This document shows positions 1-64,000 of a DNA stretch of 64,000 nucleotides, piece after piece. Where the stretch lies: the NCBI GenBank assembly GCA_964421085.1, contig CAYQVO010000002.1, positions 91,134 to 155,133 on the forward strand, in the 5' to 3' direction. The notes under the pieces were generated by a model. The model saw nothing but the letters and a program-made list of their open reading frames with translations. It searched no databases and was not told the origin of the DNA. Positions within the stretch are counted from its first letter, which is position 1, and every line of letters starts with the position of its first letter. The position numbers were made by a program, and so were the translations under genes. This DNA is from an uncultured Bdellovibrionales bacterium (GTDB lineage: Bacteria > Bdellovibrionota_C > UBA2361 > CAYQVO01).

Positions 1-3000
1 GCCCATATGAAAATCCCACTGCCTCGACGATGGACGGTGTCCCTTTCACATTCTCGTTAAACCACTGAATCATCTCAGCTTCGTCACCATCGAGCTGGGT
101 AAGATAAGCTGTGCCGTCGATTGTGGGTCTCGGACCAGGTGTGCGCTGGAATGGAAGAAGTCCGGCAAGATTGATGAGAGAACCCACGCAGGCGACAGCG
201 ACGAGTGCGGCACCTGTCGCCAGTCCAATTATTGCCGTCCCGCGTTCAATCCAGGGAGCATCGGATTCCATGAAGTTCAGGTAGAGCGCGCGGCAGAAGA
301 CTACTGACGAAATACCGAAAAGAGTCCACAGAGCATGGTAGAACTTGAAGAGAGTGTTCGCCCTGTCCATAAGGAAATGAAGCTCAACTGTGCACAGAAT
401 CATGGACGCTGTGAAAACAAAGAAGAGGGTGAGCCTTGTTTCGCGGGAAATATTCTCAGCTGCGGCGGAGAATCCTGTGAACAGGAGTACAAGAGCGAAG
501 AAAATAAAAATGCTCCAGTGAATTTCGAAAAATCCCACGTCGACGCGCGGAGTGAGAACGTTCCACGATGCGAGAAGCAGAGGCAGCAGAGCGAGAATGC
601 CGGCAAATACAGCTTTGCGGGCAGTAATTCCCTCCTTGAGCGAGTTCAATGAAAACAGCAGAACTCCGGCCACGATAAAAGGCGCAAACTGCCCGAACAC
701 GCGAAAAATCTGCCAGCCGGTGTTGAACTCCTCTCCGGTCACAAAGCCGTAGTGCGGTGAAATGCTTTCCGATGCCTGGAGCAGCAGCGGCCCGCCCCCC
801 ACGCAGGCGCAGATGCCCATCAGTACAAGATCGGCAGGAACCAGAAGAGCCGCCCAGCGCCACTTTCGCGCGTTCCAGCCTTCACGGAATGCGAGGATCC
901 AGCGGAAAAGAAATATGAGACCGGCAATCGAGCTGTATGTTATGAAATCCCAGCTGTTTGTCGCTATCAGCATTCCAAGAACAATGCCCGCCAGAGCCTT
1001 TGAAAGGAAAAGCCTTGCTGAAAACAGATCATTGCTCCGGAAAAACAGCGATACGAGAAGGCCAAGCATCAGCAATGTGAATGGCAGTGCTATAAGGTGC
1101 GCATGAAGATCGCCGAACAGGTACGCCCAGAAGGGATATTCATTTATTCCCGGAGAATGAAGGGTCCTGCTGCTGGCCCAGTAAAGGTCGAATCCCCACT
1201 CCATTTTGTCGACGACAGCAAGCTTTACCACGTCGAGATTGGACATAAACACTATAAGGAACGCGCCTGGTATCGACCATTTTGAGGTGTTGGTGATTGT
1301 TTTCAGGGTTCCGTAGAAGCCCGCAAGATGAAGAGCTGCAATGACAGCAAGAGAGATATTGAAGCCCATTCCCGGGGGCGTCCCGGAGAGTTTCTGGAGC
1401 AGGCCGAAAAGATAGCTTCCGAAATAGTAATAGTGAAGAGGTCTTCCCGCCGCCCACGGATCATCCGGGGGCATTTTGAGAAGCCGGGTGAAATAGTTGA
1501 AAAACGCTGAATCCATCGGCTTTTCGCCCCAGAATATCTCAGGCTGCCATGCGCGGATCATCAGCACGACGATGAATCCCGCGAGAAAGACGATTTCAAC
1601 TGTGAAGCATTCTTTGAAGAGAGCTTTCGTGAGCTCCTTCAGGCGGTCGGGACCTGTCATAACGCAGGCGGCGAAAAGTATCGCAGTCAGAACAAGCAGG
1701 AGTGAAATGAGAGACTCCTGGGTAAGAGTGAACGGCGTCAGGAACGATAGATACCAGGCAAGGAGTCCAAAAAGCATGATGCCCGCGGGCTTTGAGAGAG
1801 CGGCCGCAAGAGCCGGCTGTCCGGGGAGGATCGGGGCAAGAAAAAAAACGCCGATCACGCCAAGTATGAGAATGATCGCATACCACACGGCGATCGCAGA
1901 GAATGGCGAAGGAGGATCCGAAGCCGGGGAACGTTCCAGGGCGGCGCTGAGCATTTCATCCATTGAGGGGAGATCCGGCCTCAGGACGTTTCGCCGGATT
2001 CGATCTTCGATCGTGGATGCGGGAAGTTTCTCCACATTCTCGAAAACATATGCTTTCGGATGGTCATATACCGAAATGCTTTCGTCCGCGAGATCGTCGT
2101 TGAAGGTGATCGGGCCGAAATGCGGCTGATTTTTTGTCGTATTGACGAGTTTGTAACCGATTTCACCTGTATAAAGCATCTGCAGGAAAGTAGTCGTGTA
2201 AGGCTGGGGCGAAAGCGGTTCCGGAAGCGGAGTCGTGGCGAGTCCTGGTATTGACCCCTGCATCCGCTGCGTGGCAAAGGTTATCCATTGCGCGCCGGAT
2301 GCCTGAGAAGCAATCTGCTCGAGCTTCAGCGAGTTGTCTTGTTCGTACAGAGCAAGCTCCGTGTCCTGCCCTTCGCTGTCATACTGGCGGCCGTCGTACC
2401 CGGGAAGAGAAACGGGAATCCGGTCGTCCCAGTGCGGGCCGATTATCCGGGACCCGGGTGCTGCGTGCTCGAAAATCCATTGAGAAACCGTGTGATAGGT
2501 ATGAGGCTGAGAAGTTATGCTCAGTATCGATGCGCCCCTGAAGAAAGCACAAAGGCACACTACCAGAACGGGAATAATCGCGAGGTACTTTCCGGCGCGC
2601 ATTTTCGAAAGCACCGCCATTATCTCGCCATACAGGATTACCAGAATTCTCGCGGCAAAAATAAAAAAGAGCGGATAGAGCGGAAGCATGTATCGGGGGA
2701 ATTTCACCTGGTATGCCGCAACCACAAGAAAATAAGGAATAACCCACGCGAGAATCATGGCCTCGCTGCTGTTGAATTTTCTCCGTTGAACGCACACAGC
2801 AAAGAGGACTCCGGCAAGAGAGGCGAGTCCTGCAGGCCATCCCATCGTATAAAGCAGCATCTGCTTTATGTGATAAAGCCAGGGAAGTGTGCCGACATAC
2901 TGCCATGTGTACGGGGCGAACCACCCTCCTTTGATAAGAGTAAGCTGCTCTCTCGTGTCGTGGAGATATTTCCGGTAATCGATGAATGCGTAAGGCTCGA

Positions 3001-3865
3001 CAATCAGAAAGGTGCAGAGCGCAATAGTCGCAATCTGCGAAAGGACCTGCAGCCGTCCGCTTCCACCGAGTCTCTTCGGCCACAGGGCGCCGAAGATGAC
3101 TGTGATACCGAATGCAGCAAAGCCTATTCTCCCGATTTCTGAAGGCGTGAACCGCCCGTCACGGACAAACGACAGGGGATCGGCAAGAAAGAATGCGGAC
3201 AACGTAAGCAGACTCACAACTGCAAGATCCGAGATGATTTCCCGCCATCTGTAGCGCCGGCCTTCGAGGTTGGTCAGAAAGAGCACAAAATAAAGCGGAA
3301 GCAGAAGTGACAGGGCGCTGACTTTCGTTCCGACTGAAAGCCCGAGAAGAACGCCGGCTGCAACCGGCCATATGTTCGAGCACCCCGGTTTAAGCCGGAG
3401 AAACGCGAGGAACGCTCCAAGAGCGAGTGTCGTCAGAATTATGTCGACTGTGAAAAAACGCGAAAGCTGAATATGAAAAAAGTTGAAAGAGAGAAGAATG
3501 GCGGCGAGAAGGCTTATGAAGCGGTTATTGTAAACGCGCTGTGCAAGCATGTATGTCAGAACGACGCCTGCAGTGCCGGAAATGACGGAAAGAGTCCTCC
3601 CGAGCACGAAGAGGCCATCGTAGGATCCGAGCCATTTCCAGAAAACTTCCGCGATACTCCGGAATATCCAGAGGAGATAAAACGGGAACGAGCCGTACGC
3701 GAAGGACTGCGGATTCAAATCGTGAAGCCTGAGCCGTTCGGCAACCATCATAATGTGCCGTTCATCCGGGTGATAACCGAAGCCGTGAGTGAGAAAAAGA
3801 ACCCGGAAGATAAATCCCCCCACTAACACGAGTAACAGGGGAAGGAATGACCTGAATTTCTGCAT
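1..3865 (-). CDS. Giant polytopic membrane protein, partial (over 1288 aa, runs off the window at position 1). N-terminus resembles GT-C/PMT (GT39, ArnT-like) glycosyltransferases and a later segment carries a DUF2298 'YYY' motif.
   Basis: Not in the ORF track, presumably because it has no in-window stop. Manual minus-strand translation from the ATG at 3865..3863 gives MQKFRSFLPLLLVLVGGFIFRVLFLTHGFGYHPDERHIMMVAERL... and stays open to position 1. The product is uniformly hydrophobic and W/Y/F-rich. A later segment reads ...WAAGRPLHYYYFGSYLFGLLQKL..., matching the conserved YYY motif of DUF2298 as I remember it. The many short plus- and minus-strand ORFs listed for 1..3860 are therefore spurious. 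Hand translation may hide a frame error. Confidence 0.55.
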   Translation of the reverse strand, partial: MQKFRSFLPLLLVLVGGFIFRVLFLTHGFGYHPDERHIMMVAERLRLHDLNPQSFAYGSFPFYLLWIFRSIAEVFWKWLGSYDGLFVLGRTLSVISGTAGVVLTYMLAQRVYNNRFISLLAAILLSFNFFHIQLSRFFTVDIILTTLALGAFLAFLRLKPGCSNIWPVAAGVLLGLSVGTKVSALSLLLPLYFVLFLTNLEGRRYRWREIISDLAVVSLLTLSAFFLADPLSFVRDGRFTPSEIGRIGFAAFGITVIFGALWPKRLGGSGRLQVLSQIATIALCTFLIVEPYAFIDYRKYLHDTREQLTLIKGGWFAPYTWQYVGTLPWLYHIKQMLLYTMGWPAGLASLAGVLFAVCVQRRKFNSSEAMILAWVIPYFLVVAAYQVKFPRYMLPLYPLFFIFAARILVILYGEIMAVLSKMRAGKYLAIIPVLVVCLCAFFRGASILSITSQPHTYHTVSQWIFEHAAPGSRIIGPHWDDRIPVSLPGYDGRQYDSEGQDTELALYEQDNSLKLEQIASQASGAQWITFATQRMQGSIPGLATTPLPEPLSPQPYTTTFLQMLYTGEIGYKLVNTTKNQPHFGPITFNDDLADESISVYDHPKAYVFENVEKLPASTIEDRIRRNVLRPDLPSMDEMLSAALERSPASDPPSPFSAIAVWYAIILILGVIGVFFLAPILPGQPALAAALSKPAGIMLFGLLAWYLSFLTPFTLTQESLISLLLVLTAILFAACVMTGPDRLKELTKALFKECFTVEIVFLAGFIVVLMIRAWQPEIFWGEKPMDSAFFNYFTRLLKMPPDDPWAAGRPLHYYYFGSYLFGLLQKLSGTPPGMGFNISLAVIAALHLAGFYGTLKTITNTSKWSIPGAFLIVFMSNLDVVKLAVVDKMEWGFDLYWASSRTLHSPGINEYPFWAYLFGDLHAHLIALPFTLLMLGLLVSLFFRSNDLFSARLFLSKALAGIVLGMLIATNSWDFITYSSIAGLIFLFRWILAFREGWNARKWRWAALLVPADLVLMGICACVGGGPLLLQASESISPHYGFVTGEEFNTGWQIFRVFGQFAPFIVAGVLLFSLNSLKEGITARKAVFAGILALLPLLLASWNVLTPRVDVGFFEIHWSIFIFFALVLLFTGFSAAAENISRETRLTLFFVFTASMILCTVELHFLMDRANTLFKFYHALWTLFGISSVVFCRALYLNFMESDAPWIERGTAIIGLATGAALVAVACVGSLINLAGLLPFQRTPGPRPTIDGTAYLTQLDGDEAEMIQWFNENVKGTPSIVEAVGFSYG

Positions 3866-3980
3866 CGGGAAAAGTAGCGAAAACCAATGTGAAAAAGCAC
3901 TATAATACTCCCAGAAAACACCGTTAAGGGAAATACCTGACCGGCAAAAAATCTTTGAATTCCGGCGGCTTAAAACGAGG

Positions 3981-4325
3981 TTGTCAACTGACAGGCACCG
4001 CACTACTCTCGCTTTGATGGGAAGGATCGAACGCGAAAGAAAGACCATTTCGGCAATGATCGCCATTTACTGTCATAATCGGCATAGAAGCCGGGATGCC
4101 GTCTGCCCGGCCTGTTTCGAGCTTCTCGAGTACGCCCATGATCGCCTTCAAAAGTGCCCGTACCGGGGGGGAAAGCTCTCGTGCAGGCTTTGTCCGACGC
4201 ACTGCTACAATGAGAACATGAAGGAGCGGATCAGGGGAGTTATGCGATTTTCAGGTCCCCGCATGCTGTTCCGGCATCCGGTTCTGGCGCTGCGGCACTT
4301 CCTTGATGAGCGCCATGGCTCGTAA
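3981..4325 (+). CDS. Small Cys/His-rich protein, YgbA-like (nitrous-oxide-stimulated promoter family)
   Basis: 114 aa with motifs IYCHNRH...CPACFELLEYAHDRLQKCPY...CRLCPTHCY...MRFSGPRMLFRHP. The cysteine spacing and a C-terminal 'GPRML' segment resemble YgbA-family proteins. Assigned from memory of the family only. Confidence 0.4.
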   Translation: MSTDRHRTTLALMGRIERERKTISAMIAIYCHNRHRSRDAVCPACFELLEYAHDRLQKCPYRGGKLSCRLCPTHCYNENMKERIRGVMRFSGPRMLFRHPVLALRHFLDERHGS

Positions 4326-4629
4326 CAAGAGCACAATCGAAAAAACAGCCCAAATGCATTCAACTCTCTATCCCGCCGCGAACGGTGTAAGAAGCGGCTT
4401 TCCATGATGATCCAAATCATCAGGACCCACATTCCGGCGCGCTAGCATCAACCCACAATACAAAATGGGTAGATTCGACGGCAGGCAGGCGAAGAGACTT
4501 CAAGAACGAAGCGTCTTCGCTTGCCTGAGAGTCTGGAAGGTTTTAAAGAGGTTTCACACCGGAGAGATTGCGCGATTCTTCTCGAGAAATGGCGCAAAAT
4601 CCAAATCTCTCCGGTTACAGGAGGCTGAC

Positions 4630-5133
4630 ATGAAAAGTGTCGGTTTTGCTATCGGCTGTGCGGTGCTGTGCGCGATTCTTTCGGGATGCAGTGGAGGATT
4701 CAACGGACACCCACCCCCACAAGGCTGCGACTGTGAAGAACTGGCGCGCCAGCTTGAGGCACGCGGCTGGGAGCTGTGGGTCGTGCAGGAGGGGGGCACC
4801 CCCAGGTCTCTCCAATACTGCACGGAAGCCAGTCCTCTCCGTGCGGGTGTCGACACGTGGTTCATGGCAAGGGTGAAGCCGGGAGACCGGCCGGCCAGGC
4901 TGATTTGCTTCCGGGACCTGCCGGACTGCGCCTGTGATTTCTGCCTGAAGGGGGGGATTGATCAGGAGGAACCGGACCAGGATGGGTCGTTTTCGTTCCG
5001 GTATGACCGGAATGAGGCGGCTGCAGTAACATTCGAACCCGGAAGATGGATGACAACCCGGGGAGTCCGTCTCTGCATCTGCGAGGTGGAGGTTGCGCTC
5101 CCGGGAGATCCGTATTCCTTCTGGGCCGAATAG
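4630..5133 (+). CDS. Lipoprotein, hypothetical
   Basis: Internal start MKSVGFAIGCAVLCAILSGCSGG has a signal peptide plus lipobox (LSGC) and is preceded by AGGAGG at about 4618. The listed ORF (4465..5133) has a long unlikely N-terminal extension. Cys-rich mature part. Confidence 0.45.
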   Translation: MKSVGFAIGCAVLCAILSGCSGGFNGHPPPQGCDCEELARQLEARGWELWVVQEGGTPRSLQYCTEASPLRAGVDTWFMARVKPGDRPARLICFRDLPDCACDFCLKGGIDQEEPDQDGSFSFRYDRNEAAAVTFEPGRWMTTRGVRLCICEVEVALPGDPYSFWAE

Positions 5134-5207
5134 TACCGCCCTCGCAGCAAAGGTACCTGTCTGAGGTTTTCTGCGGATCGTTGCAGAAAGGTCATCGCTG
5201 CAGACCC

Positions 5208-6653
5208 TCAGGCAAGTACCTTCTTTTCGAAACACTGATTCGAAGAACACTGCTTTGAAGGACACTGTCCGTTCCAGCAGTAAAGGCAGAGTCTCTCCCT
5301 CGGGAGACCGACAGCTTCCACCAGATCGTCGATGCGCTGGTAGCGGAGAGTTGTTGCTCCGAGATCCTTTACAATCCAGTCCACCATCTTTCCATGCTTT
5401 GTTGTCGATTCATCGACGTATTCGCGCACGTCCTCGATATCATGGCCTTCGATAGCCTTAATCGCCTTTCTGGCAGCCAGTTCCTTCCGCGATCTTGTCG
5501 AGAGATTGAACCGGCAGGGGAACATCAGCGGAGGGCAGGCAGCTCTTACATGAACCTCCGTTGCTCCCGCATCCCAGAGCTTTGAGACCGTATAATTCTT
5601 CAACTGCGTTCCCCGGACGATGGAGTCTTCGCATACGGTTATCCTGTTGCCGTCGATGATTTCCTTTATCGGAACGAGTTTCATTGTGGCGACAAGGTCC
5701 CGTGTTTTCTGGGACGGCGGCGTATAGCTTCTTCCGTATCCAGGAGTGTATTTTACAAGAGGACGCCTGAAAGGTTTTCCGCTTTCCATCGCATACCCGA
5801 CCGCGTGAGCGACCCCTGAATCGGGAACTCCGGCGACCATATCGGTGTCGATATCAGTGTCCCTTCTGGCAAGGGCGCGCCCGCAGTTTTCACGCACAAT
5901 TTCAGCGCTGATTCCCTCGTAACTCGACGCGGGAAATCCGGCGTACACCCAGAGGAACGTGCAAATCTGCGCGTCAGTGCCGCCGGTTGCCTCTGTTTTC
6001 CATCCCTTTTCATCGATCAGTACAACTTCCCCCGGAGCGAGTTCGTAAACTGCCTTGTACCCATTGTTTGAGAAAGCGGTAGTCTCACTTGCCACCGCTG
6101 TGCCGTCATCGCGCGAGCCAAGCACGAGAGTCGTGTATCCTCTGCGATCTCTTGCAGCGTAAATGCCCTTTTCATGAAGAAGGAGCAGGGAACATGATCC
6201 TTCAATCACACTGAACATGTGCTTGACACCCTGCGTGATGGAGCCGCCCCGCGTAATGAGCTTTGCGACCAGTTCCGTCATGTTCACAGTTCCGCGGCTC
6301 ACCTCGGAAAACGAGAGCCCTTCCTCCATGAGCTGCAGCGAAAGTTCGTGCGCGTTTTCGATGAAGCCGATAGTTGCGAGGCAGAACCGTCCGAACTTCG
6401 AATGAATGTATACAGGCTGCTCATCAAGGGAACTTACGGCACCGATTCCTTTATTGCCCTCCAGCCTCCGGCCGTGTTCAAAAAACTTCCCCTTGAACTG
6501 GCTGTGACTGATGTTGTGAATTTCGCGGACAAATTCGCAGTTAAGTACCGCGATGCCTCCGAACTCGGTTCCCATATGCGAATGGTAGTCGGTTCCGTAA
6601 ATAAGTGTTTCGTAACAGTCGTTTGTGGATACGACTCCGAAAATACCGCTCAT
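5208..6653 (-). CDS. purF: Amidophosphoribosyltransferase (glutamine PRPP amidotransferase)
   Basis: 481 aa. N-terminal MSGIFGV...CYE matches a class-II glutamine amidotransferase with Cys2 nucleophile. Central PRTase motif VCEDSIVRGTQL. C-terminal cysteines are typical of the 4Fe-4S type PurF. Confidence 0.9.
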   Translation of the reverse strand: MSGIFGVVSTNDCYETLIYGTDYHSHMGTEFGGIAVLNCEFVREIHNISHSQFKGKFFEHGRRLEGNKGIGAVSSLDEQPVYIHSKFGRFCLATIGFIENAHELSLQLMEEGLSFSEVSRGTVNMTELVAKLITRGGSITQGVKHMFSVIEGSCSLLLLHEKGIYAARDRRGYTTLVLGSRDDGTAVASETTAFSNNGYKAVYELAPGEVVLIDEKGWKTEATGGTDAQICTFLWVYAGFPASSYEGISAEIVRENCGRALARRDTDIDTDMVAGVPDSGVAHAVGYAMESGKPFRRPLVKYTPGYGRSYTPPSQKTRDLVATMKLVPIKEIIDGNRITVCEDSIVRGTQLKNYTVSKLWDAGATEVHVRAACPPLMFPCRFNLSTRSRKELAARKAIKAIEGHDIEDVREYVDESTTKHGKMVDWIVKDLGATTLRYQRIDDLVEAVGLPRERLCLYCWNGQCPSKQCSSNQCFEKKVLA

Positions 6654-7040
6654 ATCTGCTGTTGTCCTGCCGGGATAAGATTACGTCCACCTGGAAGATT
6701 CTCATAACCGGTTCTGATTATCAAATGACCTTCGTGGAGGCTCGAGCATCTCCGCGTCGGCAGTCCCGGGAAGCTCGCATTCTTCCGCATCATTCAACGG
6801 CGCCTATTATCGGAGGTGCCGGCAGGAAGCTCGTGAATTTCCCGTTCCGCACCATTTCATTTTCGAGGAGAATTATCTGATTAACCTCGCGCAGATATGC
6901 CGCCCGGTAGATTTGAGATCTCTGAACCGGACCATACCTGAAAAGAGCGAAATGTGTTTCGATGGTGTGGAGCTGCGCAAGTTCTTCCAAAGTGTCGCCT
7001 GGCGCCATGCTTCTGCACGATTCACGGTAAACAGCTGATA

Positions 7041-8207
7041 TCAAAACTCCCACAGCGCTTCTACAACTTTCAGCCTCGAGGCGCGCCATGCAGGGAGGAT
7101 TGATCCGAGAAGACCCATAATCAGCGCAAACACAAGCGACTCAAAGGCAATTACCGGAGTAAGTGCGAAACGGAACGTGAGATCGGAAAATGTCTGAAAA
7201 TTGGTCGTAGAAAACGCCTGCCCCGCGAGCATAGATGAAATCAACAACCCAAGCAGTCCTCCGCCAAGCGCAAGGAGCATGCATTCGAGAATGAAAGAAA
7301 ACAGGATTGTCCAACGCGAAAATCCAAGAGTGCGCAGGATCGCAATCTCCCGGATTCTCTGAGACACAGCAGCGTACATCGTGATCATGCAACCGATAAC
7401 TGCTGCCAGGCTGAAAACCATGCTGACAAAAGTTCCGAGGAAGCGGATGAACTTCGCGAGAATGGCGCTTTGCGATTCATAGTAAGCCTGCTCACGAAAA
7501 ACATTGACGCTCAGCCTTTTGTCGTTCTCGAGCTCCTTTTTGAGCGACGGAAAGTCCGCGCCCGGTGCGAGCCGAAACAGAACCGACGAAAAAGCGTCCC
7601 GCTTGAAAACCGGCATCATCAAGTCGGCGTCGCCCCAGATTTCAGAACTGAAAGAAGAGTCGCCGGCGTCGAAAATTCCGGTAATCTTCCATCCGGTGCC
7701 GGCAAGCCGGAGGGTCTCTCCGACATCTGTGCCTGCAAACCGGCGGTGTACAGCGCTTCCAACCATTATTTCCCGTGTTCCGCGCGCCGGCATTCGCCCC
7801 TGTGTGATCCTGGTACCTTTTCTCAGTTCAAAAGCTTCCGGAAATACTCCACGTACACTGATGTTACCCGGATCTCCATTGCTCCGCCTTTTCAGCGAGA
7901 GCAGAACGATGACATCGGCAGTTCCCGCGGGAGCGTTCTCCGAATTCCGGGCGACAGCCGGATGCGACAGAATTATGCGCGCCTGATCACGCGTGAGCGC
8001 GCTCTGCAGCTCATTCTCCGCTCCATTTCTCAGGACGATTACATTGCCGGGCGCGCCCGATCTGGCGAGTGTTTTTTCGAGTCCCTCTGAAAGCATGAGG
8101 GTGGCGGCAAACACGACCACCACCATTGCCACGCCAAAAAGGGTGAGAATACTGGTTGTCCGGCGTCGGAACAGATAGCGGGCATTATATGAAAACACGA
8201 GCGGCAT
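7041..8207 (-). CDS. ABC transporter permease, FtsX/MacB-type
   Basis: 388 aa. N-terminal TM helix, large periplasmic domain, then three C-terminal TM helices (FtsX fold). Last gene of a four-gene operon. Confidence 0.8.
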   Translation of the reverse strand: MPLVFSYNARYLFRRRTTSILTLFGVAMVVVVFAATLMLSEGLEKTLARSGAPGNVIVLRNGAENELQSALTRDQARIILSHPAVARNSENAPAGTADVIVLLSLKRRSNGDPGNISVRGVFPEAFELRKGTRITQGRMPARGTREIMVGSAVHRRFAGTDVGETLRLAGTGWKITGIFDAGDSSFSSEIWGDADLMMPVFKRDAFSSVLFRLAPGADFPSLKKELENDKRLSVNVFREQAYYESQSAILAKFIRFLGTFVSMVFSLAAVIGCMITMYAAVSQRIREIAILRTLGFSRWTILFSFILECMLLALGGGLLGLLISSMLAGQAFSTTNFQTFSDLTFRFALTPVIAFESLVFALIMGLLGSILPAWRASRLKVVEALWEF

Positions 8208-8210
8208 ATC

Positions 8211-9380
8211 TCAAGAAGCTCTCAGCGAGTCGATCAAGTTCATCTGTTGAAGGCGCAGGTAAGGCACAACTCCGGCAAAAAGTCCCACAACAAGCGTAAT
8301 ACAGAACGCCTCCAACAGAATAATGAGATCGAAGGGAAACTTCGGGAATACGGAAGCGAGCTGGCCGAGAACGAACTTCGCGGATATTCGGAACACCGGA
8401 ATGACCAGGATGCACAGAAGAACAAACCCGGCAATCGAGACGGCGAGAGACTCGAGCGCGAGGAGGAGTCCGATTCTGGATTTTGGAAAACCAAGCGCGC
8501 GCATTATCCCGTATTCTCTGTACCGTTCCCTTGTCGCCATCAGCATGGTGTTCGTAAGCACGAGAAGAATAATCGGAATTACGACAAGCGAGATGAGGTC
8601 CATTGCCAGAAGCAGAGCGCTTGACATCGATATGAAGCCCTGAATGAAAGCCGTTTCTGTTTCCGTCAGGGTTTCAGCGAAGCTGTTCGCGAAGAGAGCG
8701 TCAATAATACGGGATACCGAAGCTGTATTCGCGCCGGGGGAAAGCTTGACCGCAAAGTATCCGACGTAATCGGCCTGCTGACCGAAATCTGATGCTCTTA
8801 TCTGTTCATTGAGATAATCGTAGTGAAACAGCATGAACCTGTTGTCTCTGGTTCCGTCTTTCGGATAGAAAACACCCCGCACAACGAACTCCCAGTTTCC
8901 CGGATAGATTGTTCCCTTGAGGTTTATGACGTCACCTGGTTCGAGGCCATATTTTGCGGCAAGATCCCGGCCCAGCAGCATTCCGCGCCGGTCCATTTCG
9001 TATGCCCGCCTTTGTGCAGGGTCGACGGCGAACTCAGAGTATACATCGAGATAATTGTCGTCGACCGCGAACTGCGCAAACTGAAATGTTTCATCCTTAT
9101 AATTTCCGTTGAACCAGCTTCCGCTTGTGACCATATCGACACCAGTAACGGCGGAGATGCGCGCCTGGTACGATTTTGGGAGAGGAAACACCAGAGACAT
9201 GGCGTTCCGCGTCACGAGGCGGTCCTGAGCGGACTCCGTGACGCCTTCGTGCCATGCATTGAGGAAGGTCCGGATCATGAAAAATGCGAGGAGAGCGACA
9301 GATATGCCGAGAGCAGTGAGAAAAGCGCGAAGCGGATGCCGAAGTGTGTTGCGAAGAACGAGCGTCAAATACTGGTTCAT
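8211..9380 (-). CDS. ABC transporter permease, FtsX/MacB-type (second copy)
   Basis: 389 aa with the same architecture as the neighbouring permease. Start overlaps the ATPase stop (9377..9380). Confidence 0.8.
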   Translation of the reverse strand: MNQYLTLVLRNTLRHPLRAFLTALGISVALLAFFMIRTFLNAWHEGVTESAQDRLVTRNAMSLVFPLPKSYQARISAVTGVDMVTSGSWFNGNYKDETFQFAQFAVDDNYLDVYSEFAVDPAQRRAYEMDRRGMLLGRDLAAKYGLEPGDVINLKGTIYPGNWEFVVRGVFYPKDGTRDNRFMLFHYDYLNEQIRASDFGQQADYVGYFAVKLSPGANTASVSRIIDALFANSFAETLTETETAFIQGFISMSSALLLAMDLISLVVIPIILLVLTNTMLMATRERYREYGIMRALGFPKSRIGLLLALESLAVSIAGFVLLCILVIPVFRISAKFVLGQLASVFPKFPFDLIILLEAFCITLVVGLFAGVVPYLRLQQMNLIDSLRAS

Positions 9381-10054
9381 GCCGTTTTCAGCTGCCCTTT
9401 ATCCAGGTGCACGGTGCGGGACGCAAAAGAAGCGACGGCCTGATCGTGCGTGACTACGAGAATGTTCTTGTGAAACTCCGTGTTGAGACGCAGCAGGAGT
9501 TCCATGACTTCGGTAGCGGAATGTCTGTCGAGATCGCCGGTGGGCTCGTCGGCGACAATAAGCGTGGGGTCAGTGACTATTGCCCGCGCAACCGCCACCC
9601 TCTGTTCCTGTCCTCCGGAAAGCTGCGACGGGAAATGATGCATTCGGTCTGAAAGCCCCGTAATTTCGAGCGCGAACTTCGCTCTTTCAGTTCTCTCTGC
9701 CTGGGTCATATCGAAAAGCGCCAGCGGCAGAGCGACGTTTTCAACAGCGGTGAGCACAGGCAGCAGATTGTAAAACTGAAAAACAAACCCGACGTGGGAA
9801 GATCTCCATGCAGCGAGGCCTGCATCGTTCAATGAGGAGAGCTCCGCATCCCCGACCACGACACTTCCGGAATCGGGCGTGTCGAGCCCGGCGATCAGAT
9901 TCAGAAGAGTAGTCTTGCCGGAGCCCGACGGACCCATCAGCGCCACAAACTCGCCCGCATGCATCGAGAAAGAAAGTCCTTCAAGAACTGTGATGGCAGT
10001 GTCGCCACGCCGGAAAGATTTGGAAACGGAGTCGACGCGGATAAGGTCGGTCAT
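9377..10054 (-). CDS. ABC transporter ATP-binding protein (MacB/LolD-type)
   Basis: 225 aa. Walker [10 protein letters not shown], signature [14 protein letters not shown], Walker [13 protein letters not shown]. Confidence 0.9.
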
Positions 10055-10986
10055 GATTCCTTCAGCTTGAATTCCACCTTCGCGCTCATCTCAGGAATTA
10101 CCCTGCTGTCGAGATCCACGAAACGTATCTTTGTAAGTACCGTCGCTTTTGCCCTGTCGACTGTGGGAACGATCTTGTCGACGACTCCTCTGTATGTATG
10201 ATCGGGAACTGAATCAAGGACGATGGAACATTCCTGGCCGACAAATACTTTGGAAAGATTCGACTCGTTGACGTCAGCTTCCACCTGAAGAGAATGCATG
10301 TCTGCAAGAGTGGCAATCGCGGCGCGCGCGTTCGTCGATGAGCCGAAAGGAGCGACGATTTCTCCAACCTCTGAAAACTTCTTGAGCACGGTGCCGTCGA
10401 AGGGCGCACGGACACAGGTGTATTCCAGCTCTGTCCGCACTCTCGATAATGCAGCCTGCGAAAGGCTGACTTGCGCATTTGCGGCGTCGAGCTGGGCTTC
10501 ATTTTTCAGCACACGCGTTCTTGCCGTGTCCAGGTCCGACTGGGAACTGAAAGAGGACTTTCTGAGCTGTTCGATTCTTTCGCGATGAAGCTTCGCTTCC
10601 TGCAGTTCGGCCTGAACGGAAGAAACATTCGCCATTGCAGCAGCAACTGCAGCCTCGCTCTCTCTTACGGCAGCCTGAAGATCGTCGTTTTCCAGCACGC
10701 CGAGGATCTGTCCTTTTGTGACAAGATCACCCTCTTTGATGTTCAGTTCCTTCAGCCGTCCGGTAGCTTTTGACGAGACAGCCGCAGATCGTTGCGCCAC
10801 AACGTATCCAGTGGCGTTCAGGATGCTGCTTCTGTGAGGCCCGCTGGAAACAGAAACGGTGCCTGCCGGGAGAGGTGCTGCCCCGATTCCAGCCGGATTA
10901 TCCCCGCTGCTCTTCAGCAGGTAAGGGAGCAGTATCGCCGCCGCCGCGATTACCCCAAGTACACCGAGGAACCGTTTCTTCCTCAT
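10051..10986 (-). CDS. HlyD-family periplasmic adaptor (membrane fusion protein)
   Basis: Coiled-coil region (AELQEAKLHRERIEQL...), lipoyl/beta-barrel motifs, and an N-terminal TM helix after MRKKRFLGVLGVIAAAAILL. The likely start is the ATG at 10986; the ORF track extends the frame to 11178. Confidence 0.75.
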   Translation of the reverse strand: MRKKRFLGVLGVIAAAAILLPYLLKSSGDNPAGIGAAPLPAGTVSVSSGPHRSSILNATGYVVAQRSAAVSSKATGRLKELNIKEGDLVTKGQILGVLENDDLQAAVRESEAAVAAAMANVSSVQAELQEAKLHRERIEQLRKSSFSSQSDLDTARTRVLKNEAQLDAANAQVSLSQAALSRVRTELEYTCVRAPFDGTVLKKFSEVGEIVAPFGSSTNARAAIATLADMHSLQVEADVNESNLSKVFVGQECSIVLDSVPDHTYRGVVDKIVPTVDRAKATVLTKIRFVDLDSRVIPEMSAKVEFKLKES

Positions 10987-11370
10987 AAAAGGGACCGCTT
11001 TTTTGTCAGGTATGCTCAACCGCGAAAGATCAGCCGAATTTCTTTCGTTAACCATCGAAACCGGAGGAAGTGAGGCAAAAATTCCCCGACCTGCGTTTCT
11101 CAGGAATTGCAGGCCGGAACCGCGACAGCCATTGTAGTTGAAGCATGCAGGAATCACAACGTACTCCACATCTGACATGGAAGAATACAGGTTTGGCCGC
11201 TTTTGCGAGGGCGCTCCCCTGCGTCAAACCTGCACGGCGCCGCTGCACACAGCTTTTCGCGGGTGACTACTGGATTATTCGCGGAATCGCGCCACCGCCG
11301 GGAAAAAGGGGGGGCATCTGCTTGACACGCCCGACAAGTAGAGATATTCGCAAATTCGAATAAATTCTTA

Positions 11371-12174
11371 ATGAAGGGGAATGCCATGCATAAGAGTGTG
11401 CCTGTGAAGTTGTTTTGTGTGTTCGCCGTGTTTATTCTTTCATGTCTGCCGATTTCTGTTTTTGCCGAGTGCGATCAGACAGATCCCTGCGCTCCCAAAA
11501 AAACAATCGGGGAGTGGGACAAGAGTCTCGCCTTCGGCCTGAATCTTACGTCCGGAAACAGTGAGACAACCCTGGTAAGTCTTATGGGAGCTGCGGGCCT
11601 CGAAAGGGATAAAAACTTGTGGGACCTCAGCGCAAGCTATTACTTTGGCGAGGACAAGACCAACGAGGTTCCCGGGGTGGACACGACAACAAGGAATGAC
11701 TTCCGGGCTGCTTTTGCCTACAAGAGGCTTATTGACGAGCGGTGGTATGGGTCCGGGAGCGTCGGTTTTCTATATGATGAGATTGCCGACGTTGATTACC
11801 GGGTCACCCCGGGGGTCAGCGCAGGAAATTTCCTGCTCAAGGACGCAGACTTCAAACTCTCGCTGGAGGCGGGACCTTCCTACGTATTCGAACGAGTTGG
11901 TGGAGAGGATAAGAATTATTTTGCGCCGCGTATCGCCGACAGATTCGACTGGATCATAAGCTGCACTTCAAAGGTATATCAGCTGGCTGAGATTCTTTTC
12001 GACATAGAAGACTCGAAGAACGTGCTGGTAAATGCCGAAGTCGGAATTGAGGCTGCTATTGCCACGAATCTTGCGCTCGTGCTCTCCGTGAAAGAAACCT
12101 TCGACAACGTGCCCGCGGAGGGACGCAAGAAAGATGACCTCATCGTGACCACTGCGCTGAAGGTCTCGCTGTAA
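11371..12174 (+). CDS. Outer-membrane beta-barrel protein, DUF481-like
   Basis: 267 aa. Signal peptide, then alternating amphipathic segments (LAFGLNLTSGNSETT..., SASYYFGEDKTN..., AAFAYKRLIDERWYGSGSVGFLYDE...) typical of the DUF481/YdiY family. Sits next to the efflux operon. Confidence 0.5.
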   Translation: MKGNAMHKSVPVKLFCVFAVFILSCLPISVFAECDQTDPCAPKKTIGEWDKSLAFGLNLTSGNSETTLVSLMGAAGLERDKNLWDLSASYYFGEDKTNEVPGVDTTTRNDFRAAFAYKRLIDERWYGSGSVGFLYDEIADVDYRVTPGVSAGNFLLKDADFKLSLEAGPSYVFERVGGEDKNYFAPRIADRFDWIISCTSKVYQLAEILFDIEDSKNVLVNAEVGIEAAIATNLALVLSVKETFDNVPAEGRKKDDLIVTTALKVSL

Positions 12175-12175
12175 A

Positions 12176-12230
12176 AAAAATGGGGACGGTTCCTATTTCC
12201 GCAGCGGAAATAGGAACCGTCCCCATTTTC
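12176..12230. terminator. Bidirectional rho-independent terminator between convergent genes
   Basis: Near-perfect 23-bp inverted repeat, aaaaaaaaTGGGGACGGTTCCTATTTCCGC a GCGGAAATAGGAACCGTCCCCAttttc. It has an A-run on one side and a T-run on the other, immediately after the stop at 12172..12174 and before the convergent stop at 12230. Confidence 0.75.
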
Positions 12231-14926
12231 TACCACGTGACTTTCTTTGTCTTCTTCGACACAGCAGGCGATTTTGCCGAACCGTTCTTCGAAGCGCTTA
12301 CAATCACAAGGAGCTTTTTGCCGACATCCTTTGAGCCCACTTTGTACTTGTTTTTCTTTGCATTCTTTATGTTCTTGCAGGTCTTGCCGCACCGCCGCCA
12401 CTGATAAGAAATCGTAAGCTCTTCGACTCCATTCCATGAACCAGCTGACGCAGAAAGAGTGGTACGGGCTCTGGCTTTGCCTTTAATCTTCGGAAGTTTC
12501 GAATTTTTCGGCGCAATGATTGCGCTTGGAGTCCCGCCGGCTTCTTCCGACATGAGGTCGTCATCGACAGTGACATAAATTCTGACTCTGTTTCCAGCAT
12601 CCAACGGTCCCAGGACATAGCTTGTGCCCGTCTGGCCCGAAATGTCGTAGCAACCGGCGCCACTTGCGGAGCACCGCTGCCATTGTCGCGCACTGACTGT
12701 CTGGGTTCCAAAGCCCGACCACGTTCCGGAATCAACCTGTGAAAGCGTCTCACCGTCTTTTGCCGTGCCGGCAGGAGCGGCAGGAGCTGCGGTGTTGATA
12801 AGGGGCGTAACATTCGCAAGGTATGCCAGCGGGGCACTATCAGTTCTTGTGAAAAACCCTCCCGCAAAAACCCGGTCGGAAGATGCATTTACAGTCATAA
12901 TGACCGGTGGAAGAAACAACGGGTTCCACTGGTCAGCAAGTCCGGTAACAGGATCGAGGGCAGCAATGCCATAGCGTACCCCCTGTCCAATAGTCGAGAA
13001 ATGCCCTCCGGCAATTATTTTGCCATTGAAGGCGGCGAGAGTTTGAACGACGGAGTTGGACTGAGGATCCCAGTCTGTCAGAGATCCATCAGATCTGTTG
13101 AACTGTGCCAGGAAGCGCCTCGGCTTTCCACCTATCGCTGGAAACGCACCCCCCGTGTAAATATAGTCGCCGTCGATCAAAATGGCCGTTACGGAGCTGA
13201 CGGGTGATGGGTTCCAGCTTTTAACAGCACCTGCTGAATCAAAAGCCGCAGCGTATGTCCGGATTACAGGTCCTGGAAACAAGGTGAAATCTCCACCTGC
13301 GTATACAGTCCCGTCGGTGTCGATTGCCAGCGATAAGCATGCGCTGTTCGCATTCGGATTCCAGCCCGTAAGTGTTCCAGTGGAAGTGTCAATGGCAGCG
13401 AGGTTATTACGGACATTACCCAGAACACTGTTGAATGCTCCGCAGACATAAAGAGTGTTCCCTGAGGATTTAAGCGCCCACGTTTCTCCGATGACATTCC
13501 CGTCGAACGCCTGAACTGTTCCTGCGCTGTCTATTGCTGCAAGAGATGAGCGCAGCTGTCCTCCTATGCTTTCGAAATTTCCACCTATGTATATCATGTC
13601 GCCAATGGGAAGAATCGCTAAAATTGTCCCGGTGACAGGAACGTCAAGAGAAGTAGCAGCGCCTGTTGTCAGATCGAAAGCGGCAAAAGCCTTTCTGCTG
13701 ACCATCCCGGTTGAAAAGACGTCTCCGCCAAATGCTATTGAAGTTCCGTTGGATGCAATTGCTGACACGCCGCCTCCAAGCGATGGATTAAATGCCGTAA
13801 GGCTTGCTGAAGGGATATCGTACGCAGCAATACCTCTCTGGCTTGCCCCGCCTGTAACTGAGAGGAAATCGCCCCCGAGAAAAAGAGTGCTCCCAGATAC
13901 AGCGATAGCGTTGACAGATGCATTTGCGCCGGGATTCCAGGGCGAGAGCACCCCGGCGCTGGAAATAACAGCGGCCTTACCTCTGGCAACGGCGCCTATG
14001 TGAGTGAAATTACCACCCACAACTATCATAGCGCCTAAAATTGATGCGAGAGAATAAACGGGTCCGTTAGGATCGGGATTCCATGCGTTTATAACTCCTG
14101 TGGTTGCGTGTACCCGGCCGAGATAGTCACGGGAAGCCCCTGCCAGAGAATTAAGCCCGTTAAATCCGCCGCCCACGATCAGAGCAGTATCAGAGAGCAG
14201 CGACAGGGCGTTAACGCTTCCGGTGGCTCCCGGATTCCAATCTCGCAGAGTACCAGCGGGAATATTAACCGCTGCGAGCCTGTTCCTTAACTGACCACCA
14301 AATGAGTTTGCGCCGTTGAAATCTCCGCCCACATAAAGAACGGAATTCGTACTGTTAATAACAAGAGCCCTGACGGAGTCATTTAAATCCGGGTTCCAGT
14401 CTGTGGCTGCACCAGTGGTTGCGTCAATTGCAGCAAGGTAACTTCGGATCTTTCCCCCGATAAATGTGAAGTCGCCTCCCACATAAAGAACATTTCCGCT
14501 GCGGGCCATTGTGAGGACAGCATTATCCGCATCCGGAGCGAAATCAGGGTCGACGGTTTTGTCCGCACGGATATGCGCAATATTTTTTCTGACGAAAGTG
14601 CCCACTTGAGTAATATCCCCCCCGATGTACCAGCCGCCGCTTCCATCGGGCAAAATCGTCCTGATTTCTCCTGTCACACGAGCCCATCCGGATTGAGCGA
14701 CACCCGTGGCAGGATCTGAAACAGCAAATGCCCCGGTGGCAGGCCCGACATTATCGAAAAATCCTCCCGCATAAAGGGTGTTGCCGGACTGGGCAGTCGC
14801 AAAGACAGGCCCGTCAGTCACCCACAGTTCCTGAGCAAGTCCTTCTCCTGTCAGAAGCAATGAGCAGAGGAAGAGGACATGATGCAACAATGCGGCAAAC
14901 GAAAAACACGCAGGTTTCGATTTCAT
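12230..14926 (-). CDS. Secreted multi-bladed beta-propeller repeat protein with C-terminal Ig-like repeats and a Lys-rich tail
   Basis: 898 aa. Signal peptide MKSKPACFSFAALLHHVLFLCSLLLTGEGLA. At least 12 repeats of about 50 aa with the motif LYVGGDFxxIGGxxRxxLAAIDxxTGxxxxWNP, as in delta-60/DUF5122-type propellers. Two C-terminal modules contain (R/Y)QWQRC...GxxC motifs. The last 50 residues are Lys-rich (KNIKNAKKNKYKVGSKDVGKK...KKTKKVTW). Confidence 0.7.
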   Translation of the reverse strand: MKSKPACFSFAALLHHVLFLCSLLLTGEGLAQELWVTDGPVFATAQSGNTLYAGGFFDNVGPATGAFAVSDPATGVAQSGWARVTGEIRTILPDGSGGWYIGGDITQVGTFVRKNIAHIRADKTVDPDFAPDADNAVLTMARSGNVLYVGGDFTFIGGKIRSYLAAIDATTGAATDWNPDLNDSVRALVINSTNSVLYVGGDFNGANSFGGQLRNRLAAVNIPAGTLRDWNPGATGSVNALSLLSDTALIVGGGFNGLNSLAGASRDYLGRVHATTGVINAWNPDPNGPVYSLASILGAMIVVGGNFTHIGAVARGKAAVISSAGVLSPWNPGANASVNAIAVSGSTLFLGGDFLSVTGGASQRGIAAYDIPSASLTAFNPSLGGGVSAIASNGTSIAFGGDVFSTGMVSRKAFAAFDLTTGAATSLDVPVTGTILAILPIGDMIYIGGNFESIGGQLRSSLAAIDSAGTVQAFDGNVIGETWALKSSGNTLYVCGAFNSVLGNVRNNLAAIDTSTGTLTGWNPNANSACLSLAIDTDGTVYAGGDFTLFPGPVIRTYAAAFDSAGAVKSWNPSPVSSVTAILIDGDYIYTGGAFPAIGGKPRRFLAQFNRSDGSLTDWDPQSNSVVQTLAAFNGKIIAGGHFSTIGQGVRYGIAALDPVTGLADQWNPLFLPPVIMTVNASSDRVFAGGFFTRTDSAPLAYLANVTPLINTAAPAAPAGTAKDGETLSQVDSGTWSGFGTQTVSARQWQRCSASGAGCYDISGQTGTSYVLGPLDAGNRVRIYVTVDDDLMSEEAGGTPSAIIAPKNSKLPKIKGKARARTTLSASAGSWNGVEELTISYQWRRCGKTCKNIKNAKKNKYKVGSKDVGKKLLVIVSASKNGSAKSPAVSKKTKKVTW

Positions 14927-15131
14927 AGTCGGCCTCGATTGAATGATAGTCAGGGAGATAGCGTGACAATGTCATATTCTGATGAAGAGTCAATCCGAAA
15001 GAATGCGGAAAGATCAGCGGGTTTGGAGCGGTCCTTAAAAAACTGCCGGGAACCGGGGGGACTGCTTCCAGCAGCGACCCGACCTCAACATAAGATAAGG
15101 CGTTGAAGATACTTCTTTTAATCTGCGGGCT

Positions 15132-15775
15132 TGATGTTCCATGAAACCGCGCACATCAAGGTCGCCTTCGATACGGCTCTCAACTTCATCTATTTTTTCC
15201 CCGCATCGCTGCCTGACAGATCATTGATGTCGTAAGACATGCAGCAAGTGAATGGAGAAGATGCTCGACAGGATTGGGAGATTTGTCTTCCCCAGGAAGC
15301 ACCGGAGGCTCATCCGCTCCGAGCCTGAAAGGTGGTTCATGCTTCATTTCTCCGCCGACGCCGGAGAAATTCGTCATTGTTGTTTCAGTTTTTCTGCCTC
15401 AGCAAAAGGAGAGCAAAATCGAGGAAGGCCATTTGATGTCTGACCACGTACACATGCTGATTTCCATACCGCCGAAATACTCCGTGGTCCATGTAACAGG
15501 GTTCATCAAGGGAAAGAGTGCGAAACATATTGCACGAGTATACGGCAGCTGGATTCGGAATTTTACGGGTGAGCACTTTTGGGCGCGTGGCTACATGGTG
15601 TCAACTGTCGGAAAAGATGAGGCGGCGGTACGGCAGTACATCAAAAATCAGGAACAGGAAGACCGTCGCCTTGATCAGTTGAAATTGCTGTGAGGAGTGC
15701 CGCCTTCAGGTGGCTCATATAATTATCCGCTTTGAGCGGTTCATGTTGTTAAAGCCTGCGGCTTTGCCGCAGGAT
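15132..15775 (+). mobile_element. Degraded IS200/IS605-family element (approximate boundaries)
   Basis: Contains a frameshifted tnpA. An 8-bp-stem hairpin lies upstream (cttgatgt...acatcaag, about 15132..15163) and a 7-bp-stem hairpin downstream (cctgcgg cttt gccgcagg, about 15750..15772), consistent with IS200 subterminal structures. No tnpB. End coordinates are a guess. Confidence 0.45.
15252..15693 (+). pseudogene. tnpA: IS200-type Y1 (HuH) transposase TnpA, frameshifted
   Basis: The C-terminal part (frame of ORF 15274..15693) reads DHVHMLISIPPKYSVVHVTGFIKGKSAKHIARVYGSWIRNFTGEHFWARGYMVSTVGKDEAAVRQYIKNQEQEDRRLDQL. It contains the HuH motif and the catalytic-Tyr region and closely matches Salmonella IS200 TnpA. 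The N-terminal part (...RFVFPRKHRRLIRSEPERW, matching KYHIVFAPKYRRQAF) is in a different frame (ORF 15252..15443). There is therefore at least one frameshift near 15330..15400. Confidence 0.7.
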
Positions 15776-15963
15776 AGTTACTGTGGAATAGTTTCGTATT
15801 TATTCCCCCCAGGCTATCGTATCTGAAGCTCGAGGAGAACTGTTGCCGCGTCCAATGAGTTTTGCCGCCGTAATAGTCGCAGCACTATCCCCCGAATTGT
15901 CCCCGAAGTCCTGGCGAAGGGGGAAGCCCTGTGCCGGGGGGGATCTGAAAGGCCGCCGTGCCC

Positions 15964-15991
15964 GCTTTATGTGAAAAAACTTTCTGAAAGC
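15964..15991 (+). repeat. Intergenic repeat family, copy A (GCTTTATGTGAAAAAACTTTCTGAAAGC)
   Basis: This 28-mer matches 23165..23192 at 26 of 28 positions. Both copies overlap the start of a gene or mini-ORF beginning MKKLS and both follow a G-run. The sequence contains the internal palindromes gcttt...aaagc and ctttc-t-gaaag. Confidence 0.6.
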
Positions 15992-16525
15992 TATACCATG
16001 TCCGAATCCCGCCGGCACCAGATCTTTCAAACTGTACTCGCGCAGTTTCGCCCGGCTGCAGCGTTCGCTGTCCTGCCGCCCTATCTTACGTACGGACGGA
16101 TCCTGGAGTGCCTCGCGCTTGGAGTCCTGTTGTATATAGAAGTGCTTCCTTCCATAATCGGCATCCTGTTTTTCCTTGCGGCTTTTCTTCTCATGTACCG
16201 CGTTCGGATAACAGCTCTTCTCATCGGGATGTTCTGGACGATCTTCTGGCCGCTCGTCATGCTGTTCGCGGTCTTTTTCCCCCTGTTCAACATGGTAAAG
16301 AACAAATCAATCGCTATGTACATTGCGGCTTTGATGTGCTGCGGATACCTCGCGGTCGCACTGTTCAGGACCCGGGTCATTCCTCATGTGGAAACGGGGG
16401 AATGGGAGGAAAAGAAGGAGAAACTCGTTGTGAAGAGAGATGGGAATGTTATCCAGTTTCCGTCGGGGAACCGCCCCGCTCCTGATAAGAAGGACACAGG
16501 TCCTGACGGGCGGTGGCTGCATTGA
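15971..16525 (+). CDS. Integral membrane protein, hypothetical
   Basis: 184 aa with a GTG start (VKKLSESYTMSE...). Four predicted TM helices and a charged C-terminal tail. Confidence 0.45.
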   Translation: MKKLSESYTMSESRRHQIFQTVLAQFRPAAAFAVLPPYLTYGRILECLALGVLLYIEVLPSIIGILFFLAAFLLMYRVRITALLIGMFWTIFWPLVMLFAVFFPLFNMVKNKSIAMYIAALMCCGYLAVALFRTRVIPHVETGEWEEKKEKLVVKRDGNVIQFPSGNRPAPDKKDTGPDGRWLH

Positions 16526-16555
16526 ACATCGCTGCCCGGCGCTTTCCGCCACGCG

Positions 16556-17674
16556 CTACCAACTCATGCCCGTGTCTTGTGGGAAGACGAGCTTCTCGAA
16601 CCTTCCCTGTCTGATGGCTTTCACGGCCACGGGCAGGGTAAATCTATTGTCCCCTGTCGCTGAGTATGTGCCGCATGCCCCGGGGTAATTTTCCAGGGTC
16701 CTTAAGTGCCGGGCAATCTTTTCGTTGTCATGTCCTTCCTTCATGAGCGCCTGAGCGAGGAGGTTCACGGAATCGAATGCGTTTGCCGTGGCAAGCCCAG
16801 GATGACCGCCGAACTTCTCCCTGTACCGATCGACGAACCAGCCGCCTGGATCGTCCGTGTTTACGTACCAGCTTCCCTCCAACGCACCCCTGGCCGCTTT
16901 CACCTCCTCGTCATTTTCGAACGCTTCCACTCCGAACGCCTCGGCGCGCAGCCCAAGTTCCCTCGCCTGTCGTGCAAAGACCCCCGACCCTCCCGGCATC
17001 ATCATCACACAAACGCCATCAACGCCGTTCGCTTTCGCCCTGGAGATGAAGCTTCGATAATCGGTCGTATCCGGGGCGAATGATTCCTTCAGCACGAGCC
17101 TGTCTTCCATCTGCCCTGCGCGGAGAGCTTCGATGAATGCCGACTCAATGGCCTCTATCCCTTCCTGGACGTGGCTGACCAGCGCTATCTTCCCATAATT
17201 CCGCCTGGCGATCTCGTTGACCATTTTTCGTGCCTGCGATTCCAGCGGCATCCAGTGATTGAATACGTACTGCCGTCCGGCGCACACTTTTTTGCTGGAG
17301 GCGGCCAGGGCAATCACGATGATTCCTCTCTCGTCAGCGGCCGGACCAAGTGCCATTCCTGCCCCGGATCCGAAGACGATTGCGGCGTCAATTTTGTCGT
17401 CCGCAAGAAGCTTCTGGAAAGCGGAAACCGACCTCGCAGGCAACATCTGATCATCTTCGTAGACTGGTTTGATTCGTTCCCTGGCGGCGGGAGGCAGAAG
17501 TTCGAAAGCAAGCTCAATTGCACGCTGCATTGCCGCACCTGCATTTGCAGAGTTTCCCGTCAAAGGAAGAATGACTCCCACCTTGTACTGCTCCTGCAGA
17601 CCAGGTCCTTGTTCCGCAGGGGCCGTAGAGAGTGTCAAGATGCCCGCCGCTGCTGCCAGTAAAAATATTTTCAT
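16556..17674 (-). CDS. Periplasmic solute-binding protein, PBP type I (Leu/Ile/Val LivK-like); no transporter partner
   Basis: Signal peptide MKIFLLAAAAGILTLSTAPA. LivK-family hallmarks (KVGVILPLTGNSANAGAAMQRAIELA..., PGGSGVFARQARELGL...). No permease or ATPase genes adjacent. Confidence 0.8.
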   Translation of the reverse strand: MKIFLLAAAAGILTLSTAPAEQGPGLQEQYKVGVILPLTGNSANAGAAMQRAIELAFELLPPAARERIKPVYEDDQMLPARSVSAFQKLLADDKIDAAIVFGSGAGMALGPAADERGIIVIALAASSKKVCAGRQYVFNHWMPLESQARKMVNEIARRNYGKIALVSHVQEGIEAIESAFIEALRAGQMEDRLVLKESFAPDTTDYRSFISRAKANGVDGVCVMMMPGGSGVFARQARELGLRAEAFGVEAFENDEEVKAARGALEGSWYVNTDDPGGWFVDRYREKFGGHPGLATANAFDSVNLLAQALMKEGHDNEKIARHLRTLENYPGACGTYSATGDNRFTLPVAVKAIRQGRFEKLVFPQDTGMSW

Positions 17675-17785
17675 CGCCTGCGCTCCCGAATGCAATCGTC
17701 ATTGAACTGAACTCAATTATAAAGATTTAGGCAGGCTAAGAAATTTCTCTAACATTGTTCACTTTTATCGTGTTATACTAATTAA

Positions 17786-18769
17786 ATGTTAGATGCGCGT
17801 GTTCAAAAGCTGGATAAGAAAAACCTGTACCTCCTTTCTCTGCTCGATTCAAACTGCCGGATGCCCCTTTCGGAAATGGGCGCAAAGCTTCGCATGACCA
17901 AAGAAAGCATTCACTACCGCATAGGCGAACTGGAAAAGTCGGGGATCATCGATCGCTACTACGTCATCATCGACACCGCAAAACTGGGCTACTATTCGTT
18001 CAAACTCTACCTTCAGCTGCAGCGGGTCCGAGGACCGAGCATCGCATCATTTGCCGGGTTCCTGGCGGATGACCCAGCGGTGTACTGGCTTGCGCATACG
18101 ATAGGCAAATTTGACATTATCGTCGGACTTTGGGTGCAGAACCAGATGGAGTTCGACTCGTTTCTAGTGCGGTTGATGAAGAAGCACGGGGCGAAGATTG
18201 CTGCAAAGCAGTTTACGATCACAAAGTATGGGTTTCAAACGAGCAGAAAGTGGCTCTTCGACAATCAAAACCCGAGCCTGTCAATAATCGGAGGACCTGC
18301 CTTCCAGCATTCCATCGACGCCCTGGACTGGAAAATTCTTTCCCTGCTCTCGACGAACGGAAGGCTCTCCTATTCGAAAATTGCGCAGGAGTGCGGCTCG
18401 ACTGCCGCAACGGTAATTTCCCGGGTAAGGAAACTGGAGAAGTCAGGCGTCATCACGGCGCACCGCATTCACCTGAATCTGGAGAAGCTCGGCATGGAAT
18501 TCTACAAACTCTTCGTCGTGCTGTCCGACAAGACCGAGACTCTCGAAAAGAAAATGATCGAGTACTGCAGCAGGCACCGCAACGTGCTGAATGTTTTGAC
18601 GTGCGTGGGTCCCTGGGACATGGAAATCGAGATAGAGGCGAAGTCTCTCGCCGAACTGAACGAAGTCACACTCGAACTACGGGGTAAATGGCCGAAGAAC
18701 GTGCACTCGGTGGAGTTGGTGTCCATTGTGTCCGAGAAGACGCCGGTATTTTTGCCGAAGGCGAAATAG
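17786..18769 (+). CDS. Lrp/AsnC-family transcriptional regulator with two tandem HTH-RAM modules
   Basis: 327 aa. Two AsnC-type HTH segments (LDKKNLYLLSLLDSNCRMPLSEMGAKLRMTKESIHYRIGELEKSGII and LDWKILSLLSTNGRLSYSKIAQECGSTAATVISRVRKLEKSGVI), each followed by a RAM-like domain. Confidence 0.8.
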   Translation: MLDARVQKLDKKNLYLLSLLDSNCRMPLSEMGAKLRMTKESIHYRIGELEKSGIIDRYYVIIDTAKLGYYSFKLYLQLQRVRGPSIASFAGFLADDPAVYWLAHTIGKFDIIVGLWVQNQMEFDSFLVRLMKKHGAKIAAKQFTITKYGFQTSRKWLFDNQNPSLSIIGGPAFQHSIDALDWKILSLLSTNGRLSYSKIAQECGSTAATVISRVRKLEKSGVITAHRIHLNLEKLGMEFYKLFVVLSDKTETLEKKMIEYCSRHRNVLNVLTCVGPWDMEIEIEAKSLAELNEVTLELRGKWPKNVHSVELVSIVSEKTPVFLPKAK

Positions 18770-18835
18770 AACCGGACGGGCATTGGCTGCATTGAACCGC
18801 GCGCATGAATTTGAAACCGGCGATAAGAGATAGTA

Positions 18836-19951
18836 TTGTTATGCAAGTTCAATCTTACTGGTTATTTTCCTATGTTCGCTTTAATACGATATTTCTCAAT
18901 ATTCATCACGATGCTTCTGGTTATTCAGGAGACGGCGCCTGCTGAGGCGCACGATATAGAGATTGGGGCAGTCCTCGGACTGACCGGCGCCGCAGCCGAC
19001 GAAGCAACCGGGCTTCAGAAGGGAATAATGCTTGCAGCAGAGGACCTGAAAGCAAAGGGCCGGAGTGTCAAAGTAATTTTTGAGGATGACCAGACAAATT
19101 CCGCGAAAACCGTGAACTCCATTGAGCGCTTGAGGGCCCGGGGAATCCGGCTTTTCATCGGTCCTACCTGGGGTTTTCAGGTGCAGGCGGCACGGCCCGT
19201 CATTGAACGCGGAGAGCTTCTTGCGATTTCGCCCGCAACATCATCAGATTTTGTCGGCGAGAGCAAATTCATTTTTCACATGTGTCCGTCGCGGCAAAGA
19301 CAGCTTTCAGTGCTTGTCCCGTGGCTGAAACAGGCTGGTGCACGAAAAGTCTTTCTGATCAACTTTGCCAACTACTGGGGGGAAGTCCACAAGAGACTCT
19401 ATAAGTCCGCACTTGAGCAGACCGGCGGCAACGTAGCCGGGGAAGCACTGATTGGATTTGGAGCCGGAATCGGCGAGTTCCAGACACTGCTTGCGAAGGT
19501 TCAGCGTGCCGGGGCAGATCTCATAATGATGACGGCGTCGGGGGGTGAATATGCGAATATGATAAAAGCCGCCAAGCGTCTTCATATGCAGACCCGGGTG
19601 CTTGTGGATGAGAATATTTTCGCTCTTTACCGCTCAGAGCCGTCACTGGCAAGGTCTGAAGGGGAAAAAATTGTCGCATTTTCGCCGGTGATAAGCCGCG
19701 ATTTCATTCGGCGATATCATGAGAGATACGGGGAGTACCCCGGCCTTCACGCCGACCGGGCCTACGATTCCTTGATGATACTCGCGGATACTGCTGCCGG
19801 AACAAACGGCGATCCTTTGAAGATCCGTGAGATATTAAAGAGCAGCTTTTCTTTCAAAGGATACTCCGGGACTGTGAGCTTCGATGAAAACGGCGACGCA
19901 ACGAGCGGCGACTACCGAATCTTCTCCGGAGTGCATCCATGGAAGGAGTAG
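18836..19951 (+). CDS. Periplasmic solute-binding protein, PBP type I (LivK-like); no transporter partner
   Basis: 371 aa. Hydrophobic N-terminus, then IEIGAVLGLTGAAADEATGLQKGIMLAAEDL...; same fold family as the protein at 16556. The start may be the internal Met at 18872. Confidence 0.75.
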   Translation: MLCKFNLTGYFPMFALIRYFSIFITMLLVIQETAPAEAHDIEIGAVLGLTGAAADEATGLQKGIMLAAEDLKAKGRSVKVIFEDDQTNSAKTVNSIERLRARGIRLFIGPTWGFQVQAARPVIERGELLAISPATSSDFVGESKFIFHMCPSRQRQLSVLVPWLKQAGARKVFLINFANYWGEVHKRLYKSALEQTGGNVAGEALIGFGAGIGEFQTLLAKVQRAGADLIMMTASGGEYANMIKAAKRLHMQTRVLVDENIFALYRSEPSLARSEGEKIVAFSPVISRDFIRRYHERYGEYPGLHADRAYDSLMILADTAAGTNGDPLKIREILKSSFSFKGYSGTVSFDENGDATSGDYRIFSGVHPWKE

Positions 19952-19974
19952 ATGCGTTCTTCTGAGCGAAGGAA

Positions 19975-21135
19975 ATGAGACACGCGGCAATCATACTTCT
20001 CGCCGTCTTTTCATTTGTGTCCATTTACTTATGGTCCATCGACTATTTCCGTTTTCAGGATTTTTCCATTTACTGGAACGCCATCCGGCTCTTTCTCGAA
20101 GGAAAAAACCCGTACGATCTCCCTCATCAGACATCTTACGTTACCGGACAGTGGGGGGCGAAGGACACCTACCATGAAATTTACAAAGCGTGGACGCATC
20201 CGTTTTCTCTGGTCATACTCCTGCCGTTCGGGCTTTTTTCTCTTCATACCGCCAAGTATATTTATCTGTTTCTGGCGGGGATAACGCTTTTTGCTTCTAA
20301 TCTCTGGTGTGCCCGCGTTTATCTTGGCGAGAGAGGGCAGCGCGACTGGTATGCCGCGATATTGGCGGTTCTCTGCATCCCCTATGGCCATCTCGCGTAC
20401 CTCTTCGCCTTCGGAGGACTCGGATGGATCCTGCTTGGAAGCGCTGTCGGCGCCCTTGCGCTTTGCACTGCAGGTTTCCCGTTTCTGGCGGGATTCTGCC
20501 TGGTGATATTGCTGCTCAAGGTGCAGGTTACTTCGCTGATACTTGCGGGATTTCTCTTCCGGGCTGTGATGCTGAAGCAGAAGCGGATTATCGCAGGGTT
20601 TGTCGCCGGATGCCTTCTTAGCATTTTGATTGTGCTGATTCTGAATCCTGCCGCGCTGCGTTACCACACCGAGCTGGATGCGTCGCTTACGCTTCGCCAC
20701 TGGTTTGCAACCGAGTCATTGAACAGGCTTTTCTATGTCTTCCTGGGCCGGTTTCAAGTGGAACTCATGACGCTGGTCTGGATCGCCGGGTTTCTGCTGA
20801 CATTGTTCGTCACAGCCCGGCTCCGCATGAGCGGCTTGTCCGGCCTCCTCGCTCTTCTCACGGGATTTTCCGTTCTCTTCAGCCCGTATGTGTGGCCTTT
20901 TGACTACATCCTCTGCGCTCCTCTTCTGTGGGCGACCGCAGGCCGCGCGAGAGAATCCGCCGCGGGTTGGAGGGGCGCAGTATGTATTGCAGCGCTTCTC
21001 TCGTTCCAGGCCGCGGGAGCGGCTGTTTTTATGGAAGGTTTTTCCCTTTATTCGCCGAGCGCGATAGCAGTCGTCATTCTGCTATCGGCGTCGAACGGCG
21101 CTGATTTTCAAGTCACCGGGCGGCGAAAGAGATAG
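19975..21135 (+). CDS. Polytopic membrane protein, DUF2029/GT87-like (putative glycosyltransferase)
   Basis: 386 aa with about 10 TM helices and the early motif ...IYWNAIRLFLEGKNPYDL..., reminiscent of the GT87/DUF2029 mannosyltransferase-like family. Assignment is tentative. Confidence 0.4.
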   Translation: MRHAAIILLAVFSFVSIYLWSIDYFRFQDFSIYWNAIRLFLEGKNPYDLPHQTSYVTGQWGAKDTYHEIYKAWTHPFSLVILLPFGLFSLHTAKYIYLFLAGITLFASNLWCARVYLGERGQRDWYAAILAVLCIPYGHLAYLFAFGGLGWILLGSAVGALALCTAGFPFLAGFCLVILLLKVQVTSLILAGFLFRAVMLKQKRIIAGFVAGCLLSILIVLILNPAALRYHTELDASLTLRHWFATESLNRLFYVFLGRFQVELMTLVWIAGFLLTLFVTARLRMSGLSGLLALLTGFSVLFSPYVWPFDYILCAPLLWATAGRARESAAGWRGAVCIAALLSFQAAGAAVFMEGFSLYSPSAIAVVILLSASNGADFQVTGRRKR

Positions 21136-21169
21136 AAACATCGATGCTTTTCTGTTATTTGTTTTAACT

Positions 21170-21862
21170 ATGAAAATAAGCGCACTTCTTTCCGCATCTT
21201 TGTTCATCATGCTTTCCGGCTGCGTAAACGACGCGCAGATCATCGACACTATCGCGAATGATATCGAAGCCACCTCCGGACTCGGGACGCACCAGGTGAG
21301 GGTAGGTTCAACGAATGGAATCGTAACCCTCGATGGTTTTGTGCCAAGTGAGGCGAATCGAAAGGAAGTCGAACGGGTCGCGCTCCGGGCGGAAGGTGTG
21401 AGCGAGGTCAAAAACAGGCTCGAGGTGAGGCAGTCTTCGGCTGCTGGAGCGACAGGCGACGTCTGTACGCGGGTGACCGAAACGCTTTCGGCTCAAGGCG
21501 GGAGAATTACGGCAAAGTGCGACGGCGGTCAGGTAATACTTCGCGGCGCCGTCACCTCGGAGGATGCAGCGAGGAAGGCGGGTCGCGCTGCATCGGGAAC
21601 TCCAGGGGTAAAAAGCGTGATTAACCTCCTCACTTCGCCGGCCCCACTTTCCGACAAGGTTCTTGATCAGAGAGTGCAGCGCGCAATAGAGACTGTGAAT
21701 GAGTTCAATGTTTCTCATTATGTTCAGAATGGCGTCGTGTACTTTACGGGATTTGTTTCGTCCCGTGAAAAGATGGATCCTGTGATTTCCGCAGCCCGTA
21801 TGGTCGACGGCGTACGGGACGTAAAGAACAACACGCAGATCGAAGGGAAGGGGAATTTCTGA
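21170..21862 (+). CDS. BON-domain lipoprotein (OsmY-like) with three BON domains
   Basis: Lipoprotein signal MKISALLSASLFIMLSGC. Three repeats of the BON pattern (GIVTLDGFVPSEANRKEVERVALRAEGVSEVKNRLEV, GQVILRGAVTSEDAARKAGRAASGTPGVKSVINLL and GVVYFTGFVSSREKMDPVISAARMVDGVRDVKNNTQI). Confidence 0.75.
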   Translation: MKISALLSASLFIMLSGCVNDAQIIDTIANDIEATSGLGTHQVRVGSTNGIVTLDGFVPSEANRKEVERVALRAEGVSEVKNRLEVRQSSAAGATGDVCTRVTETLSAQGGRITAKCDGGQVILRGAVTSEDAARKAGRAASGTPGVKSVINLLTSPAPLSDKVLDQRVQRAIETVNEFNVSHYVQNGVVYFTGFVSSREKMDPVISAARMVDGVRDVKNNTQIEGKGNF

Positions 21863-22172
21863 AGAAGCCTCTTCTTCTCGAATCTCCTCCGAGGGTCTCA
21901 GGAAAAAACGTCTCTTCATAGAACTCTTTTTTTGCGGTCATTGCCGTCCTGATGACAGCGAGCGCATCATTGCGCGAAAAGAAGCCGACGATTATTCGGG
22001 CGGCGCCTCCAATCTGTGGAATCCGCCATGGACGTTCATTCCGCTGATACCTTTATCGCAGCTCAGCTTTAAAAGCGAAGCTTTTGACTTCCGGGTTGCC
22101 GGCGCTCCAAAGGCGTCGTCGAGGGTATGAGCATTAAACCGTAAGCGACGGAAACTTCTTCGTTATCTGATT

Positions 22173-23018
22173 TTACGCCGCAAAGATCCCCAGTTGTTTC
22201 GGCCCGTGTCTTTCGAAAGCGGGAGGATCGAGTTTTTCCGGAGCAAGTTTCCGCACTGCCGAAATGAGATGGCGCGCAGAATCAGGTCGCAGCCAGTGGA
22301 ACCTGAACTGCCGCGCAAGCTGACGCGCGATATGAGACGCGCGCATTTTTTTCTCAACGGGTTCTGAACAGTCTGCAAGAGGCCTAATATAAATTCTGTC
22401 TGCGTTTTCCGCGAGCAGTTCAGCGAAAGAAGGCGCGTCCTGCACCCAGTCCCCGTACGGAAGGAGAGGGGCAGCCTGAAGAGTCACCGGAATCCCAAGT
22501 TTGCGGAGAGTCCGAACGGCTCTCAGCCGTTCTTCAATCCGCGGCAGACCTGGAGTGTATTTTGCGACACTCTCCTCGAGGGGAGTCTCGAGTCCTATTG
22601 TGACAGATGCATGAGAAGCGAGGCGTTTCAGAACCGGCACTGCAAGCACTATGAGGGGGCTTCTTGTCTGAACGACAAGCCTTGCGGGTGTGTAACGGGA
22701 AAAGAGATCGAGGAATCTCATGCTCGCGTCAAATCCTCCTTCAAATGGATGAAAAGGATCGCGTGTGACTCCGAAGTAAATGTATATCTCTCTGAGATTA
22801 CCCTGCCTCGAGAGGCGGAGCATATGGTTTTCGAGCTGTGTTAGGGGCGCCTTTCTGTTCAAAAGGTAGCGGCTTCTCAGCTGCGGAACGGCCCCCTCAT
22901 CGTTCAACCGCAGATGAAAGTGCTCTCTCGCGTCGGTTTCAGGAGCAAGTCGATGCGCGCCAACAGCCACTCCATCGGCAAATGAATCGACAGTGTAAAT
23001 GATGCGGGCCTCGTTCAT
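22173..23018 (-). CDS. Hypothetical protein
   Basis: 281 aa, soluble, with no motif I can name. Rich in Arg and Leu. No radical-SAM CxxxCxxC motif despite a faint resemblance to photolyase-like TIM barrels. Confidence 0.35.
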   Translation of the reverse strand: MNEARIIYTVDSFADGVAVGAHRLAPETDAREHFHLRLNDEGAVPQLRSRYLLNRKAPLTQLENHMLRLSRQGNLREIYIYFGVTRDPFHPFEGGFDASMRFLDLFSRYTPARLVVQTRSPLIVLAVPVLKRLASHASVTIGLETPLEESVAKYTPGLPRIEERLRAVRTLRKLGIPVTLQAAPLLPYGDWVQDAPSFAELLAENADRIYIRPLADCSEPVEKKMRASHIARQLARQFRFHWLRPDSARHLISAVRKLAPEKLDPPAFERHGPKQLGIFAA

Positions 23019-23164
23019 TTCGTCTCCGTTACGCAGGTTTAAACTGTTTGAAGTAATAAGCCGGAGCCTTCAGCCGTTCAATGATCCGGATCACTTTAAG
23101 AGGTGCTTTTGGGGGCCCTTTAAAAGGGCTTATATCCGCAATCGGGGGTTTTCCGGAGGGGCGG

Positions 23165-23192
23165 GCTTTATATGAAAAAACTTTCTAAAAGC
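23165..23192 (+). repeat. Intergenic repeat family, copy B (GCTTTATATGAAAAAACTTTCTAAAAGC)
   Basis: Matches 15964..15991 at 26 of 28 positions. Carries a 13-codon mini-ORF MKKLSKSDAFHNP* (23172..23213). Preceded by the palindrome gccctttaaaagggc (about 23113..23127). Confidence 0.6.
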
Positions 23193-23258
23193 GATGCTTT
23201 CCACAATCCCTGATAAGCTGCGAAAATAAACCGGTCGTATCAGAAAGGGCAGAGTACT

Positions 23259-24275
23259 ATGGGCAGGTGGATAAATCGCGGACGTCATGATTCATGGGGG
23301 ATGCACAGAGCTGCTGAGAAAACCGAACCGCTTTCGATTTCGTGGCGGGCGGTCATGGCCGGAGCGATTCTCGTCCTGCTTGCCCTGGAAGTGGTCTGGT
23401 ACTTTGTGCTGCCGAAAAAAAGTGAATATGAGTCCACTCAGAACAAGCTTGCGGTTGGACAGGAGGCAAAGGCCGTCAGTCTGAACATCCCCATTTACCG
23501 GGCAGCGGGACCGGTCACGGCGAGTGTCCGCGAGCTTCAGCGCATCAGAAGAGATGTCGCGAAAAAGCACGATGCCCTCCTTTCGAAGCCGTACCGGAAT
23601 TTCGATCTGCTTTTTATCAGCGCGGTCAGCGGTAAACCCTGGTGGTCGGTTGAAGGATATTATTTTACCGGCAAATCGCAGACCGTCACCCCGGGAACTC
23701 CGGCGGAACTTCTCGGGATAGCGAATCCTTTTCTGCTTGTGGTGCCCGACTTCACCGGTCTCTCAATCCGGGGAAGGCTGGTCTGGGACGCGGCGAAAAT
23801 CAATCCCGATGTCCTTGCATCTCCGGAATTTCCGTTCCGCCCCGAGCCTCATGCTCTCGAATGGTTTCCGGGTCATGCGCGCGCCGAGGTCAAGTACAGC
23901 GTGTCGCACTACATTGACATGGTAAATCGATGGGCAAAGGCGCCTCTTACTGAAGCGGATATCCGCTTTGACGCTGTCACGTATAACGCGATGGAGTTCG
24001 GCTACCGGTACGCGGGCGTTCTGCTGAACGAGTCTTCGAATATCCAGCTCGAAACGGCCCCGTCACCTCCGGCGCCTGTGCTGATGACATATATCAACTC
24101 TCGCGATGCATGCGGAAATCCGGAAGGGTGCAACGTGAGAGCCGCCCTCCCGCGGGGGCTGGTCAATATTCGTGCCGCATATCTTCCGGCCCTTGCTGTG
24201 TTTGGACTTTGGAAGGAAAAACCGGAATCTTCAGAGGTGAAACCGGATCTCCGTTTTGCTATAATAATAAAGTAG
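23259..24275 (+). CDS. Membrane-anchored hypothetical protein
   Basis: 338 aa with a single N-terminal TM helix (MAGAILVLLALEVVWYFVL) and a large extracytoplasmic domain with no recognisable motif. Confidence 0.4.
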   Translation: MGRWINRGRHDSWGMHRAAEKTEPLSISWRAVMAGAILVLLALEVVWYFVLPKKSEYESTQNKLAVGQEAKAVSLNIPIYRAAGPVTASVRELQRIRRDVAKKHDALLSKPYRNFDLLFISAVSGKPWWSVEGYYFTGKSQTVTPGTPAELLGIANPFLLVVPDFTGLSIRGRLVWDAAKINPDVLASPEFPFRPEPHALEWFPGHARAEVKYSVSHYIDMVNRWAKAPLTEADIRFDAVTYNAMEFGYRYAGVLLNESSNIQLETAPSPPAPVLMTYINSRDACGNPEGCNVRAALPRGLVNIRAAYLPALAVFGLWKEKPESSEVKPDLRFAIIIK

Positions 24276-24297
24276 GTTTAATAAGGAGGCAGGCGGC

Positions 24298-24567
24298 ATG
24301 TCGGGCAGGCGAAAGGGCGAAAGCGGTGCGAGTCTTATGGAATACGTTATTCTCCTCAGTTTTGTCGCCATGGCTGTTATTCCCGTAGTCAAGTATTTTG
24401 GTCTTCGTGGGGCGTGCAGAGAATGTGTGAACGCCTGCGCGATTTCGCCTCCGCCCGAAAACGTGGATACGTGGCTGAACCCGGCACACCGGCAGTCCGT
24501 CATAGATGGCTGCGCTTCCGGGTCCTACTCTGTTGAAGCCCTCTGCGGTTCGTGCAGCACCGGGTAA
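24298..24567 (+). CDS. Small Flp/Fap-pilin-like protein with a Cys-rich C-terminal extension
   Basis: 89 aa. The N-terminus, MSGRRKGESG|ASLMEYVILLSFVAMAVIPV, fits the Flp prepilin motif G/xxxxEY followed by a hydrophobic helix. The C-terminal 50 residues carry 7 Cys (GACRECVNACAISPP...DGCASGSYSVEALCGSCSTG). RBS AAGGAGG at about 24283. Confidence 0.45.
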   Translation: MSGRRKGESGASLMEYVILLSFVAMAVIPVVKYFGLRGACRECVNACAISPPPENVDTWLNPAHRQSVIDGCASGSYSVEALCGSCSTG

Positions 24568-24987
24568 CGGGGTGTCACATCGGGGTTGAAGCAGGCGTCA
24601 GACCTCTCAGAGTTTTCATTTCAAAATTTTCCGGCGGGCTGGAACCCCCTTTCCATTTTTCCACGAGAAAAAATAATCGCGGCATAAACGGCAACGAGAA
24701 AAATAGAGGCAAGGCCGTTGAGAAGCATAGAGAGGAGGCGGCCGTCCGCGGCAGCGGACGATACCGGCGCCGCTGTAAGTCGTGACAGTAAATCCATTAA
24801 AGGGCTCAATTAGTTCAGGGACAGGCGGCGAATGACGCCGATCCCCCGGAGGAAGCCGGAGGATTGGCCGGCAGGTTATTTTCGCGTTTTTTGGGGTGCT
24901 TATGACGGCAAAAGGGCATGGCAAGGGTGGGTGAACAGGCCGCCGTCATGCTCCGAATCGCCCCCGGATCATTTCCCATCATAAATA

Positions 24988-25758
24988 ATGCAGAGATCAA
25001 CTGCAGATGAAGTTGAAGTATTGAAAATGAGACAGCTTGTGGAGGATAGAGACATCACCATCGAGGCAGGCGCGTCTGTTCAGGAAGCGGATGCAGACCA
25101 TGTCGATATGCTGCTCCTTGGAGAGCTCAGCGGGAAGCTTTCTCCGGAACGCATCTATCCGTCGTCGATTGAAGGCAGGTGTGCGGATGAAAACGTCGAA
25201 CGTCACATTGCGCGTTACAGGTTCGCCGCGGAATTTATCGGCGAGGGTGATGTTGTGCTCGATGCGGGATGTGGAGCGGGGTATGGTTCCGCGATAATCG
25301 CAGCAAAGGCAGGATCAGTAATCGGTGTCGACATATCCGGCGAGGCTGTGGGTTTTGCCCTCGCGACATATCAGAGAAAGAACGTAACTTTTTTGTGCGA
25401 AGATCTGGCCAGGTTCACACGTAAAGACGGAGAGTTCGACGGTGTAGCATGCATCGAAACATTGGAACATCTCGCACCGGAATTGTGCAGGAGTTTCATG
25501 AGAGCAGTCCGGCGATTGCTCAAACCCGGGGGGGTTCTAATAGCGTCATCTCCCATGCTGCGTTACAAAAACGGAAAGCCTTTCATCACGAATCCTCACC
25601 ACATCAACGAAATGCCAAGAGATGCGCTCCTGAGATTTTTCGTCGAAACTCTCCCGGGTTTTGGGTTTCAGTTCTTTCACCAGAAACAGAACGTTTTCAC
25701 GCCTCTTCTCGATGAGAACACAGGGTTTTGTGTCGTCGTGGCGCGGAAGGAAGGATGA
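24988..25758 (+). CDS. Class I SAM-dependent methyltransferase
   Basis: SAM-binding motif VVLDAGCGAGYGSAIIA, then motif II/III (DGVACIETLEHL, LKPGGVLIASSP). 256 aa. Confidence 0.8.
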   Translation: MQRSTADEVEVLKMRQLVEDRDITIEAGASVQEADADHVDMLLLGELSGKLSPERIYPSSIEGRCADENVERHIARYRFAAEFIGEGDVVLDAGCGAGYGSAIIAAKAGSVIGVDISGEAVGFALATYQRKNVTFLCEDLARFTRKDGEFDGVACIETLEHLAPELCRSFMRAVRRLLKPGGVLIASSPMLRYKNGKPFITNPHHINEMPRDALLRFFVETLPGFGFQFFHQKQNVFTPLLDENTGFCVVVARKEG

Positions 25759-26648
25759 TGCCGCCCGATCCCGGTAAAACAATCGCGGATAATCTGCAAC
25801 GGGTAGATGAACTAGTGGAAGGCAGCCTCCGGATTCTCGACGGTTATCCGCTCTTCAGCTGGCTGGAGATCACAGCGACGGATTCGTGCAATCGACGGTG
25901 CGTATTCTGTCCGCATCCGGCAGCTCAGTCAAAGGCCGGCCACTTCATGGCAAAAGCATTGTATGAAAAAATAGCGGTTGAGCTCGAGGCGGTGGGATAC
26001 TGTGGAACTGTGATGCTGGCAGGATACGGAGAACCCCTTCTTTCACGGAATATAGTGGACATGACACGTGTCTTTGCCGGAATCTGCAACACTGAAATCA
26101 CAACCAACGGCGATCCCCTGACACCGCGGTTGATCACGGAACTGATGAACGCCGGAGCTTCGAGGCTCATCGTCAGCCTTTACGACGGCCCCCATCAAAT
26201 CGAGAAATTCTCCTCTATGTTCGCGGAGGCAGGGGCCCCGTCCGTGTTCTACGTTCTGAGAGACCGATGGTATCCGGCGGAAAAAGATTTCGGTCTCAAA
26301 CTGACCAACCGCGCAGGGACCGTTTCTGCCGGGAATCAACCCCCTGTCGATGAGAGCCGGGCATGCTTTTACCCGCACTATATGATGATGGTAAACTGGG
26401 AGGGCAGTGTGTACCTGTGCACTCAGGACTGGAACCGGAAGCAAGCCTGCGGAAACCTCACGACAAGCTCGCTTCTGGAGGTATGGACGTCTCCGCCTTT
26501 CAGGAAATACCGGACGCTTCTTGCAGATGGGCGGCGCGCAATCGAGCCTTGTTCAGAGTGCAACGCTGATGGAATGATGCACGGGAGGAATCATGCGCGC
26601 GGATGGGGGATTTTTTACGGGAAAATGCCGGCGAATGAACCACGATAA
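25728..26648 (+). CDS. Radical SAM enzyme with C-terminal SPASM/twitch domain
   Basis: CxxxCxxC cluster motif (TDSCNRRCVFCPHP), GGEP-like motif (GYGEPLL), and a C-terminal auxiliary-cluster cysteine pattern (CFYP...YLCTQDW...ACGNL...EPCSECN). Overlaps the upstream methyltransferase and the downstream aminotransferase, so they are translationally coupled. Confidence 0.8.
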   Translation: MCRRGAEGRMMPPDPGKTIADNLQRVDELVEGSLRILDGYPLFSWLEITATDSCNRRCVFCPHPAAQSKAGHFMAKALYEKIAVELEAVGYCGTVMLAGYGEPLLSRNIVDMTRVFAGICNTEITTNGDPLTPRLITELMNAGASRLIVSLYDGPHQIEKFSSMFAEAGAPSVFYVLRDRWYPAEKDFGLKLTNRAGTVSAGNQPPVDESRACFYPHYMMMVNWEGSVYLCTQDWNRKQACGNLTTSSLLEVWTSPPFRKYRTLLADGRRAIEPCSECNADGMMHGRNHARGWGIFYGKMPANEPR

Positions 26649-27984
26649 ATTGAAAGATCCATCTCCTCCTGCCTCACTCACGCGGGATCTGATGGAATCC
26701 ATGCCCGATAGAATCCTGAATGAGAGCTACGGGAAGGCGCCCGGTTCCCTCTATATCCGCAGCGCATCCGGATGTTTTATCGAAGATATCGACGGCAGGC
26801 AGTACATCGACATGGCGCTTGGAGGTGGTACCGCGATTCTTGGACATGCCGGTGCCTGTGTCACGGATCGTATCATTTCCCGGATTAAGTCCGGCGCCAT
26901 TTACGCAGTCCCAAATCCCATCGCGCATCAGTATGGCGAAGTTCTGCATGAAGCGATGCCCTGGTTCTCGCATTTCGCTTTCTGCAGCACCGGGTCGGAG
27001 GCGACGATGCGGGCTGTCCGCATTGCAAGGGCCTTTAACGGCAGGCGGAAGATTGGACTGTTCAGCGGCGGCTGGCATGGTTCGCACGATATGGTTCTTG
27101 TGGAGGAGGATTATTCGGGGCCGGAAGCAGAGCCGCGGATGGTTCTGAAATCAGCAGGCACGCCGGAGGAGATCAAAGATCTCATCGTCTTCCTTCCTTA
27201 CAACCATCCTGACGCGTTCGAGCTGATTCGAAAAAATCGATCCGAACTCGCAATGATCATGATTGAGCCGTCCCAGGGATCCAACCCACGGGATGACGTC
27301 GTTCAGTTTCTTCGCGATCTGAGGAAGGTGACGGAGGAAACTGACATACTGCTCTGCTTCGATGAGATCATAACGGGCGGGAGGCTCGCCCTGGGCGGAG
27401 CTCAGGAACTGTACGGGATTCATGCGGATCTCGCGACTTACGGAAAGGTGCTTGGGGGAGGTCTTCCAATAGGAATCGTCGGTGGAAGAGAGGAGGTAAT
27501 GCGTGTCATTCGACCCTCCGCCGCGGAGAATCGCACTCCTGTGTTTCTTGGAGGGACTTTTTCCGCAAATCCGCTCTCTGTTGCGGCAGGGATGGAGGTG
27601 ATGAGGTATCTCCGGGAAAATGAAGCGGTCATCTATCCGTGTTTGAATGAGAACGGAGCTTTGTTGAAGAACGGTGTGAACGAATTCTGCGAAGCACGAA
27701 ATATTCCCGCATATATGACCGGAGCCGGATCGATGCTTCGGCTCGTTTTCAGCAGCCGCTCCGTCAGGTCCCGCCGTGAACGGGATTTTGCCGAAGTAAA
27801 TCCGGAGGTGCAGAAAGAATTTTATGCATCGCTTCTCGCATCGGGCGTGCATGTGGGAACGAACCGGCTTAATTTTCTCTCGATTTGTCATGATCAGACG
27901 ATTATACGGAAGGTGCTGGACTCGTATACGGAAAGCCTCGATAAATTCACCGTGGCGGGGAGATTCCGGAGATCTGCGGAATGA
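26635..27984 (+). CDS. Class-III (PLP, fold type I) aminotransferase, glutamate-1-semialdehyde aminomutase-like
   Basis: Motifs GSEATMRAVRIARAFNGRRKI and DEIITGGRLALGGAQELYGIHADLATYGKVLGGGLPIGIVGGREEVM (PLP lysine region). The start is uncertain (26593, 26635 or 26695). Confidence 0.8.
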   Translation: MNHDKLKDPSPPASLTRDLMESMPDRILNESYGKAPGSLYIRSASGCFIEDIDGRQYIDMALGGGTAILGHAGACVTDRIISRIKSGAIYAVPNPIAHQYGEVLHEAMPWFSHFAFCSTGSEATMRAVRIARAFNGRRKIGLFSGGWHGSHDMVLVEEDYSGPEAEPRMVLKSAGTPEEIKDLIVFLPYNHPDAFELIRKNRSELAMIMIEPSQGSNPRDDVVQFLRDLRKVTEETDILLCFDEIITGGRLALGGAQELYGIHADLATYGKVLGGGLPIGIVGGREEVMRVIRPSAAENRTPVFLGGTFSANPLSVAAGMEVMRYLRENEAVIYPCLNENGALLKNGVNEFCEARNIPAYMTGAGSMLRLVFSSRSVRSRRERDFAEVNPEVQKEFYASLLASGVHVGTNRLNFLSICHDQTIIRKVLDSYTESLDKFTVAGRFRRSAE

Positions 27985-28349
27985 TGAGCAGGTCGGAAAC
28001 AACAGCGCGTGAATGGCTCGAAAAAGGGCGGGAGTATTCCCGGCGGAACGATCCTGGAGAGTCTCTCGCATGCTTTCTCCGGGCTGTGGATCTCGACCCC
28101 TGGTGCCTCGATGCGTATCTTGGCATTGGAGATGTATTCATGGCGAGTGGTCAGTTCCTTGAAGTATTATCCGCTGTCAATAAGGCTGAGGAACGTTTCG
28201 GAGATCATCCCTGGCTGCTTGCGACCCGTGGACATGCCCTTGTCCGCCTCGGGCTGCGCCGAAGAGCGCTCGCTACGTACGAGAAGGGCTGCCGGCTGTT
28301 TCCGGAAGTATACGAAAATGAACTTTTTGCGCAGCGACTGCGTAAATAA
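27981..28349 (+). CDS. TPR-repeat protein
   Basis: 122 aa with three helical hairpins showing the TPR signature (W-LG-Y-A-F-A-P). The stop overlaps the aminotransferase stop/start (ATGA). Confidence 0.55.
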   Translation: MMSRSETTAREWLEKGREYSRRNDPGESLACFLRAVDLDPWCLDAYLGIGDVFMASGQFLEVLSAVNKAEERFGDHPWLLATRGHALVRLGLRRRALATYEKGCRLFPEVYENELFAQRLRK

Positions 28350-28364
28350 ATGGGGACGGTTCCT
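28348..28364. repeat. Second copy of the 17-mer AAATGGGGACGGTTCCT
   Basis: Identical to 12178..12194, the left arm of the terminator hairpin. It lies exactly between convergent stop codons (28346..28348 and 28367..28369). There is no complementary arm here, only a short local inverted repeat tgtttat...ataaaca. Confidence 0.6.
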
Positions 28365-28366
28365 GT

Positions 28367-29749
28367 TTATTTTCTGAGGGCGAGCCTCTGATAAACAAAA
28401 TCCGGCGCTTTGCGGGCTGTGGCTTCTTCATAATGCGCCTTTGCCGTCACGGCATCCGAAGGATCCTGAGAGGAGACAAGTTCCTCCGCGACGATCCGGA
28501 GGATTTCGTGGATTCCTTCACCGCTTTTGACACCTTTCATCCAAAGCTCCTTTATCCGGCCAGTGTGCAGGGAGAGGTCCGGCGAATCTGCTGACAACTC
28601 CTCCGCATCGAACATCGGAAATTCTATCGGAGAGGCTCTGTTTCCAGGTTTGATTGTAATTCTCGGCATGTATGCTTCGGGAAGATTCACACTGTGAAGA
28701 AATTCAGCGATTTCATTCTCGCTCTCTTTCTTCAGCTGGAACCGCGTGTCGTCCAGACATATTCCGAAGGAATCTCCGCACTTTTTCAACCGGGACACGG
28801 TGTTCATGAACTTCTCATACCCAGGAGAGGGGATAAGGCCGCCTCCCGCAATTTTCGAGATATGAGAGTCATTAAGCCCTGGTCCAATGCACCGGTCATC
28901 GGAGTATTCAAGAGGTTTATTTCGAGCATTTTGCCCCGCGAACAGCTCGTCAAAACGGATTTCGAAATCGCTCTCGATACTCCGGTAAGGTATCATCGAG
29001 AACTGCGAGTGGAGCGCGGCAAAGTACACAGCGAACACCTCATTCAGGAATTCCGGCATCACGAAATCCCTTCCGGACATCCTGGCAGCCGTTATCAACG
29101 CTTTCGAAAGGAGATACAGGTCGAAATCCCGGAAAAGAACCAGCAGTTCCCTGAAGTAGAGGAGGAAGGGGACTGTGTATGTGGTTGCTTCACCCCCGAA
29201 GAGGGCACTGCGGCAGAGTGACTGGAGCTTGACATTGAAATGCGTGAGAGCTTCGAGATCGCGCCTTTGAGCGTAAATGACATTATCGTGCATCAAAAAA
29301 GGCATGCTCAGCCATGCCGGAAAGACGTGAACTTTTCCCTGAAATATCTGCGGGAAGGAACCAAAGGGGGTGATTTGCGGCACTTCCCGCCTGTTCAGCG
29401 CGGGGAACAGCTGCTTCATGGAAGGGGAATCTCTGTCGGCTCTGATACGGAAAATGAGGCTGTCATCGGGACACAGCGACAGCCCATTAAACAGGGTCGC
29501 ATGCTGCTGCATGAAATATGCATGCATCGGGAGAAGGTCTACTGGCTCTGAAGAAACAGTCGTGATGCCGTATTTTCGCAGCTCGGACTGCAGGTGCGGT
29601 CTTCCGACAAGCTCCTCTTTCCATGTCGAGAAGATAATTTCATCGACAAGACCGTCAGATCGCCACTGGAGCAGCCGCGTGATGGTTACCATGAACTCGA
29701 GTGAGTCACGTATCTGACCAGTCACAATGGCATAGATCCGTTTTCTCAC
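28367..29749 (-). CDS. Hypothetical protein, paralog A of a divergent pair (unknown family)
   Basis: 460 aa. The N-terminal roughly 250 aa align with the protein at 29859 (YAIVTGQIRDSLEFMVTITRLLQWRSDGLVDEIIFSTWKEEL vs WAIICGLVRDRRAFEEKINSLVQWRSEGILEETVVSTWLGEL; LCPDDSLIFRIRADRD vs SCPDDAHVLKLRADLF; FPQIFQGKVHVF...DNVIYAQRRDLEALTHFNV vs WPQIFNERVVVG...GDVYFYGLRDDLKKLVTFTV). I do not recognise the family. Confidence 0.5.
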   Translation of the reverse strand: MRKRIYAIVTGQIRDSLEFMVTITRLLQWRSDGLVDEIIFSTWKEELVGRPHLQSELRKYGITTVSSEPVDLLPMHAYFMQQHATLFNGLSLCPDDSLIFRIRADRDSPSMKQLFPALNRREVPQITPFGSFPQIFQGKVHVFPAWLSMPFLMHDNVIYAQRRDLEALTHFNVKLQSLCRSALFGGEATTYTVPFLLYFRELLVLFRDFDLYLLSKALITAARMSGRDFVMPEFLNEVFAVYFAALHSQFSMIPYRSIESDFEIRFDELFAGQNARNKPLEYSDDRCIGPGLNDSHISKIAGGGLIPSPGYEKFMNTVSRLKKCGDSFGICLDDTRFQLKKESENEIAEFLHSVNLPEAYMPRITIKPGNRASPIEFPMFDAEELSADSPDLSLHTGRIKELWMKGVKSGEGIHEILRIVAEELVSSQDPSDAVTAKAHYEEATARKAPDFVYQRLALRK

Positions 29750-29858
29750 AAAGAAATCCTCCAGGGTCTGTCCGTCCGTCCGGGCAAAAGAGACGCGTTG
29801 ATGCTGAACGGTTCTCCCATTATACTTACATTATCAATATCCTTCCGGAAACTGACTA

Positions 29859-31019
29859 ATGAGAAACTGGGCGATAATCTGCGGATTGGTGAGAGACAGG
29901 AGGGCTTTCGAGGAGAAGATCAATTCTCTCGTACAGTGGAGGTCGGAGGGGATTCTCGAAGAGACAGTTGTTTCCACCTGGCTCGGAGAACTCAATGCTT
30001 ATGAAGGCCTTTCGAAGAGCCTGGCCGACAAAGGTGTCATTGTTCTGGAGAGCCTCGAGCCGGAGCTGATCCTTTCGGGTCACAGGATCCATCAGATGAA
30101 GACGCTCGCATACGGGTTGGAATCGTGCCCGGATGACGCTCATGTACTGAAGCTCAGGGCTGATCTCTTCTCTTTTTTCCCCGGTATAAAGCAGGTGCTG
30201 GAAGGGCGGGTGGATACGGCCATTGCGCCGGATCCCGGATGGCCGCAGATCTTCAATGAGCGAGTTGTTGTGGGCACCTTCCTGCCCATTCAGCCATTTT
30301 TCATCGGGGACGTTTACTTCTATGGATTGAGAGACGATCTTAAAAAGCTTGTTACATTCACAGTGGAGCCGGAACTATGCTCTCTGCTGATGAATCCCGA
30401 ACAGGTTTTTCATTTTGCACCCTTCCGGAACCATTTTCAGTTCTTCTTCCAGTATTTCCGGATCAATCCGGGCCTTGTACATCACAGCGTTCAGATGGCG
30501 AGCGATCTCGTGAGGTTCCTGCTCGACGAACCATTTTTCCTGAAAACACTCGCGTCCTGGTTGATGCTTCTCCGGAGGTATTACAGGGTCGGATTCTTCG
30601 AGCGAAGCGAAGGACATTCGCTGCAGGCAGCGGAAGAATTCGCAGGAGTCTCGCTGCCGGAATTCCTTGACCCGATGCTGGAATGTGGGCCTTCATTCCG
30701 CTATGTGGTAAGGCCTGCCAACGCCGTGGGTGGGTCTGATGACGCATGGGTTGCCCCCTGCCTCAACGGAGATTTTCAGCATGATGTGTTCCGCGACCGT
30801 TTCATGGAAGCAGTGGACAGCTTTCCGGATTTTGAATCCTTCCAGAGATTCGGCCAGTCCCCGCTCTACCTTTCAAGTGATGCGATAGAGTTCGCCCGCA
30901 GGCTCAAAAAGAGATTTCCGGATGCGCCCTTTGTCCTGGAAGATCTCCCCGAATCGAGGGGGAGGAGTGTAAGGATCCAGGGGAAACCTTTCGACGGAAT
31001 GGTCAGAGCGGGCCGCTGA
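29859..31019 (+). CDS. Hypothetical protein, paralog B of a divergent pair (unknown family)
   Basis: 386 aa, homologous to 28367..29749 (see there). Divergently transcribed from a shared 109-bp intergenic region. Confidence 0.5.
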   Translation: MRNWAIICGLVRDRRAFEEKINSLVQWRSEGILEETVVSTWLGELNAYEGLSKSLADKGVIVLESLEPELILSGHRIHQMKTLAYGLESCPDDAHVLKLRADLFSFFPGIKQVLEGRVDTAIAPDPGWPQIFNERVVVGTFLPIQPFFIGDVYFYGLRDDLKKLVTFTVEPELCSLLMNPEQVFHFAPFRNHFQFFFQYFRINPGLVHHSVQMASDLVRFLLDEPFFLKTLASWLMLLRRYYRVGFFERSEGHSLQAAEEFAGVSLPEFLDPMLECGPSFRYVVRPANAVGGSDDAWVAPCLNGDFQHDVFRDRFMEAVDSFPDFESFQRFGQSPLYLSSDAIEFARRLKKRFPDAPFVLEDLPESRGRSVRIQGKPFDGMVRAGR

Positions 31020-31027
31020 GCTTGAGA

Positions 31028-31909
31028 TCACCGTATCAGCTTACTGTACATTTCAGGATAATCCGTGCAGATCGCGTCCGCGCCTGTTGATACAAGATCC
31101 TTTGCCCGCGATAACACACGTTCGATTGATCCTCCATCCTCGTGCGCCTCTCCACCGGCAAGGGCAGGGGATGATGAATGAAGTTCCGGGCTGACGAGGG
31201 CCACGGAAAACCCTTCGCTCCGGGCCGACTCGATGATGTCCCGGGTGTAAAACGCCTTCTTCCGCCCGTTGACATCGGCTCGATCCCACTCATCCAGCCA
31301 TATCCAGTCAAAGACATGTCTGTATGGGAGGACAGCATCGAGGCTGTAGAGCGTGTCTGAAACACACTTGCTGTATCTCTCGATATCGAACGGGTGCGCA
31401 ACCGAAGGTGCAAGGTGAATATCCCGAAGTTTTTTTCTCAGACATGACGCGGCGTCAATGGTGAGATCGAAAACAAGCATGTTCTTGTGCAGTTCTTCGA
31501 ACCCCCCAAGAATGTCTGCGAGAACCTCAAGGTTTTTTTCTGACTGATGATGTCCTTTGAGGTGGAGTGCCTTGAGCGCCGATGATGAAACGGTCCGTAT
31601 CAGAGCGAGGATGTCCTGTAATGTCATTAAATCCGGCGCGGCGTCCCGCACTTCGTCCGCCATAAGGTCGTCAAATCTCCTTCGGTCCTTCTCAGCCGAT
31701 ATTCTCGCTATGTCGCAGTCATGCCAGATGAACGGCTGAAGGTCGCGGCTGAATACGACATCGAATTCGATTCCAAACCCCCGCGTCAGATGGCTCCTGA
31801 AAGCTTCGGGGGACGACTCTCGGTGCAGGAACGCCGCATTGTCCGGCTCGAGCCCCCGGTGAGTCACTATGAAGGGTGGAGAGATACGATCAATGACAGG
31901 TGACGTCAT
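31028..31909 (-). CDS. Glycerophosphodiester phosphodiesterase (GDPD) family protein
   Basis: N-terminal GDPD catalytic signature IVTHRGLEP...ESSPEAFRSHLTRGFGIEFDVVFSRDLQPFIWHD (the HR..E..DV..HD motif). C-terminal ADAICTDYP. Confidence 0.7.
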   Translation of the reverse strand: MTSPVIDRISPPFIVTHRGLEPDNAAFLHRESSPEAFRSHLTRGFGIEFDVVFSRDLQPFIWHDCDIARISAEKDRRRFDDLMADEVRDAAPDLMTLQDILALIRTVSSSALKALHLKGHHQSEKNLEVLADILGGFEELHKNMLVFDLTIDAASCLRKKLRDIHLAPSVAHPFDIERYSKCVSDTLYSLDAVLPYRHVFDWIWLDEWDRADVNGRKKAFYTRDIIESARSEGFSVALVSPELHSSSPALAGGEAHEDGGSIERVLSRAKDLVSTGADAICTDYPEMYSKLIR

Positions 31910-32630
31910 TTGCGGCCTCGTAAGCCTGCAGGTCTTCCGGAGTTCCGAGACCGTGCATGGCCCATGGTGCGATTTCGAAAATTCCCACCTTCTTCCGCGC
32001 CAGCAGTATCTCGTTATAGACGGGACAGACGTAAAACTCGCCGTTTACTCTGATGTTTTTCTCTATCATCGATACCGCACCCTCGAAGAAGAGGGAACCT
32101 TGCTCGAAATAGTAAATGCCGACAGTCGCATGAGAGCTTATCGGTTCCTTTTCCGCGACGCATTCCACCAGCCCCTCCGGCGATAACTTTGCATAAGACC
32201 ATTTTGGATGGGCTGACTGGAATGTGAGAATGTCTCCGTCCAGTCCGCGTTCCTGTGCATCCGATATGAGGGAGTCAATGTCGAGATCTATCAGCTGGTC
32301 GCTGTTTGCAAGGACCAGAGGGGAATCATTATTGAAAAAGTCGGCGGCAAGCAAAACCGTACACGCTGCGCCTTCCGTGACTTTTTCCACAGTGACGATG
32401 TTGCATCCGGGGGCCAGCGCGTCAAGAAGTTCTTCAAGATTGAACTGCTGACAATGCTCGCGCCGGCATATAAAGGTGAACTTATGATCGATGTCAGGCC
32501 GCACGTTATCGATGACATGGGAAATCATCGGCCTGCCTTTTACGTCTATAAGAGGTTTGGGCAGGGAGTACCCCGCCTCCGCGAAACGTTTCCCGTTGCC
32601 TGCCATTGGAATTACAATGTTGATCGGCAT
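31890..32630 (-). CDS. Sugar/alcohol-phosphate nucleotidyltransferase (LicC/IspD/MobA-like NTP-transferase fold)
   Basis: N-terminal motif IVIPMAGNGKRFAEAGYSLPKPLIDVKGRPMISHVIDNV is the typical glycine-rich nucleotide-binding loop. 246 aa. Overlaps the GDPD and HAD genes, forming an operon. Confidence 0.7.
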   Translation of the reverse strand: MPINIVIPMAGNGKRFAEAGYSLPKPLIDVKGRPMISHVIDNVRPDIDHKFTFICRREHCQQFNLEELLDALAPGCNIVTVEKVTEGAACTVLLAADFFNNDSPLVLANSDQLIDLDIDSLISDAQERGLDGDILTFQSAHPKWSYAKLSPEGLVECVAEKEPISSHATVGIYYFEQGSLFFEGAVSMIEKNIRVNGEFYVCPVYNEILLARKKVGIFEIAPWAMHGLGTPEDLQAYEAANDVTCH

Positions 32631-33262
32631 TCTTCCATTCCCTCCATGAGCTCTCCGGACAAAAATTCAGTAAAGAGAGACTTGTTCACTTCATTGTACG
32701 AATCGACTCCAATAAGGAACCCCCCGCTCGCACGGGCTGCGGCTTTCCCGTGGTCGGAATCTTCCACGATCGCGCACTGTTCAGGAGAAAGTTTCAACAG
32801 CTGAAATGCGCGAAAATAGATCTCCGGATCGGGCTTCGGCAGTCTCACGTCTTCGTTCCCAAGCACTAGAGAGAAGCAGTCGAAGATGCCGCTTTTCTTC
32901 AGCATCAACTCGACACTTCTGTTGACAGCGTTTGAACACACGGCGAGTGTAAATCCCGACTTCCGCAGCAGTTCGAGCATTTCGATTTTTGCGGGATCAG
33001 GACGACAGCGCGCACAGATTGTTTCATAAGTGTATCGCTGCTTGAGGGAAATAACCGGCTTATGAAGCGCCGAAGGGAAGCCTTTGTGAGCAGACAGCGC
33101 TTCGAGCTTCTTCCGGGTAGGAAGACCGTTATAGAATGAAAGATGTTCTTTGCGGGAAATGGTAAATCCAAACGTCCCCAGCGCTTTGTTCAGCGCTTCG
33201 TAGTGCCACTCAGCGGCGTCGACAAGAACTCCGTCGAGATCGAATATTACAGCTTCAATCAT
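32612..33262 (-). CDS. HAD-superfamily hydrolase (subfamily IA, beta-phosphoglucomutase/phosphatase-like)
   Basis: Motif I MIEAVIFDLDGVLVD at the proposed start (ATG 33262, preceded by AGGGA). Motifs II/III (LAVCSNA, GNEDV...KPDPEIYF, VEDSDHG). The ORF track extends the frame to 33355. Confidence 0.8.
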   Translation of the reverse strand: MIEAVIFDLDGVLVDAAEWHYEALNKALGTFGFTISRKEHLSFYNGLPTRKKLEALSAHKGFPSALHKPVISLKQRYTYETICARCRPDPAKIEMLELLRKSGFTLAVCSNAVNRSVELMLKKSGIFDCFSLVLGNEDVRLPKPDPEIYFRAFQLLKLSPEQCAIVEDSDHGKAAARASGGFLIGVDSYNEVNKSLFTEFLSGELMEGMEECRSTL

Positions 33263-33433
33263 TCCGCATCCCTGCTCAAAAGATCCATGGGCAACTTCAC
33301 AACGCGCAGGCGCTGAAGTTCCCTCAGTAGAATACTCGGCTGAAAAGATCCGCATCTTTAAAAGTTTCTTGTCAGAAAGGACCAGGAATTTTTCCTATGA
33401 AAGGACCATGGAACATTGTAAAGTTCCGGGAGA

Positions 33434-34081
33434 ATGGACATTTTTAAATTTGCAGAAGGAATAGAGCGAGGAGCTGGTTCCGCACGGCTTCCCGGCGGTT
33501 CTTTCAACGCCCACTTTGGAAGCGCCTTCAAAGCAGTCCGCAGAGTGTCTCCGGCCGATTTCGTCCGCTTCAGCATTCTCAACTTCGCCGTTCAGCAGCT
33601 GTCGGTCCGGAGCGCATTCATGCCCGCCACTGAACGATATCTCTTTGCGGGAGGTCTTTCAGATACCGACTTTGCGGCTTCTCTCATCGGGATGGTCCCT
33701 TTTCTCCGGGCTTATTTTGCGATTCCCCCCGGAGGGGAGAGTGCAAGTGTTTCTGAAGCGAAACAGATCATCTCCGGAGGCCGGGAAGACGATTTGAAGA
33801 CATTCGAAGTGGTGAACAGGACTCCGGCCGGGTTTCTGTTACAGGAGCCTGAAGCGTCGTTCGGCCTTGTTTCTCTGATCTCGAACGGACAGGAGACTTT
33901 TTCCCGGGAATTAGTTCCCGTTCTGGCTGATTCTCTCAGTTCCGGCGGAACCGCTGTCATGACGGTTCCCTCCGGCGAGATTCCTGAGAATGCGGCCGGC
34001 TTTTCGAGAGTCTGGACATCAACACTCGAGCCGCTTTGTCCGTTTGGGGGATTTACTCTCTGCATACTGAGGAGATTCTGA
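33434..34081 (+). CDS. Hypothetical protein
   Basis: 215 aa. First gene of a plus-strand operon with the GT61 and radical-SAM fusion genes (stop/start abut at 34081/34082). No recognisable motif. Confidence 0.4.
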   Translation: MDIFKFAEGIERGAGSARLPGGSFNAHFGSAFKAVRRVSPADFVRFSILNFAVQQLSVRSAFMPATERYLFAGGLSDTDFAASLIGMVPFLRAYFAIPPGGESASVSEAKQIISGGREDDLKTFEVVNRTPAGFLLQEPEASFGLVSLISNGQETFSRELVPVLADSLSSGGTAVMTVPSGEIPENAAGFSRVWTSTLEPLCPFGGFTLCILRRF

Positions 34082-35239
34082 TTGAACAGCGTGGAATTCA
34101 GGGCGGAGGATTCGTTTTTGACGCTCGAACGCGTTTCGTCGATGAGTGATGAGCCCGAAAGAGAAAGCCTTGTCCTTTTGCGGGAAGCAACACAGTATCC
34201 CAATGCAGAACCGCTCTTTGTGTATGCAGATGAGGCCATACCTGAAGTGTCGCGCAGCCTCCTGTACCGCCAGGCATGGAGCATCGATCCGTCGTACTGT
34301 GTCAAACTTCCCGGCGGCTCGGTATACGGGGAGTGCGGGATAGTGACGGGAGGAGGGGTTTTTCTGCATGATCTCTCGACGCTTGCCGGACGGCATCGCA
34401 AGCCGGCAGAAGTAACCCGGCAGGAAGACGGGAGTGAAATCGCAGGATTCAAAACTGTGAAGCCGGAATACCGCGACTGCTCCGCGGCAATCCTGTCTCC
34501 CCTTATCGCGTGCGGCAAAAATCATTCTCACTGGCTTTTTCATGCGCTGCCTAAAGTGCAGATTTTCAGGGATGCGTCGGTTGCCCCCGACTTTTTCCTT
34601 GTTCTCCCGGCAGTTGCCGGATATCAGCGGGACACCCTGAAAGCACTCGGAATAGGCGATGATCGGATACTTGTGCGCGATCCGGCGCAACCGATGAAGT
34701 TCCGTGAACTCTATGCGTCGTACACGCAGAGCGACGTTTCACCGGACATGACGATCTATGATGAAATCATATCTAAAGTGGATCGGGGAGAGGAAGGACC
34801 TGAAAGAATCTATGTATCCAGAATGGATGCCAGGGGTATGCGGCGTTTCATCAACGAGGAGCAGGTCATTGATGTTGCCCGGAACAACGGATTCCATATA
34901 GTCACCCCCTCCGAGCTTTCGTTTGAAGACGAAGTAAGAATTTTCCGGAATGCCCGCATTATTGCCGGTCCCGTCGGTGCGGGTCTTTACAATGCCGTCT
35001 TCACCCGGCCGGGCTGCGTCATTGTAGCCATGAGCGAACCAGCTTATGTAATGGACTGGCCGCTGCAGCTCGCGTCGCTTCGAAAACATTCCATAGGCTA
35101 TCTTCTCGGGAACAGTTTTCTCTCGATGGAACCGGTACACCGGGGGTGTCACAACAGCTGGGTTCTCAATCCGGCTCTCTTCGATCTGGCGCTTAACAAC
35201 CTTCTTTCCGGCAAAGACGCGGCCAGGGCGGGCAGGTGA
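34082..35239 (+). CDS. Glycosyltransferase family 61 / DUF563 protein
   Basis: HWLFHALPKVQIF motif, and a C-terminal block RRFINEEQVIDVARNNGFHIVTPSELSFEDEVRIFRNARIIAGPVGAGLYNAVFTRPGCVIV that is characteristic of DUF563/GT61 (EOGT-like) transferases. Confidence 0.65.
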   Translation: MNSVEFRAEDSFLTLERVSSMSDEPERESLVLLREATQYPNAEPLFVYADEAIPEVSRSLLYRQAWSIDPSYCVKLPGGSVYGECGIVTGGGVFLHDLSTLAGRHRKPAEVTRQEDGSEIAGFKTVKPEYRDCSAAILSPLIACGKNHSHWLFHALPKVQIFRDASVAPDFFLVLPAVAGYQRDTLKALGIGDDRILVRDPAQPMKFRELYASYTQSDVSPDMTIYDEIISKVDRGEEGPERIYVSRMDARGMRRFINEEQVIDVARNNGFHIVTPSELSFEDEVRIFRNARIIAGPVGAGLYNAVFTRPGCVIVAMSEPAYVMDWPLQLASLRKHSIGYLLGNSFLSMEPVHRGCHNSWVLNPALFDLALNNLLSGKDAARAGR

Positions 35240-35300
35240 TCTGCTGCGTGGGATTGCACGCCCCCGCAAGAAATCGGCATACTGAAGGCTGGAGCTCAGA

Positions 35301-38300
35301 ATGGATCCGAACAGGCTGATAATCGACTTTAAAAAGCAACTTGGTAACAGAAACACCTCCGCTGTTCATGCTCTCGATATCTTCCGTGATTTGAGAGACG
35401 TTCTGGAGCAGGAAACAAAATCCGATCCTCTCCTTGCCGCAATAAGGGAAAATATACTGCGGCTTTTCATGCAGAGATCCTGTCTGCTTCCCGACCTGGA
35501 ACGTGAGGCGGCTGTTTTGAACCTGATTCTTCAGGATTCCCGTTCCAATACTGCTGAAATATCCTCCGGGCTGGAAGAATGGGGGCGCTCAGTCGCGGAA
35601 CTTTCTGAAATCCTGCGTGGAATCAAAACCCATGTGACACAGATGGCGACGCGACACCGTATGACGGAGCAGAAACCTTCCGTGGTCCGGATTGAAAACA
35701 GTAATTTCAGCGAGGCTCGTGAACTCAATATAAAGATCCTCGCCTGCGAGATGCTGCTTGGCAGCACCGATCCGGCTCCCTTTCCTCCGAACATGCAGGT
35801 GGAATCAACCAGCAGGTGCAATGCGCGGTGCAGAATATGCGGGCACTTCTTCCATCCCGCCAGGGCATACAGAGATCTCGATTTTCAGGTGTTTCTCAAA
35901 TTGTCGCCCGTTCTTCCGTATGTCCAGTGCCTTGAACTGCACACTTATGGAGAAGCCTCTCTCGCGCCGCATTTCACCGCCATGTGCGAAGTCTGCAGGA
36001 GCTTCGGCTGCAGAACGCATGTGCTTACAAACGGCTCGACTCTTGGGGTGGATAGTCCCCTGGCAGACGTAGACCAGATTGGAATCAGCGTTGATTCAGA
36101 CAACGAACGCACCTTTGACGCCGTCCGCAAAGGGCTGCGGTTCAAAACAGTGATCGAAAACATCAAAGCGTTTCGCCGGCGGAATCCGGACAATTTCATG
36201 TACTTTCTGGTGACGATACACCGGGCGAATGTAGATGAAATATCCGGCATAGCCGGACTAGCCTGCGATCTGGGCCTTCAGGCCGTCTGCCTCAGTCTCA
36301 TGTCGGCCATTCATCCGTCACTGCGGCCGGTCACTTTAACGGCCCAGGACGTTCCTCTTTACCGGGAGGAAGTGGAGAAAGCAGAAAGAATCTGCTCGAA
36401 GCGCGGCGTAGATGTGTATGATTACGCTTTTCTGGACGGTCTCCCCGATCAGACGGAACCTCTGAACAAGGAGGCATGTTTAAGGGTGTTCGAGTCGCTT
36501 ATCCCTCCATCTGCCGGCGCGCCGCCCGATATTGAAGAGTTGACAACGAGGCTCGCAAAGATTGAGTGCGGCGCATATCCTGCGTCCCTGCACCGGTTTT
36601 TCACACTGGAAGCCGCGTCTTTCGAATCCACTCGAAAAGCGGAGATCGAAAGAGTCCATGAAGACACTTCTATGGAACCTGTCACGGTCGATACCGGCAG
36701 GCTGAAGGAACGGCTGCATGAACTCCGGAGTGAAATAGAAAGGCGGGGCAGGGATGCGCTCGTAATTCCGTACTGTACCGCCCCCTGGTTCAGGCTTGAA
36801 GTGAAGGCGGACGGAGGGATCTTCCCCTGCTGCAGCTGGAAAGGACCACCGTTTGCCGATCTTGCAGTTCAGTCTGTCGCGGAGATATGGCACGGGCCGT
36901 TCATGACGGCGCTCAGGCAGGGATGTTACGGCGAAGGAGAACTCCCTCCTTTCTGCCTGAACTGCAGGAGCATAGACCGTTATCAGGGCCTGACTGAAAC
37001 GATCAGCACGATGAACGAATTCGGCCTGGACTATAACACAATCCGGAAGATTCCCGGGTTTTCTCCTCCGCCCGGGAAACTCCAGCTTATACGCGCGGGC
37101 GCGCCGGAGATTGAATACGTTCCCATTGATAAATCGTATCCGGGAGGATTTTACGAACTCCGGGGGGATGCAGAAGGGCGGGGGAACAGGAGCAGTGGTT
37201 ACGACTTTGTCATCTCGCCCGGCCCCAGGCTCTTCTGCGAAAGACCTTCGAGCATGCGAAGCAGAAAGATTTCCTGTGGAGTTCTCGGCGGCGCTTCCCT
37301 TCCTTTGAAGGACATCCTGAAGCTCGAAGGACGCCCGCGTGTATCGATAACAGAAACCGCTCATGAATTATTCCCCTCCGGTCTTTTGTTTGTGTCTGTC
37401 CGTTTCCGTAATGAAGGTGAAGTGCCGCTCTTCGGCAGGGATTCGCATCCCGATTGCGTGGACAGAGCGGGACTGCGCGTGCTTAAGCAGGAAGCCGGAG
37501 TCACATCGGCAGCGCGTGAAGAAAGAATGGATATGCCGTTTGAGTGGATACTCCCCGGATCGGAGTACCATATCTCGGGACTCTTTGACTTCTCGGGCCT
37601 TGAACCCGGGACATACACGGTGGAGACAGGAATTGTCCGGGAAGGAGAATTCTGGATTTCGGAGGAATCTGAACGGCGAAGCTTTGAAATAACCACGGCA
37701 GAAGCCTCAACCATGACTCCTGTCGAAGTGTCGAGAGTTCCGGGATCGAAAGGGATTGCGCTTACATTCGACGCGGGAGCGTCAATACCGCCTTCGGACG
37801 CCCTTCTCGATTTTCTGCAGAAGAGGCGGATGCAATGCACAGTTTTTCTGACCGGGAGGTCGATAGCCTCTTTTCCTGAACATGCGCGTCGCATCGCGAA
37901 TGAGGGGCATGAAGCGGCAAACCACACATACAATCATCCATGGCTGTCCTTTCTGCACGATCCCCATCCGGCGCAGGGAGTGGACAAAGACTTTCTCATG
38001 AAAGAGCTTTATTCCACCGAAGAGGCCTTCTTCAAAACGACAGGGCGCACGATGTCGAGACTCTGGCGGGCTCCCTACGGAGCAAGAAACGCGGAGATTC
38101 TCAAATGGGCGATGGAAGAAGGATTTACTCACGTTTTCTGGTCGCACGATTCAAACGACTGGAGGATAGGCTCTTCCCTTAATTCCATGAAGTGTACCCC
38201 GCAGAGCGTCTTTGAGACGCTTAAGAACAAACTTCGCCAGTTTGATGATGCCGATGGCGCTGTAGTTCTATTTCACCTCTCGACCTACAATCAACCGGAC

Positions 38301-38390
38301 ATGCTTTCAGAGATGTCGAAATTCATCGACTGGATTGCCGGCCGGGGTCTTGCCTTTCGGACGGCAGGCTCTCTTCTCACGATGATCTGA
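35301..38390 (+). CDS. 1029-aa fusion protein: N-terminal helical domain, radical-SAM core, SPASM domain, beta-rich linker, and C-terminal NodB-type polysaccharide deacetylase domain
   Basis: Radical-SAM cluster motif ESTSRCNARCRICGHFF at residues about 166-180. SPASM cysteines IPYCTAPWF...GGIFPCCSWKG...GCYGEGELPPFCLNCRS at about 490-560. NodB motifs IALTFDAGAS...CTVFLTGRSI...GHEAANHTYNHPWL at about 820-910, with conserved Asp, His and His positions present. Confidence 0.8.
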   Translation: MDPNRLIIDFKKQLGNRNTSAVHALDIFRDLRDVLEQETKSDPLLAAIRENILRLFMQRSCLLPDLEREAAVLNLILQDSRSNTAEISSGLEEWGRSVAELSEILRGIKTHVTQMATRHRMTEQKPSVVRIENSNFSEARELNIKILACEMLLGSTDPAPFPPNMQVESTSRCNARCRICGHFFHPARAYRDLDFQVFLKLSPVLPYVQCLELHTYGEASLAPHFTAMCEVCRSFGCRTHVLTNGSTLGVDSPLADVDQIGISVDSDNERTFDAVRKGLRFKTVIENIKAFRRRNPDNFMYFLVTIHRANVDEISGIAGLACDLGLQAVCLSLMSAIHPSLRPVTLTAQDVPLYREEVEKAERICSKRGVDVYDYAFLDGLPDQTEPLNKEACLRVFESLIPPSAGAPPDIEELTTRLAKIECGAYPASLHRFFTLEAASFESTRKAEIERVHEDTSMEPVTVDTGRLKERLHELRSEIERRGRDALVIPYCTAPWFRLEVKADGGIFPCCSWKGPPFADLAVQSVAEIWHGPFMTALRQGCYGEGELPPFCLNCRSIDRYQGLTETISTMNEFGLDYNTIRKIPGFSPPPGKLQLIRAGAPEIEYVPIDKSYPGGFYELRGDAEGRGNRSSGYDFVISPGPRLFCERPSSMRSRKISCGVLGGASLPLKDILKLEGRPRVSITETAHELFPSGLLFVSVRFRNEGEVPLFGRDSHPDCVDRAGLRVLKQEAGVTSAAREERMDMPFEWILPGSEYHISGLFDFSGLEPGTYTVETGIVREGEFWISEESERRSFEITTAEASTMTPVEVSRVPGSKGIALTFDAGASIPPSDALLDFLQKRRMQCTVFLTGRSIASFPEHARRIANEGHEAANHTYNHPWLSFLHDPHPAQGVDKDFLMKELYSTEEAFFKTTGRTMSRLWRAPYGARNAEILKWAMEEGFTHVFWSHDSNDWRIGSSLNSMKCTPQSVFETLKNKLRQFDDADGAVVLFHLSTYNQPDMLSEMSKFIDWIAGRGLAFRTAGSLLTMI

Positions 38391-38400
38391 CATTATTACG

Positions 38401-38622
38401 TCAGGTGCCTCCCTGCATAATCCTCAGGTAGTGCTCTACGCTCCTGTCGTAAGTTCTCTCCGCCTCGGCGTTGAAATAACATGCCGGAAGTTCCCGGCGT
38501 GCCCTGTGGTAGGCGATACACTTGCAGCACAGGCCGCGTTTGTCGCACGGATACGAGCAGTTGCAGTTTTTGAGGTTCTTTTCTTTTGAGCAGGTCGTCA
38601 TAATCCGGCTTCTCCTCCCCAT
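38401..38622 (-). CDS. Small Cys-rich protein (8 Cys, probable metal-binding), hypothetical
   Basis: 73 aa, [50 protein letters not shown]... Overlaps the 3' end of yraN on the same strand, so it is probably co-transcribed. Confidence 0.4.
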
Positions 38623-38963
38623 CTATTGATGCGAAACGCGTCAGGATAATGATTAACAGAAGCCTTTCCAAAGTAAAGACCACCCTTATAATGCACGGTG
38701 ACAATATCGAACCGGATTCCTTTCGGCCGCAGCGGGCGAATCAGAGCGCTTCTTCTTTTCAGGTACCGGCTCGAAAGTCTGCGCATATGCTCCCGCTTCG
38801 AATGGTCAACAGCATTGAGGGCAGTCCATCGTGAAAAGGGAACCGGCTTTCGTGTTTTGACTTCGCAGAAAACGAGAGTGTGCCGGAAAAAGGCGACGAT
38901 ATCGAACTCACACCGTCCGGCACGCCAGTTTCTGTCGAGTATTATAAAGCCCTTCCTTCTCAA
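38598..38963 (-). CDS. yraN: YraN-family (UPF0102) endonuclease
   Basis: The C-terminal 120 aa of ORF 38598..39296 read [50 protein letters not shown]...IRFDIVTV, the YraN signature. The true start is uncertain and probably non-ATG. Follows rnhB, as in many bacteria. Confidence 0.55.
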
Positions 38964-39072
38964 TTCTCTCGATGCGATTTCTTCGCCGAGAATGCCGGCG
39001 TTTCGTCGGGCAAAGGGAGCAAACCAGGCGAAACCACCGTGAAAGCAGAGGGTGAAGATGAAATCGCCCGTG

Positions 39073-39648
39073 TTAAAGAACGATAACGCCTTCTTCCGGA
39101 GGCGCCGGAGGAAGGAGCGTAAAGCTTCTGCGGTGAACCGGGCAGCGCCCAAGCTCTTCAATCGCCGCCCGATGGAGCGAAGTGGCATACCCCGCATGCT
39201 TCGCGAAATAATAGCCGGGATACTTCCTGTCCAGCGCCTCCATGAGGTGATCACGCCAGACCTTGGCAAGTATCGAGGCCGCGGAAATCTGAACAACCTT
39301 CGTGTCTCCGTTTATGATGGTTTCCTGGGGGATGTGAGTATCGATCCGCTGATTGCCGTCAATCAGAACGAGATCTGCGTTCACTTTTGCGACTGCGAGC
39401 TTCATGGCCAGAAGCGATGCCCTCAGTATGTTGAGCTGATCTATTCTTCGATGCCCGACAGCTACCACGGACCATTCCAGTGCGTCGCTTTTTATCACAT
39501 CAACAAGGTATTCGCGTTTTTTTGCGCAAAGTTGCTTTGAGTCTTTAATTTGGGGGTTCTCATAGCCTTCAGGGAATACTACAGCTCCGGCGACAACGGG
39601 CCCGGCAAGCGGACCCCGGCCCGCCTCATCAACTCCCGCTACACGCAT
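39073..39648 (-). CDS. rnhB: Ribonuclease HII
   Basis: From the internal Met: MRVAGVDEAGRGPLAGPVVAGAVV...DSKQL...IDGNQ...ASILAK... (RNase HII DEDD motifs). The listed ORF (to 39936) carries a 96-aa unlikely N-terminal extension. Confidence 0.85.
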   Translation of the reverse strand: MRVAGVDEAGRGPLAGPVVAGAVVFPEGYENPQIKDSKQLCAKKREYLVDVIKSDALEWSVVAVGHRRIDQLNILRASLLAMKLAVAKVNADLVLIDGNQRIDTHIPQETIINGDTKVVQISAASILAKVWRDHLMEALDRKYPGYYFAKHAGYATSLHRAAIEELGRCPVHRRSFTLLPPAPPEEGVIVL

Positions 39649-40028
39649 CGAAATCTCCTGTGCTTCTCGGAAGGGCGAAACGCTTTTTCTATCCTCACAG
39701 GCTTTGACGGGCCGACTATGAGGGCAAGCAGGTAGATCACGATAGGGAAAAGAACGATCTGTATAAAAAGCAGCGGGATCCACCATGGAAGATCCTCCTC
39801 TGTTATTTCTGACAGCACGTACTGGTCCAGGAGCAGGCACAGTACAGCAGCAGCCAGCACAAACAGTCCCTGCCTGAAAAAGTCCCCGGGCTTTTCCTTC
39901 CGTGATTTTTTGCCCCATTCTTCGAGCTGAGCCCAAAGACCGATAAGAAAGAAAAACACGGGCATGCCGAACCAGATAATATATAGAAGAATCCGCATGT
40001 TACTTTCCTGCACCTGAAAGTCTGACAT
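39639..40028 (-). CDS. Small integral membrane protein, hypothetical
   Basis: 129 aa with three predicted TM helices (LLYIIWFGMPVFFFLIGLW, LFVLAAAVLCLLL, WWIPLLFIQIVLFPIVIYLLALIV). Confidence 0.4.
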   Translation of the reverse strand: MSDFQVQESNMRILLYIIWFGMPVFFFLIGLWAQLEEWGKKSRKEKPGDFFRQGLFVLAAAVLCLLLDQYVLSEITEEDLPWWIPLLFIQIVLFPIVIYLLALIVGPSKPVRIEKAFRPSEKHRRFRCV

Positions 40029-40036
40029 CAGGAGCG

Positions 40037-40651
40037 CTAAGAGTAGAATTCCCGGAAGCCTCTGTAAGCCGTCATGACTTTTTTGACATACTTCTGGGTT
40101 TCCGGATAGGGGGGGATACCCCGGTATTGTCTGACTGCAGCAGGACCAGCATTGTACGCTGCCAGAGCAAGCTTTAAATCGTTGCCGAACATGTCGAGAA
40201 GGACCCGCAGATATTTGCTTCCGCCGTTTATGTTCTGGACAGGGTCATGAATATTGACTACGCCAAGCCTTCGCGCAGTGCCGGGCATCAGCTGCATTAT
40301 ACCCCTCGCGCCTTTGGGGGAGACGCCAACGGTGTTCGCCCGTGACTCCACGTGAATGACGGCCCTGACAAGAGCCGGGTCGAGCCGGTGCTTTACAGCT
40401 GCCCGGACCACAATCGAGCTCACGCTGTACGCCCTCCGGCCTTCCTGAGCTTCCGATGCGAGTCTTACTCTGTTTCGTTCGAGTTCATCATAAAGGCGGG
40501 GTCCCTCATCCCGGGGCAGGACGAGCTGGCGAAGGCTGTCAGTGAACCTTCCGCGGAAACCGGCATCTGTAATGAGAGGTATAGCGAGTGCAAGAGCAAA
40601 GAGGCTGCTCACATATGCGCGGCATAAGGTTTTGAAATGTGACTCCTTCAT
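40037..40651 (-). CDS. Lytic transglycosylase (Slt/MltE-like domain)
   Basis: Signal peptide, then catalytic motif IHVESRANTVGVSPKGARGIMQLMP and AAYNAGP. Confidence 0.8.
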   Translation of the reverse strand: MKESHFKTLCRAYVSSLFALALAIPLITDAGFRGRFTDSLRQLVLPRDEGPRLYDELERNRVRLASEAQEGRRAYSVSSIVVRAAVKHRLDPALVRAVIHVESRANTVGVSPKGARGIMQLMPGTARRLGVVNIHDPVQNINGGSKYLRVLLDMFGNDLKLALAAYNAGPAAVRQYRGIPPYPETQKYVKKVMTAYRGFREFYS

Positions 40652-41046
40652 ATCAATCCTAAAGTTCTCTGCTCCGCTATCGTTGATGGCCTCAATGATT
40701 CTTTTGCTTCAATTTTCTCCCAGCCGGGCGGCAAAAGTATAGTTTTTGGCTTGCCAGAGGCCCTTTTGGGGTGTCTACAAAACATACAGATAGCCGAGAC
40801 TAGACAAGACACCGGAGAGTTACTAACGAAATGCCGTTTCCGAAACATTATTTGAAAAACGCAGCGTCTGCGCAGAAAAAAATTGAAATTGGGTATTGCT
40901 TAGTATTCGAGAATTTGGGGCGGGAGTTGCTGCTTTAAGGGAGTTAAATTAATGTCAGCTTCGCTGACGTGGCGAAATAAGCAGGCTATTGAGGGGGCAA
41001 AGATCAGAGTTAATATACGGAGAGTTGTAGAAGGAACAAGCGAGTT

Positions 41047-41865
41047 ATGGGCAAGAAACAGGATTCAGGCGGTGGAAAAGCATCAGGGCGACGAAGTACG
41101 CATGCCCGGGGGGTCTCTTCCATACCTCCCCTTGCCGTCAAGAGACGGCGCGACCTCGGTCTTCGAGGACAAAAGAGAAGGCATCTTGATGAGAGGCTGC
41201 AGATGCTTCACCAAAGGGCACTCATGCTCGAGCATGAACTTATGGAGCTTGAAGACCACAGGTTTTACAGAACCTGCATCTTTGGCAGTGCCCGAATCAA
41301 GAGGGAGGGCGGGGAGTATAACGACGTTTTTGAGCTCGCCAGATACCTGGCATGGGAAGGCATCGATATTCTAACCGGGGGTGGCCCGGGACTTATGGAG
41401 GCGGCAAATAAAGGGGCTCACCACGGAAAGGAAGAGAGGAGGACAAAAAGCCTCTCCTTTGGACTGTCCGTATCGCTGCCACACGAGGTCGAACCGAATC
41501 TGCACCTCGACATAAAGCGGCACCACTTCAAATTTTCCTCCCGGCTTGATGACTTTATGAGGCTCTCGCATTCCGTCATTTGTACTCCGGGAGGAATCGG
41601 AACGCTGCTCGAGTTCTTTTTCTCGTGGCAGTTGATACAGGTTAAGCATATCCCTCCCCGCCCGATCGTCCTTCTGGACAAATCGTACTGGAGCGGAATT
41701 ATCGACTGGATGCGGGCCGAACCTTTGAGGAGGCAGCTCGTTGCGGAAAAGGATTTCTCCGTTCTTTCGATAGTGGACAGCCCGGGAGAGGCATTTGAGA
41801 TTATTTCTAAGCACCACAGTGAGTTCCGCGAGGCGAATCTGAAACGGAAGAAGGTGCCGAGGTAG
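41047..41865 (+). CDS. LOG-family (TIGR00730) Rossmann-fold protein with a basic N-terminal extension
   Basis: IFGSARIKREGGEYNDVFELARYLAWEGIDILTGGGPGLMEAANKGA and the PGGIGTLLE(F) motif are typical of the cytokinin riboside 5'-monophosphate phosphoribohydrolase (LOG) family. About 80 aa of Arg/Lys-rich N-terminal extension. Confidence 0.75.
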   Translation: MGKKQDSGGGKASGRRSTHARGVSSIPPLAVKRRRDLGLRGQKRRHLDERLQMLHQRALMLEHELMELEDHRFYRTCIFGSARIKREGGEYNDVFELARYLAWEGIDILTGGGPGLMEAANKGAHHGKEERRTKSLSFGLSVSLPHEVEPNLHLDIKRHHFKFSSRLDDFMRLSHSVICTPGGIGTLLEFFFSWQLIQVKHIPPRPIVLLDKSYWSGIIDWMRAEPLRRQLVAEKDFSVLSIVDSPGEAFEIISKHHSEFREANLKRKKVPR

Positions 41866-42182
41866 CGCGAACTCGCGGAGGGCGTTTGCAGGTGCGAGTC
41901 TCACTTTTCCTCGCCGCAGCTGCCCTCAATACGGCCTGTAATTCGCCATCCACAACAGCATCATCTTCGCCCACCCCTGATAGTCTCCGTGCTTCAGCGC
42001 GCGCGATTTGCCGATTGTCAGGTCCATGCTCTGTTCCTGAAAATTCCCCGAGCTTATCGCCGTAAGCTCAGCCCGGAGTCCTCTCGAAGCCTCGGCAGAT
42101 TCGCAGTCGATAAATGTTTCAACAGCACGCTGATCAGTGATACCGGGATTAGCGTAGGTCCTGACCCAGTACGTGATGTTTT

Positions 42183-43067
42183 TCACTTTCTGAACTCCAG
42201 AAGATGCCGCATGAAATCAACGAGTTCAGGCGCCACATCCGGTTTCTTGAGACCATATGCGATGTTAGCCTTGAGGAAACCCACTTTATCGCCCGCGTCA
42301 TATCTGTCTCCTTCAAAGCGGAGTCCGATAAAGCCTTCTTCGCGCATGAGCTGCGCCATTGCGTCGGTAAGCTGAATTTCTCCCCCCTTCCCGGGTTTTG
42401 TGCCGGAGAGAATCTCGAAGATGCGGGGAGTCAGTATATAACGGCCGACTATCGCAAGGCGCGAAGGAGCGTCCTCAGCTTTTGGTTTTTCCACCATTTG
42501 ATCGAGTTCGACTATCCTGTCGCTGATCCGTTTCCCGCCGACAACACCGAATTTTGAAACATCTTTTTCGGAAACTTCCATCAAGGCGACGACCGATTTC
42601 CCGTACTTCTCGTACACGTCCACCATCTGCTTGATGCAGGGAACTTCGGAGTCGACCATATCGTCTCCAAGCAGTACCGCGAAGGGTTCGTCTCCGATCG
42701 CGATTCGCGAGCAGAGCACGGCGTGTCCAAGTCCGCGGGGATGTTCCTGACGGATCGAGACAACCTGGACAAGCCCGGACGCAGAATGCACCTTTTCGGC
42801 GAGATCCAGCTTTCCATCCTTTTTCAGCTTGTCTTCCAGTTCGTAATTGAAATCGAAGTAATCGATAATCGAGTCCTTTCCGCGGCTTGTGATGAGAACC
42901 AGAGTATCCATGCCCGCGGCGTGAACTTCCTCCACGATAAAGTGAATCGTGGGAGTGTCGACGATTGGGAGGAGTTCTTTGGGAACAGCTTTTGTTGCAG
43001 GTAAAAAACGGGTGCCCAGACCAGCGGCAGGAATGACGGCTTTCCTCACAGGCAGCTTTACGCTCAT
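42183..43067 (-). CDS. galU: UTP-glucose-1-phosphate uridylyltransferase
   Basis: VRKAVIPAAGLGTRFLPATKAVPKELLPIVDTPTIHFIVEE..., 294 aa. Confidence 0.85.
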   Translation of the reverse strand: MSVKLPVRKAVIPAAGLGTRFLPATKAVPKELLPIVDTPTIHFIVEEVHAAGMDTLVLITSRGKDSIIDYFDFNYELEDKLKKDGKLDLAEKVHSASGLVQVVSIRQEHPRGLGHAVLCSRIAIGDEPFAVLLGDDMVDSEVPCIKQMVDVYEKYGKSVVALMEVSEKDVSKFGVVGGKRISDRIVELDQMVEKPKAEDAPSRLAIVGRYILTPRIFEILSGTKPGKGGEIQLTDAMAQLMREEGFIGLRFEGDRYDAGDKVGFLKANIAYGLKKPDVAPELVDFMRHLLEFRK

Positions 43068-43194
43068 AATCTCCCTCTCTTGATTTTTCCGGTTAATTTT
43101 TGAAAAAGAAGAATAAGTCAGGATAGAAAACAGTGTATCCCTGAGCTTTTTACACTATCCTTTTTCCCTCCTAAAAGAAAATGACGCGCGATTA

Positions 43195-44496
43195 GTGCGA
43201 AAAAATGTTATGTCGGCTTTTCTGATACGCTATTTATATTTTGCGGCTCTCTTTCTTGAATGGGCAGCAAGTACCGTACTTGAGTCCGTCAACCTGAAAC
43301 ATGCAAAGTCACGGATCGGGAAGCTGCCGCCCGGGCTTGAGCCGCATTTCGACCGGCCATTTCAGGAGAGGGCATACGCGTACATGAGGAGCAGAAAAAA
43401 GCTCGGACTGGCGCAGGATGCTGTGGACACGCTGACTCTCTTCGCCATGGTGGCATGCGGATTTTTTGGATACCTCGATTCCCGGTGCCGCATTCCGCAG
43501 CTCGGACCGGACAGTCAGGGTGTCCTTTTTGTTCTTGCGCTTTCTTTCCTTTTCTTTCTGATCGAGATTCCTTTTCGCCTTGTATACACATTTGTCATCG
43601 AGGAAAAGTTCGGCTTCAACAAGACAACTCCGAGGGTGTGGATTACGGACCTCGTCAAGGAGGGACTGATCAGCCTTGCAATCGGAGTGCCGCTTCTTTA
43701 CGGGATATTCTTCCTGATTGATTCAGGGGGAAATTACTGGTGGTTCTATGCCTTTATTCTGCTTACATCCGTGCAGATATTTCTCATCTTCATTTATCCG
43801 GTATGGATTGCACCTCTCTTCAATAAATTCGAGCCCATCGAGGACGCAGCGCTCAAACAGGAGGTGGAATCTCTCACCCGCCGCACCGGTTTTCAGATGG
43901 AAGGAGTGTATCTGATGGACGGCAGCAGACGATCCTCCCACGCCAACGCTTTCTTCACCGGATTCGGCAGAAACAGAAGGATCGTCCTCTATGACACTCT
44001 CATTGAGCAGCTTGCAGTCCCGGAACTTATTGCAGTGCTTGCTCATGAGATCGGGCACGAGAAACTGCGGCATGTGATAAAGAGCCTTATTCTATCGATT
44101 ATCGCGTCGCTCGCCGGTTTTTTCATCCTGGGAATCTGTGTCGATTTCCTCCCGCTCTATCAGGCGTTCGGCTTCGAACAGAAAAGCGCGCACGCGGTGC
44201 TTGTCATTTTCATGTTCGCACTGAGCCCGCTTTCATTTTTCCTGTCGCCGCTCGGCACGGCAATCTCCCGGTGTTTCGAGTATCAGGCCGACCGGTTCGC
44301 AGTGCGTGCTGTCGAAGACCCGGCCCCTCTTTCAAACGCCCTCATAAAACTTTCGAGAAAGAGCCTCAGCAATCTGACCCCGCACCCGCTGTACAGTTTC
44401 ATTCATTATTCTCATCCGACACTGGTAGAGAGAATTTCGGCCATGCGTGACGTGGAAACCGAAGCAGTCCTGAAAGAGAACTCCCCGGGCGGCTGA
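43195..44496 (+). CDS. M48-family zinc metalloprotease (Ste24/HtpX-like)
   Basis: Multi-TM N-terminal half, HExxH motif (LAHEIGHEKLRH), and a downstream Glu-containing helix. 433 aa. Confidence 0.8.
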   Translation: MRKNVMSAFLIRYLYFAALFLEWAASTVLESVNLKHAKSRIGKLPPGLEPHFDRPFQERAYAYMRSRKKLGLAQDAVDTLTLFAMVACGFFGYLDSRCRIPQLGPDSQGVLFVLALSFLFFLIEIPFRLVYTFVIEEKFGFNKTTPRVWITDLVKEGLISLAIGVPLLYGIFFLIDSGGNYWWFYAFILLTSVQIFLIFIYPVWIAPLFNKFEPIEDAALKQEVESLTRRTGFQMEGVYLMDGSRRSSHANAFFTGFGRNRRIVLYDTLIEQLAVPELIAVLAHEIGHEKLRHVIKSLILSIIASLAGFFILGICVDFLPLYQAFGFEQKSAHAVLVIFMFALSPLSFFLSPLGTAISRCFEYQADRFAVRAVEDPAPLSNALIKLSRKSLSNLTPHPLYSFIHYSHPTLVERISAMRDVETEAVLKENSPGG

Positions 44497-44515
44497 CACG
44501 GACTTGAGCGCCCGC

Positions 44516-45643
44516 TCAAGTCCCGCCTCCCGGCCTCATCGATGCAGCTTTCCTTATCTCCGCACCCTCGGCGATATTTCCCTTCCCGTCGAAAGCGGAT
44601 ATTTCAACCAGGTCGTACTGCCTCAAATGCCTCGCCGCATGTCTGGTTTCAGCCGGAAGCTTTTTTGTGACCGCAGTCAGTCCGTACATGTCAGGTCCGC
44701 AGATGGGAAAGACCATCCCCTGCCGCGCTTTCCCGGCAGGACGAAGTACCCGGTATCCTTTCCGCATTTCGCCGTTTCGTATGAAAACAAACGCGGAAAA
44801 CTTCATCCTGTGCTTGTTGAAATCAGTAAGGGCATCGAGCTGCCGGATAAGCGAAGGCTCGTTCCAGCCCGTTGACGCGTGGCACCAGTCCGTCCCGGAT
44901 GACGAAAGCATGGGACAGTTGCCGCATCGCGTGCATGGAAAGCGAACAACGAGATCTTTGAAACGTGAAAGAATCAGATCCCGGAGAACCATCAGGTCTC
45001 TCGTGATGCTCAGTGTACCCGGCTCCAGCAGTATAAGGACGCCTTTGTTCGCAAGTCTTTCACGGAACACTTCAACGAGTTCAAGACCGGGTCCCATGCC
45101 GATCTCGGAAACAACATTTGCGGCAATGACGATATTGAACTGTCCGTCGGGGATCTTCGATCCCCTTATGAAATCAACCTGAGCCGAGGGCCATGGTGAC
45201 CTGGACTGTATCTTTTCTGCGACTTTGAGCATCTCCGGAGAAGAGTCAATGCAGGTGTACCTGCATTCGCCGCTCAGGACGCTTTGAGCCGCAAGAGTCG
45301 CAGTTCCGGGGCCGCATCCATAATCGAGAACGGTGAACTGTCTGCTGAGATACGAAGACGGAAGATCGAGCAACAGGGTGCGCAACTTGAAGAAATTGAT
45401 GGGGAGGTAGTAGAGAGCGTACGCTGAGGCGTCCGCGTGGGAGAACTCGGGGAGGGGAGGAGAACCTGCCGTCCGGCTGGTATAGAGTTCCGACAGCGTC
45501 CTGATTCGGCCCGCTGCAGGAAGAAGGAATTCGTTTCCAATAGCTCCCGTGCTCAGCTGAGCTGCGGCTTCGGGCGGCAGCAACGCCTCGACAATGGACT
45601 GTTGAAGAAGGTCGAGAATATTATTCTGAGAAGACTCCCTCAT
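44516..45643 (-). CDS. Rsm22-like class I SAM-dependent methyltransferase with a C-terminal Cys cluster
   Basis: VLDYGCGPGTATLAA SAM motif. C-terminal CTRCGNCPM...C zinc-ribbon-like region, as in the Rsm22 family. Confidence 0.6.
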   Translation of the reverse strand: MRESSQNNILDLLQQSIVEALLPPEAAAQLSTGAIGNEFLLPAAGRIRTLSELYTSRTAGSPPLPEFSHADASAYALYYLPINFFKLRTLLLDLPSSYLSRQFTVLDYGCGPGTATLAAQSVLSGECRYTCIDSSPEMLKVAEKIQSRSPWPSAQVDFIRGSKIPDGQFNIVIAANVVSEIGMGPGLELVEVFRERLANKGVLILLEPGTLSITRDLMVLRDLILSRFKDLVVRFPCTRCGNCPMLSSSGTDWCHASTGWNEPSLIRQLDALTDFNKHRMKFSAFVFIRNGEMRKGYRVLRPAGKARQGMVFPICGPDMYGLTAVTKKLPAETRHAARHLRQYDLVEISAFDGKGNIAEGAEIRKAASMRPGGGT

Positions 45644-45665
45644 GATTTGCTGCTAAACTCCCCAC

Positions 45666-46727
45666 ATGAAGACTAACGGATCCGCAGAGAAAATTAAATC
45701 AAGGCAGGAAGCCGAAGGCATAATAAGGCAGTGGCAGAAAGAGGGAGCTTCAGTCGGCTTCACCTCCGGTGTGTTTGACCTTATTCATGCCGGGCACGTC
45801 GAATACCTCGAAGATGCTGCTGGGAACTGCGATCGCCTTGTGGTCGGTGTCAATTCGGACTCCTCCGCGCGCGAACTGAAGGGGGAAAAACGCCCGATTT
45901 GCTCCGAGAAGAGCCGGGTTCAGGTTGTGGCAGGTCTGGCATGTGTGGATCTTGTTTTTACTTTTGACGAGCGGAACAACAATAAAAACGTCGATGTTCT
46001 GAAGCCCGATGTTTATATCAAAGCCGGCGATTACTCCTCGTGCGCTCTGACATCGGGGAGCATCGTGGAGTCTTACGGCGGACGGGTCCATATTGTTCCA
46101 TTCAAGAAAGGATTTTCCTCGACTGGAATAATCAACCGCATTCTTGAATCTCACCTGGATGAGCTTCCGGAAGCGGGGCCGAAGGTCCGGTACAAAAAAA
46201 TGCCTGCAGTCTTTCTCGACAGGGATGGCACGATAAACGAGGAAGTGGATTATCTGGGCGATCCAAAGGACATGAAGATGATTCCCGGCGCGGCTGAGGC
46301 AATGGGAAAGCTCACCGGCGCGGGATACAGACTTATCATCGTGACGAATCAGCCCGGGATAGGTTTTGGTTATTACACGGCGCCGGATTTCTTCAGAGTG
46401 AACAAGGAAATTCTCAAAGAGGCGGGTAAAGCAGGCGCGAGAGTCAGCAGAATCTATTACTGCCCCCACACGCAGGCCGACAATTGTGGATGCAGAAAGC
46501 CGCTCACGTATTTTATCGAGCGCGCAGCGAAAGAGATGAACATTGATCTCGGCGGAAGTTTCGTTGTCGGTGACAGGACATGCGATATCGAGCTTGGAAG
46601 AAATGCGGGCGTAAGGACCATCCTTGTCGGGACGGGCGCCGCCGGCAAAGACGGGCAGTATGAGGTGACGCCGGATTACATCGCGGCTGATCTTGCTGAA
46701 GCGGTGAAGATTATTTCAGCTGTGTGA
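45666..46727 (+). CDS. Bifunctional D-beta-D-heptose 1-phosphate adenylyltransferase (HldE domain II, RfaE-II) / D,D-heptose 1,7-bisphosphate phosphatase (GmhB)
   Basis: N-terminal cytidylyltransferase-fold motif GFTSGVFDLIHAGHVEYL (HxGH). C-terminal HAD-IIIA motifs AVFLDRDGTIN, IVTNQPG, and CPHTQADNCGCRKP (GmhB zinc-binding Cys). No RfaE domain-I kinase is present in the window. Confidence 0.8.
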   Translation: MKTNGSAEKIKSRQEAEGIIRQWQKEGASVGFTSGVFDLIHAGHVEYLEDAAGNCDRLVVGVNSDSSARELKGEKRPICSEKSRVQVVAGLACVDLVFTFDERNNNKNVDVLKPDVYIKAGDYSSCALTSGSIVESYGGRVHIVPFKKGFSSTGIINRILESHLDELPEAGPKVRYKKMPAVFLDRDGTINEEVDYLGDPKDMKMIPGAAEAMGKLTGAGYRLIIVTNQPGIGFGYYTAPDFFRVNKEILKEAGKAGARVSRIYYCPHTQADNCGCRKPLTYFIERAAKEMNIDLGGSFVVGDRTCDIELGRNAGVRTILVGTGAAGKDGQYEVTPDYIAADLAEAVKIISAV

Positions 46728-46813
46728 CGCCCGCCCGTCACCTTCCGTCTCTTCAATAAAATGCTTCCCCCGGGCCTCCTGTTGGAGGAATATACGGCTG
46801 AGGACCGATTAAT

Positions 46814-47944
46814 ATGAAGAACGCTTCGAACATCACCGCCACAGGTCCCAATATCGTTCTTGTCGGCGGCGGCCATGCGCATATGGAGGCGCTTCGTTTA
46901 ATGGCGAAAGAGCCGCTTTACGGAGCGAGGGTAATACTTGTGTCAGATGTTACTCATGCCACGTTTGCCGGAATGCTCCCTGAGGTGATCACAGGAAAGG
47001 TGAAGCTCGAGGATGCGGTTATTGATCTCAGGAAGATATGCCGGGATGCAGGCGCTGAATTCGTACAGGGGAACGTGTGCGGGCTCAATCTTGCCGAACG
47101 TTTCATCTCGCTTGATCGCGGTACCACCATCTCTTTCCGGTTATTGTCTCTCAATATCGGAAGCAGGCCCGCCTTCAGCGATGATCCGTCAGTGGTCGAA
47201 CACGCATGGCCCCTGAAGCCCATTGAAATCTTCCTCAACAGACTGGAGGCCTTCATTGCCGCGCACCGGGAGGGCGAAACGAAAACAGTCGTAGTCGTAG
47301 GCGGCGGAAAAAACGCCTTTGAGCTTGTATGCAGTCTGCGCGAACGGCTCCTGTCCGACGTGATACTTCATATAGTGCAGCCGAACGAAAGGTTCCTCGA
47401 AGATCACATGCCGGCGACAGGAGAAATCGCGCAGCGTGTGCTTGAAAGTAAAAAGATCGTGATTCACCTGGACGAATATGTAACGGAGGTGAACAAAGAT
47501 TCCATTATCTGCGAATCAGGACTCGAGCTTCCAACCGACGTAATTATCTGGGCGGCGCGAGCTGAACCTGCGGCCCGATGGCCGGCCGCGGCCGGGCTTG
47601 CCACCGATTCCTGCGGTTTCATGCAGATTCGCGACAGCCTGCAGAGCGTATCGCACACCTTCGTTTTCGGCGCCGGTGAAATAACGTCCTGCGGAGGATG
47701 TTATTACCCCCGCACTGCCCGGATAAGCATTCTTCAGGGGCCGCTTCTTTATCGCAACCTGAAGAGATGGATTGAAGGGAGGAAACTCGAGACCTTCGAA
47801 TGCTCGAGTTTGTCGAGAGATTTCATTTTCACAGGAACCGCAGGCGCGATAGTTCAGACGCGGAAGTTCGCGATAGATTCGCCCATAGCGGGCATGATCA
47901 GATCATGGCAGAATCGAAGGTTCATGGCGAGAGTTGCAGGATAA
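46814..47944 (+). CDS. FAD/NAD(P)-dependent pyridine nucleotide-disulfide-family oxidoreductase
   Basis: N-terminal dinucleotide-binding motif IVLVGGGHAHMEAL and a second Rossmann motif VVVVGGGKNAFELV. 376 aa. Confidence 0.7.
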   Translation: MKNASNITATGPNIVLVGGGHAHMEALRLMAKEPLYGARVILVSDVTHATFAGMLPEVITGKVKLEDAVIDLRKICRDAGAEFVQGNVCGLNLAERFISLDRGTTISFRLLSLNIGSRPAFSDDPSVVEHAWPLKPIEIFLNRLEAFIAAHREGETKTVVVVGGGKNAFELVCSLRERLLSDVILHIVQPNERFLEDHMPATGEIAQRVLESKKIVIHLDEYVTEVNKDSIICESGLELPTDVIIWAARAEPAARWPAAAGLATDSCGFMQIRDSLQSVSHTFVFGAGEITSCGGCYYPRTARISILQGPLLYRNLKRWIEGRKLETFECSSLSRDFIFTGTAGAIVQTRKFAIDSPIAGMIRSWQNRRFMARVAG

Positions 47945-47953
47945 CGCCGGCGC

Positions 47954-48289
47954 CTATCTCCTGAACGCCCACGCCATCTGCCGCGGAATTCCACATTCGA
48001 TGAATTCGCGCACGCGACCCTGAACCTGTGCCATATCAAGATCGAGGTGCCGGCAGATCCAGGAGAGAGAGAATGGAAGACTCGAGTCGCCGCCCCAGTC
48101 TTCGAAGAACCATCTCTCTGCCTGCTTCGAATGCGGCTTGTCTTTTTCGAGCACGTCACGGATCGCCTGTTCCATGACGGCAAGGAGCAGGCGTTGTTCA
48201 GGGGTGAGTTTGCCTTCAGAACCTCCCAGTTCCGGCGCGATTACTGTCGTCGTCCCGGCGAATTCAAAAGCAGAAAAGTGATTCCTCAT
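47954..48289 (-). CDS. Hypothetical protein
   Basis: 111-aa ORF with no recognisable motif. Confidence 0.3.
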   Translation of the reverse strand: MRNHFSAFEFAGTTTVIAPELGGSEGKLTPEQRLLLAVMEQAIRDVLEKDKPHSKQAERWFFEDWGGDSSLPFSLSWICRHLDLDMAQVQGRVREFIECGIPRQMAWAFRR

Positions 48290-48450
48290 ACGTCAGACCT
48301 TCAAAATGCAAGGTGCGATTTGATTGCACCTTTTTTTGAAGCAGCCCGCAACGGAAGGGTTCATAAAAGATTCAACTTTAGAATGCTGCGCGTTTCAAAG
48401 ATCCGTTCGGCGTCTGAATGAGCGTTCATGCCCTGAACCGCGCTTCTCAA

Positions 48451-49749
48451 TTATAACAGATACTTTTCAATCAGCAGCCTTCCGAGGTGGGAGGGCTTCG
48501 AATCGAGTGTGCTGCTGTTGACTGAAATAATTGCCACTGCAATTGCCGGCTTTTCCAGCGGCGCTGCCGCAATGAACCAGTGATTCAGACCGGGCGGGCG
48601 GTCTCCGCGGAGCGTACCTGTTTTCGCCGCAACCCGGATCCCCCGCAGCCGGCTTGCTTTGTTTCCGGAGAACTCTCTCTTCGAGGTTCCGACAGTGGTT
48701 GTATACTCCATCATCTGAAGCGTCGTCGCGGCGCTTTCCATAGACACCGATTTTTTAAAAAGGGTCGGACGGGATTCGTACACAACCCGTCCATCCGCCG
48801 ATACAATCCGCTCCACAAAAGAAGGGACCGGCATCAGACCGCCGTTTGCCATCGCTGACATTATCATCGCGGCATGCACCGGGCTCAGTGTGACAGCGCC
48901 GAAACCTGCGCATGTTCTGCTGAATTCAAAATCAGTTTCCGGGATCGACGCAGTGCTCTGGGGCAATGGTGCTTCAAAGGATATGGGCTCATTGAATCCG
49001 AAAGAGCGGGCATACCGCCGCACTGCAGGCACATCGAGGTAATCAAGACCAAGACGCCCGAAAACGGGATTGCACGATTTGCCCAGAGCCTCAGCTACCG
49101 TCATTGAATGCTGATCCCGGCGCGCATCGGGGCGGAAATTGAGCTGATTGAGTGTATAGATCCCCCCGCGGAAATTTATCGTGTGCATAGGATTAATAGC
49201 CGCCTTCTCGACCACCGCGGCAGCAGTGATGACTTTAAACAGAGAAGCAGCCGGAAACCCCGCATGAAGAGGAAGGTTTTCGTATGTCTGGGATTTCCCC
49301 GCGATTGCCATGATTCTTCCTGTTGAGGGCTGCATGACCACCATGGCGATGTGCGGGGCCCGCGCTTTATCTATCAACGCCTGGGCGAGCGTCTGCATCT
49401 GAGGATCCATCGTGTAATAAATAAAATCGTTCCGGTTCGTCACGCCGGTGACCCTGCTCTTGAGGGGCAGGGCAAAACGCGGAACATGGTTGAGCACAGG
49501 TCTGCCGCTTTGACTGTAACTGAGCTCAAGGGGAGCAGAAGGCAGGGCCAGGCGGTATTTCGGTGCCGGCGGCGCTGCAGAACTCGTTTTCTTCTTCGAA
49601 GAAGTCTTGCTTATCTTCGTGGTACTTTTTACCGAACTCCATTTCTTTTGCGAGCCTGTCTTGTACTGCGCATGAGGAGCCGCATTAACAACCGGTGGAA
49701 TAATCAGGATCAATATGAGCAGAATACGGATTGAATACATAAGGGGCAT
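48451..49749 (-). CDS. Penicillin-binding transpeptidase-domain protein with a Lys/Ser-rich N-terminal linker
   Basis: Active-site motifs SLFK (SxxK), SCN (SxN) and KTGT. N-terminal signal/TM, then a low-complexity stretch KKWSSVKSTTKISKTSSKKKTSSAAPPAPK. Confidence 0.7.
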   Translation of the reverse strand: MPLMYSIRILLILILIIPPVVNAAPHAQYKTGSQKKWSSVKSTTKISKTSSKKKTSSAAPPAPKYRLALPSAPLELSYSQSGRPVLNHVPRFALPLKSRVTGVTNRNDFIYYTMDPQMQTLAQALIDKARAPHIAMVVMQPSTGRIMAIAGKSQTYENLPLHAGFPAASLFKVITAAAVVEKAAINPMHTINFRGGIYTLNQLNFRPDARRDQHSMTVAEALGKSCNPVFGRLGLDYLDVPAVRRYARSFGFNEPISFEAPLPQSTASIPETDFEFSRTCAGFGAVTLSPVHAAMIMSAMANGGLMPVPSFVERIVSADGRVVYESRPTLFKKSVSMESAATTLQMMEYTTTVGTSKREFSGNKASRLRGIRVAAKTGTLRGDRPPGLNHWFIAAAPLEKPAIAVAIISVNSSTLDSKPSHLGRLLIEKYLL

Positions 49750-49914
49750 GATAACAACGTTTTCGGCGGCTTGCCTTTATCTAAACTGTGTCCGATAGCA
49801 CGACTCCGGCATTCAGACGCGGCACTATCAGAAAAGCGGTTACACTGGATTATTTCGTATATCGAGAGTATTATTCAAGCCGTTCTTTACAACCTGACAA
49901 AAGGAACAGTAATC

Positions 49915-50577
49915 ATGGGTTTCTGGACCAAAAAACCGGGGATGGAAGGCAGCGAAAGCGGATTGGCTTCCACATCTAAACCTGCTCCCGAGATATTTAC
50001 TCCTCAGTCGAAGCAGGAAATAAGAAATTTATTCGAGAAAAAGTCGGAAAGTATTATTGATGTCGACGCGGTGCTCGAGAAATTCGGCAAGGTGCGGTCA
50101 GCACTTGGAACAGGCACTGTGATTCAGGGGAAGCTCACCTTTGACACCCCTGTCCGTATCGACGGAAGGCTTTCAGGAGAGATTTTTTCGTCGGCAGCGC
50201 TTGTCGTTGGTCCAGCCGGTATTGTTGACGCAACTGTTGAAGTGAGCCAGCTTGTTGTACTCGGGTCGGTGAAAGGCTCCGTAACGGCCGCCGATCGAGT
50301 GGAAGTCTATTCAGGCGGGACCCTGGAAGGCACTGTGAACACTCCAGTCCTGATTATTGAAAAAGGGTGCGCTTTCAACGGCGATTGCAGAATGCCGCAG
50401 AAGGAACAGAAACCAGCCGCGCAACCAGCTAAAACGGGGCCTCAACCAGCCTCTCAGCCGTCGCCGAAGGAGCAGCAGGGGGGTGCAAAGCTGCAGGGCG
50501 GCACGCAGCAATTGTCTCCACAGCCATCGACCCCACAGCCATCGACCCCACAGCAATCGACGGGATTCCGGAAGTAG
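49915..50577 (+). CDS. Bactofilin with a Pro/Gln/Ser/Thr-rich repetitive C-terminal tail
   Basis: DUF583 beta-helical core (VIQGKLTFDTPVRIDGRLSGEIFSSAALVVGPAGIVDATVEVSQLVVLGSVKGSVTAADRVEVYSGGTLEGTV). Start taken as the ATG at 49915 with AAGGAA RBS. The listed ORF begins at 49771. Confidence 0.75.
   Translation: MGFWTKKPGMEGSESGLASTSKPAPEIFTPQSKQEIRNLFEKKSESIIDVDAVLEKFGKVRSALGTGTVIQGKLTFDTPVRIDGRLSGEIFSSAALVVGPAGIVDATVEVSQLVVLGSVKGSVTAADRVEVYSGGTLEGTVNTPVLIIEKGCAFNGDCRMPQKEQKPAAQPAKTGPQPASQPSPKEQQGGAKLQGGTQQLSPQPSTPQPSTPQQSTGFRK
50518..50562 (+). repeat. Three tandem copies of a 15-bp repeat (CCACAGCCATCGACC) inside the bactofilin tail, encoding (PQPST)n
   Basis: Units ccacagccatcgacc | ccacagccatcgacc | ccacagcaatcgacg, read directly. 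Confidence 0.8.
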
Positions 50578-50598
50578 CGGTTTTATTCTGTACAGGTT

Positions 50599-51021
50599 TT
50601 ATTCTGTCGCGTCGCCTTCCCCGGCAATCGCATTCATCTCCTTCTTTCCGAGGAAACGCCTGCGGATTCGGGCAGCTTTTCCGCGCAGAGGCCGCAGATA
50701 GAAAAGCCTGCCGCGACGCACGCGGCCCTTTGCGACAATTTCTATCTTTTCGACACGAGGACTGTGAACAAGAAAGGTCCTCTCTACGCCTATGTTCGCG
50801 GACACCTTTCGCACTGTGAATGTCGAGGAGGGTCCGCTGCCATTGTTTCTTTTTATTACCACGCCTTCAAAGACCTGAATTCTTTCCTTTGCACCCTCGA
50901 CAATACGGGCATGGACGCGCACAGTGTCCCCTGTCCGGAACTGCGGGACATCGCTTTTCATGATTGAGGCTTCAATTTGCGCCAGTTTATTGGGCGATAA
51001 TTTAGTATCGGCGGCAGACAT
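50599..51021 (-). CDS. rplS: 50S ribosomal protein L19
   Basis: [51 protein letters not shown]...[11 protein letters not shown]...[13 protein letters not shown]...GKAARI aligns with E. coli L19 throughout. Not preceded by trmD/rimM/rpsP. Confidence 0.85.
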
Positions 51022-51136
51022 CGCGAATTCCTGTATCGTGAATGATTTTCAATAAGTAAGGCCCGAGACAATATCATTAACTTTGAATGTTTACAAGTTG
51101 GGGGGTCCGCTCTACGATTTCAGGCATTGAGGGAGT

Positions 51137-51493
51137 ATGAATATGGCGCAGTACCCAAAGAAAAGAAAAGTCGCGGCTCGGAAGCCGGATAAGGATAAAG
51201 AGCGTATTTTCAGGGGATTATCGCTCCTTTTTTCAATGCATGGATTCAAAGTCCGGCGGGAAGAGTTAAAGAGAGGATCCGGCTGGAATGTGTCTAACGG
51301 GAGCTGCCGAAAGATTGATGAGCAGCTGATATTTGTCGACAGAAGGAGTTCGATAGACGATCAGATCGGATTTCTTGCCCAGTGCTTCATCAAGACAGGT
51401 CTTTCGCTCGATGAACAGAAGCTGGATGAGATACCCGACGATTTGCGTCCTGTGCTGCTTTCGCTTTTCAACACATCTTCTTTAACGGTATGA
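51137..51493 (+). CDS. Hypothetical small protein
   Basis: 118 aa, with a basic N-terminus. Lies upstream of mreB. No recognisable motif. Confidence 0.3.
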   Translation: MNMAQYPKKRKVAARKPDKDKERIFRGLSLLFSMHGFKVRREELKRGSGWNVSNGSCRKIDEQLIFVDRRSSIDDQIGFLAQCFIKTGLSLDEQKLDEIPDDLRPVLLSLFNTSSLTV

Positions 51494-51682
51494 TGAATGC
51501 GAAGATCATGAACGCAGCTTCGCAGGAGGGCGGACAGGTTTAAGTTACTTAAACTAATTTTGTTGATCTTGATCCCGCACTCATGCTACGAGGATTCTGA
51601 TACTCTCGGGGGCAGGAGGTAAAGCGCGGGGCGTGGCTGCAGAGTTATCGACTTCAAACAGCCGGCTATATAGAAACATTGA

Positions 51683-52732
<1,050 letters not shown>

Positions 52733-52767
52733 CAAGGCGGCACTGCTGATACAGTGGCTTCTTCTGC

Positions 52768-53613
52768 ATGGCAGCAACAGTAAGTTCTCGGACCAAAGTA
52801 ATTCTTACCGCGTTTGCGCTTTTCTGCTGCTCGCTTTTCCTCACGGCATACAGCGCCCGGAACCCGCAGATTGCGCGAGTGGGGTACTGGGCAGTCGGAG
52901 AGGTGGAAAGACCTCTGCAGGTCATGACAGAGAAAGTCTATGACAGCGTCGCGAATCTCTGGTCGGGATATGTCAGTCTTCTGGACGTCCGGAGGCAGAA
53001 CGAGATCCTTCAGGAGAGACTCCGCAGCCTCGAATCGGAGGTCGTGGAACTGAGTGAAGTGCGGGCTGAAAATGAACGCCTCTCCCGCATCCTCCGTTTC
53101 GTCGAGGAGACTCGACTCGATGGAGTGATTGCAAGGGTAATAGGAAGAAATCCTTCAAACTGGGTGCAGTCTGTGACTTTGAACAAAGGATCTCTGGATG
53201 GAATCGCAGTCGATATGGCGGTCATCGACGGACTTGGCGTGGTGGGCCAGGTGATGGAGGTGAGCCCGCATTCGACGAATGTTCTCCTCGCAATCGATCC
53301 AACCAGCGGTGTCGACGGACTCCTTCAGGATGGAAGAGCCCGGGGCGTTGTCAGCGGTGCCGGGAAGGGCCGTTATGTTCTCAAGTTCGTATCGAGAGAT
53401 CAGGATGTCAAAATGGGAGATCGCATCGTGACGTCAGGCATCGGCGGAATTTTCCCGAGCGGGCTCCTGATCGGATCAGTTGCTGAAATAAAAAGACAGA
53501 GTATGGGCCTCTTCCAGGAGGTGGAAGCTGTTCCGGCAGTGGATTTTTCGAAGCTTGAAGAGGTTCTGGTTCTTGCAAAAATGACCCCGGCTCCGGAAAA
53601 GAAGAAGGGATAA
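52768..53613 (+). CDS. mreC: Rod shape-determining protein MreC
   Basis: N-terminal TM helix, coiled coil (LQERLRSLESEVVELSEVRAENERL), and a beta-rich C-terminal domain. Position after mreB. Confidence 0.85.
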   Translation: MAATVSSRTKVILTAFALFCCSLFLTAYSARNPQIARVGYWAVGEVERPLQVMTEKVYDSVANLWSGYVSLLDVRRQNEILQERLRSLESEVVELSEVRAENERLSRILRFVEETRLDGVIARVIGRNPSNWVQSVTLNKGSLDGIAVDMAVIDGLGVVGQVMEVSPHSTNVLLAIDPTSGVDGLLQDGRARGVVSGAGKGRYVLKFVSRDQDVKMGDRIVTSGIGGIFPSGLLIGSVAEIKRQSMGLFQEVEAVPAVDFSKLEEVLVLAKMTPAPEKKKG

Positions 53614-53616
53614 GGC

Positions 53617-54135
53617 GTGGTGAAGACTGTCCAGCAGATAACGATGGGAATAGCCGTGATCCTCGCGGCGCTCTTTCTCCAGAGTACCGCCCTCAAGTTC
53701 CTGCTTCCATATCATTTTGTTCCTAATTTCTGCCTTATTTTTCTCGTATTCCTCGCGTTTTATGAAGTGAGCGTGGTTGGTGCCGTACTCTCTTTCATCA
53801 TAGGGATTGCTTTCGATGTGAGTTCCGGAGTGCTTCTTGGTCCGTGGAGCGCGTCGTTCACGGCGAGCTATTGTGTGCTTATTCTTCTTTCCCAAAGAAT
53901 TTTTGTCGATTCGTTTCCGGCAGCGATGCTCGTGGTTTTCATCACCACGCTCTTCTCCACCTTCATTTATACCGGTCTTCTCTATCAGTTTCAGCCGGCG
54001 GCCTTCGACATCTGCGACTTCGTCGTGGAAGCCGCCGTCACAGGAGCTGTCTCTCCATTTGTTCTGGCTTTTTTCCAGCGTCTGCTGGTGCACAGGATGG
54101 CGCTTTATTCGCTGCGCGGAAGTTCAGTGATGTAG
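53617..54135 (+). CDS. mreD: Rod shape-determining protein MreD
   Basis: 172-aa polytopic membrane protein immediately after mreC. Confidence 0.7.
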   Translation: MVKTVQQITMGIAVILAALFLQSTALKFLLPYHFVPNFCLIFLVFLAFYEVSVVGAVLSFIIGIAFDVSSGVLLGPWSASFTASYCVLILLSQRIFVDSFPAAMLVVFITTLFSTFIYTGLLYQFQPAAFDICDFVVEAAVTGAVSPFVLAFFQRLLVHRMALYSLRGSSVM

Positions 54136-54146
54136 GGGGTGGTTGA

Positions 54147-56051
54147 ATGGCGATATCGGCGGAGAAAACTCAGATGAATATCTCTCTCCGGGTTACTCTG
54201 GCCTTCGGAGCCGTTCTTGCCTGCTTCTTTGTCATAGCCCTCCGGCTCTGGTACCTGCAGATTCTGAAGGGTGATTACTTTCGCGATCGATCGGAGAACA
54301 ACCGGCTTCGCACCATTTTCATGCCTCCTCCACGCGGCCTCGTGTTCGATCGCAACGGCACTCTTCTTGTAAAGACCCGCCCCTCCTTCAATGTTGAGCT
54401 GATCATGGAGGACTGTCCCGATCCGAAGGGCACGGTGAAGAAACTTGCGCACATGCTCAAGTATGAGGAAGGCATGCTGACGGAACGTCTCAAGGAGCAG
54501 CGCAAGCGGCGCCGTTTCGAACCCAGGCTTCTTCTCAAGGATATCTCGCGGGACACGGTCGCCGTTGTTCTTGCGCACAGATGGGACCTGCCCGGAGTGG
54601 TCATAAATGTGGTGCCGACCCGCGACTACGAGTACAAGACGCTGGCGGCCCATGTCCTCGGATATATCAGGGAGATTACGAAGAATCAGCTGGACAGTCC
54701 GCGATTCTCCCAGTACCAGATGGGGGATGAGATCGGTCAGTACGGTCTCGAAGCGGAATGGGAATCCTTTCTTCAGGGCAAACGCGGCAGGCAGGAGGTG
54801 ATAGTAAATGCGACCGGGTCGAAAGTGGGAGATTTCCGTTTCGAGCCCGACAGAGCGGGCCATAATCTCACTACGACCCTTGATTTCAAAGTTCAGAAAG
54901 CTGCTGATGAGGCGTTGAAAGGAAAAAGCGGAGCGATTGCAGCGCTTGATCCGAACACGGGCGATATACTGGCGATGTCTTCAGCGCCGGCGTTTGATCC
55001 GAATATCTTCACCGGCGACATGTCTCCTGCCTTATGGAAAGAGCTGACGACCGGAAAAGGGAAAATTCTGAACAACAGGGCAGTGCAGGGAGCTTATCCG
55101 CCGGGGTCCGTATGGAAGATTTTCATGAGCGTGGCCGGGCTTTCCGAGGGTGTCGTCCGTGAGGGAGACTCCTTCAACTGTCCCGGTTTTTATTTCTTCG
55201 GCGGAAGACGATTCCGGTGCTGGAGGCACCAGGGCCACGGATCCGTCAACTTCATGCGGGGACTCACAGTCTCCTGCGACGTATATTTTTACACTGTCGG
55301 GCAAAGGCTCGGCATCGATCGTATTCACGAGTACGCGGCGAAGTTCGGACTGGGGTCGGTGACGGGATTGAAGCTTGTTCATGAAAATCCGGGCGTGGTT
55401 CCTTCCACGCTCTGGAAACGCACCTTTTTCAAGAATCCTGCCCAGCAGAAATGGTATCCGGGGGAAACGATAAGTGTCGCAATTGGACAGGGCGCAGTAA
55501 CTACCACTCCTCTTCAGATAGCCCGCGGAGTGGCGGGAGTTGTCAACGGCGGGAAGCTTGTCACTCCGCAGCTCGTCAAGAAGATAGAATCACCTGACGG
55601 ATTGTTCCTTGATACTGCTTTCAACCCGCAGGTGACTAAAATCGACGTCGATCAGAGGATTCTTAAAAAAGTCGCCGATGGAATGGTCAGCGTGGTGAAC
55701 GATCCGCGCGGAACCGGCCGCAAGGCCCGGCTTCCGGAAGAACTCGGGATTGCAGTCGGCGGGAAAACGGGAACTGCCCAGGTTGCATCGATGAATGTGC
55801 GCACTGCCGGGGATCATGCGTGGTTTGTCGGGTTTGCTCCTGCGGAAGATCCGAAGATCGTTGTTTCTGCTCTTGTGGAACATGGAGGCCACGGCGGATC
55901 CATTGCGGCCCCTCTTGTGAGGCAGGTTATGGAGGCCTTTTTCGGGTATGTGCCGCCTCCTCCGGACGCGACGCCGACTCCGGCGGAGCCATCCGCGAAG
56001 AAGGCAAAAGCCAGGGTGCAGGGAGACACGGAAGAGTCAGATGGCGATTGA
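54147..56051 (+). CDS. mrdA: Penicillin-binding protein 2 (elongasome transpeptidase)
   Basis: 634 aa. N-terminal TM helix, dimerisation domain, and transpeptidase domain with SVWK (SxxK) and KTGTA motifs. Sits between mreD and rodA. Confidence 0.9.
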   Translation: MAISAEKTQMNISLRVTLAFGAVLACFFVIALRLWYLQILKGDYFRDRSENNRLRTIFMPPPRGLVFDRNGTLLVKTRPSFNVELIMEDCPDPKGTVKKLAHMLKYEEGMLTERLKEQRKRRRFEPRLLLKDISRDTVAVVLAHRWDLPGVVINVVPTRDYEYKTLAAHVLGYIREITKNQLDSPRFSQYQMGDEIGQYGLEAEWESFLQGKRGRQEVIVNATGSKVGDFRFEPDRAGHNLTTTLDFKVQKAADEALKGKSGAIAALDPNTGDILAMSSAPAFDPNIFTGDMSPALWKELTTGKGKILNNRAVQGAYPPGSVWKIFMSVAGLSEGVVREGDSFNCPGFYFFGGRRFRCWRHQGHGSVNFMRGLTVSCDVYFYTVGQRLGIDRIHEYAAKFGLGSVTGLKLVHENPGVVPSTLWKRTFFKNPAQQKWYPGETISVAIGQGAVTTTPLQIARGVAGVVNGGKLVTPQLVKKIESPDGLFLDTAFNPQVTKIDVDQRILKKVADGMVSVVNDPRGTGRKARLPEELGIAVGGKTGTAQVASMNVRTAGDHAWFVGFAPAEDPKIVVSALVEHGGHGGSIAAPLVRQVMEAFFGYVPPPPDATPTPAEPSAKKAKARVQGDTEESDGD

Positions 56052-57186
56052 TAGAAGAGTCTTTGCGAATTTCGACTGGCCTCTTCTCGGGCTTACCATG
56101 CTCGTGCCAGTGTCCGGGCTTATTGTTCTTTACAGCGCCGGATACAATCCCGAGGCGCCGATTGAACTTGACTGGCTTCCGATAGTTTTTTACAGCCAGG
56201 CCTTCGTGAAGCAGTTTATCTTCATTGGAATCGGACTTCTGGTTCTTATCGGCGCGCTCCTGATACCGCCGCAGTTTCTGCAGAAATATGCGTACATATT
56301 CTACATACTCTGCCTCATTCTTCTTGTGCTTGTGGCGAAGTTCGGCGTAGTGGTGAACGGCGCCAGGCGATGGCTTGATCTCGGTCCCGTCCATCTGCAG
56401 GCCTCTGAAGTTATGAAGCTCGGCGTTATTTTTGCGCTTGCGCGTTATCTTTCGCGTCGCCCGCCGCCTAAAAAAGGGTACGGACTTGGCGGCCTGTTCG
56501 GCCCGGGATTTCTCGTGCTGCTGCCTATGGCCCTCATTATGCTTCAGCCCGATCTCGGAAGCGCGCTTGTCGTGGGATCAGTCGGCGCCTGCATGATCCT
56601 TTTCATGGGGGTGAGGATCCGCGTGCTGACCATTCTTATTCTGCTGGGGGTGTTTGCGGTAATTCCATCGTACACGTTTCTTCTTCACGACTACCAGAAG
56701 CGGAGAATCGAGGTGCTGTTCAATCCTGAGGCTGATCCCAAAGGAAGCGGGTACCATATCACGCAGTCGAAAATTGCGGTCGGCTCAGGTGCGCTTGTCG
56801 GCAAGGGCTTTCTTTCGGGGACCCAGACGCAGCTGCAGTTTCTTCCGGAACACACGACCGACTTTATTTTTTCCGTGCTTGCGGAAGAGTGGGGATTTCT
56901 GGGGTGCATGAGCATACTTTTTCTGTATCTTCTTCTGCTTGCGCGTCTTCTTCAGATCGTGCAGCGGACGCGAGATCTGTTTTCATGTCTTCTCGTGTTT
57001 GGTGTCACCGCGCGGCTTTTCTGCAATATGACCATTAATGTGGGAATGGTCGTGGGTCTTCTTCCGGTCGTGGGAATTCCGCTGCCGCTGTTCAGTTATG
57101 GAGGCTCGTCCATTGTTTCGTTCATGTTTTCGATAGGACTGATTCTTGGCGTGGCGATGAGAAGGTTCGCGCATATGAGGGGGTAA
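56041..57186 (+). CDS. rodA: Peptidoglycan glycosyltransferase RodA (SEDS family)
   Basis: From the ATG at 56041 (overlapping the mrdA stop): MAIDRRVFANFDWPLLGLTMLVPVSGLIVLYSA... The protein is polytopic with a C-terminal FSYGGSS motif. Confidence 0.9.
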   Translation: MAIDRRVFANFDWPLLGLTMLVPVSGLIVLYSAGYNPEAPIELDWLPIVFYSQAFVKQFIFIGIGLLVLIGALLIPPQFLQKYAYIFYILCLILLVLVAKFGVVVNGARRWLDLGPVHLQASEVMKLGVIFALARYLSRRPPPKKGYGLGGLFGPGFLVLLPMALIMLQPDLGSALVVGSVGACMILFMGVRIRVLTILILLGVFAVIPSYTFLLHDYQKRRIEVLFNPEADPKGSGYHITQSKIAVGSGALVGKGFLSGTQTQLQFLPEHTTDFIFSVLAEEWGFLGCMSILFLYLLLLARLLQIVQRTRDLFSCLLVFGVTARLFCNMTINVGMVVGLLPVVGIPLPLFSYGGSSIVSFMFSIGLILGVAMRRFAHMRG

Positions 57187-57191
57187 CTGAT

Positions 57192-57608
57192 ATGCCCAAC
57201 TGCGAATCCCCTGCAGCGCTTGAGGCAATTGTCCGCCTTGACTCATTCAACAGGGCAGCTTCAGCCCTTTACGTAACGCAGTCAGCGGCTCATAAGACAT
57301 TTCCATGAAGTCTCTCTGCTCGAGCAGGATCTGGAACTCGGCCTGCCTGCCGGCGCAATTTTTGCCGCATTACCTCCAGCACGAAGCACTGAGCGGGGGG
57401 CAGAAGCCCATGCCTGGGCACTCCGACCGGTATTGGCAATCTGTTTCACCATGGCGGATCCCGCTGCTCTCATTGCAGAGTTCATAATTTCTGCAGCTCC
57501 ACCCAGTGCCACAAGTTTCCGTCCCCTCGGCCTGAATGCACCCGGTATGGTTGGATCGCTGTATCCCTCGGGCAAGGTCTCTGCTGTGAGCTTGGTGTTG
57601 AAAGTATA
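57192..57608 (+). pseudogene. Truncated, frameshifted LysR-family regulator fragment (HTH only)
   Basis: MPNCESPAALEAIVRLDSFNRAASALYVTQSAAHKTFP* (57192..57308) matches the LysR N-terminal HTH (F..V...GSF..AA..L.VSQ.A.S..I). After a frameshift the next frame reads HEVSLLEQDLELGL (LysR LE..LG..LF). There is no room for a substrate-binding domain before the next gene. Confidence 0.4.
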
Positions 57609-57632
57609 AAGGTTCGCTCTCGCTTCAATAAG

Positions 57633-58052
57633 TCAAGGCTTAGCCTTGAACATCTCCTGAACTTTGCTGAGAGCCTCGGGAGTGCCTTCCGCTCTCAGTT
57701 CATTGATTTTTATGAGATCATCTTTATTCCTCAGTACAGCTTCGTACGCTTCCTGCGCCGTCCCCTGGATATATTTTTCTTTGTCTGTGCCGGAGCGGTT
57801 TCTGATTTCCTGAAGGGTCCTGAAGATTTTGAAATCGCGCTCCATCCGGGCGATTTGTCCTGCCTCAGGCGCGGCGGATGCTGTGTCCAGAGAAGCCAGC
57901 TGAGCACCCTTGAAACCCATTTCCTCTGCAATACCTGCGAGTCGTTCTTCCATAAAAAAAACCTCCTTCCCAAACCTCTTAATGATGGATACCCAGGGAA
58001 CAGGCATAGTGTGACAAAAACATGGGCATTTATTTACGCCAGGCATGTGCAC
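57633..58052 (-). CDS. Hypothetical protein
   Basis: 139-aa ORF. A helical, charged protein is likely from the internal Met (MEERLAGIAEEMGFKG..., about 57986). Confidence 0.35.
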   Translation of the reverse strand: MHMPGVNKCPCFCHTMPVPWVSIIKRFGKEVFFMEERLAGIAEEMGFKGAQLASLDTASAAPEAGQIARMERDFKIFRTLQEIRNRSGTDKEKYIQGTAQEAYEAVLRNKDDLIKINELRAEGTPEALSKVQEMFKAKP

Positions 58053-58122
58053 GGAAACGGCAGGTGATGATATTGTATTGTGGTTCCACCCGCTGTTATC
58101 ATAGCCTGCGGAGGAAGTAAAA

Positions 58123-58734
58123 ATGCAGACTCTGCCTTCTATGCAGTTAAATACACCCGAACTGCCCCATCACGACTTCGACGGTCAGCAGGATGGCGAG
58201 CGGGTTCTGTGGACCATAAGGCTCCATCCGGTAAAGAGAGTTGTCAACTTCGCCTCGAGCCTGATTATAGCGCTCGTGTTCTTTGCCGGCATGATTTTCG
58301 TGCCGGAATTTGCACCGGTCGATCGGCAGTATTTCCTTGTTCTTTCCGCGATTATCTCGCTCATGATCGTCCTGATCGGCGCGTGGTGGGGCGAGCTTCA
58401 TATGAAGCATACAAAAGCATTCATCACGGACCGGAGAATCATACGGTTTGTGTTCACTCTTCCTCATTTCAAGAGCAAGAGATCTCTGTTCTGGACGGAA
58501 GTGGCGAAAGTGAAAAGCACTTCGCCCGGGTATTTCTTCGCTTTGGCAAAGATTGGAGCGCTCAGCATTCAGCCTCTCATGATGCCCGACGAGGAGATTT
58601 ATATCCCCTATGTTTACTACTTTGCGGATCTGGCGAATTATATAGACAAGATTCTCTATCTCCAGAAAAACAAGCCTGAAGATATAGCCTTGATGCGCGA
58701 ATTTGTTCCGAAGCCGAAGGGACAGAGGTACTAG
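58123..58734 (+). CDS. Membrane protein, hypothetical (bacterial PH-domain-like)
   Basis: 203 aa with two TM helices following a soluble N-terminal segment. The topology resembles YdbT/bPH-type proteins. Tentative. Confidence 0.4.
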   Translation: MQTLPSMQLNTPELPHHDFDGQQDGERVLWTIRLHPVKRVVNFASSLIIALVFFAGMIFVPEFAPVDRQYFLVLSAIISLMIVLIGAWWGELHMKHTKAFITDRRIIRFVFTLPHFKSKRSLFWTEVAKVKSTSPGYFFALAKIGALSIQPLMMPDEEIYIPYVYYFADLANYIDKILYLQKNKPEDIALMREFVPKPKGQRY

Positions 58735-58826
58735 GTTCTTCGGGTTTGTCGGCCGCGGCCCGGAAAAAGATTTGAGCATTTTCCGGAAAATATGTAATAT
58801 TCCGCCCTATACTTTCCGGAATCCCC

Positions 58827-60335
58827 ATGGCTCGAATAATTGACGATATCTCCCGTACATTCAACGAATTCCTCCTCCTCCCCGGGCTGACTAAAAAAGC
58901 GCATACGCCTTCTGCCGTCAGTCTGAGGACACCGCTCCAGCGCTTCAATAAAGACAATGGCCCCGGCGTCACGCTGAAAATCCCTCTTGTATCGGCCGCA
59001 ATGCAGGCAGTGTCGGGGGATCAGCTTGCTGTGGCGCTGGCAAGGAAGGGAGGATGCGCGTTCATATACTGCTCTCAGCCCATTGAGCGTCAGGCTGAGA
59101 TGGTCCGGCAGGTCAAAGAGCACAAGGCGGGTTTCGTAGAGTCGGATTCGAATCTTTCGCCAAAAGCAACGCTTCGCGATGCGCTTGCTCTCCGGCAGAA
59201 GACAGGGCATTCCACCATTGCAATTACAGCGGATGGCGGACTCCATTCGAAGCTTCTCGGGATTCTCACAAGCAAAGACTTCTGGGAGTTCAAGGACGAT
59301 CTCGACAGTCCGGTATCTGATTTTTACACCCCGCTTGAAAGGCTCGTCCTCGCCGAAGAAGGGGTGACCCTGCAGGAAGCAACCGAAAAACTTTGGAAGT
59401 ACAAGAAAGAGTGCCTGCCGGTTGTCGATAAGAAAGGTAATCTTAAAGCGCTGGTTTTCAGGCGTGATTACTTTGATCACAAGTCGAATCCCGATGAACT
59501 CACCGACAGAGAAAAGAGGCTTTTTGTCGGAGCTGCTCTCAACACGGTCGACTACGCCGTGCGCGCAAAGGCCCTGATTGAAGCGGGCGTGGACTGCCTC
59601 TGCTTTGATTCATCGGACGGATACACGGAGTGGCAGGCTGACGCTGCGAAACACATAAGGAAGACCTGCGGAAACGATATTATTCTTGGCGGGGGTAACG
59701 TCGTAACTGCCGAAGCCTTCCGCTATCTTGTGGAGGAGGCGGAACTTGATTTCGTCAAAGTCGGCATTGGCGGCGGTTCGATCTGCATAACCCGCGAGCA
59801 GAAAGGAATAGGCCGGGGCCAGGCATCGGCCCTCATTGATGTGGTCGAGGAACGGGACCGGTACTTTAAGGAGACCGGAACCTATATCCCGGTGTGCTCG
59901 GATGGCGCAATCAACAACGATACGCATATCATCATCGCCCTGGCTCTCGGCGCTGATTTCCTTATGATGGGGAAATATTTCGCGATGGCTGAAGAAAGCC
60001 CGACAAAGAAGTTCGTTTACAAAGACAGGCTCTACAAACCGTACTGGGGTGAAGGAGCAAACCGCGCGCGGAACTGGCAGAGGTACAAACAGTCGGAGCG
60101 TCAGGATCTGATCTTCGAAGAGGGTGTCGATGCTTTCGTGCCATACGCAGGCCCTCTTGCACACAAGCTCGACATATCGCTTGCGAAGGTCAAGGCAACG
60201 ATGTGCAATCTTGGCGTCCTGAACGTTCGTGAGCTTCATGAAAATGCCGTGCTGACCAGAGTTTCCGAACTTACGATTTCTGAGGGCGGTACATCCACAG
60301 TCGAGCAGCTGGACCGGATAGGTGAGCAGTCATAG
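58827..60335 (+). CDS. IMP dehydrogenase-family protein with tandem CBS domains
   Basis: N-terminal barrel segment (IPLVSAAMQAVSGDQLAVALARKGGCAFIY), inserted CBS pair, catalytic loop GIGGGSICITREQKGIGRGQASALIDV (the Cys loop), and CSDGAIN. 502 aa. Confidence 0.85.
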   Translation: MARIIDDISRTFNEFLLLPGLTKKAHTPSAVSLRTPLQRFNKDNGPGVTLKIPLVSAAMQAVSGDQLAVALARKGGCAFIYCSQPIERQAEMVRQVKEHKAGFVESDSNLSPKATLRDALALRQKTGHSTIAITADGGLHSKLLGILTSKDFWEFKDDLDSPVSDFYTPLERLVLAEEGVTLQEATEKLWKYKKECLPVVDKKGNLKALVFRRDYFDHKSNPDELTDREKRLFVGAALNTVDYAVRAKALIEAGVDCLCFDSSDGYTEWQADAAKHIRKTCGNDIILGGGNVVTAEAFRYLVEEAELDFVKVGIGGGSICITREQKGIGRGQASALIDVVEERDRYFKETGTYIPVCSDGAINNDTHIIIALALGADFLMMGKYFAMAEESPTKKFVYKDRLYKPYWGEGANRARNWQRYKQSERQDLIFEEGVDAFVPYAGPLAHKLDISLAKVKATMCNLGVLNVRELHENAVLTRVSELTISEGGTSTVEQLDRIGEQS

Positions 60336-60950
60336 CATTTACAGAGCAGCGGGCGGGATTATCCTGGCTTCAGGCTCGCCCAGGCGGAAAGAACTCCTGT
60401 CGGATCTCGGTATCGATCTGAAAATAGAAGTTCCAGGCCACTCCGAGGAAGTTCTGGCGGGGGAAGCAGCAGCTGCGTATGCCGCAAGGGTTGCGAAAGA
60501 AAAAGCGGAGATCGTCGCGGCAAAATATCCTGACGCCTGGGTCATCGGCGCCGACACCACTGTCGTGCTTGGCGGTATCATTTATGGAAAGCCCGAGAGC
60601 CCTGCCGATGCAAAACGGATGCTTTTGGAACTGCAGGGAACTGTCCATCCGGTCGTAGTGGATTTGCAGTAATCAATAAAAGCCGGTCAATTGAGCATAT
60701 CGAGGTGCACTCTACTGATGTTGAAATGCGCCGTGTGTCGGAAAAAGAAGCGGAAGCCTATGCTGCATGCGGAGAGCCTGTGGACAAGGCAGGGGGTTAC
60801 GCGATTCAGGAAAAGGGCGGCGCGTTTGTTTCAAGGATAAGCGGCTCCTTCAGCAATGTGATTGGACTTGAACTTTCTGCGCTGGTGAAGGTTCTGCTTG
60901 ACCTGGGGGCCATTACTCCGGCGCCTTCGGGCAACCGGCCGGAGAAATAG
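60322..60950 (+). pseudogene. maf: Maf-like nucleoside-triphosphate pyrophosphatase, interrupted by a frameshift/stop at about 60660
   Basis: The N-terminal half (60322..60672) reads ILASGSPRRKELL...WVIGADTTVVLGGIIYGKPES..., then stops at a TAA after ...HPVVVDLQ. The C-terminal half continues in the +2 frame (...GFAVINKSRSIEHIEVHSTDVEMRRVSEKEAEAYAACGEPVDKAGGYAIQEKGGAFVSRISGSFSNVIGL). Confidence 0.65.
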
Positions 60951-61044
60951 CAGTAAATCGATCGAGACATCGTCCGTAAAACTTCCATGCCGGATCGTAT
61001 AAGGGGCAGCGAAATGTAATCTTTGAGCCCCGGTTATTGTTTAT

Positions 61045-61470
61045 TTGGAGGTTGTTATGGCTTTTCCTTTGCCAAATCCCGCGACGAAAATATCCGGAGC
61101 TCCTGGCGACTCGGCCGGCATTACCAACGTTGCCGGGGCCCGACTCCCCGGATTCTCTCAGAAAGTTCTGAACGCAATGCAGCGCCTGGACAAGAGACTT
61201 GATACGCTGCGGCAACAGGCGGCCGCAGGGCGCATAGAACCAGAATTGAAAGAAGAAGTGCTGATGGATCTCGCTGCCGTTAAGCCCGCGCTGCAGAGGT
61301 CTCCAAGTGTCGACGCCCGCATAGACGCTTCATACAGAAGCCTCGATGCTCTCGCGTCGCCTCTCAGGGATCTGCCAAAGAACGGCCGCTACAAACCCGC
61401 TCAGATTGATCTGAAGACGATAACGCAGACAGCCGATGCTGATCTGGAACTTGTGCGGGGCTTCGTTTAA
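61045..61470 (+). CDS. Hypothetical protein
   Basis: 141-aa ORF, helical, with no recognisable motif. Confidence 0.35.
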   Translation: MEVVMAFPLPNPATKISGAPGDSAGITNVAGARLPGFSQKVLNAMQRLDKRLDTLRQQAAAGRIEPELKEEVLMDLAAVKPALQRSPSVDARIDASYRSLDALASPLRDLPKNGRYKPAQIDLKTITQTADADLELVRGFV

Positions 61471-61584
61471 GCCTCACCAGGGCAGTCCTGTCTGAACGGC
61501 CTGCGATCTCGATATGGTTTGAATTCGACAGCAAGACAGTAATTCCCCTTTGATTTATTTCATCCGCCGATATAGTGTCGGCGG

Positions 61585-62661
61585 ATGAAAAATATCCTCA
61601 TTCAGCTCTCAGCCATTTTTGCTGTTTTGACCACTGCGTATGCAGAGCCGCCCCGCCCGGTCATAGGTATTGTGGGTCCGCTATCAGGACAGCTTGCCTT
61701 TATGGGGGAAGGGATTCGGAAGGGGATGATGAGCAGTAAAGAACTCACTTCTTCATATTCTTTAATCTTTGAGGACAGCAAGGGGAGCGGTACCGATGCG
61801 GTGAGTGCCTTCAGGAAACTCGTTGATGTACAGCATCCTGCGCTGGTCCTGGTTGCAGGCGCCGGCGCTGAGCAGATATCACACATTGTGACATCTGTAG
61901 GTCCTCCTGTGGTTTTTACAATTGCATCCGCTTCTGGACTTGCGGATGCCGGTAAAGGCGCTTTCCGGTATTTCACTAACGCTGATGTGGATGCTCCTGT
62001 TCTTGCCGTCCATGCATTCAAAACGCGCGGGTTCAGGAAAATGGCGATAGTGAACCTTCAGGATCGTTTCTGCATTGATTACGCGCGCGTCTTTGCCGGA
62101 CAGTTTGAAAAGGAAGGTGGAAAGATTGTCGCTCAGGAAACATTTAACCATGGGGACAATGACATCCGTGCGCAGCTTCTGCGTATCAAGAATGCTTCGC
62201 CGGATGCCTTGTATCTTGTGGGTCTCGACTTTCAGATTATCGGGCTTGCTGCCCAGGTAAGACAGCTTGGCCTGAAGCAGCCCCTGCTTGCCATTGGCAC
62301 AATCGCAACGCGCGAGGCAATAGATAAAGCAGGCGGACTCTTTGAAGGAGTTGAAGTCACTGCATTCTGCACAGATGGCCCCGATCCTGAATTCGTAAAA
62401 ACCTTCAAGGCGGCAAATAACGGCGCTGCTCCTGATTTTTTTGCTGAGCTTGGGGCAGACCTTGCAGAAATCGTTTTGAAAGCAAAAGGGAAGGATGCGA
62501 AATCATTTGCTGACGGACTTAGATCCCCCGGTTCAATGGATTTAAATGCAGGAAAAGTAACGGCTGACCCGTCAGGAGAAATGATAATCCCGGCTTGTGT
62601 GAAGAAGATTACAGGAGGGAGAATGTTTAATCTTTCGACCGGAAAATACTCTGATTATTGA
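61585..62661 (+). CDS. Periplasmic solute-binding protein, PBP type I (LivK-like); no transporter partner
   Basis: Signal peptide MKNILIQLSAIFAVLTTAYA, then IGIVGPLSGQLAFMGEGIRKGM...; third member of this family in the window, again with no adjacent transporter genes. Confidence 0.8.
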   Translation: MKNILIQLSAIFAVLTTAYAEPPRPVIGIVGPLSGQLAFMGEGIRKGMMSSKELTSSYSLIFEDSKGSGTDAVSAFRKLVDVQHPALVLVAGAGAEQISHIVTSVGPPVVFTIASASGLADAGKGAFRYFTNADVDAPVLAVHAFKTRGFRKMAIVNLQDRFCIDYARVFAGQFEKEGGKIVAQETFNHGDNDIRAQLLRIKNASPDALYLVGLDFQIIGLAAQVRQLGLKQPLLAIGTIATREAIDKAGGLFEGVEVTAFCTDGPDPEFVKTFKAANNGAAPDFFAELGADLAEIVLKAKGKDAKSFADGLRSPGSMDLNAGKVTADPSGEMIIPACVKKITGGRMFNLSTGKYSDY

Positions 62662-63171
62662 TCCGGACTCCACCTCCATTTGATCTGCATTATGTTCGGC
62701 CTTTTAACCGGATGGACTGGTAATCCCGGCTTTCGCATTGTTGATGTGACGATAATGCCGGTCATCAGCATTCTGACAGTCGTGGGAATGAGGAGGCCTG
62801 GTCCTGCATCAGGGGTCGTCGCTTCCCGCATGTTCATTTCTTTTATCTCTCAGGGGGCCCGGACTTTTCTCTGCAGCGGGATTACCCTGCACTGCCATTC
62901 TGGGCGGCTGGCCCGGCAATCTGCTCCTTCAATCCGTCAGCCAAAGGGGATCTGTGACCTCAACTGTGTAAATGGCGAGCGGGCAAGGAACCCGCCCGAG
63001 ATTCTCCGGTGCTCGGCCGGGGGGTTAAAAAGGGGGGTAAGCCTATGGAGCGTTCTCTGGTACGTTCAACTTATGAAACGGAAAAGGGACGCAAAGATGG
63101 ACAACACTGACGAGATAATCAACACGACTGAAACAAATGCAGCAGAGCTTCTTTTGAACTTACACTGACAT

Positions 63172-63915
63172 CTACTTACCAGGCGTCTTCTCTGCCGGTT
63201 GATCTGCTCCTCCCGGCAGATGAGGCGCAGAAGCTGCTGCCATAACCCCCACGGCAAACTGCTCAGGAGATAAATCATCCGCCTGCCCGAGTTCATCAAG
63301 AATAGCGCCGAATGCAAGAGTTGCTCTGTATCCAGCATGTACCTCGGGCGAATCTCCCTTCTTAATCGAATCAAAAGCCTTGATGACGTCTCCTTCTTCT
63401 ATGAACCCCCTCCCTGCAGCTACCGCAATCCGGGCTGCCTCTGCGGAAAGCTCATGTGAGAATTCGCGGACAATCCGAGCCAGATCGTCTTTCTCATACA
63501 TCTCTCCTGCTGTTACAAAATGATCATTGGGCCATCTGCCGTAGTAATCCACTGCGTCTGCAGCTGCTTCAGAAAATCCCTTGATACTTTCCACAGCAGC
63601 TGCTCCCGAATTCATTCCCTTGAGGGTCGGCATGCCATTACGGCTCGAGGTCACACCAATGAGAATCTGTTCTGGCCTGATTCTGTTGAGCTGCTGCTTC
63701 TGATCCATAGTCGCTATGGCAAAGCCATCAGTAAAGTATTCTCCCAGAATTGCCAGGTATTCGTCAGCTACTCCTGCCCTTGAAAGGTGCTCTTCGATAA
63801 TTTTTCGGAAGTCATCCCGTGGGAAAAATGGCTCGCCTGCCTGCACTGATTTTATTGCCTCGACCCTCAAGCGCACAAACTCGGGGTCATCTGCAGCACT
63901 CTGATAGAAGGGCAT
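63172..63915 (-). CDS. Hypothetical protein
   Basis: 247-aa soluble ORF with RBS-like caggaaaag upstream. No recognisable motif. Confidence 0.4.
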   Translation of the reverse strand: MPFYQSAADDPEFVRLRVEAIKSVQAGEPFFPRDDFRKIIEEHLSRAGVADEYLAILGEYFTDGFAIATMDQKQQLNRIRPEQILIGVTSSRNGMPTLKGMNSGAAAVESIKGFSEAAADAVDYYGRWPNDHFVTAGEMYEKDDLARIVREFSHELSAEAARIAVAAGRGFIEEGDVIKAFDSIKKGDSPEVHAGYRATLAFGAILDELGQADDLSPEQFAVGVMAAASAPHLPGGADQPAEKTPGK

Positions 63916-64000
63916 GAGCTTTTCCTGCGTCTGTTTAATGAAAGCTTTAATAGTCGGGAAATCACACCCTGTAGGGCTCTCAAAAGGAAGATGCGACAGA

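Follow-up and report, generated by a model that had tools for sequence, protein, structure and literature searches.

The window, by which we mean the whole 64-kb stretch of DNA that was analysed, carries four plus-strand genes at 24988-28349. An earlier, sequence-only reading had described this group, and we found open reading frames at these positions with the domains it named. They are listed here together with the genes of the island beyond them, in which L082 denotes the locus of a 78%-identical relative.

24988-25758, plus strand: class I SAM methyltransferase gene (Pfam Methyltransf_25, 72 bits; also Methyltransf_11/31/23)
25728/25755-26648, plus strand: radical SAM gene (297 aa from 25755; Pfam Radical_SAM, 42 bits, and SPASM, 54 bits)
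26593-27984, plus strand: class-III aminotransferase gene (463 aa; Pfam Aminotran_3, 151 bits)
27981-28349, plus strand: small TPR protein gene (122 aa; Pfam TPR_14, TPR_2 and TPR_1)
28367-29749, minus strand: paralogue of the 29859-31019 gene, possibly a GT-A-like transferase (24% identical to the 386-aa paralogue)
29859-31019, plus strand: protein of a very rare family, 386 aa (N-terminal domain weakly similar to GT-A/nucleotidyltransferase folds)
31028-31909, minus strand: GDPD-family phosphodiesterase-like protein (Pfam GDPD, 41 bits; 76% identical to its syntenic counterpart in L082)
31890-32630, minus strand: sugar-phosphate nucleotidyltransferase, 246 aa (Pfam NTP_transferase; 87% identical to its L082 counterpart)
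32612-33355, minus strand: HAD hydrolase, beta-phosphoglucomutase-like, a phosphatase or mutase (Pfam HAD_2, 109 bits)
34082-35239, plus strand: GT61-family glycosyltransferase (Pfam Glyco_transf_61, 79 bits)

The methyltransferase stop codon (TGA, 25756-58) overlaps the radical SAM start codon (ATG 25755) in a 4-nt ATGA; the ribosome-binding site GGAAGGAAGG lies upstream of this ATG, which is also the start of the database protein P0001. The aminotransferase stop codon and the TPR start (ATG 27981) likewise form a 4-nt ATGA. The overlaps of 4-30 nt in the sequence-only reading are therefore right for these two junctions, but not for the one between the radical SAM stop (26646-48) and the aminotransferase ATG at 26593, which has a GGGAGGA ribosome-binding site and gives an overlap of 56 nt; an alternative ATG at 26635 would reduce it to 14 nt. 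The aminotransferase N-terminus aligns with that of L082 from residue 1, and the equivalent junctions in L082 are 4, 53 and 4 nt. All four genes are under purifying selection in comparison with L082, with dN/dS values of 0.09, 0.09, 0.13 and 0.29 in gene order.

To ask how widely these genes are linked, we compared 76 non-duplicate loci from other genomes. A class-III aminotransferase gene directly adjoins the radical SAM gene in 28/76 loci and lies at most three genes away in 48/76, a count that rises to 53/76 for aminotransferases of any class. A methyltransferase gene is found within the same distance in 33/76 loci, and both partners in 27/76. The neighbourhood of radical SAM, aminotransferase and methyltransferase genes thus recurs across phyla, as the sequence-only reading had proposed to check. 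Apparent methyltransferase-aminotransferase fusions occur in at least five loci; both domains were confirmed in L022 and L038 (about 780 aa), and L021, L032 and L061 encode similarly long forms. The distance matrices of the radical SAM and aminotransferase proteins are correlated (r=0.67, permutation p=0.001), and the top homologues of the two proteins are on contigs matching in size. Because the overlaps are conserved in L082, the three-gene neighbourhood recurs and two of its members can be fused, we agree with the proposal of one operon serving a shared pathway. We conclude that the methyltransferase, radical SAM and aminotransferase genes are a widespread and apparently unstudied cassette.

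The fourth gene does not belong to this conserved set. An orthologue of the TPR gene was found only in L082, where the protein has 211 aa rather than 122 (57% identity over 120 aa), and similarity to other TPR proteins linked to the cassette is generic only. The four-gene set as first proposed is thus not upheld, although other TPR proteins recur near the cassette; the window protein, whose translation is coupled to that of the aminotransferase, probably serves as an adaptor or is a remnant.

The methyltransferase also departs from its relatives. It is a member of a 'CBS-MT' orthologue group, whose members match at about 200 bits and carry CBS domains at the N-terminus (a CBS pair was confirmed by Pfam in L001, L002, L082, L083, L086 and L088). 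Unlike these closest orthologues, the window protein has no CBS pair, no CBS remnant lies upstream, and its alignment with the three CBS orthologues tested starts only at about their residue 105-122. Its homology to L082 (76% identity) starts at 25117, and the true start may be later than 24988, for example ATG 25108. The window copy of the cassette looks reduced, as it lacks the CBS domain and a B12 radical SAM gene and its TPR protein is short.

The radical SAM enzyme is homologous to BtrN over its full length and, judged from its sequence, a predicted twitch-domain alcohol dehydrogenase. The family profile matched BtrN (PDB 4M7T) over residues 31-273 at E=3e-39, and the window sequence alone did so at E=2e-27, with about 27% identity. 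The CX3CX2C motif (C45, C49 and C52), which would bind the SAM-cleaving [4Fe-4S] cluster, is invariant in 27 family members and aligns with C16, C20 and C23 of BtrN. In the C-terminal part exactly four cysteines are invariant (C204, C222, C266 and C269), each aligned with a BtrN cysteine, so that all seven cluster cysteines, three for the radical SAM cluster and four for the auxiliary [4Fe-4S] cluster, correspond between the two proteins. Since just four C-terminal cysteines are conserved, the domain that Pfam labels SPASM is predicted to be a single-cluster twitch domain. The description as a radical-SAM/SPASM enzyme therefore fits the Pfam match, but the protein resembles BtrN and not a two-cluster SPASM maturase. 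It also falls outside the well-characterised cofactor-maturation families, membership of which had been raised as a test (best NCBIfam score 69 bits, against a cut-off of 380).

Structure comparison gave the same ranking. An AF2 model of the enzyme (pLDDT 85) had BtrN as its best PDB match in Foldseek (E=1.9e-18, TM 0.77 normalised to BtrN), ten orders of magnitude ahead of the second, SpeY (PDB 7WZX; E=7.8e-9, TM 0.48, 21% identity). SpeY is a twitch radical SAM dehydrogenase of the same enzyme class, as assigned by PDB title alone, and is far more distant than BtrN. Other fold neighbours are BlsE (decarboxylation), DesII (deamination/dehydrogenation) and anSME. BtrN oxidises an aminocyclitol alcohol to a ketone (PMC9012708), and its auxiliary cluster is ligated by Cys4 (PMC10337720, PMC9012708). 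From the homology and the conserved aminotransferase partner we infer that the enzyme takes two electrons from a secondary alcohol and so yields a ketone. Dehydrogenation is likely on the sequence and the model, but not certain, because identity to BtrN is only about 27% and fold relatives carry out decarboxylation or deamination/dehydrogenation. A BtrN-like identity would supply the missing logic of the cassette, a source of the carbonyl for the aminotransferase.

The aminotransferase sequence places it among class-III, glutamate-1-semialdehyde (GSA)-aminomutase-like PLP enzymes. Profile positions 11-400 of 403 of Aminotran_3 (PF00202) matched at 151.4 bits (gathering threshold 30.5), and HemL models scored 298 bits, in agreement with the earlier view that the enzyme is GSA-aminomutase-like and not DegT-like. 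An identity as HemL itself is not supported, as both equivalog models fell under their curated cut-offs (TIGR00713, 297.7 vs 527.3; NF000818, 298.5 vs 398). Its PDB neighbours are HemL and the mycosubtilin aminotransferase domain (about 217-219 bits), and also ForI. The aminoglycoside C-6' aminotransferases 7LM0 and 9AU3 are distant homologues (about 70 bits, E about 1e-19); with such class-III-fold enzymes detectable, the remark that this class is unusual for sugar amination was overstated.

The surroundings of the cassette in other genomes point to glycans. Across loci, genes for epimerase/dehydratase, DegT, GT2, nucleotidyltransferase and SIS-CBS proteins often lie nearby, and 19 loci have a NeuB gene no more than 10 kb away. 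Maf genes are present together with flagellin genes in L002, L051 and L057, flagellin genes in four loci overall, and in Sulfurimonas, Paraglaciecola and Aliiglaciecola the cassette adjoins Maf and flagellin genes. TPR-GT41 proteins and FliK are encoded near it in L087 and L088. In Psychromonas no sugar genes were found within 10 kb of the cassette, and this isolation would also fit a common metabolite or macromolecule as substrate. In the 64-kb window itself, tblastn and Pfam searches found no NeuB, Maf, flagellin or TPR-GT genes.

We consider it probable that the three-gene cassette tailors glycans, replacing a hydroxyl of a sugar destined for a surface glycan by a methylated amino group with the help of a BtrN-like, oxygen-independent radical enzyme. 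The aminated and methylated product suggested earlier is best read in this way: an alcohol of a sugar-type precursor would be oxidised to a ketone, the ketone aminated and the amine methylated. The 5'-deoxyadenosyl radical of the BtrN-like enzyme would take a hydrogen from the carbinol carbon of the precursor, probably activated as a sugar phosphate or nucleotide, and the single Cys4 auxiliary cluster would accept the second electron to give a ketone or aldehyde without NAD+ or O2. The class-III PLP aminotransferase would then turn the carbonyl into an amine, and the SAM methyltransferase would methylate the product, most simply on the new nitrogen; we infer this order together with N- over O-methylation, the substrate and the target glycan. 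The HAD, nucleotidyltransferase, GDPD-like, GT61 and two possibly GT-A-like genes would activate the unit and transfer it to a surface glycoconjugate; in flagellated relatives the same cassette is located in flagellin glycosylation islands. Several observations count against this explanation: the window has no NeuB, Maf or flagellin gene, identity to BtrN is low and fold relatives do other chemistry, the Psychromonas cassette is isolated, the window copy looks reduced, and the window methyltransferase is of a different type from the one fused to the aminotransferase elsewhere.

The same glycan pathway might run with a radical SAM enzyme that performs epimerisation, dehydration, deamination or decarboxylation, the carbonyl coming from another enzyme. 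We think this unlikely. It would accord with BlsE, a decarboxylase, and DesII being fold neighbours, with NeoN, a radical SAM epimerase of the same aminoglycoside setting, and with the GFO_IDH_MocA, SDR and epimerase/dehydratase genes of several loci, oxidoreductases of the NAD type that could provide a keto group. However, the two closest structures, BtrN and SpeY, are both alcohol dehydrogenases, with BtrN ten orders ahead, and the cysteines that would ligate the Cys4 auxiliary cluster typical of the oxidative enzymes are all conserved. The minimal Psychromonas and Sulfurimonas cassettes, moreover, contain no other oxidoreductase, so that their aminotransferase would be left without a carbonyl source.

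That the product is instead a diffusible small molecule, either aminocyclitol/aminoglycoside-like or a methylated amino-polyol headgroup, seems to us improbable. BtrN and SpeY both come from aminocyclitol antibiotic pathways, the best PDB match of the methyltransferase is a phosphoethanolamine N-methyltransferase (just 58 bits), the GDPD, HAD and nucleotidyltransferase neighbours could process phospho-alcohol headgroups, and the Psychromonas cassette is self-contained. Against this, no annotated neighbourhood contains a gene for 2-deoxy-scyllo-inosose synthase, antibiotic-type resistance or export, and the great majority of neighbouring genes encode glycosyltransferases or serve nonulosonic-acid synthesis or flagellin glycosylation.

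Modification of a peptide was also suggested, with the adjacent small protein as a candidate substrate; the genes would then be a RiPP or protein modification system. A Cys-rich 89-aa ORF (24298-24567), preceded by a strong ribosome-binding site, is found 420 nt upstream of the cassette; this or another protein could be the target, with help from the TPR protein, and in one possible route Ser/Cys would become formylglycine, as in anSME, and then be transaminated. The Pfam SPASM label, the recurrence of TPR proteins near the cassette and the detection of anSME as a fold neighbour all lean this way, yet we regard the idea as very improbable. The 89-aa ORF has no homologue in 81 loci (L001-L081) and its position is occupied by other genes in L082, the closest relative, so that it is not a conserved precursor. 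The four C-terminal cysteines would make one auxiliary cluster, as opposed to the two (seven to eight cysteines) of SPASM maturases; NCBIfam peptide-maturase models scored 17-25 bits against cut-offs of 375-650, and in the fold comparison anSME trails BtrN by eleven orders of magnitude in E-value. A role in tetrapyrrole or cofactor metabolism, with the aminotransferase as HemL and the radical SAM enzyme as a maturase of the AhbC/AhbD/NirJ or tungsten-cofactor type, is scarcely credible: the best NCBIfam names (HemL, and tungsten cofactor oxidoreductase radical SAM maturase), the annotation of homologues as glutamate-1-semialdehyde aminomutase by JGI and a tandem AsnC-type protein with weak AhbA/B similarity 6 kb upstream suggest it, but the scores fall far short of the cut-offs (HemL, 298 vs 398/527; tungsten maturase, 69 vs 380; AhbC, 37 vs 650; AhbA/B, 35 vs 125-140), the cofactor-maturase matches of the radical SAM enzyme are confined to its N-terminal core, and the neighbourhoods hold glycan genes and no tetrapyrrole genes.

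Taking glycan tailoring as the preferred reading, we compared the cassette with known systems. With BtrN of the butirosin pathway (Bacillus circulans), the radical SAM enzyme shares the twitch domain, the CX3CX2C cluster, a predicted single Cys4 auxiliary cluster and full-length homology. The substrate of BtrN is 2-deoxy-scyllo-inosamine. BtrS, the partner aminotransferase of BtrN, performs the follow-up transamination, and the cassette would share this logic of radical SAM alcohol oxidation followed by transamination. It differs in that the partner is a class-III aminotransferase (class I/II or DegT in some loci), in having methyltransferases, and in lying in Gram-negative surface-glycan/flagellin-glycosylation loci rather than an aminoglycoside cluster. 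No butirosin/2-deoxystreptamine or other aminoglycoside-type genes were found in the window or in annotated relatives, where glycan genes surround the cassette. The radical SAM enzyme is thus BtrN-like in its predicted action, but judged by its gene neighbours it is not a butirosin-pathway enzyme.

GenB1/GenB2 and KanB (PDB 7LM0 and 9AU3) are PLP enzymes of the class-III fold whose target for amination is a sugar carbonyl. They are homologues of the window aminotransferase, which is nonetheless much closer to HemL and the mycosubtilin domain and is not an orthologue. NAD-dependent routes to non-deoxy amino sugars, namely NtdC/NtdA/NtdB (kanosamine; NtdB contributes a HAD phosphatase), RifL/RifK and WbpB/WbpE, take a sugar hydroxyl through a keto group to an amine. 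The cassette would resemble the NtdC, RifL and WbpB routes in oxidising and then transaminating, and some cassette loci also have GFO_IDH_MocA oxidoreductases, but its proposed oxidation is radical-SAM-dependent, its aminotransferase is class III and not DegT, and methyltransferases are integral to it. The C-6' transamination role of GenB1/GenB2 and KanB-type aminotransferases is described in PMC7941887. The placement of the cassette beside Maf/flagellin or TPR-GT41/FliK genes in relatives recalls the Maf or FlmG/TPR-GT islands of Campylobacter, Shewanella and Caulobacter; the window differs from flagellin glycosylation islands in having no Maf, flagellin or NeuB gene. The Shewanella sfmABCDE operon, which encodes NeuB, a TPP enzyme, an SDR, a methyltransferase and an ATP-grasp protein, contains neither a radical SAM nor a class-III aminotransferase gene (PMC3765264).

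Finally, nine genes of the window island are syntenic with L082, with amino acid identities of 57-88% (75-88% for eight, 57% for the TPR gene). The GT61 gene probably belongs to the same glycan island; the L082 cassette is also flanked by a GT61 gene, which at 24% identity is a family-level counterpart and not an orthologue. In 14 loci, counting the window, a member of the nucleotidyltransferase cluster is encoded close to the radical SAM gene, and the window protein is 49% identical to a double NTP-transferase in L089. The HAD hydrolase scored 110 bits with NCBIfam PGMB-YQAB, under the cut-off of 153, and is 88% identical to its L082 counterpart (alignment from 33262) and 47% to the L089 HAD protein. 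The 28367-29749 protein has no Pfam or NCBIfam match and is 76% identical to the syntenic U444 of L082, with homology from 29692. Its 386-aa paralogue gave a poor AF2 model (pLDDT 50; best Foldseek E-value 0.011) and has only three homologues among 5.8 billion proteins, and its gene is co-conserved with the HAD and NTP-transferase genes in both L082 and L089.

Four plus-strand open reading frames were found at 24988-28349, exactly where the sequence-only reading had placed a candidate operon, and each has a Pfam assignment:

24988-25758, + strand: class I SAM methyltransferase (Pfam)
25728-26648, + strand: Radical_SAM plus SPASM ORF (Pfam), likeliest gene start ATG 25755
26593-27984, + strand: class-III aminotransferase (Pfam)
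27981-28349, + strand: TPR-repeat protein (Pfam)

ATG 25755 is the likeliest start of the radical SAM gene: P0001, a database protein matching its product, begins there, a GGAAGGAAGG ribosome-binding site lies upstream, and this codon shares an ATGA with the methyltransferase stop. A GGGAGGA ribosome-binding site precedes the aminotransferase ATG at 26593, which gives a 56-nt overlap with the radical SAM gene, and the aminotransferase stop and TPR start again form ATGA. At L082, the locus of the closest relative, the corresponding junctions are 4, 53, and 4 nt, and the radical SAM protein is 78% identical to that of the window. Compared with L082, dN/dS is 0.09, 0.09, 0.13, and 0.29 for the methyltransferase, radical SAM, aminotransferase, and TPR genes, respectively; all four are genuine coding genes, with the weakest constraint on the TPR gene. 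No riboswitch or other RNA was detected when the window was scanned against Rfam.

The radical SAM enzyme had been labeled a SPASM protein. Pfam agrees with that label, but only four C-terminal cysteines are invariant, a pattern like the twitch domain of BtrN, the radical SAM alcohol dehydrogenase of butirosin biosynthesis. In an alignment of 27 homologs, only seven cysteines are invariant: those of a CX3CX2C motif plus C204, C222, C266, and C269. In the twitch domain of BtrN, four cysteines ligate a single auxiliary [4Fe-4S] cluster (PMC10337720, PMC9012708). A family profile built from the 27-homolog alignment matched BtrN (PDB 4M7T) over its whole length at E=3e-39; the next structures had E above 1e-7 and matched the N-terminal core alone. 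The window sequence by itself matched BtrN at E=2e-27, with 7/7 cysteines aligned to BtrN cysteines. Its AlphaFold model (pLDDT 85) had BtrN as its top PDB match (E=1.9e-18, TM 0.77), followed by SpeY (PDB 7WZX, titled 'twitch radical SAM dehydrogenase') at 7.8e-9 and then BlsE, anSME, and DesII. We also considered a cofactor or peptide maturase, and rejected it because NCBIfam maturase models scored far under their cut-offs. The cysteine pattern, the profile and fold matches, and these sub-cut-off scores together identify the protein, as judged from sequence and model, as a BtrN-like twitch radical SAM enzyme and neither a cofactor nor a peptide maturase. The family is moderately large, comprising 377 clusters (50% identity) in a profile search at E<=1e-30. 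Until now BtrN, from an antibiotic pathway, has been regarded as a near-isolated case of a radical SAM enzyme that dehydrogenates the alcohol of a small molecule.

The aminotransferase is nearest to HemL, but we rejected that identity because its score of 298 bits is well under both HemL cut-offs, 398 and 527. Its PDB neighbors are HemL, the mycosubtilin aminotransferase domain, ForI, and D-phenylglycine aminotransferase, with aminoglycoside C-6' aminotransferases more distant at ~70 bits. These last enzymes provide a precedent for sugar amination by class-III enzymes, which the sequence-only reading had called unusual.

We then looked for the cassette in other genomes. Relatives scanned in one genome per species are encoded in 285 reference-genome stretches, from which 79 loci were retrieved and read with 10-kb flanks; once loci recovered by exact look-up had been added and duplicates discarded, 76 were scored. 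Genes in these loci were called as simple ORFs, and the counts lack a few loci. A class-III aminotransferase is directly adjacent to the radical SAM gene in 28/76 loci. The gene association recurs outside the window, as had been anticipated: a class-III aminotransferase lies within three genes in 48/76 loci, an aminotransferase of any class in 53/76, a methyltransferase in 33/76, and both in 27/76. Of the proposed four-gene set, methyltransferase, radical SAM, and aminotransferase genes recur across loci, but a counterpart of this TPR gene was found only in L082 among the loci compared. The BtrN-like relatives are mostly within surface-glycan loci, next to an aminotransferase.

Three layouts were seen. 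Psychromonas, Sulfurimonas, and others have a methyltransferase with a CBS pair, the radical SAM enzyme, the aminotransferase, and a second methyltransferase; the order in Paraglaciecola, Aliiglaciecola, Pseudoalteromonas, and Rheinheimera is methyltransferase, radical SAM enzyme, methyltransferase, and aminotransferase. In several alphaproteobacterial and Verrucomicrobiota MAGs the radical SAM gene is followed by one for a 720-890-aa aminotransferase-containing protein, which in both loci examined (L022 and L038; ~780 aa) is a methyltransferase-aminotransferase fusion. Such fusions are strong evidence that methylation and transamination would share one substrate. Distances between radical SAM proteins co-vary with those between aminotransferases (r=0.67, p=0.001), a correlation to which the species phylogeny common to both contributes. 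In a collection of 5.8 billion proteins, the best aminotransferase homologs have generic names only and lie on contigs equal in size to those of the best radical SAM homologs.

The window operon appears to be a reduced version. Members of the methyltransferase ortholog group are ~310-340 aa, except for one 181-aa ORF, and the annotated ones carry an N-terminal CBS pair. The window protein lacks this ~120-aa pair: its alignment with the L082 methyltransferase begins only at residue 122 of the latter, and its first 43 codons (24988-25116) have no homolog. L082 also has a gene for a B12-binding radical SAM protein between its methyltransferase and BtrN-like genes, absent from the window. Searches upstream of the methyltransferase for a CBS or B12 radical SAM remnant gave only chance-level matches (best E=0.18), and the 420-nt gap before the gene (24568-24987) holds no recognizable remnant. 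The TPR protein corresponds to the first 120 residues of the 211-aa L082 protein (57% identity) and is ~90 codons shorter. The missing CBS pair and B12 radical SAM gene and the shortened TPR gene suggest deletions in the window lineage. At least eight loci carry other TPR proteins (450-520 aa) or TPR-GT41 proteins beside the cassette, and the window TPR protein shows only generic TPR similarity to these larger ones.

The neighbors of the cassette are glycan genes. Counted by locus, they include epimerase/dehydratase (29), SDR (18), nucleotidyltransferase (14), GT2 (14), DegT (11), SIS-CBS (9), B12 radical SAM (8), carbamoyltransferase (7), and UDP-GlcNAc 2-epimerase (7), and in 19 loci NeuB is encoded no more than 10 kb away. 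In Sulfurimonas marisnigri, the cassette is bordered by fliD/fliS on one side and, on the other, by two Maf genes and then four flagellin genes. In Paraglaciecola mesophila KMM 241 and Aliiglaciecola, the cassette comes after genes for a 1155-aa Maf protein and a sulfotransferase, and flagellin is encoded close by. Two metagenomic loci have TPR-GT41 proteins on the flanks of the cassette, and one of them has FliK there as well. No flagellar, Maf, or NeuB genes were found within the 64-kb window.

In the window and L082, seven conserved genes follow the cassette, among them two paralogous unknowns and genes for a GDPD-like protein, a 246-aa nucleotidyltransferase, and a beta-phosphoglucomutase-like HAD protein, at 75-88% identity to L082; farther on, the window has a GT61 glycosyltransferase gene. 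The HAD, nucleotidyltransferase, and unknown-protein genes also occur together at another locus, L089, without the radical SAM cassette, and therefore look like an independent module for activation and transfer. The two divergent paralogs, 28367-29749 (-) and 29859-31019 (+), are 24% identical to each other, keep company with HAD and nucleotidyltransferase genes in both L082 and L089, and belong to a very rare family with three homologs among 5.8 billion proteins. The 386-aa protein of 29859-31019 was modeled at pLDDT 50 overall and had no fold match at E<=0.001; its N-terminal 110 residues have a confidently modeled fold with a weak GT-A/nucleotidyltransferase likeness (E ~0.01). Otherwise the window carries ordinary chromosomal genes (mreBC, PBP2, rodA, IMPDH, RNase HII, galU, and heptose genes).

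We propose that the radical SAM enzyme would convert a hydroxyl group on a sugar-type precursor oxidatively into a carbonyl, which the aminotransferase would aminate and whose product the methyltransferase would methylate; the modified unit would end up in a surface glycoconjugate, in flagellated relatives flagellin. From the HAD and nucleotidyltransferase neighbors and the CBS domains, this precursor probably carries an activating phosphate or nucleotide, and the fusion proteins make the newly formed amine the simplest choice of methylation site. We hold this whole pathway, whose mechanism we infer, with moderate confidence. Its main rival, the same glycan pathway with different chemistry by the radical SAM enzyme, seems to us unlikely. 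A diffusible small molecule as the product is more doubtful still, and peptide modification is very improbable, as peptide-maturase NCBIfam models are far under their cut-offs for the radical SAM enzyme. A role in tetrapyrrole metabolism is the least credible, since the aminotransferase falls below the HemL cut-offs and the AsnC/Lrp-type protein of 17786-18769 scores 35 bits against siroheme decarboxylase AhbA/B cut-offs of 125-140.

The proposed logic of the cassette resembles both the BtrN-plus-aminotransferase step of butirosin biosynthesis and NAD-dependent oxidize-then-transaminate routes to amino sugars. The cassette is placed outside the butirosin pathway because its context and substrate features differ, and by its sequence affinities it is neither a SPASM maturase nor a HemL system. 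The Shewanella sfmABCDE flagellin-modification operon was rejected as a known equivalent because its gene content differs. No description of the cassette was found in the literature library searched. The enzyme families are already known and there is precedent for the chemistry; the setting is new, and the conserved cassette appears to be uncharacterized.

More tentatively, BtrN-like twitch enzymes with aminotransferases and methyltransferases may form an unrecognized cross-phylum amino-sugar route without NAD or O2, a source of N-methylamino decorations on surface glycans and flagellin; this possible range spans SAR11 glycan islands, Campylobacterota and Alteromonadales flagellin glycosylation islands, Planctomycetota, and Leptospira. 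Aminated nonulosonic acids, such as the 8-amino type, might be among its products. If the cassette works as proposed, it would provide anaerobic-style installation of amino and N-methylamino groups on bacterial glycans, including marine and epsilon-proteobacterial flagellin glycans and the hypervariable SAR11 glycan islands, and would give glycobiologists a genetic marker to predict such decorations and enzymologists natural methyltransferase-aminotransferase fusions. For the window alone the gain is more modest: a function can be hypothesized, with good support, for an operon within a glycan island that had no annotation.

Several other genes were noted. An 89-aa ORF at 24298-24567 (+) has an AAGGAGG ribosome-binding site, a TATAAT-like -10 element, a hydrophobic N-terminus (GASLMEYVILLSFVAMAV) that we take to be reminiscent of Flp-type prepilins, and a Cys-rich C-terminus; it has no Pfam or NCBIfam match and is not conserved beside the cassette in the compared loci. 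A 281-aa minus-strand ORF (22173-23018), 2 kb upstream of the cassette and oriented against it, has only a partial radical SAM match (PA0069/Rv2578c-like; 41 bits vs a cut-off of 360), and the AsnC/Lrp-type gene at 17786-18769 (+) encodes a 327-aa tandem protein between two periplasmic binding-protein genes. At the border of the glycan island, 35301-38390 (+) encodes a 1029-aa fusion of unusual architecture: residues 168-318 form a radical SAM core, 492-555 a twitch/SPASM region, and 814-943 a polysaccharide deacetylase domain at the C-terminal end.

In SAR11/Pelagibacteraceae loci (L015, L016, L020, L024, L028, L031, L046, and others), an Old Yellow Enzyme-type flavin oxidoreductase typically flanks the BtrN-like gene, together with a ~160-aa protein of unassigned function and a small winged-helix regulator, and the BtrN-like protein is in some cases extended to ~430 aa; this arrangement seems to be a sub-cassette in its own right. 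In Planctomycetota and deltaproteobacterial loci (L003/L083, L014, L018, L023, and L087), the radical SAM/aminotransferase pair is accompanied by a GFO_IDH_MocA oxidoreductase, a SIS-CBS sugar-phosphate isomerase, and a second BtrN-like paralog, which hints at two successive oxidations or aminations.

Follow-up and report, generated by a model that had tools for sequence, protein, structure and literature searches.

A divergent gene pair in a bacterial polysaccharide locus represents a rare, unnamed enzyme family with a predicted GT-A-like fold

Here, we describe two divergently transcribed genes in the window (the whole 64,000-nucleotide stretch of Bdellovibrionales DNA that was analysed), whose products, ORF A and ORF B, are paralogs that separated long ago within an enzyme family that is rare and has no name. 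We use "family X" as a working label for this uncharacterised family. Its catalytic domain is predicted to adopt the GT-A / nucleotide-diphospho-sugar-transferase fold, and in at least six unrelated lineages its genes adjoin a conserved module. We propose, with about even confidence, that ORF A and ORF B are cytoplasmic transferases decorating a glycan with the nucleotide-activated product of this module.

Results

The gene pair and its shared intergenic region

A preliminary description of this DNA reported a divergent pair of 460 and 386 aa, 109 bp apart, and the coordinates in the ORF table agree with it. The pair and its immediate neighbors are as follows.

27981..28349, plus strand: TPR protein, 122 aa, with TPR matches; convergent with ORF A, its start overlapping the stop of the upstream aminotransferase gene
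28367..29749, minus strand: ORF A, 460 aa, GTG start, divergent family X member; N-terminal catalytic domain predicted at about residues 1-250, then a C-terminal region unrelated to that of ORF B
29750..29858, 109 bp: divergent intergenic region with the Shine-Dalgarno sequence of ORF A and a conserved block
29859..31019, plus strand: ORF B, 386 aa, ATG start, typical family X member; N-terminal GT-A-like domain at about residues 1-165, conservation to about residue 245, helical C-terminal domain
31028..31909, minus strand: GDPD-family phosphodiesterase-like protein, 293 aa (PF03009, E 3e-10); convergent with ORF B
31890..32630, minus strand: sugar-1-phosphate nucleotidyltransferase (RmlA/GlmU-like), 246 aa; conserved family X neighbor
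32612..33355, minus strand: HAD-IA enzyme of the beta-phosphoglucomutase (beta-PGM) family, 247 aa; conserved family X neighbor

The GTG start of ORF A is supported by a GGAGG Shine-Dalgarno sequence on the minus strand (29758-29762), 9 nt upstream, by retention of this codon in the related contig L002, and by the presence of strand beta1 and the invariant residues G11 and R14 within the first 19 residues. L002 also preserves the adjacent divergent arrangement of the two genes and carries the TPR gene in synteny. The intergenic block at 29784-29858 is about 88% identical to that of L002, compared with 76-80% for the flanking proteins, and contains a promoter-like TTGATG-17-TATACT for ORF B; promoter-like matches in the 109-bp region are no more numerous than expected from shuffling. 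A foreign island was rejected on composition, the GC content of 0.52-0.54 being similar to that of the rest of the window.

Size and distribution of family X

Searches of Pfam and NCBIfam with ORF A and ORF B at E <= 10 returned nothing except one meaningless 12-bit match, and membership of PF00483, PF12804, or PF01128 was not detected in either collection. A profile search of PDB sequences with family X gave no match, and all named members are annotated "hypothetical protein," in keeping with the earlier statement that the pair could not be assigned to a named family. Word-indexed homolog searches were nearly blank (3 and 1 matches, and only 4 with the profile version), and an exhaustive HMM search was needed to reveal the family, which among 1.84 billion representatives has 583 clusters at a threshold of E <= 1e-3 and 469 at a threshold of E <= 1e-10. 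The phylogenetic distribution, proposed as a check in the preliminary description, spans many phyla: members were found in cyanobacteria, Alphaproteobacteria, Nitrospiraceae, Clostridia, Treponema, Bdellovibrionota, and one Pacearchaeota MAG. No match was obtained by tblastn against plasmid and phage sequences.

WavE (PF07507), which, like family X, occurs in surface-glycan loci, was the one named family to which a sequence link, a weak one, emerged. WavE proteins participate in LPS core synthesis in Vibrio and relatives; to our knowledge, their biochemical function is not established. Six of 70 family X members matched WavE at E <= 0.01 (best E 1.6e-5, below the Pfam threshold), whereas the other 64 did not, and ORF A and ORF B gave no match even at E <= 10. 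Judged by these matches, any relationship between the two families would be distant at most.

Conserved residues

Across 153 sequences, the residues G9, R12, W41, Q79, R100, D102, D151, and D160 (ORF B numbering) are 97-100% conserved. The strongest invariants, G9-x-x-R12, S-T-W41, Q79, and R100-x-D102, had been overlooked in the preliminary description. All motifs that it listed are present, and two of them contain residues conserved family-wide, D151 in D(N/D)VY and D160 in RDDL, while CPDD and LVQWRS are confined to the pair.

Every one of these residues is retained in both proteins, the equivalents in ORF A being G11, R14, W43, Q82, R103, D105, D155, and D164. Since ORF A keeps all invariants, the possibility that it is a pseudoenzyme was rejected. 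ORF A does deviate at several positions with fairly good conservation among B-type members (G74A, H75Y, H78Q, K81A, and G156A, the last replacing G156 of ORF B by Ala).

Relationship between ORF A and ORF B

Over 207 residues at their N termini, the two proteins are 36% identical (BLASTP, 100 bits, E 2e-27), a similarity far beyond chance that identifies them as paralogs. Beyond about residue 207, BLASTP found no significant similarity between them, in line with the diverged C termini noted earlier. The similarity had been put at roughly 250 residues, which is a fair description given that family-wide conservation extends to about residue 245 of ORF B. Proteins from other phyla resemble ORF B much more closely than ORF A does (P0015, E 5e-82), and the best non-orthologous relatives of ORF A are proteins of about 530 aa (P0067, E 1e-33), its subfamily consisting of proteins of about 500-600 aa. 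The two thus belong to different subfamilies, which rules out a recent tandem duplication as the origin of the pair.

One could envisage an obligate heteromer in which one of the two proteins is catalytic and the other serves as a regulatory or scaffold subunit, as is the case for some GT-A complexes. The adjacency of the divergent genes, also in L002, and the deviations of ORF A from the B-type subfamily would fit such an arrangement. However, ORF A retains all residues with 97% or higher conservation among the 153 members, most genomes with family X contain a single copy, and the subfamilies of ORF A and ORF B each occur alone elsewhere, so that we consider a heteromeric pair highly improbable. 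The earlier suggestion of paired transferases therefore holds in part: "transferase" is consistent with the GT-A fold of the high-confidence model and with the polysaccharide locus, but the closer kinship of ORF B to P0015 and the predominance of single-copy genomes leave a recent or obligate pair unsupported.

Predicted fold and active site

Structure prediction, another check proposed at the outset, yielded an AlphaFold model of ORF B from 70 sequences with a pLDDT of 94.7 and a pTM of 0.93, which replaced an earlier run with 5 sequences only (pLDDT 59). In structure comparison, the model exhibits a Rossmann-like alpha/beta/alpha domain with GT-A strand order, and its best matches are the CDP-alcohol-forming cytidylyltransferases IspD and TarI. 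For the helical C-terminal domain of about 200 residues, no structural match was found.

The predicted fold would be shared with GT-A glycosyltransferases such as mannosylglycerate synthase (GT78), GT2 enzymes, GalNAc-T1, and GlfT2. Family X differs from these in its C-terminal domain, in the lack of any sequence match to a Pfam GT family among ORF A, ORF B, and 70 relatives, and in its active-site signature. Canonical GT-A enzymes carry a metal-binding DXD motif at the end of beta4. This motif is absent from family X, in which all 153 sequences have R100-x-D102 (K-x-R-x-D) at this position, with only the second Asp present, in addition to the invariant G-x-x-R after beta1. Metal-independent GT-A families exist, and the missing DXD thus does not rule out a transferase function.

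The invariant G9-x-x-R12 follows beta1, where nucleotidyltransferases have their GxGxR signature, of which the second Gly is absent. Its position raises the question of whether family X proteins are themselves nucleotidyltransferases, activating a phosphorylated intermediate with NTP without transfer to a macromolecular acceptor. We regard this as improbable. The catalytic Lys downstream of the signature is not conserved, position 20 being a Lys in 25 of the 70 members only. A Pfam NTP_transferase match is lacking, and profile-profile comparison with 13 neighboring NTP_transferases by hhalign gave a probability of 0.2%. Identity to enzymes of the IspD/TarI/RmlA/GlmU type is at most 14%, and family X proteins exceed these enzymes by 150-650 residues and contain extra domains. 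Moreover, the loci already encode 1-3 bona fide nucleotidyltransferase domains, and the large variable C-terminal domains, together with fusions of the X domain to an N-terminal TPR in P0039, P0043, and P0050, fit recognition of a macromolecular acceptor.

A conserved module next to family X

Genes for HAD and NTP_transferase proteins lie within 8 kb of family X in the window, in L002, and in six independent loci (L001, L003/L014, L005, L008, L011, and L017). In these six, orthologs of the nucleotidyltransferase (45-52% identical) and of the HAD-IA enzyme (41-49% identical) adjoin family X. The module comprises a GDPD-like phosphodiesterase gene, a beta-PGM-like HAD gene, 1-3 sugar-1-phosphate nucleotidyltransferase genes, and sometimes a cupin gene (L008, L011, and L017). 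Most loci of the set formed by the window, L002, and the six independent loci contain a GDPD-like gene, and small GDPD-like genes adjoin HAD, NTP_transferase, and X genes in L001, L007, L008, L010, L011, L014, and L017. Simple glycosyl transfer does not explain the presence of this gene. Among the 13 loci with sufficient flanking sequence, 3 (L006, L009, and L012) lack the HAD/NTP module, showing that the link to a donor is not universal. Also encoded in the vicinity are GT2 enzymes, pyruvyl transferases, epimerases, and methyltransferases, a content that identifies family X loci as polysaccharide loci.

This context is comparable to that of TagF-like CDP-glycerol glycerophosphotransferases (PF04464), with nucleotidyltransferase genes and a phosphodiesterase gene in a glycan locus. 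A TagF-like match, according to the preliminary description, would have made the pair ordinary. No Glyphos_transf domain was detected in ORF A, ORF B, 70 relatives, or ten long relatives (549-888 aa, four of them 870-888 aa), and the predicted fold resembles GT-A, whereas that of TagF is GT-B-like; a TagF-like identity was therefore excluded.

Discussion

In the mechanism that we propose, the N-terminal Rossmann-like domain of each protein would bind a nucleotide-activated donor, with three candidate contacts: the G-x-x-R loop that follows beta1 and the S-T-W and R-x-D motifs that terminate beta2 and beta4, respectively. The Arg residues may contact the phosphates, and D151 or D160 may act as the base. 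The donor would probably be supplied by the products of neighboring genes, the beta-PGM-like HAD mutase/phosphatase, the sugar-1-phosphate nucleotidyltransferase(s), and, in some genomes, the cupin. The activated group would then be moved onto a glycan or glycoconjugate acceptor. Recognition of this acceptor would fall to the C-terminal half, which is helical and variable, perhaps together with the adjacent TPR protein, a likely partner or adaptor of family X. ORF A and ORF B might place the activated group on different acceptors or positions, and the difference between their C-terminal halves makes different acceptor specificities plausible. Donor, acceptor, and the kind of group transferred, glycosyl or phosphoryl-linked, are all what we infer here.

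It is tempting to speculate that family X proteins are phospho-substituent transferases. In this case, an NDP-activated donor would provide a sugar-1-phosphate, an alditol-phosphate, or a similar phosphoryl-linked group, which would be attached to a hydroxyl of the glycan with release of NMP and formation of a phosphodiester. Family X would thus take the role of TagF, LicD, or Stealth proteins, but with a GT-A-like fold. The GDPD-type gene conserved in the module implies phosphodiester chemistry, and the invariant R12 and R100, located where GT-A enzymes use DXD and a metal, suggest direct binding of phosphate in the model. The top structural matches to IspD and TarI and the methyltransferases in the vicinity point in the same direction. 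A likeness to the Campylobacter MeOPN (phosphoramidate) transferases Cj1421 and Cj1422, adjacent paralogs with a conserved N terminus, a divergent C terminus, and a CDP-activated donor, serves as a lead only. However, we know of no GT-A-fold enzyme with such an activity, the neighboring nucleotidyltransferases resemble the sugar-1-phosphate (RmlA/GlmU) type rather than IspD/TarI, and family X has no sequence or fold match to TagF, LicD, or Stealth proteins. On balance, we consider phospho-substituent transfer unlikely, though less so than a nucleotidyltransferase function. Equally tentative is the bolder view that family X constitutes a new GT-A-fold catalytic class, metal-independent and with an R-x-D site, which installs a substituent (sugar-1-phosphate or polyol-phosphate) through a phosphodiester link. 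The substituent would be made by a four-gene module (GDPD-like, beta-PGM-like HAD, nucleotidyltransferase(s), and X) that is dedicated to this purpose, horizontally mobile, and common to at least six bacterial phyla and one archaeal MAG.

The value of family X lies in enzyme discovery and annotation, and it has no bearing on a long-standing open question. If the transferase function proposed for ORF A and ORF B is true, family X would be a new transferase family, and a candidate for a new family of the CAZy type, distinguished by its unusual active-site signature, and several hundred "hypothetical proteins" would gain a function. Its loci would represent a portable four-gene module for surface-glycan modification, distributed from cyanobacteria to gut Clostridia and spirochaetes, and could lead to a novel nucleotide-activated donor, perhaps a beta-anomeric NDP-hexose formed via the beta-PGM-like mutase.

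Divergent paralogs in a glycan-type island

BLASTP aligned residues 4-207 of the open reading frame A with residues 2-201 of the open reading frame B, at 36% identity over 207 residues (100 bits; E 2e-27), and detected no significant similarity beyond this stretch. This bears out the pair of paralogs diverging over 109 bp that was proposed in the preliminary description, with exact coordinates. The products of neighboring genes were assigned by Pfam and NCBIfam scans.

Genes of the island around A and B
24988-25758, +, SAM methyltransferase (DVU_1556-type methyltransferase match)
25728-26648, +, radical SAM/SPASM protein
26593-27984, +, class-III (GSA-aminomutase-like) aminotransferase
27981-28349, +, TPR protein
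28367-29749, -, A, 460 aa, GTG start
29750-29858, 109-bp intergenic gap between the diverging genes
29859-31019, +, B, 386 aa, ATG start
31028-31909, -, GDPD-family phosphodiesterase
31890-32630, -, RmlA/GlmU-like sugar-1-phosphate nucleotidyltransferase
32612-33355, -, HAD-IA enzyme, beta-phosphoglucomutase (beta-PGM) family
33434-34081, +, protein without assigned product
34082-35239, +, GT61-like protein
35301-38390, +, radical-SAM/SPASM/polysaccharide-deacetylase fusion, 1029 aa

A and B, each apparently monocistronic, converge on a flanking operon each, at distances of 17 bp and 8 bp. Farther out lie housekeeping genes, on one side for an ABC exporter and on the other for MreBC, PBP2, RodA, and IMPDH. 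Based on this gene content and on the housekeeping genes at both outer sides, the region is a chromosomal glycan-type island, as had been proposed; its GC content (0.52-0.54) is like that of the remainder of the window. The start codon of the TPR gene overlaps the aminotransferase stop codon (ATGA), suggesting translational coupling. The longest aminotransferase ORF shares 56 nt with the radical SAM/SPASM gene, and its Pfam match starts at residue 53, so that the true start may be situated downstream. In the 1029-aa protein, radical SAM and SPASM domains are followed by a C-terminal NodB-type polysaccharide deacetylase, an unusual architecture for a glycan-modifying protein. Two further ORFs were noted outside these genes: 45666-46727 (+), outside the island, encodes a 353-aa fusion of cytidylyltransferase-like (HIGH-motif) and HAD phosphatase-like parts, a nucleotide-sugar-type enzyme, and the 327-aa product of 17786-18769 (+), in which two AsnC-type HTH/ligand domains and a weak NirDL-like match were detected, resembles the siroheme decarboxylase AhbA/B of the alternative heme pathway. 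Taken with the DVU_1556-type match at 24988-25758, the latter protein hints at a host similar to sulfate reducers.

The GTG start of A is supported by a GGAGG motif that precedes it by 9 nt on the minus strand, by its retention in the related contig L002 (window 29693-29749 (-), corresponding to L002 9848-9904), and by residues 1-19, which align to the N terminus of B and hold strand beta1 and two family-invariant residues (Gly and Arg). These 19 residues are missing from the public A ortholog P0004 (444 aa), the start of which was placed at an internal Met; its deposited gene model is therefore probably truncated. L002, a Logan contig, is the one contig in which the whole island and the A/B arrangement are kept. 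A 75-bp intergenic block (29784-29858) is approximately 88% identical in L002, the flanking proteins being 76 to 80% identical. It contains a promoter-like TTGATG-17-TATACT sequence upstream of and facing B, and a promoter scan of the intergenic region gave a count not above chance. The block may hold a regulatory site.

A rare family without a name

In a word-indexed search of 5.8 billion proteins, B retrieved itself, an 80% identical ortholog (P0002), and one 34% identical relative (P0003), and A retrieved one 76% identical ortholog, P0004. A five-sequence profile, searched exhaustively with HMMER against 1.84 billion representatives at 50% identity, matched 583 proteins at E <= 1e-3; of these, 469 passed E <= 1e-10 and 147 passed E <= 1e-30. 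The family, here named X, is thus genuine but rare. Carriers among species-representative genomes are a Microcoleaceae cyanobacterium, Azospirillum doebereinerae, Nitrospiraceae, Rhodospirillaceae, Oscillospiraceae, Ruminiclostridium, Acetatifactor, Treponema, Bdellovibrionota, and a Pacearchaeota MAG; plasmid and phage collections yielded no relatives.

The preliminary description had named no family for A and B, in agreement with the absence of Pfam and NCBIfam matches at E <= 10 for either protein and of any PDB sequence matched by a 70-member X profile. Members from Acinetobacter and Levilactobacillus are called "hypothetical protein" in their sources. When the 70 members were scanned, the sole recurrent Pfam family was WavE (PF07507; 6 members, best E 1.6e-5). 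WavE, for which we know of no established biochemistry, is the nearest named family at a subthreshold level, and the link is weak and distant. By the tests available, X falls outside every named GT, NTP-transferase, TagF, LicD, and Stealth family.

Outside its ortholog, B best matched P0015 (36% over 376 aa, E 5e-82), among proteins of about 385 to 440 aa from other lineages. A best matched P0067 (33% over 260 aa, E 1e-33), among proteins of about 530 aa, and this match is stronger than that between A and B. By these similarities, A and B are old paralogs rather than a recent pair. Most loci of other genomes carry a single X gene, and this predominance of single-copy genomes makes it very improbable that A and B form an obligate heteromer. 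Two tandem X genes (938 and 915 aa) are present in the Oscillospiraceae MAG L007 (7914-13323). Representatives of about 870 to 888 aa (P0096, P0111, and P0134) possess C-terminal extensions of about 550 residues without a Pfam match.

Predicted fold and putative active site

AlphaFold modeled B poorly from five sequences (pLDDT 59) and with high confidence from a 70-sequence alignment (pLDDT 94.7, pTM 0.93). In the latter model, strands beta1 (residues 2-8), beta2 (35-41), beta3 (61-65), and beta4 (94-100) alternate with helices (14-29, 51-57, and 73-88), more strands follow around residues 136-157, and the C-terminal half is mostly helical. Structural matches include the nucleotidyltransferases IspD, TarI, RmlA, GlmU, PntC, and CMP-sugar synthetases; Foldseek gave the same picture, with a best match no better than E 1.3e-3. 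No structural counterpart was found for the C-terminal approximately 200 residues. A TagF-type (GT-B-like) identity was rejected, since no such structure was among the matches.

In a MAFFT alignment of 153 X sequences, eight columns were at least 97% identical, and A and B both retain all of them: G9, R12, W41, Q79, and R100 (each 100%), D102 and D151 (99%), and D160 (97%), in B numbering. On the model, G9-x-x-R12 forms the loop after beta1, S39-T40-W41 closes beta2, R100-x-D102 closes beta4 at the place of the DXD motif of GT-A enzymes, and D151 and D160 lie on either side of strand 153-157. Rare and unnamed, the X family combines a GT-A-like fold with a fixed set of polar and charged residues; the putative site at these positions resembles that of a nucleotide-binding transferase. 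Unlike in canonical GT-A enzymes, Arg replaces the first Asp of DXD. The Gly/Arg loop recalls the GxGxR of nucleotidyltransferases; X does not conserve their Lys, which only 25 of 70 members have at position 20. That X itself is a nucleotidyltransferase is quite improbable, considering this missing Lys, the lack of homology to 13 neighboring NTP_transferases in a profile-profile comparison (probability 0.2%), the up to three bona fide nucleotidyltransferases beside which such an activity would be redundant, and the extra acceptor-like domains.

Conserved neighborhood and putative function

The window neighbors served as tblastn queries against 13 distinct X loci with usable flanks. Orthologs of the HAD enzyme (41 to 49% identity) and of the nucleotidyltransferase (45 to 52% identity) were found no more than a few kb from X in L001, L003/L014, L005, L008, L011, and L017, and also in the syntenic L002. 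The nucleotidyltransferase is often duplicated there, its two copies being fused or adjacent, with a further NTP-like gene of 231 aa as the third. A small GDPD-like gene (205 to 216 aa), distantly related to the window GDPD (E 9e-7), accompanies them in L001, L014, L008, L011, and L017 and is near X also in L007 and L010, and a cupin gene (109 to 124 aa) lies between two nucleotidyltransferase genes in L008, L011, and L017. The module was absent from L006, L009, and L012. Where present, it comprises the small GDPD-like, beta-PGM-like HAD, and nucleotidyltransferase genes, an optional cupin gene, and a second nucleotidyltransferase gene; as a portable unit, it adjoins X in unrelated phyla (L001, L008, L011, L014, and L017; window 31028-33355). 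Between lineages, these neighboring enzymes are better conserved than X itself (25 to 36%). Other neighbors are GT2 proteins, polysaccharide pyruvyl transferases with FrhB-like partners, epimerases/dehydratases, and methyltransferases. Within polysaccharide loci, X has a conserved association with enzymes making nucleotide-activated sugars or sugar-like phosphates. N-terminal fusions of TPR to the X domain (P0039, P0043, and P0050) tie the adjacent TPR gene (27981-28349) to A and B by the logic of gene fusion.

As the most likely function, we infer with about even confidence that X proteins are transferases moving the nucleotide-activated compound that the HAD/NTP(/cupin) module makes onto a glycan or glycoconjugate, and would putatively work like GT-A-type transferases. 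Cupin, HAD enzyme, and nucleotidyltransferase resemble the isomerase, mutase, and pyrophosphorylase route from hexose-6-phosphate to NDP-hexose, and with a mutase of the beta-PGM type, the anomer made may be an unusual one. The acceptor would be chosen by the variable C-terminal half, perhaps with the TPR partner, and the acceptors of A and of B would differ. The Campylobacter MeOPN transferases, which use a CDP-activated donor, may resemble A and B as adjacent paralogs with divergent C termini. Transfer of a phospho-substituent with formation of a phosphodiester, which we consider unlikely, is favored by the presence of a GDPD-like gene among the conserved neighbors, by the Arg-rich site, and by the resemblance to IspD/TarI.

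In the libraries searched, the X family, its active-site signature, and the four-gene module are undescribed; the fold and general enzyme class are familiar. X is well suited as a target for enzyme discovery, and it would hold a mechanistic or biological surprise only if it indeed forms phosphodiesters.

Follow-up and report, generated by a model that had tools for sequence, protein, structure and literature searches.

Does the coupling of a radical-SAM enzyme to a CE4/NodB deacetylase in one reading frame represent a genuine protein, and on what could the two activities act together? The fusion ORF encodes 1029 aa in one continuous reading frame (35301..38390, plus strand) of the window, the whole 64,000-nucleotide stretch of DNA that was analysed. 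All features of the fusion protein given below lie on the same strand.

Integrity of the reading frame

The start codon of the fusion ORF is preceded by a Shine-Dalgarno motif, GGAG, 6 nt 5' of the ATG (35291..35294, plus strand), and promoter and terminator scans returned signals at background level. Three Pfam modules, Radical_SAM, SPASM and Polysacc_deac_1, are present, each with a score above its gathering cut-off. An orthologue of 1031 aa with 72% identity, collinear end to end, is encoded at locus L001 in an independent Logan assembly (SRR21358178). The two proteins differ by two internal one-residue indels and by a C-terminus that is two residues longer in L001. Together, the HMM matches and the collinear orthologue bear out the first-pass annotation, which had described one genuine frame with three recognisable modules. 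Comparison of both sequences by the Nei-Gojobori method in seven segments along the protein yielded dN/dS values of 0.11-0.24 in all seven, both linker segments among them. The fusion is real and under purifying selection. A frameshift or assembly artefact, for which re-reading of the frame had initially seemed advisable, is excluded because two independent assemblies contain the same frame and purifying selection acts everywhere. The protein is predicted to be cytoplasmic because neither a signal peptide nor a transmembrane segment is predicted. The full-length AlphaFold model, from which confirmation of all domains as folded and contiguous had been hoped for, is informative for the CE4 domain alone.

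The radical-SAM half and its auxiliary domain

The N-terminal domain (aa 1 to ~155; 35301..35765) is modelled as all-helical, with four long helices plus one. The first 160 aa have no Pfam match at E ≤ 1, and the domain is common to the fusion and to a stand-alone, ~600-aa radical-SAM family. It is followed by the radical-SAM core (aa ~160-335; 35778..36305), which is delineated by HMM, alignment and model. Radical_SAM (PF04055) matches aa 168-318 with 40.0 bits against a curated cut-off of 29.5, and with its partial TIM-barrel fold the core is a member of this family. The CX3CX2C motif CNARCRIC (aa 173-180; nt 35817-35840), on which the core had originally been recognised, contains C173, C177 and C180, all invariant in the 12 family members. 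Likewise family-invariant are G217-E218 (a GGE-type motif) and T243-N244-G245. The radical-SAM half would cleave SAM reductively to the 5'-deoxyadenosyl radical. A long helical bridge (aa 336-489; 36306..36767), defined by alignment and model, connects the core to the auxiliary domain; it contains a conserved EPL(N/D)KE stretch and is of low model confidence at aa 436-457.

The auxiliary Fe-S domain (aa 490-575; 36768..37025) was delineated by its conserved cysteines and by an HMM match to SPASM (aa 492-555, 36.8 bits vs a cut-off of 21.5). The initial assignment as SPASM holds at the level of this Pfam match, but not for the full cysteine pattern. A full SPASM domain is defined by the seven-cysteine motif CX9-15GX4C - gap - CX2CX5CX3C - gap - C, whereas only CX12GX4C (C492...G505...C510) and CX2C (C552, C555) are found here. 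The CX5CX3C element is absent from the domain, and there is no cysteine between positions 555 and 646. Two auxiliary clusters, as in a full SPASM domain, are therefore rejected on cysteine content. Twitch domains are truncated SPASM domains with one auxiliary cluster (PMC9012708). Because just four cysteines are family-conserved, and these align with the auxiliary-cluster ligands of BtrN, the domain is of the Twitch type, with a single predicted [4Fe-4S] cluster. The alignment spans BtrN residues 169-238 and includes the BtrN CxxC. In addition, the Twitch part of NF033640 is matched by all 12 members of the radical-SAM family.

The junction, the β-domain and the CE4/NodB domain

The fusion junction (aa 597-611, IRAGAPEIEYVPIDK; 37089..37133) can be placed by the ends and starts of stand-alone relatives: the ~600-aa radical-SAM proteins end near query residue ~596 with GKLQL, and the ~400-aa β+CE4 proteins begin at query aa ~601-612. 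The N-terminal subdomain of the β+CE4 unit (aa 601-680; 37101..37340), recognised by conservation and a F[YF]E[LV] motif, is 81% identical between both orthologues, with a dN/dS of 0.11. Next comes a β-strand domain (aa 681-805; 37341..37715), defined by alignment and assigned to no Pfam family; Pfam and PDB searches of this domain and of the N-terminal domain gave no match. The region had been taken for a β-rich linker of about 200 aa. Residues ~601-805 are not a linker; they correspond to a conserved N-terminal portion that the stand-alone β+CE4 proteins also have. The β-domain is present with each family separately: it precedes CE4 in seven stand-alone proteins, and its counterpart (aa ~681-800) is also located C-terminal to the radical-SAM-Twitch module in P0010 and P0025, both of which are devoid of CE4.

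The C-terminal CE4/NodB domain (aa 806-1029; 37716..38387; model pLDDT 80-98) is assigned by HMM, fold and motifs. Polysacc_deac_1 (PF01522) matches aa 814-943 at 86.2 bits (cut-off 23.1), and Foldseek superimposes the model on Bc1960, PdaA, PdaC and acetylxylan esterase with TM scores of 0.74-0.88, in agreement with the NodB domain with catalytic Asp and His motifs that had been proposed. The five motifs are TFDAG (822-826), HTYNH (875-879), RAPYG (923-927), DSNDW (950-954) and LFH (990-992). Motifs 2-5 (H(S/T)xxH, RxPY, DxxD(W/Y), LxH) are all present and family-conserved, and a clade-specific insert of ~9 residues follows motif 2. In motif 1, the catalytic base D824 is invariant, while the second, metal-binding Asp is replaced by Ala; throughout the clade the canonical TFDD reads TFD[A/G], with Gly or Ala at this position. 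Loss of this metal-binding Asp is the distinguishing trait of MurNAc deacetylases (PMC5855634). TFDAG as an argument for a CE4 pseudoenzyme was rejected, because the same Asp is missing from the nearest CE4 relatives and from PdaA, which is active. The domain scores below the cut-offs of both the PdaA equivalog TIGR02884 (81.8 bits vs 298) and the NodB (chitooligosaccharide deacetylase) equivalog TIGR04243 (77.2 bits vs 240).

Distribution of the fusion

The architecture is known from two related uncultured bacteria only, the source genome and that represented by SRR21358178. Even for MreB, a relative with more than 90% identity exists solely in this Logan assembly. A search of 1.84 billion representatives revealed no second radical-SAM+CE4 fusion among the best 150 of 26,474 matches, and literature searches retrieved no description of one, so that the initial statement that no such coupling had been described still holds. 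Several candidates were rejected as further fusions: P0013, P0042 and P0038 owe their multi-stretch matches to tandem CE4 repeats, P0020 and P0084 join radical-SAM to glycosyltransferases or to a second radical-SAM domain, and eight long CE4 matches contain no radical-SAM domain. When the complete protein and its two halves were used separately as queries, word-indexed searches for homologues retrieved P0002 and generic CE4 domains only. A scan of genome contigs found nothing with the single fusion protein as query and three loci when seeded with a five-sequence alignment, while a metagenome scan seeded with the β+CE4 alignment yielded 80 loci that contain CE4 but neither the radical-SAM family nor the β-domain. 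Both halves belong to uncharacterised families, and relatives of either half are joined to other partners, such as TPR repeats, GT1+GT2, tandem CE4 repeats or GINT1_N. For most stand-alone members of both families, no partner is detectable nearby.

Genomic context

The genomic context is glycan biosynthesis. The fusion gene is the third gene of a putative operon (plus strand) that starts with an unannotated 215-aa protein, unk215 (33434..34081), followed by a GT61 (DUF563) glycosyltransferase directly 5' of the fusion (34082..35239); the operon is conserved in L001, with 72% and 76% identity for the two upstream proteins, respectively. On the minus strand, a divergent operon (31028..33355) encodes a β-phosphoglucomutase-family HAD protein, a sugar-1-phosphate nucleotidylyltransferase-like protein and a GDPD. 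It probably supplies an activated sugar, the connection to the fusion being drawn from position. A full-length BtrN homologue (25728..26648, within the operon 24988-27984; E 2.3e-27) is encoded as a separate gene ~9 kb upstream, together with an aminotransferase, and a methyltransferase is found in the same island. A convergent DUF6485 gene is the sole conserved small ORF near the fusion. Neither unk215 nor the unannotated neighbours of 386 and 460 aa had a match in Pfam and PDB searches, and the 64-kb window contains no rRNA, tRNA or Rfam family.

Proposed function and alternative explanations

We assign a probability of roughly 0.55 to the reading that the fusion is a genuine bifunctional, cytoplasmic glycan-tailoring enzyme, born of the end-to-start fusion of two proteins. 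One ancestor would have been a ~600-aa radical-SAM enzyme, composed of the helical N-domain, the core, the helical bridge and a one-cluster Twitch domain, and the other a ~420-aa protein with the N-subdomain, the β-domain and a PdaA-related CE4 domain devoid of the metal-binding Asp. Our inference covers the substrate, the sequence of steps and the kind of radical chemistry. The co-operonic GT61 would attach a GlcNAc- or MurNAc-like 2-acetamido sugar to an acceptor in the cytoplasm; removal of its N-acetyl group by the CE4 domain would follow. The 5'-deoxyadenosyl radical produced by the radical-SAM half could abstract a hydrogen from the same sugar, which would be oxidised or otherwise rearranged. 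The auxiliary cluster would accept the electrons, a role also proposed for that of BtrN, and the shared β-domain may hold the common substrate. Judging from the context, de-N-acetylation and radical chemistry in sequence on one sugar or glycan are plausible. Fusion and shared β-domain together constitute a Rosetta-stone clue that the two families have a type of substrate in common, and the acetamido-sugar presumably made by the neighbouring GT61 offers a starting point for the function of both. The reach of this clue is limited, as the fusion occurs in just two related genomes and decides no open question.

A speculative extension, which we consider rather unlikely, is that a Gram-negative lineage with sparse sampling possesses a cytoplasmic pathway not described before, in which a PdaA-type CE4 domain and a large BtrN-like Twitch radical-SAM enzyme would act together on a GT61-installed acetamido-sugar. 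With the BtrN homologue, the aminotransferase and the methyltransferase of the island, they might produce a sugar unit in oxidised or diamino form, or an amino-cyclitol, for a new envelope glycan or a metabolite resembling aminoglycosides. The β-domain would then be a new substrate-presenting module that links both families.

The two halves could also serve the same pathway in non-consecutive steps or on different molecules, their fusion ensuring co-expression, stoichiometry or assembly, as is common among multidomain proteins of glycan biosynthesis. The many other partners of each half's relatives and the majority of stand-alone members without a detectable neighbouring partner are in line with this explanation. 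It is nevertheless unlikely, as the shared β-domain and the adjacency at locus L003 point to a specific association and the constraint on the linker segments (dN/dS 0.11-0.23) equals that on the catalytic domains.

Most SPASM/Twitch enzymes are peptide or protein maturases, and GT61 enzymes include protein O-GlcNAc transferases. The radical-SAM half might accordingly be a maturase comparable to SkfB, SuiB or anSME, and the fusion might act on a glycopeptide or glycoprotein from which CE4 trims the attached sugar. Several observations make this somewhat less probable still: no PqqD-like RiPP-recognition domain is present, although a very divergent element is conceivable; the N-terminal 160 aa lack a Pfam match and are modelled as all-helical; the conserved flanks contain no precursor-like ORF; the neighbours are nucleotide-sugar and glycosyltransferase genes; and the fusion partners of relatives are GT1/GT2 domains instead of peptidases or transporters.

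That the CE4 domain is a transamidase or lactam-forming enzyme, or a non-catalytic sugar-binding module presenting substrate to the radical-SAM half, appears improbable. The clade-wide TFD[A/G] motif, shared with the PdaA clade, and the rank of PdaA as the best match of known structure to the family profile would fit such a role, since PMC10116595 and PMC12444981 report PdaA as a transamidase and its relative SwsB as a lactam cyclase; CE4 pseudoenzymes such as BA3943 also exist. However, the base Asp, both metal-binding His, the Arg, DxxDW and the catalytic-acid His are kept under purifying selection, while a pseudoenzyme would be expected to have lost some catalytic residues. A sequencing or assembly artefact, or a decaying read-through of two genes, has in its favour solely that the architecture is otherwise unseen and can practically be dismissed in view of the identical frame in both assemblies, the constraint on all segments, the conserved junction and the ribosome-binding site.

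Comparison with known systems

Among proteins of solved structure, the N-half profile matches best (E 1.9e-14) to BtrN, the 2-deoxy-scyllo-inosamine dehydrogenase of the butirosin pathway (PDB 4M7S/4M7T), which performs a two-electron oxidation of an amino-cyclitol, a sugar-like small molecule (PMC9012708). Both proteins combine a radical-SAM core with a Twitch domain, and the four auxiliary cysteines of BtrN align with C492, C510, C552 and C555. BtrN is only ~250 aa long, compared with a radical-SAM unit of ~600 aa in the fusion, and it lacks the ~155-aa helical N-domain and the ~150-aa bridge. Structural alignments yield 12-19% identity, a likeness that does not imply orthology. Orthology to BtrN is rejected, as only two local stretches align, the extra domains are large and the true homologue is the separate gene upstream. 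BlsE, a cytosylglucuronate decarboxylase, and the sugar-directed radical-SAM enzyme DesII are 12-16% identical to the fusion, with peptide maturases scoring almost equally; the BlsE model TIGR04466 (NCBIfam) has no match to the fusion at E ≤ 1.

For the β+CE4 profile, PdaA (PDB 1W17, 1NY1) is the best solved relative (E 8e-37). It has the same fold and, like the fusion, no metal-binding Asp in motif 1. The two differ in their motifs, with TFDNG...ENGYT and YRPPxG in PdaA vs TFD[A/G], the ~9-residue insert and LWRAP[YF]G in the query clade. They also differ in location: PdaA is an exported sporulation enzyme, whereas the fusion is predicted to be cytoplasmic and is encoded in a Gram-negative-type genome.

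In butirosin biosynthesis, BtrM and BtrD belong to a pathway with the logic proposed for the fusion, in which GlcNAc transfer, deacetylation and radical-SAM remodelling are the work of separate proteins. To our knowledge, the deacetylases of the hopanoid and butirosin pathways are not CE4 enzymes, and the hopanoid enzyme HpnJ belongs to a different radical-SAM class from the fusion. During remodelling of the hopanoid side chain, the glycosyltransferase HpnI adds GlcNAc, the deacetylase HpnK frees the amine and the radical-SAM enzyme HpnJ remodels the amino-sugar (PMC13459092). These are again separate proteins, and the likeness is one of pathway logic, with no homology claimed. At the pathway level, there is already precedent for coupling radical-SAM chemistry to GlcNAc transfer and deacetylation; if the glycan-tailoring function proposed here is correct, the fusion would be the first polypeptide to combine radical-SAM with CE4 chemistry.

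A single-frame fusion retained by selection

The 1029-aa protein is encoded in a single uninterrupted frame at 35301..38390 (+), with a GGAG ribosome-binding site 6 nt 5' of its ATG. As proposed by the first-pass annotation, three modules share this frame, all scoring above the curated Pfam cut-offs: a radical-SAM (rSAM) core (Radical_SAM, aa 168-318, 40.0 bits), a SPASM domain (aa 492-555, 36.8 bits) and a CE4 domain (Polysacc_deac_1, aa 814-943, 86.2 bits). Neither half attains the cut-off of any NCBIfam equivalog model. The protein lacks both a signal peptide and membrane segments, and a cytoplasmic location fits an rSAM enzyme.

A search of 5.8 billion clustered proteins identified a sole full-length relative, the 1031-aa orthologue P0002 (72% identity), which comes from a Logan assembly independent of that of the window. 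The two proteins align collinearly over their full lengths; they differ by two internal one-residue indels, and the C-terminus is two residues longer in P0002. Codon-level comparison gives dN/dS values of 0.11-0.24 in seven of seven segments, including both linker segments (0.11 and 0.23, with dS ~1), and the divergence of the N- and C-terminal halves is similar (71% vs 73% identity). This indicates that the fusion is older than the split between the two genomes and has been retained by selection. A genuine, selected fusion of the rSAM and CE4 domain types is very probable (about 0.95), and two genes joined by a frameshift or assembly artefact are ruled out by the independent, collinear P0002 and by purifying selection in all segments.

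Origin by joining of two complete proteins

When 1.84 billion representatives clustered at 50% identity were searched exhaustively with phmmer, 26,474 matches were returned; the best 150 were listed, which covers rSAM+CE4 fusions with a combined score of at least ~120 bits. Among these 150, residues 1-1029 are spanned only by the query's own cluster, and the next-best matches form two groups of stand-alone proteins. The first comprises ~600-aa proteins covering query residues 5-596 (P0004, P0006, P0008, P0009, P0014, P0015 and others), the second 375-442-aa proteins covering residues 612/680-1026 (P0017, P0021, P0023, P0026, P0030, P0031 and P0033). In the alignments, the stand-alone rSAM group terminates at '…PPPGKLQL', query residue 596, an exact stop point confirmed by three loci in MAGs of Bdellovibrionota and Pseudomonadota, and the stand-alone beta+CE4 group begins at query residue ~601-612. 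Thus, the query joins two complete proteins end to start, through a junction of ~15 residues (aa 597-611).

Multi-stretch or unusually long matches were considered as further fusions, and proved to be tandem CE4 repeats, rSAM plus GT1/GT2, rSAM plus TPR, or CE4 with unannotated extensions; none of those examined within the best 150 of 26,474 combines rSAM with CE4. The relatives found by protein searches include unusual giant glycan enzymes, namely P0020 (1637 aa; a SPASM/Twitch domain, two rSAM cores, GT1 and GT2 domains) and P0013 (1654 aa; five tandem CE4 domains and a GlcN-inositolphosphorylceramide transferase-like GINT1_N domain). Beyond P0002, no second example of the architecture was found among the matches listed from the sequence libraries, and literature searches returned no description of an rSAM-CE4 fusion, in agreement with the initial claim of novelty.

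Residues 601-805, initially described as a ~200-aa beta-rich linker, are not a spacer: the stand-alone beta+CE4 family carries the same stretch as its conserved N-terminal portion. In P0010 (E 6e-11) and P0025 (E 1e-6), both devoid of CE4, the beta-domain (aa ~681-800) also comes directly after the rSAM-Twitch module. Four architectures were therefore observed: rSAM alone, rSAM+beta, beta+CE4 and rSAM+beta+CE4, the last only in the fusion described here.

The radical-SAM half

Within the CNARCRIC motif (aa 173-180), C173, C177 and C180 are invariant in 12 family members, as are the SAM-binding motifs G217-E218 and T243-N244-G245 and the auxiliary residues C492 and C510; C552 and C555 are kept in at least 90%. 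The auxiliary region has the pattern CX12GX4C…CX2C and lacks CX5CX3C, the next Cys after C555 occurring only at residue 646. Pfam matches the proposed SPASM domain, but its four conserved Cys are Twitch-type. This Cys content is that of a Twitch domain, which PMC9012708 describes as a shortened SPASM with a single auxiliary cluster. BtrN is the best solved relative of the family profile (E 1.9e-14), with core and Twitch domain both aligned and all four Cys in register, and the Twitch part of NF033640 is matched in 12 of 12 members. The AlphaFold model, based on a 12-sequence alignment, is confident (mean pLDDT 83.8, pTM 0.78); it shows a four-helix bundle at the N-terminus and a partial TIM barrel, which a long helical bridge connects to the Twitch hairpin. 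Because of these features, membership in the SPASM/Twitch rSAM class is certain.

Sugar-directed rSAM enzymes and peptide maturases score similarly against this half, and either substrate class would fit it. Several points speak against a RiPP role: neither a recognition domain nor a nearby precursor gene was seen, the surrounding genes are sugar genes, and its relatives are joined to glycosyltransferases.

The CE4 half

The C-terminal domain carries the motifs TFDAG, HTYNH, RAPYG, DSNDW and LFH. Its model (pLDDT 80-98) superposes on Bc1960, PdaA, PdaC and acetylxylan esterases (TM 0.74-0.88) which, together with the Pfam score, confirms the CE4/NodB assignment. The only departure from the catalytic motifs is the replacement of the second Asp of motif 1 by Ala, a position occupied by Gly or Ala in every beta+CE4 family member. 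The replacement probably does not reflect decay: the nearest generic CE4 proteins also have TFDAG, B. subtilis PdaA has TFDNG, and, according to the CE4 review PMC5855634, MurNAc deacetylases are the sole CE4 enzymes in which motif 1 is not conserved, their metal-coordinating Asp being absent. PdaA is the best solved relative of the beta+CE4 family profile (E 8e-37). Unlike sporulation PdaA, the query clade has an insert of ~9 residues following motif 2 and carries LWRAP[YF]G instead of YRPPxG, and the fusion scores below both the PdaA and NodB equivalog cut-offs.

Genomic context

The fusion gene is the last of a same-strand trio, a putative operon that starts with unk215 (33434..34081 (+)), a 215-aa protein with no significant Pfam, NCBIfam or PDB sequence match, followed by an abutting GT61 gene and a 61-nt gap. 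All three orthologues occur in the same order at L001, the orthologous Logan locus (72-76% identity). RNase HII, encoded just downstream, is 90% identical between the two genomes, indicating that the glycan genes evolve faster than housekeeping genes. L001 has additional GT61 paralogues, one of them fused to a methyltransferase: upstream of its fusion gene, positions 233-7513 encode two unk~225+GT61 pairs, one extra GT61 and an 802-aa Methyltransf_24-GT61 protein, a local expansion absent from the window. Convergent with the fusion gene lies a 73-aa Cys-rich ORF (38401..38622 (-); DUF6485, 29.9 bits); this ~215-bp block is ~80% identical in L001 (~10650-10870), where the gene caller preferred a 54-aa ORF running the other way.

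A 78-bp intergenic region separates the trio from a divergent operon (31028..33355 (-)) encoding GDPD, a sugar-1-phosphate nucleotidylyltransferase-like protein and a beta-phosphoglucomutase-family HAD. At L002, a stand-alone rSAM gene likewise neighbours a cytidylyltransferase-like gene. A second trio, 9 kb upstream, encodes a class-I methyltransferase (24988..25758), a 306-aa BtrN-like rSAM protein (25728..26648 (+)) and a HemL/GntE-like class-III aminotransferase (26593..27984). Over nearly its full length, the rSAM protein is homologous to BtrN (E 2.3e-27; aa 41-280 vs BtrN 23-257). Such a pairing of rSAM dehydrogenase and transaminase resembles the way amino-cyclitols or amino-sugars are formed, although a sugar-phosphate cyclase was not seen near this trio. 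Based on both trios and the divergent operon, ~25 to 38.4 kb looks like a sugar/amino-sugar tailoring island. ORFs of 338 aa (23259..24275 (+)), 460 aa (28367..29749 (-)) and 386 aa (29859..31019 (+)) have no significant Pfam or NCBIfam match.

Elsewhere, 17786..18769 (+) encodes tandem AsnC-type HTH domains with a weak NirDL-like (siroheme decarboxylase-like) match, near a partial-looking rSAM ORF (22173..23018 (-); 25.2 vs a Pfam cut-off of 29.5). No tRNA, rRNA or Rfam family was found within the 64-kb window. The genome has Gram-negative features (HldE-like heptose enzyme, PBP2/RodA, SLT lytic transglycosylase). Among ~15 billion proteins, none exceeds 90% identity to MreB, PBP2 or the HldE-like protein, and IMPDH and RNase HII have such relatives only in the same Logan sample; sampling of the source lineage is thus very sparse.

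Proposed cooperation of both families and their possible pathway

The fusion ties together two uncharacterised families via a common accessory domain, and the beta-domain shared by both is, at the sequence level, evidence suggesting that they work together. Adjacency of the stand-alone genes is known from a single case, L003 (Pseudomonadota MAG), where a convergent gene lies downstream of an rSAM gene and encodes a 320-aa CE4 protein bearing the hallmarks of the clade (TFDGG, LWRAPFG and the insert that follows motif 2). This rSAM gene is split into two ORFs (598..864, containing the CX3CX2C motif, and 895..2049), probably by a frameshift or assembly error or as a pseudogene. No CE4 gene lies within 10 kb of the stand-alone rSAM gene at L004, the L002 contig is too short to show one, and the rSAM family occurs in 0 of 80 metagenomic CE4 loci. 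Downstream of the L004 rSAM gene (Bdellovibrionota MAG), the genes at positions 3433-11415 suggest a peptidoglycan or glycan setting: they encode a GT51 transglycosylase, a 786-aa Amidase_2 protein (MurNAc-L-Ala amidase) and a 1233-aa protein with GT2 and GT1. As the CE4 half of the fusion is PdaA-like, this setting may have a bearing on it.

In the proposed pathway, GT61 would place a 2-acetamido sugar onto a cytoplasmic acceptor and the CE4 domain would remove the acetyl group. The rSAM domain would then generate a 5'-deoxyadenosyl radical that abstracts hydrogen from the sugar, and the fully Cys-ligated auxiliary cluster would take up electrons, a role suggested for that of BtrN (PMC9012708), so that the sugar is oxidised or rearranged. 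The beta-domain would bind the substrate common to both halves. That both halves act consecutively on one acetamido-sugar substrate is given roughly even odds.

The superfamilies are known, the fold classes are ordinary and coupling at the pathway level has precedent; the single-polypeptide architecture is new. In hopanoid tailoring, HpnI, HpnK and HpnJ follow the order glycosyltransferase, deacetylase and rSAM enzyme (PMC13459092). They share this logic with the proposed pathway, but as separate proteins, whereas the fusion is a single polypeptide.
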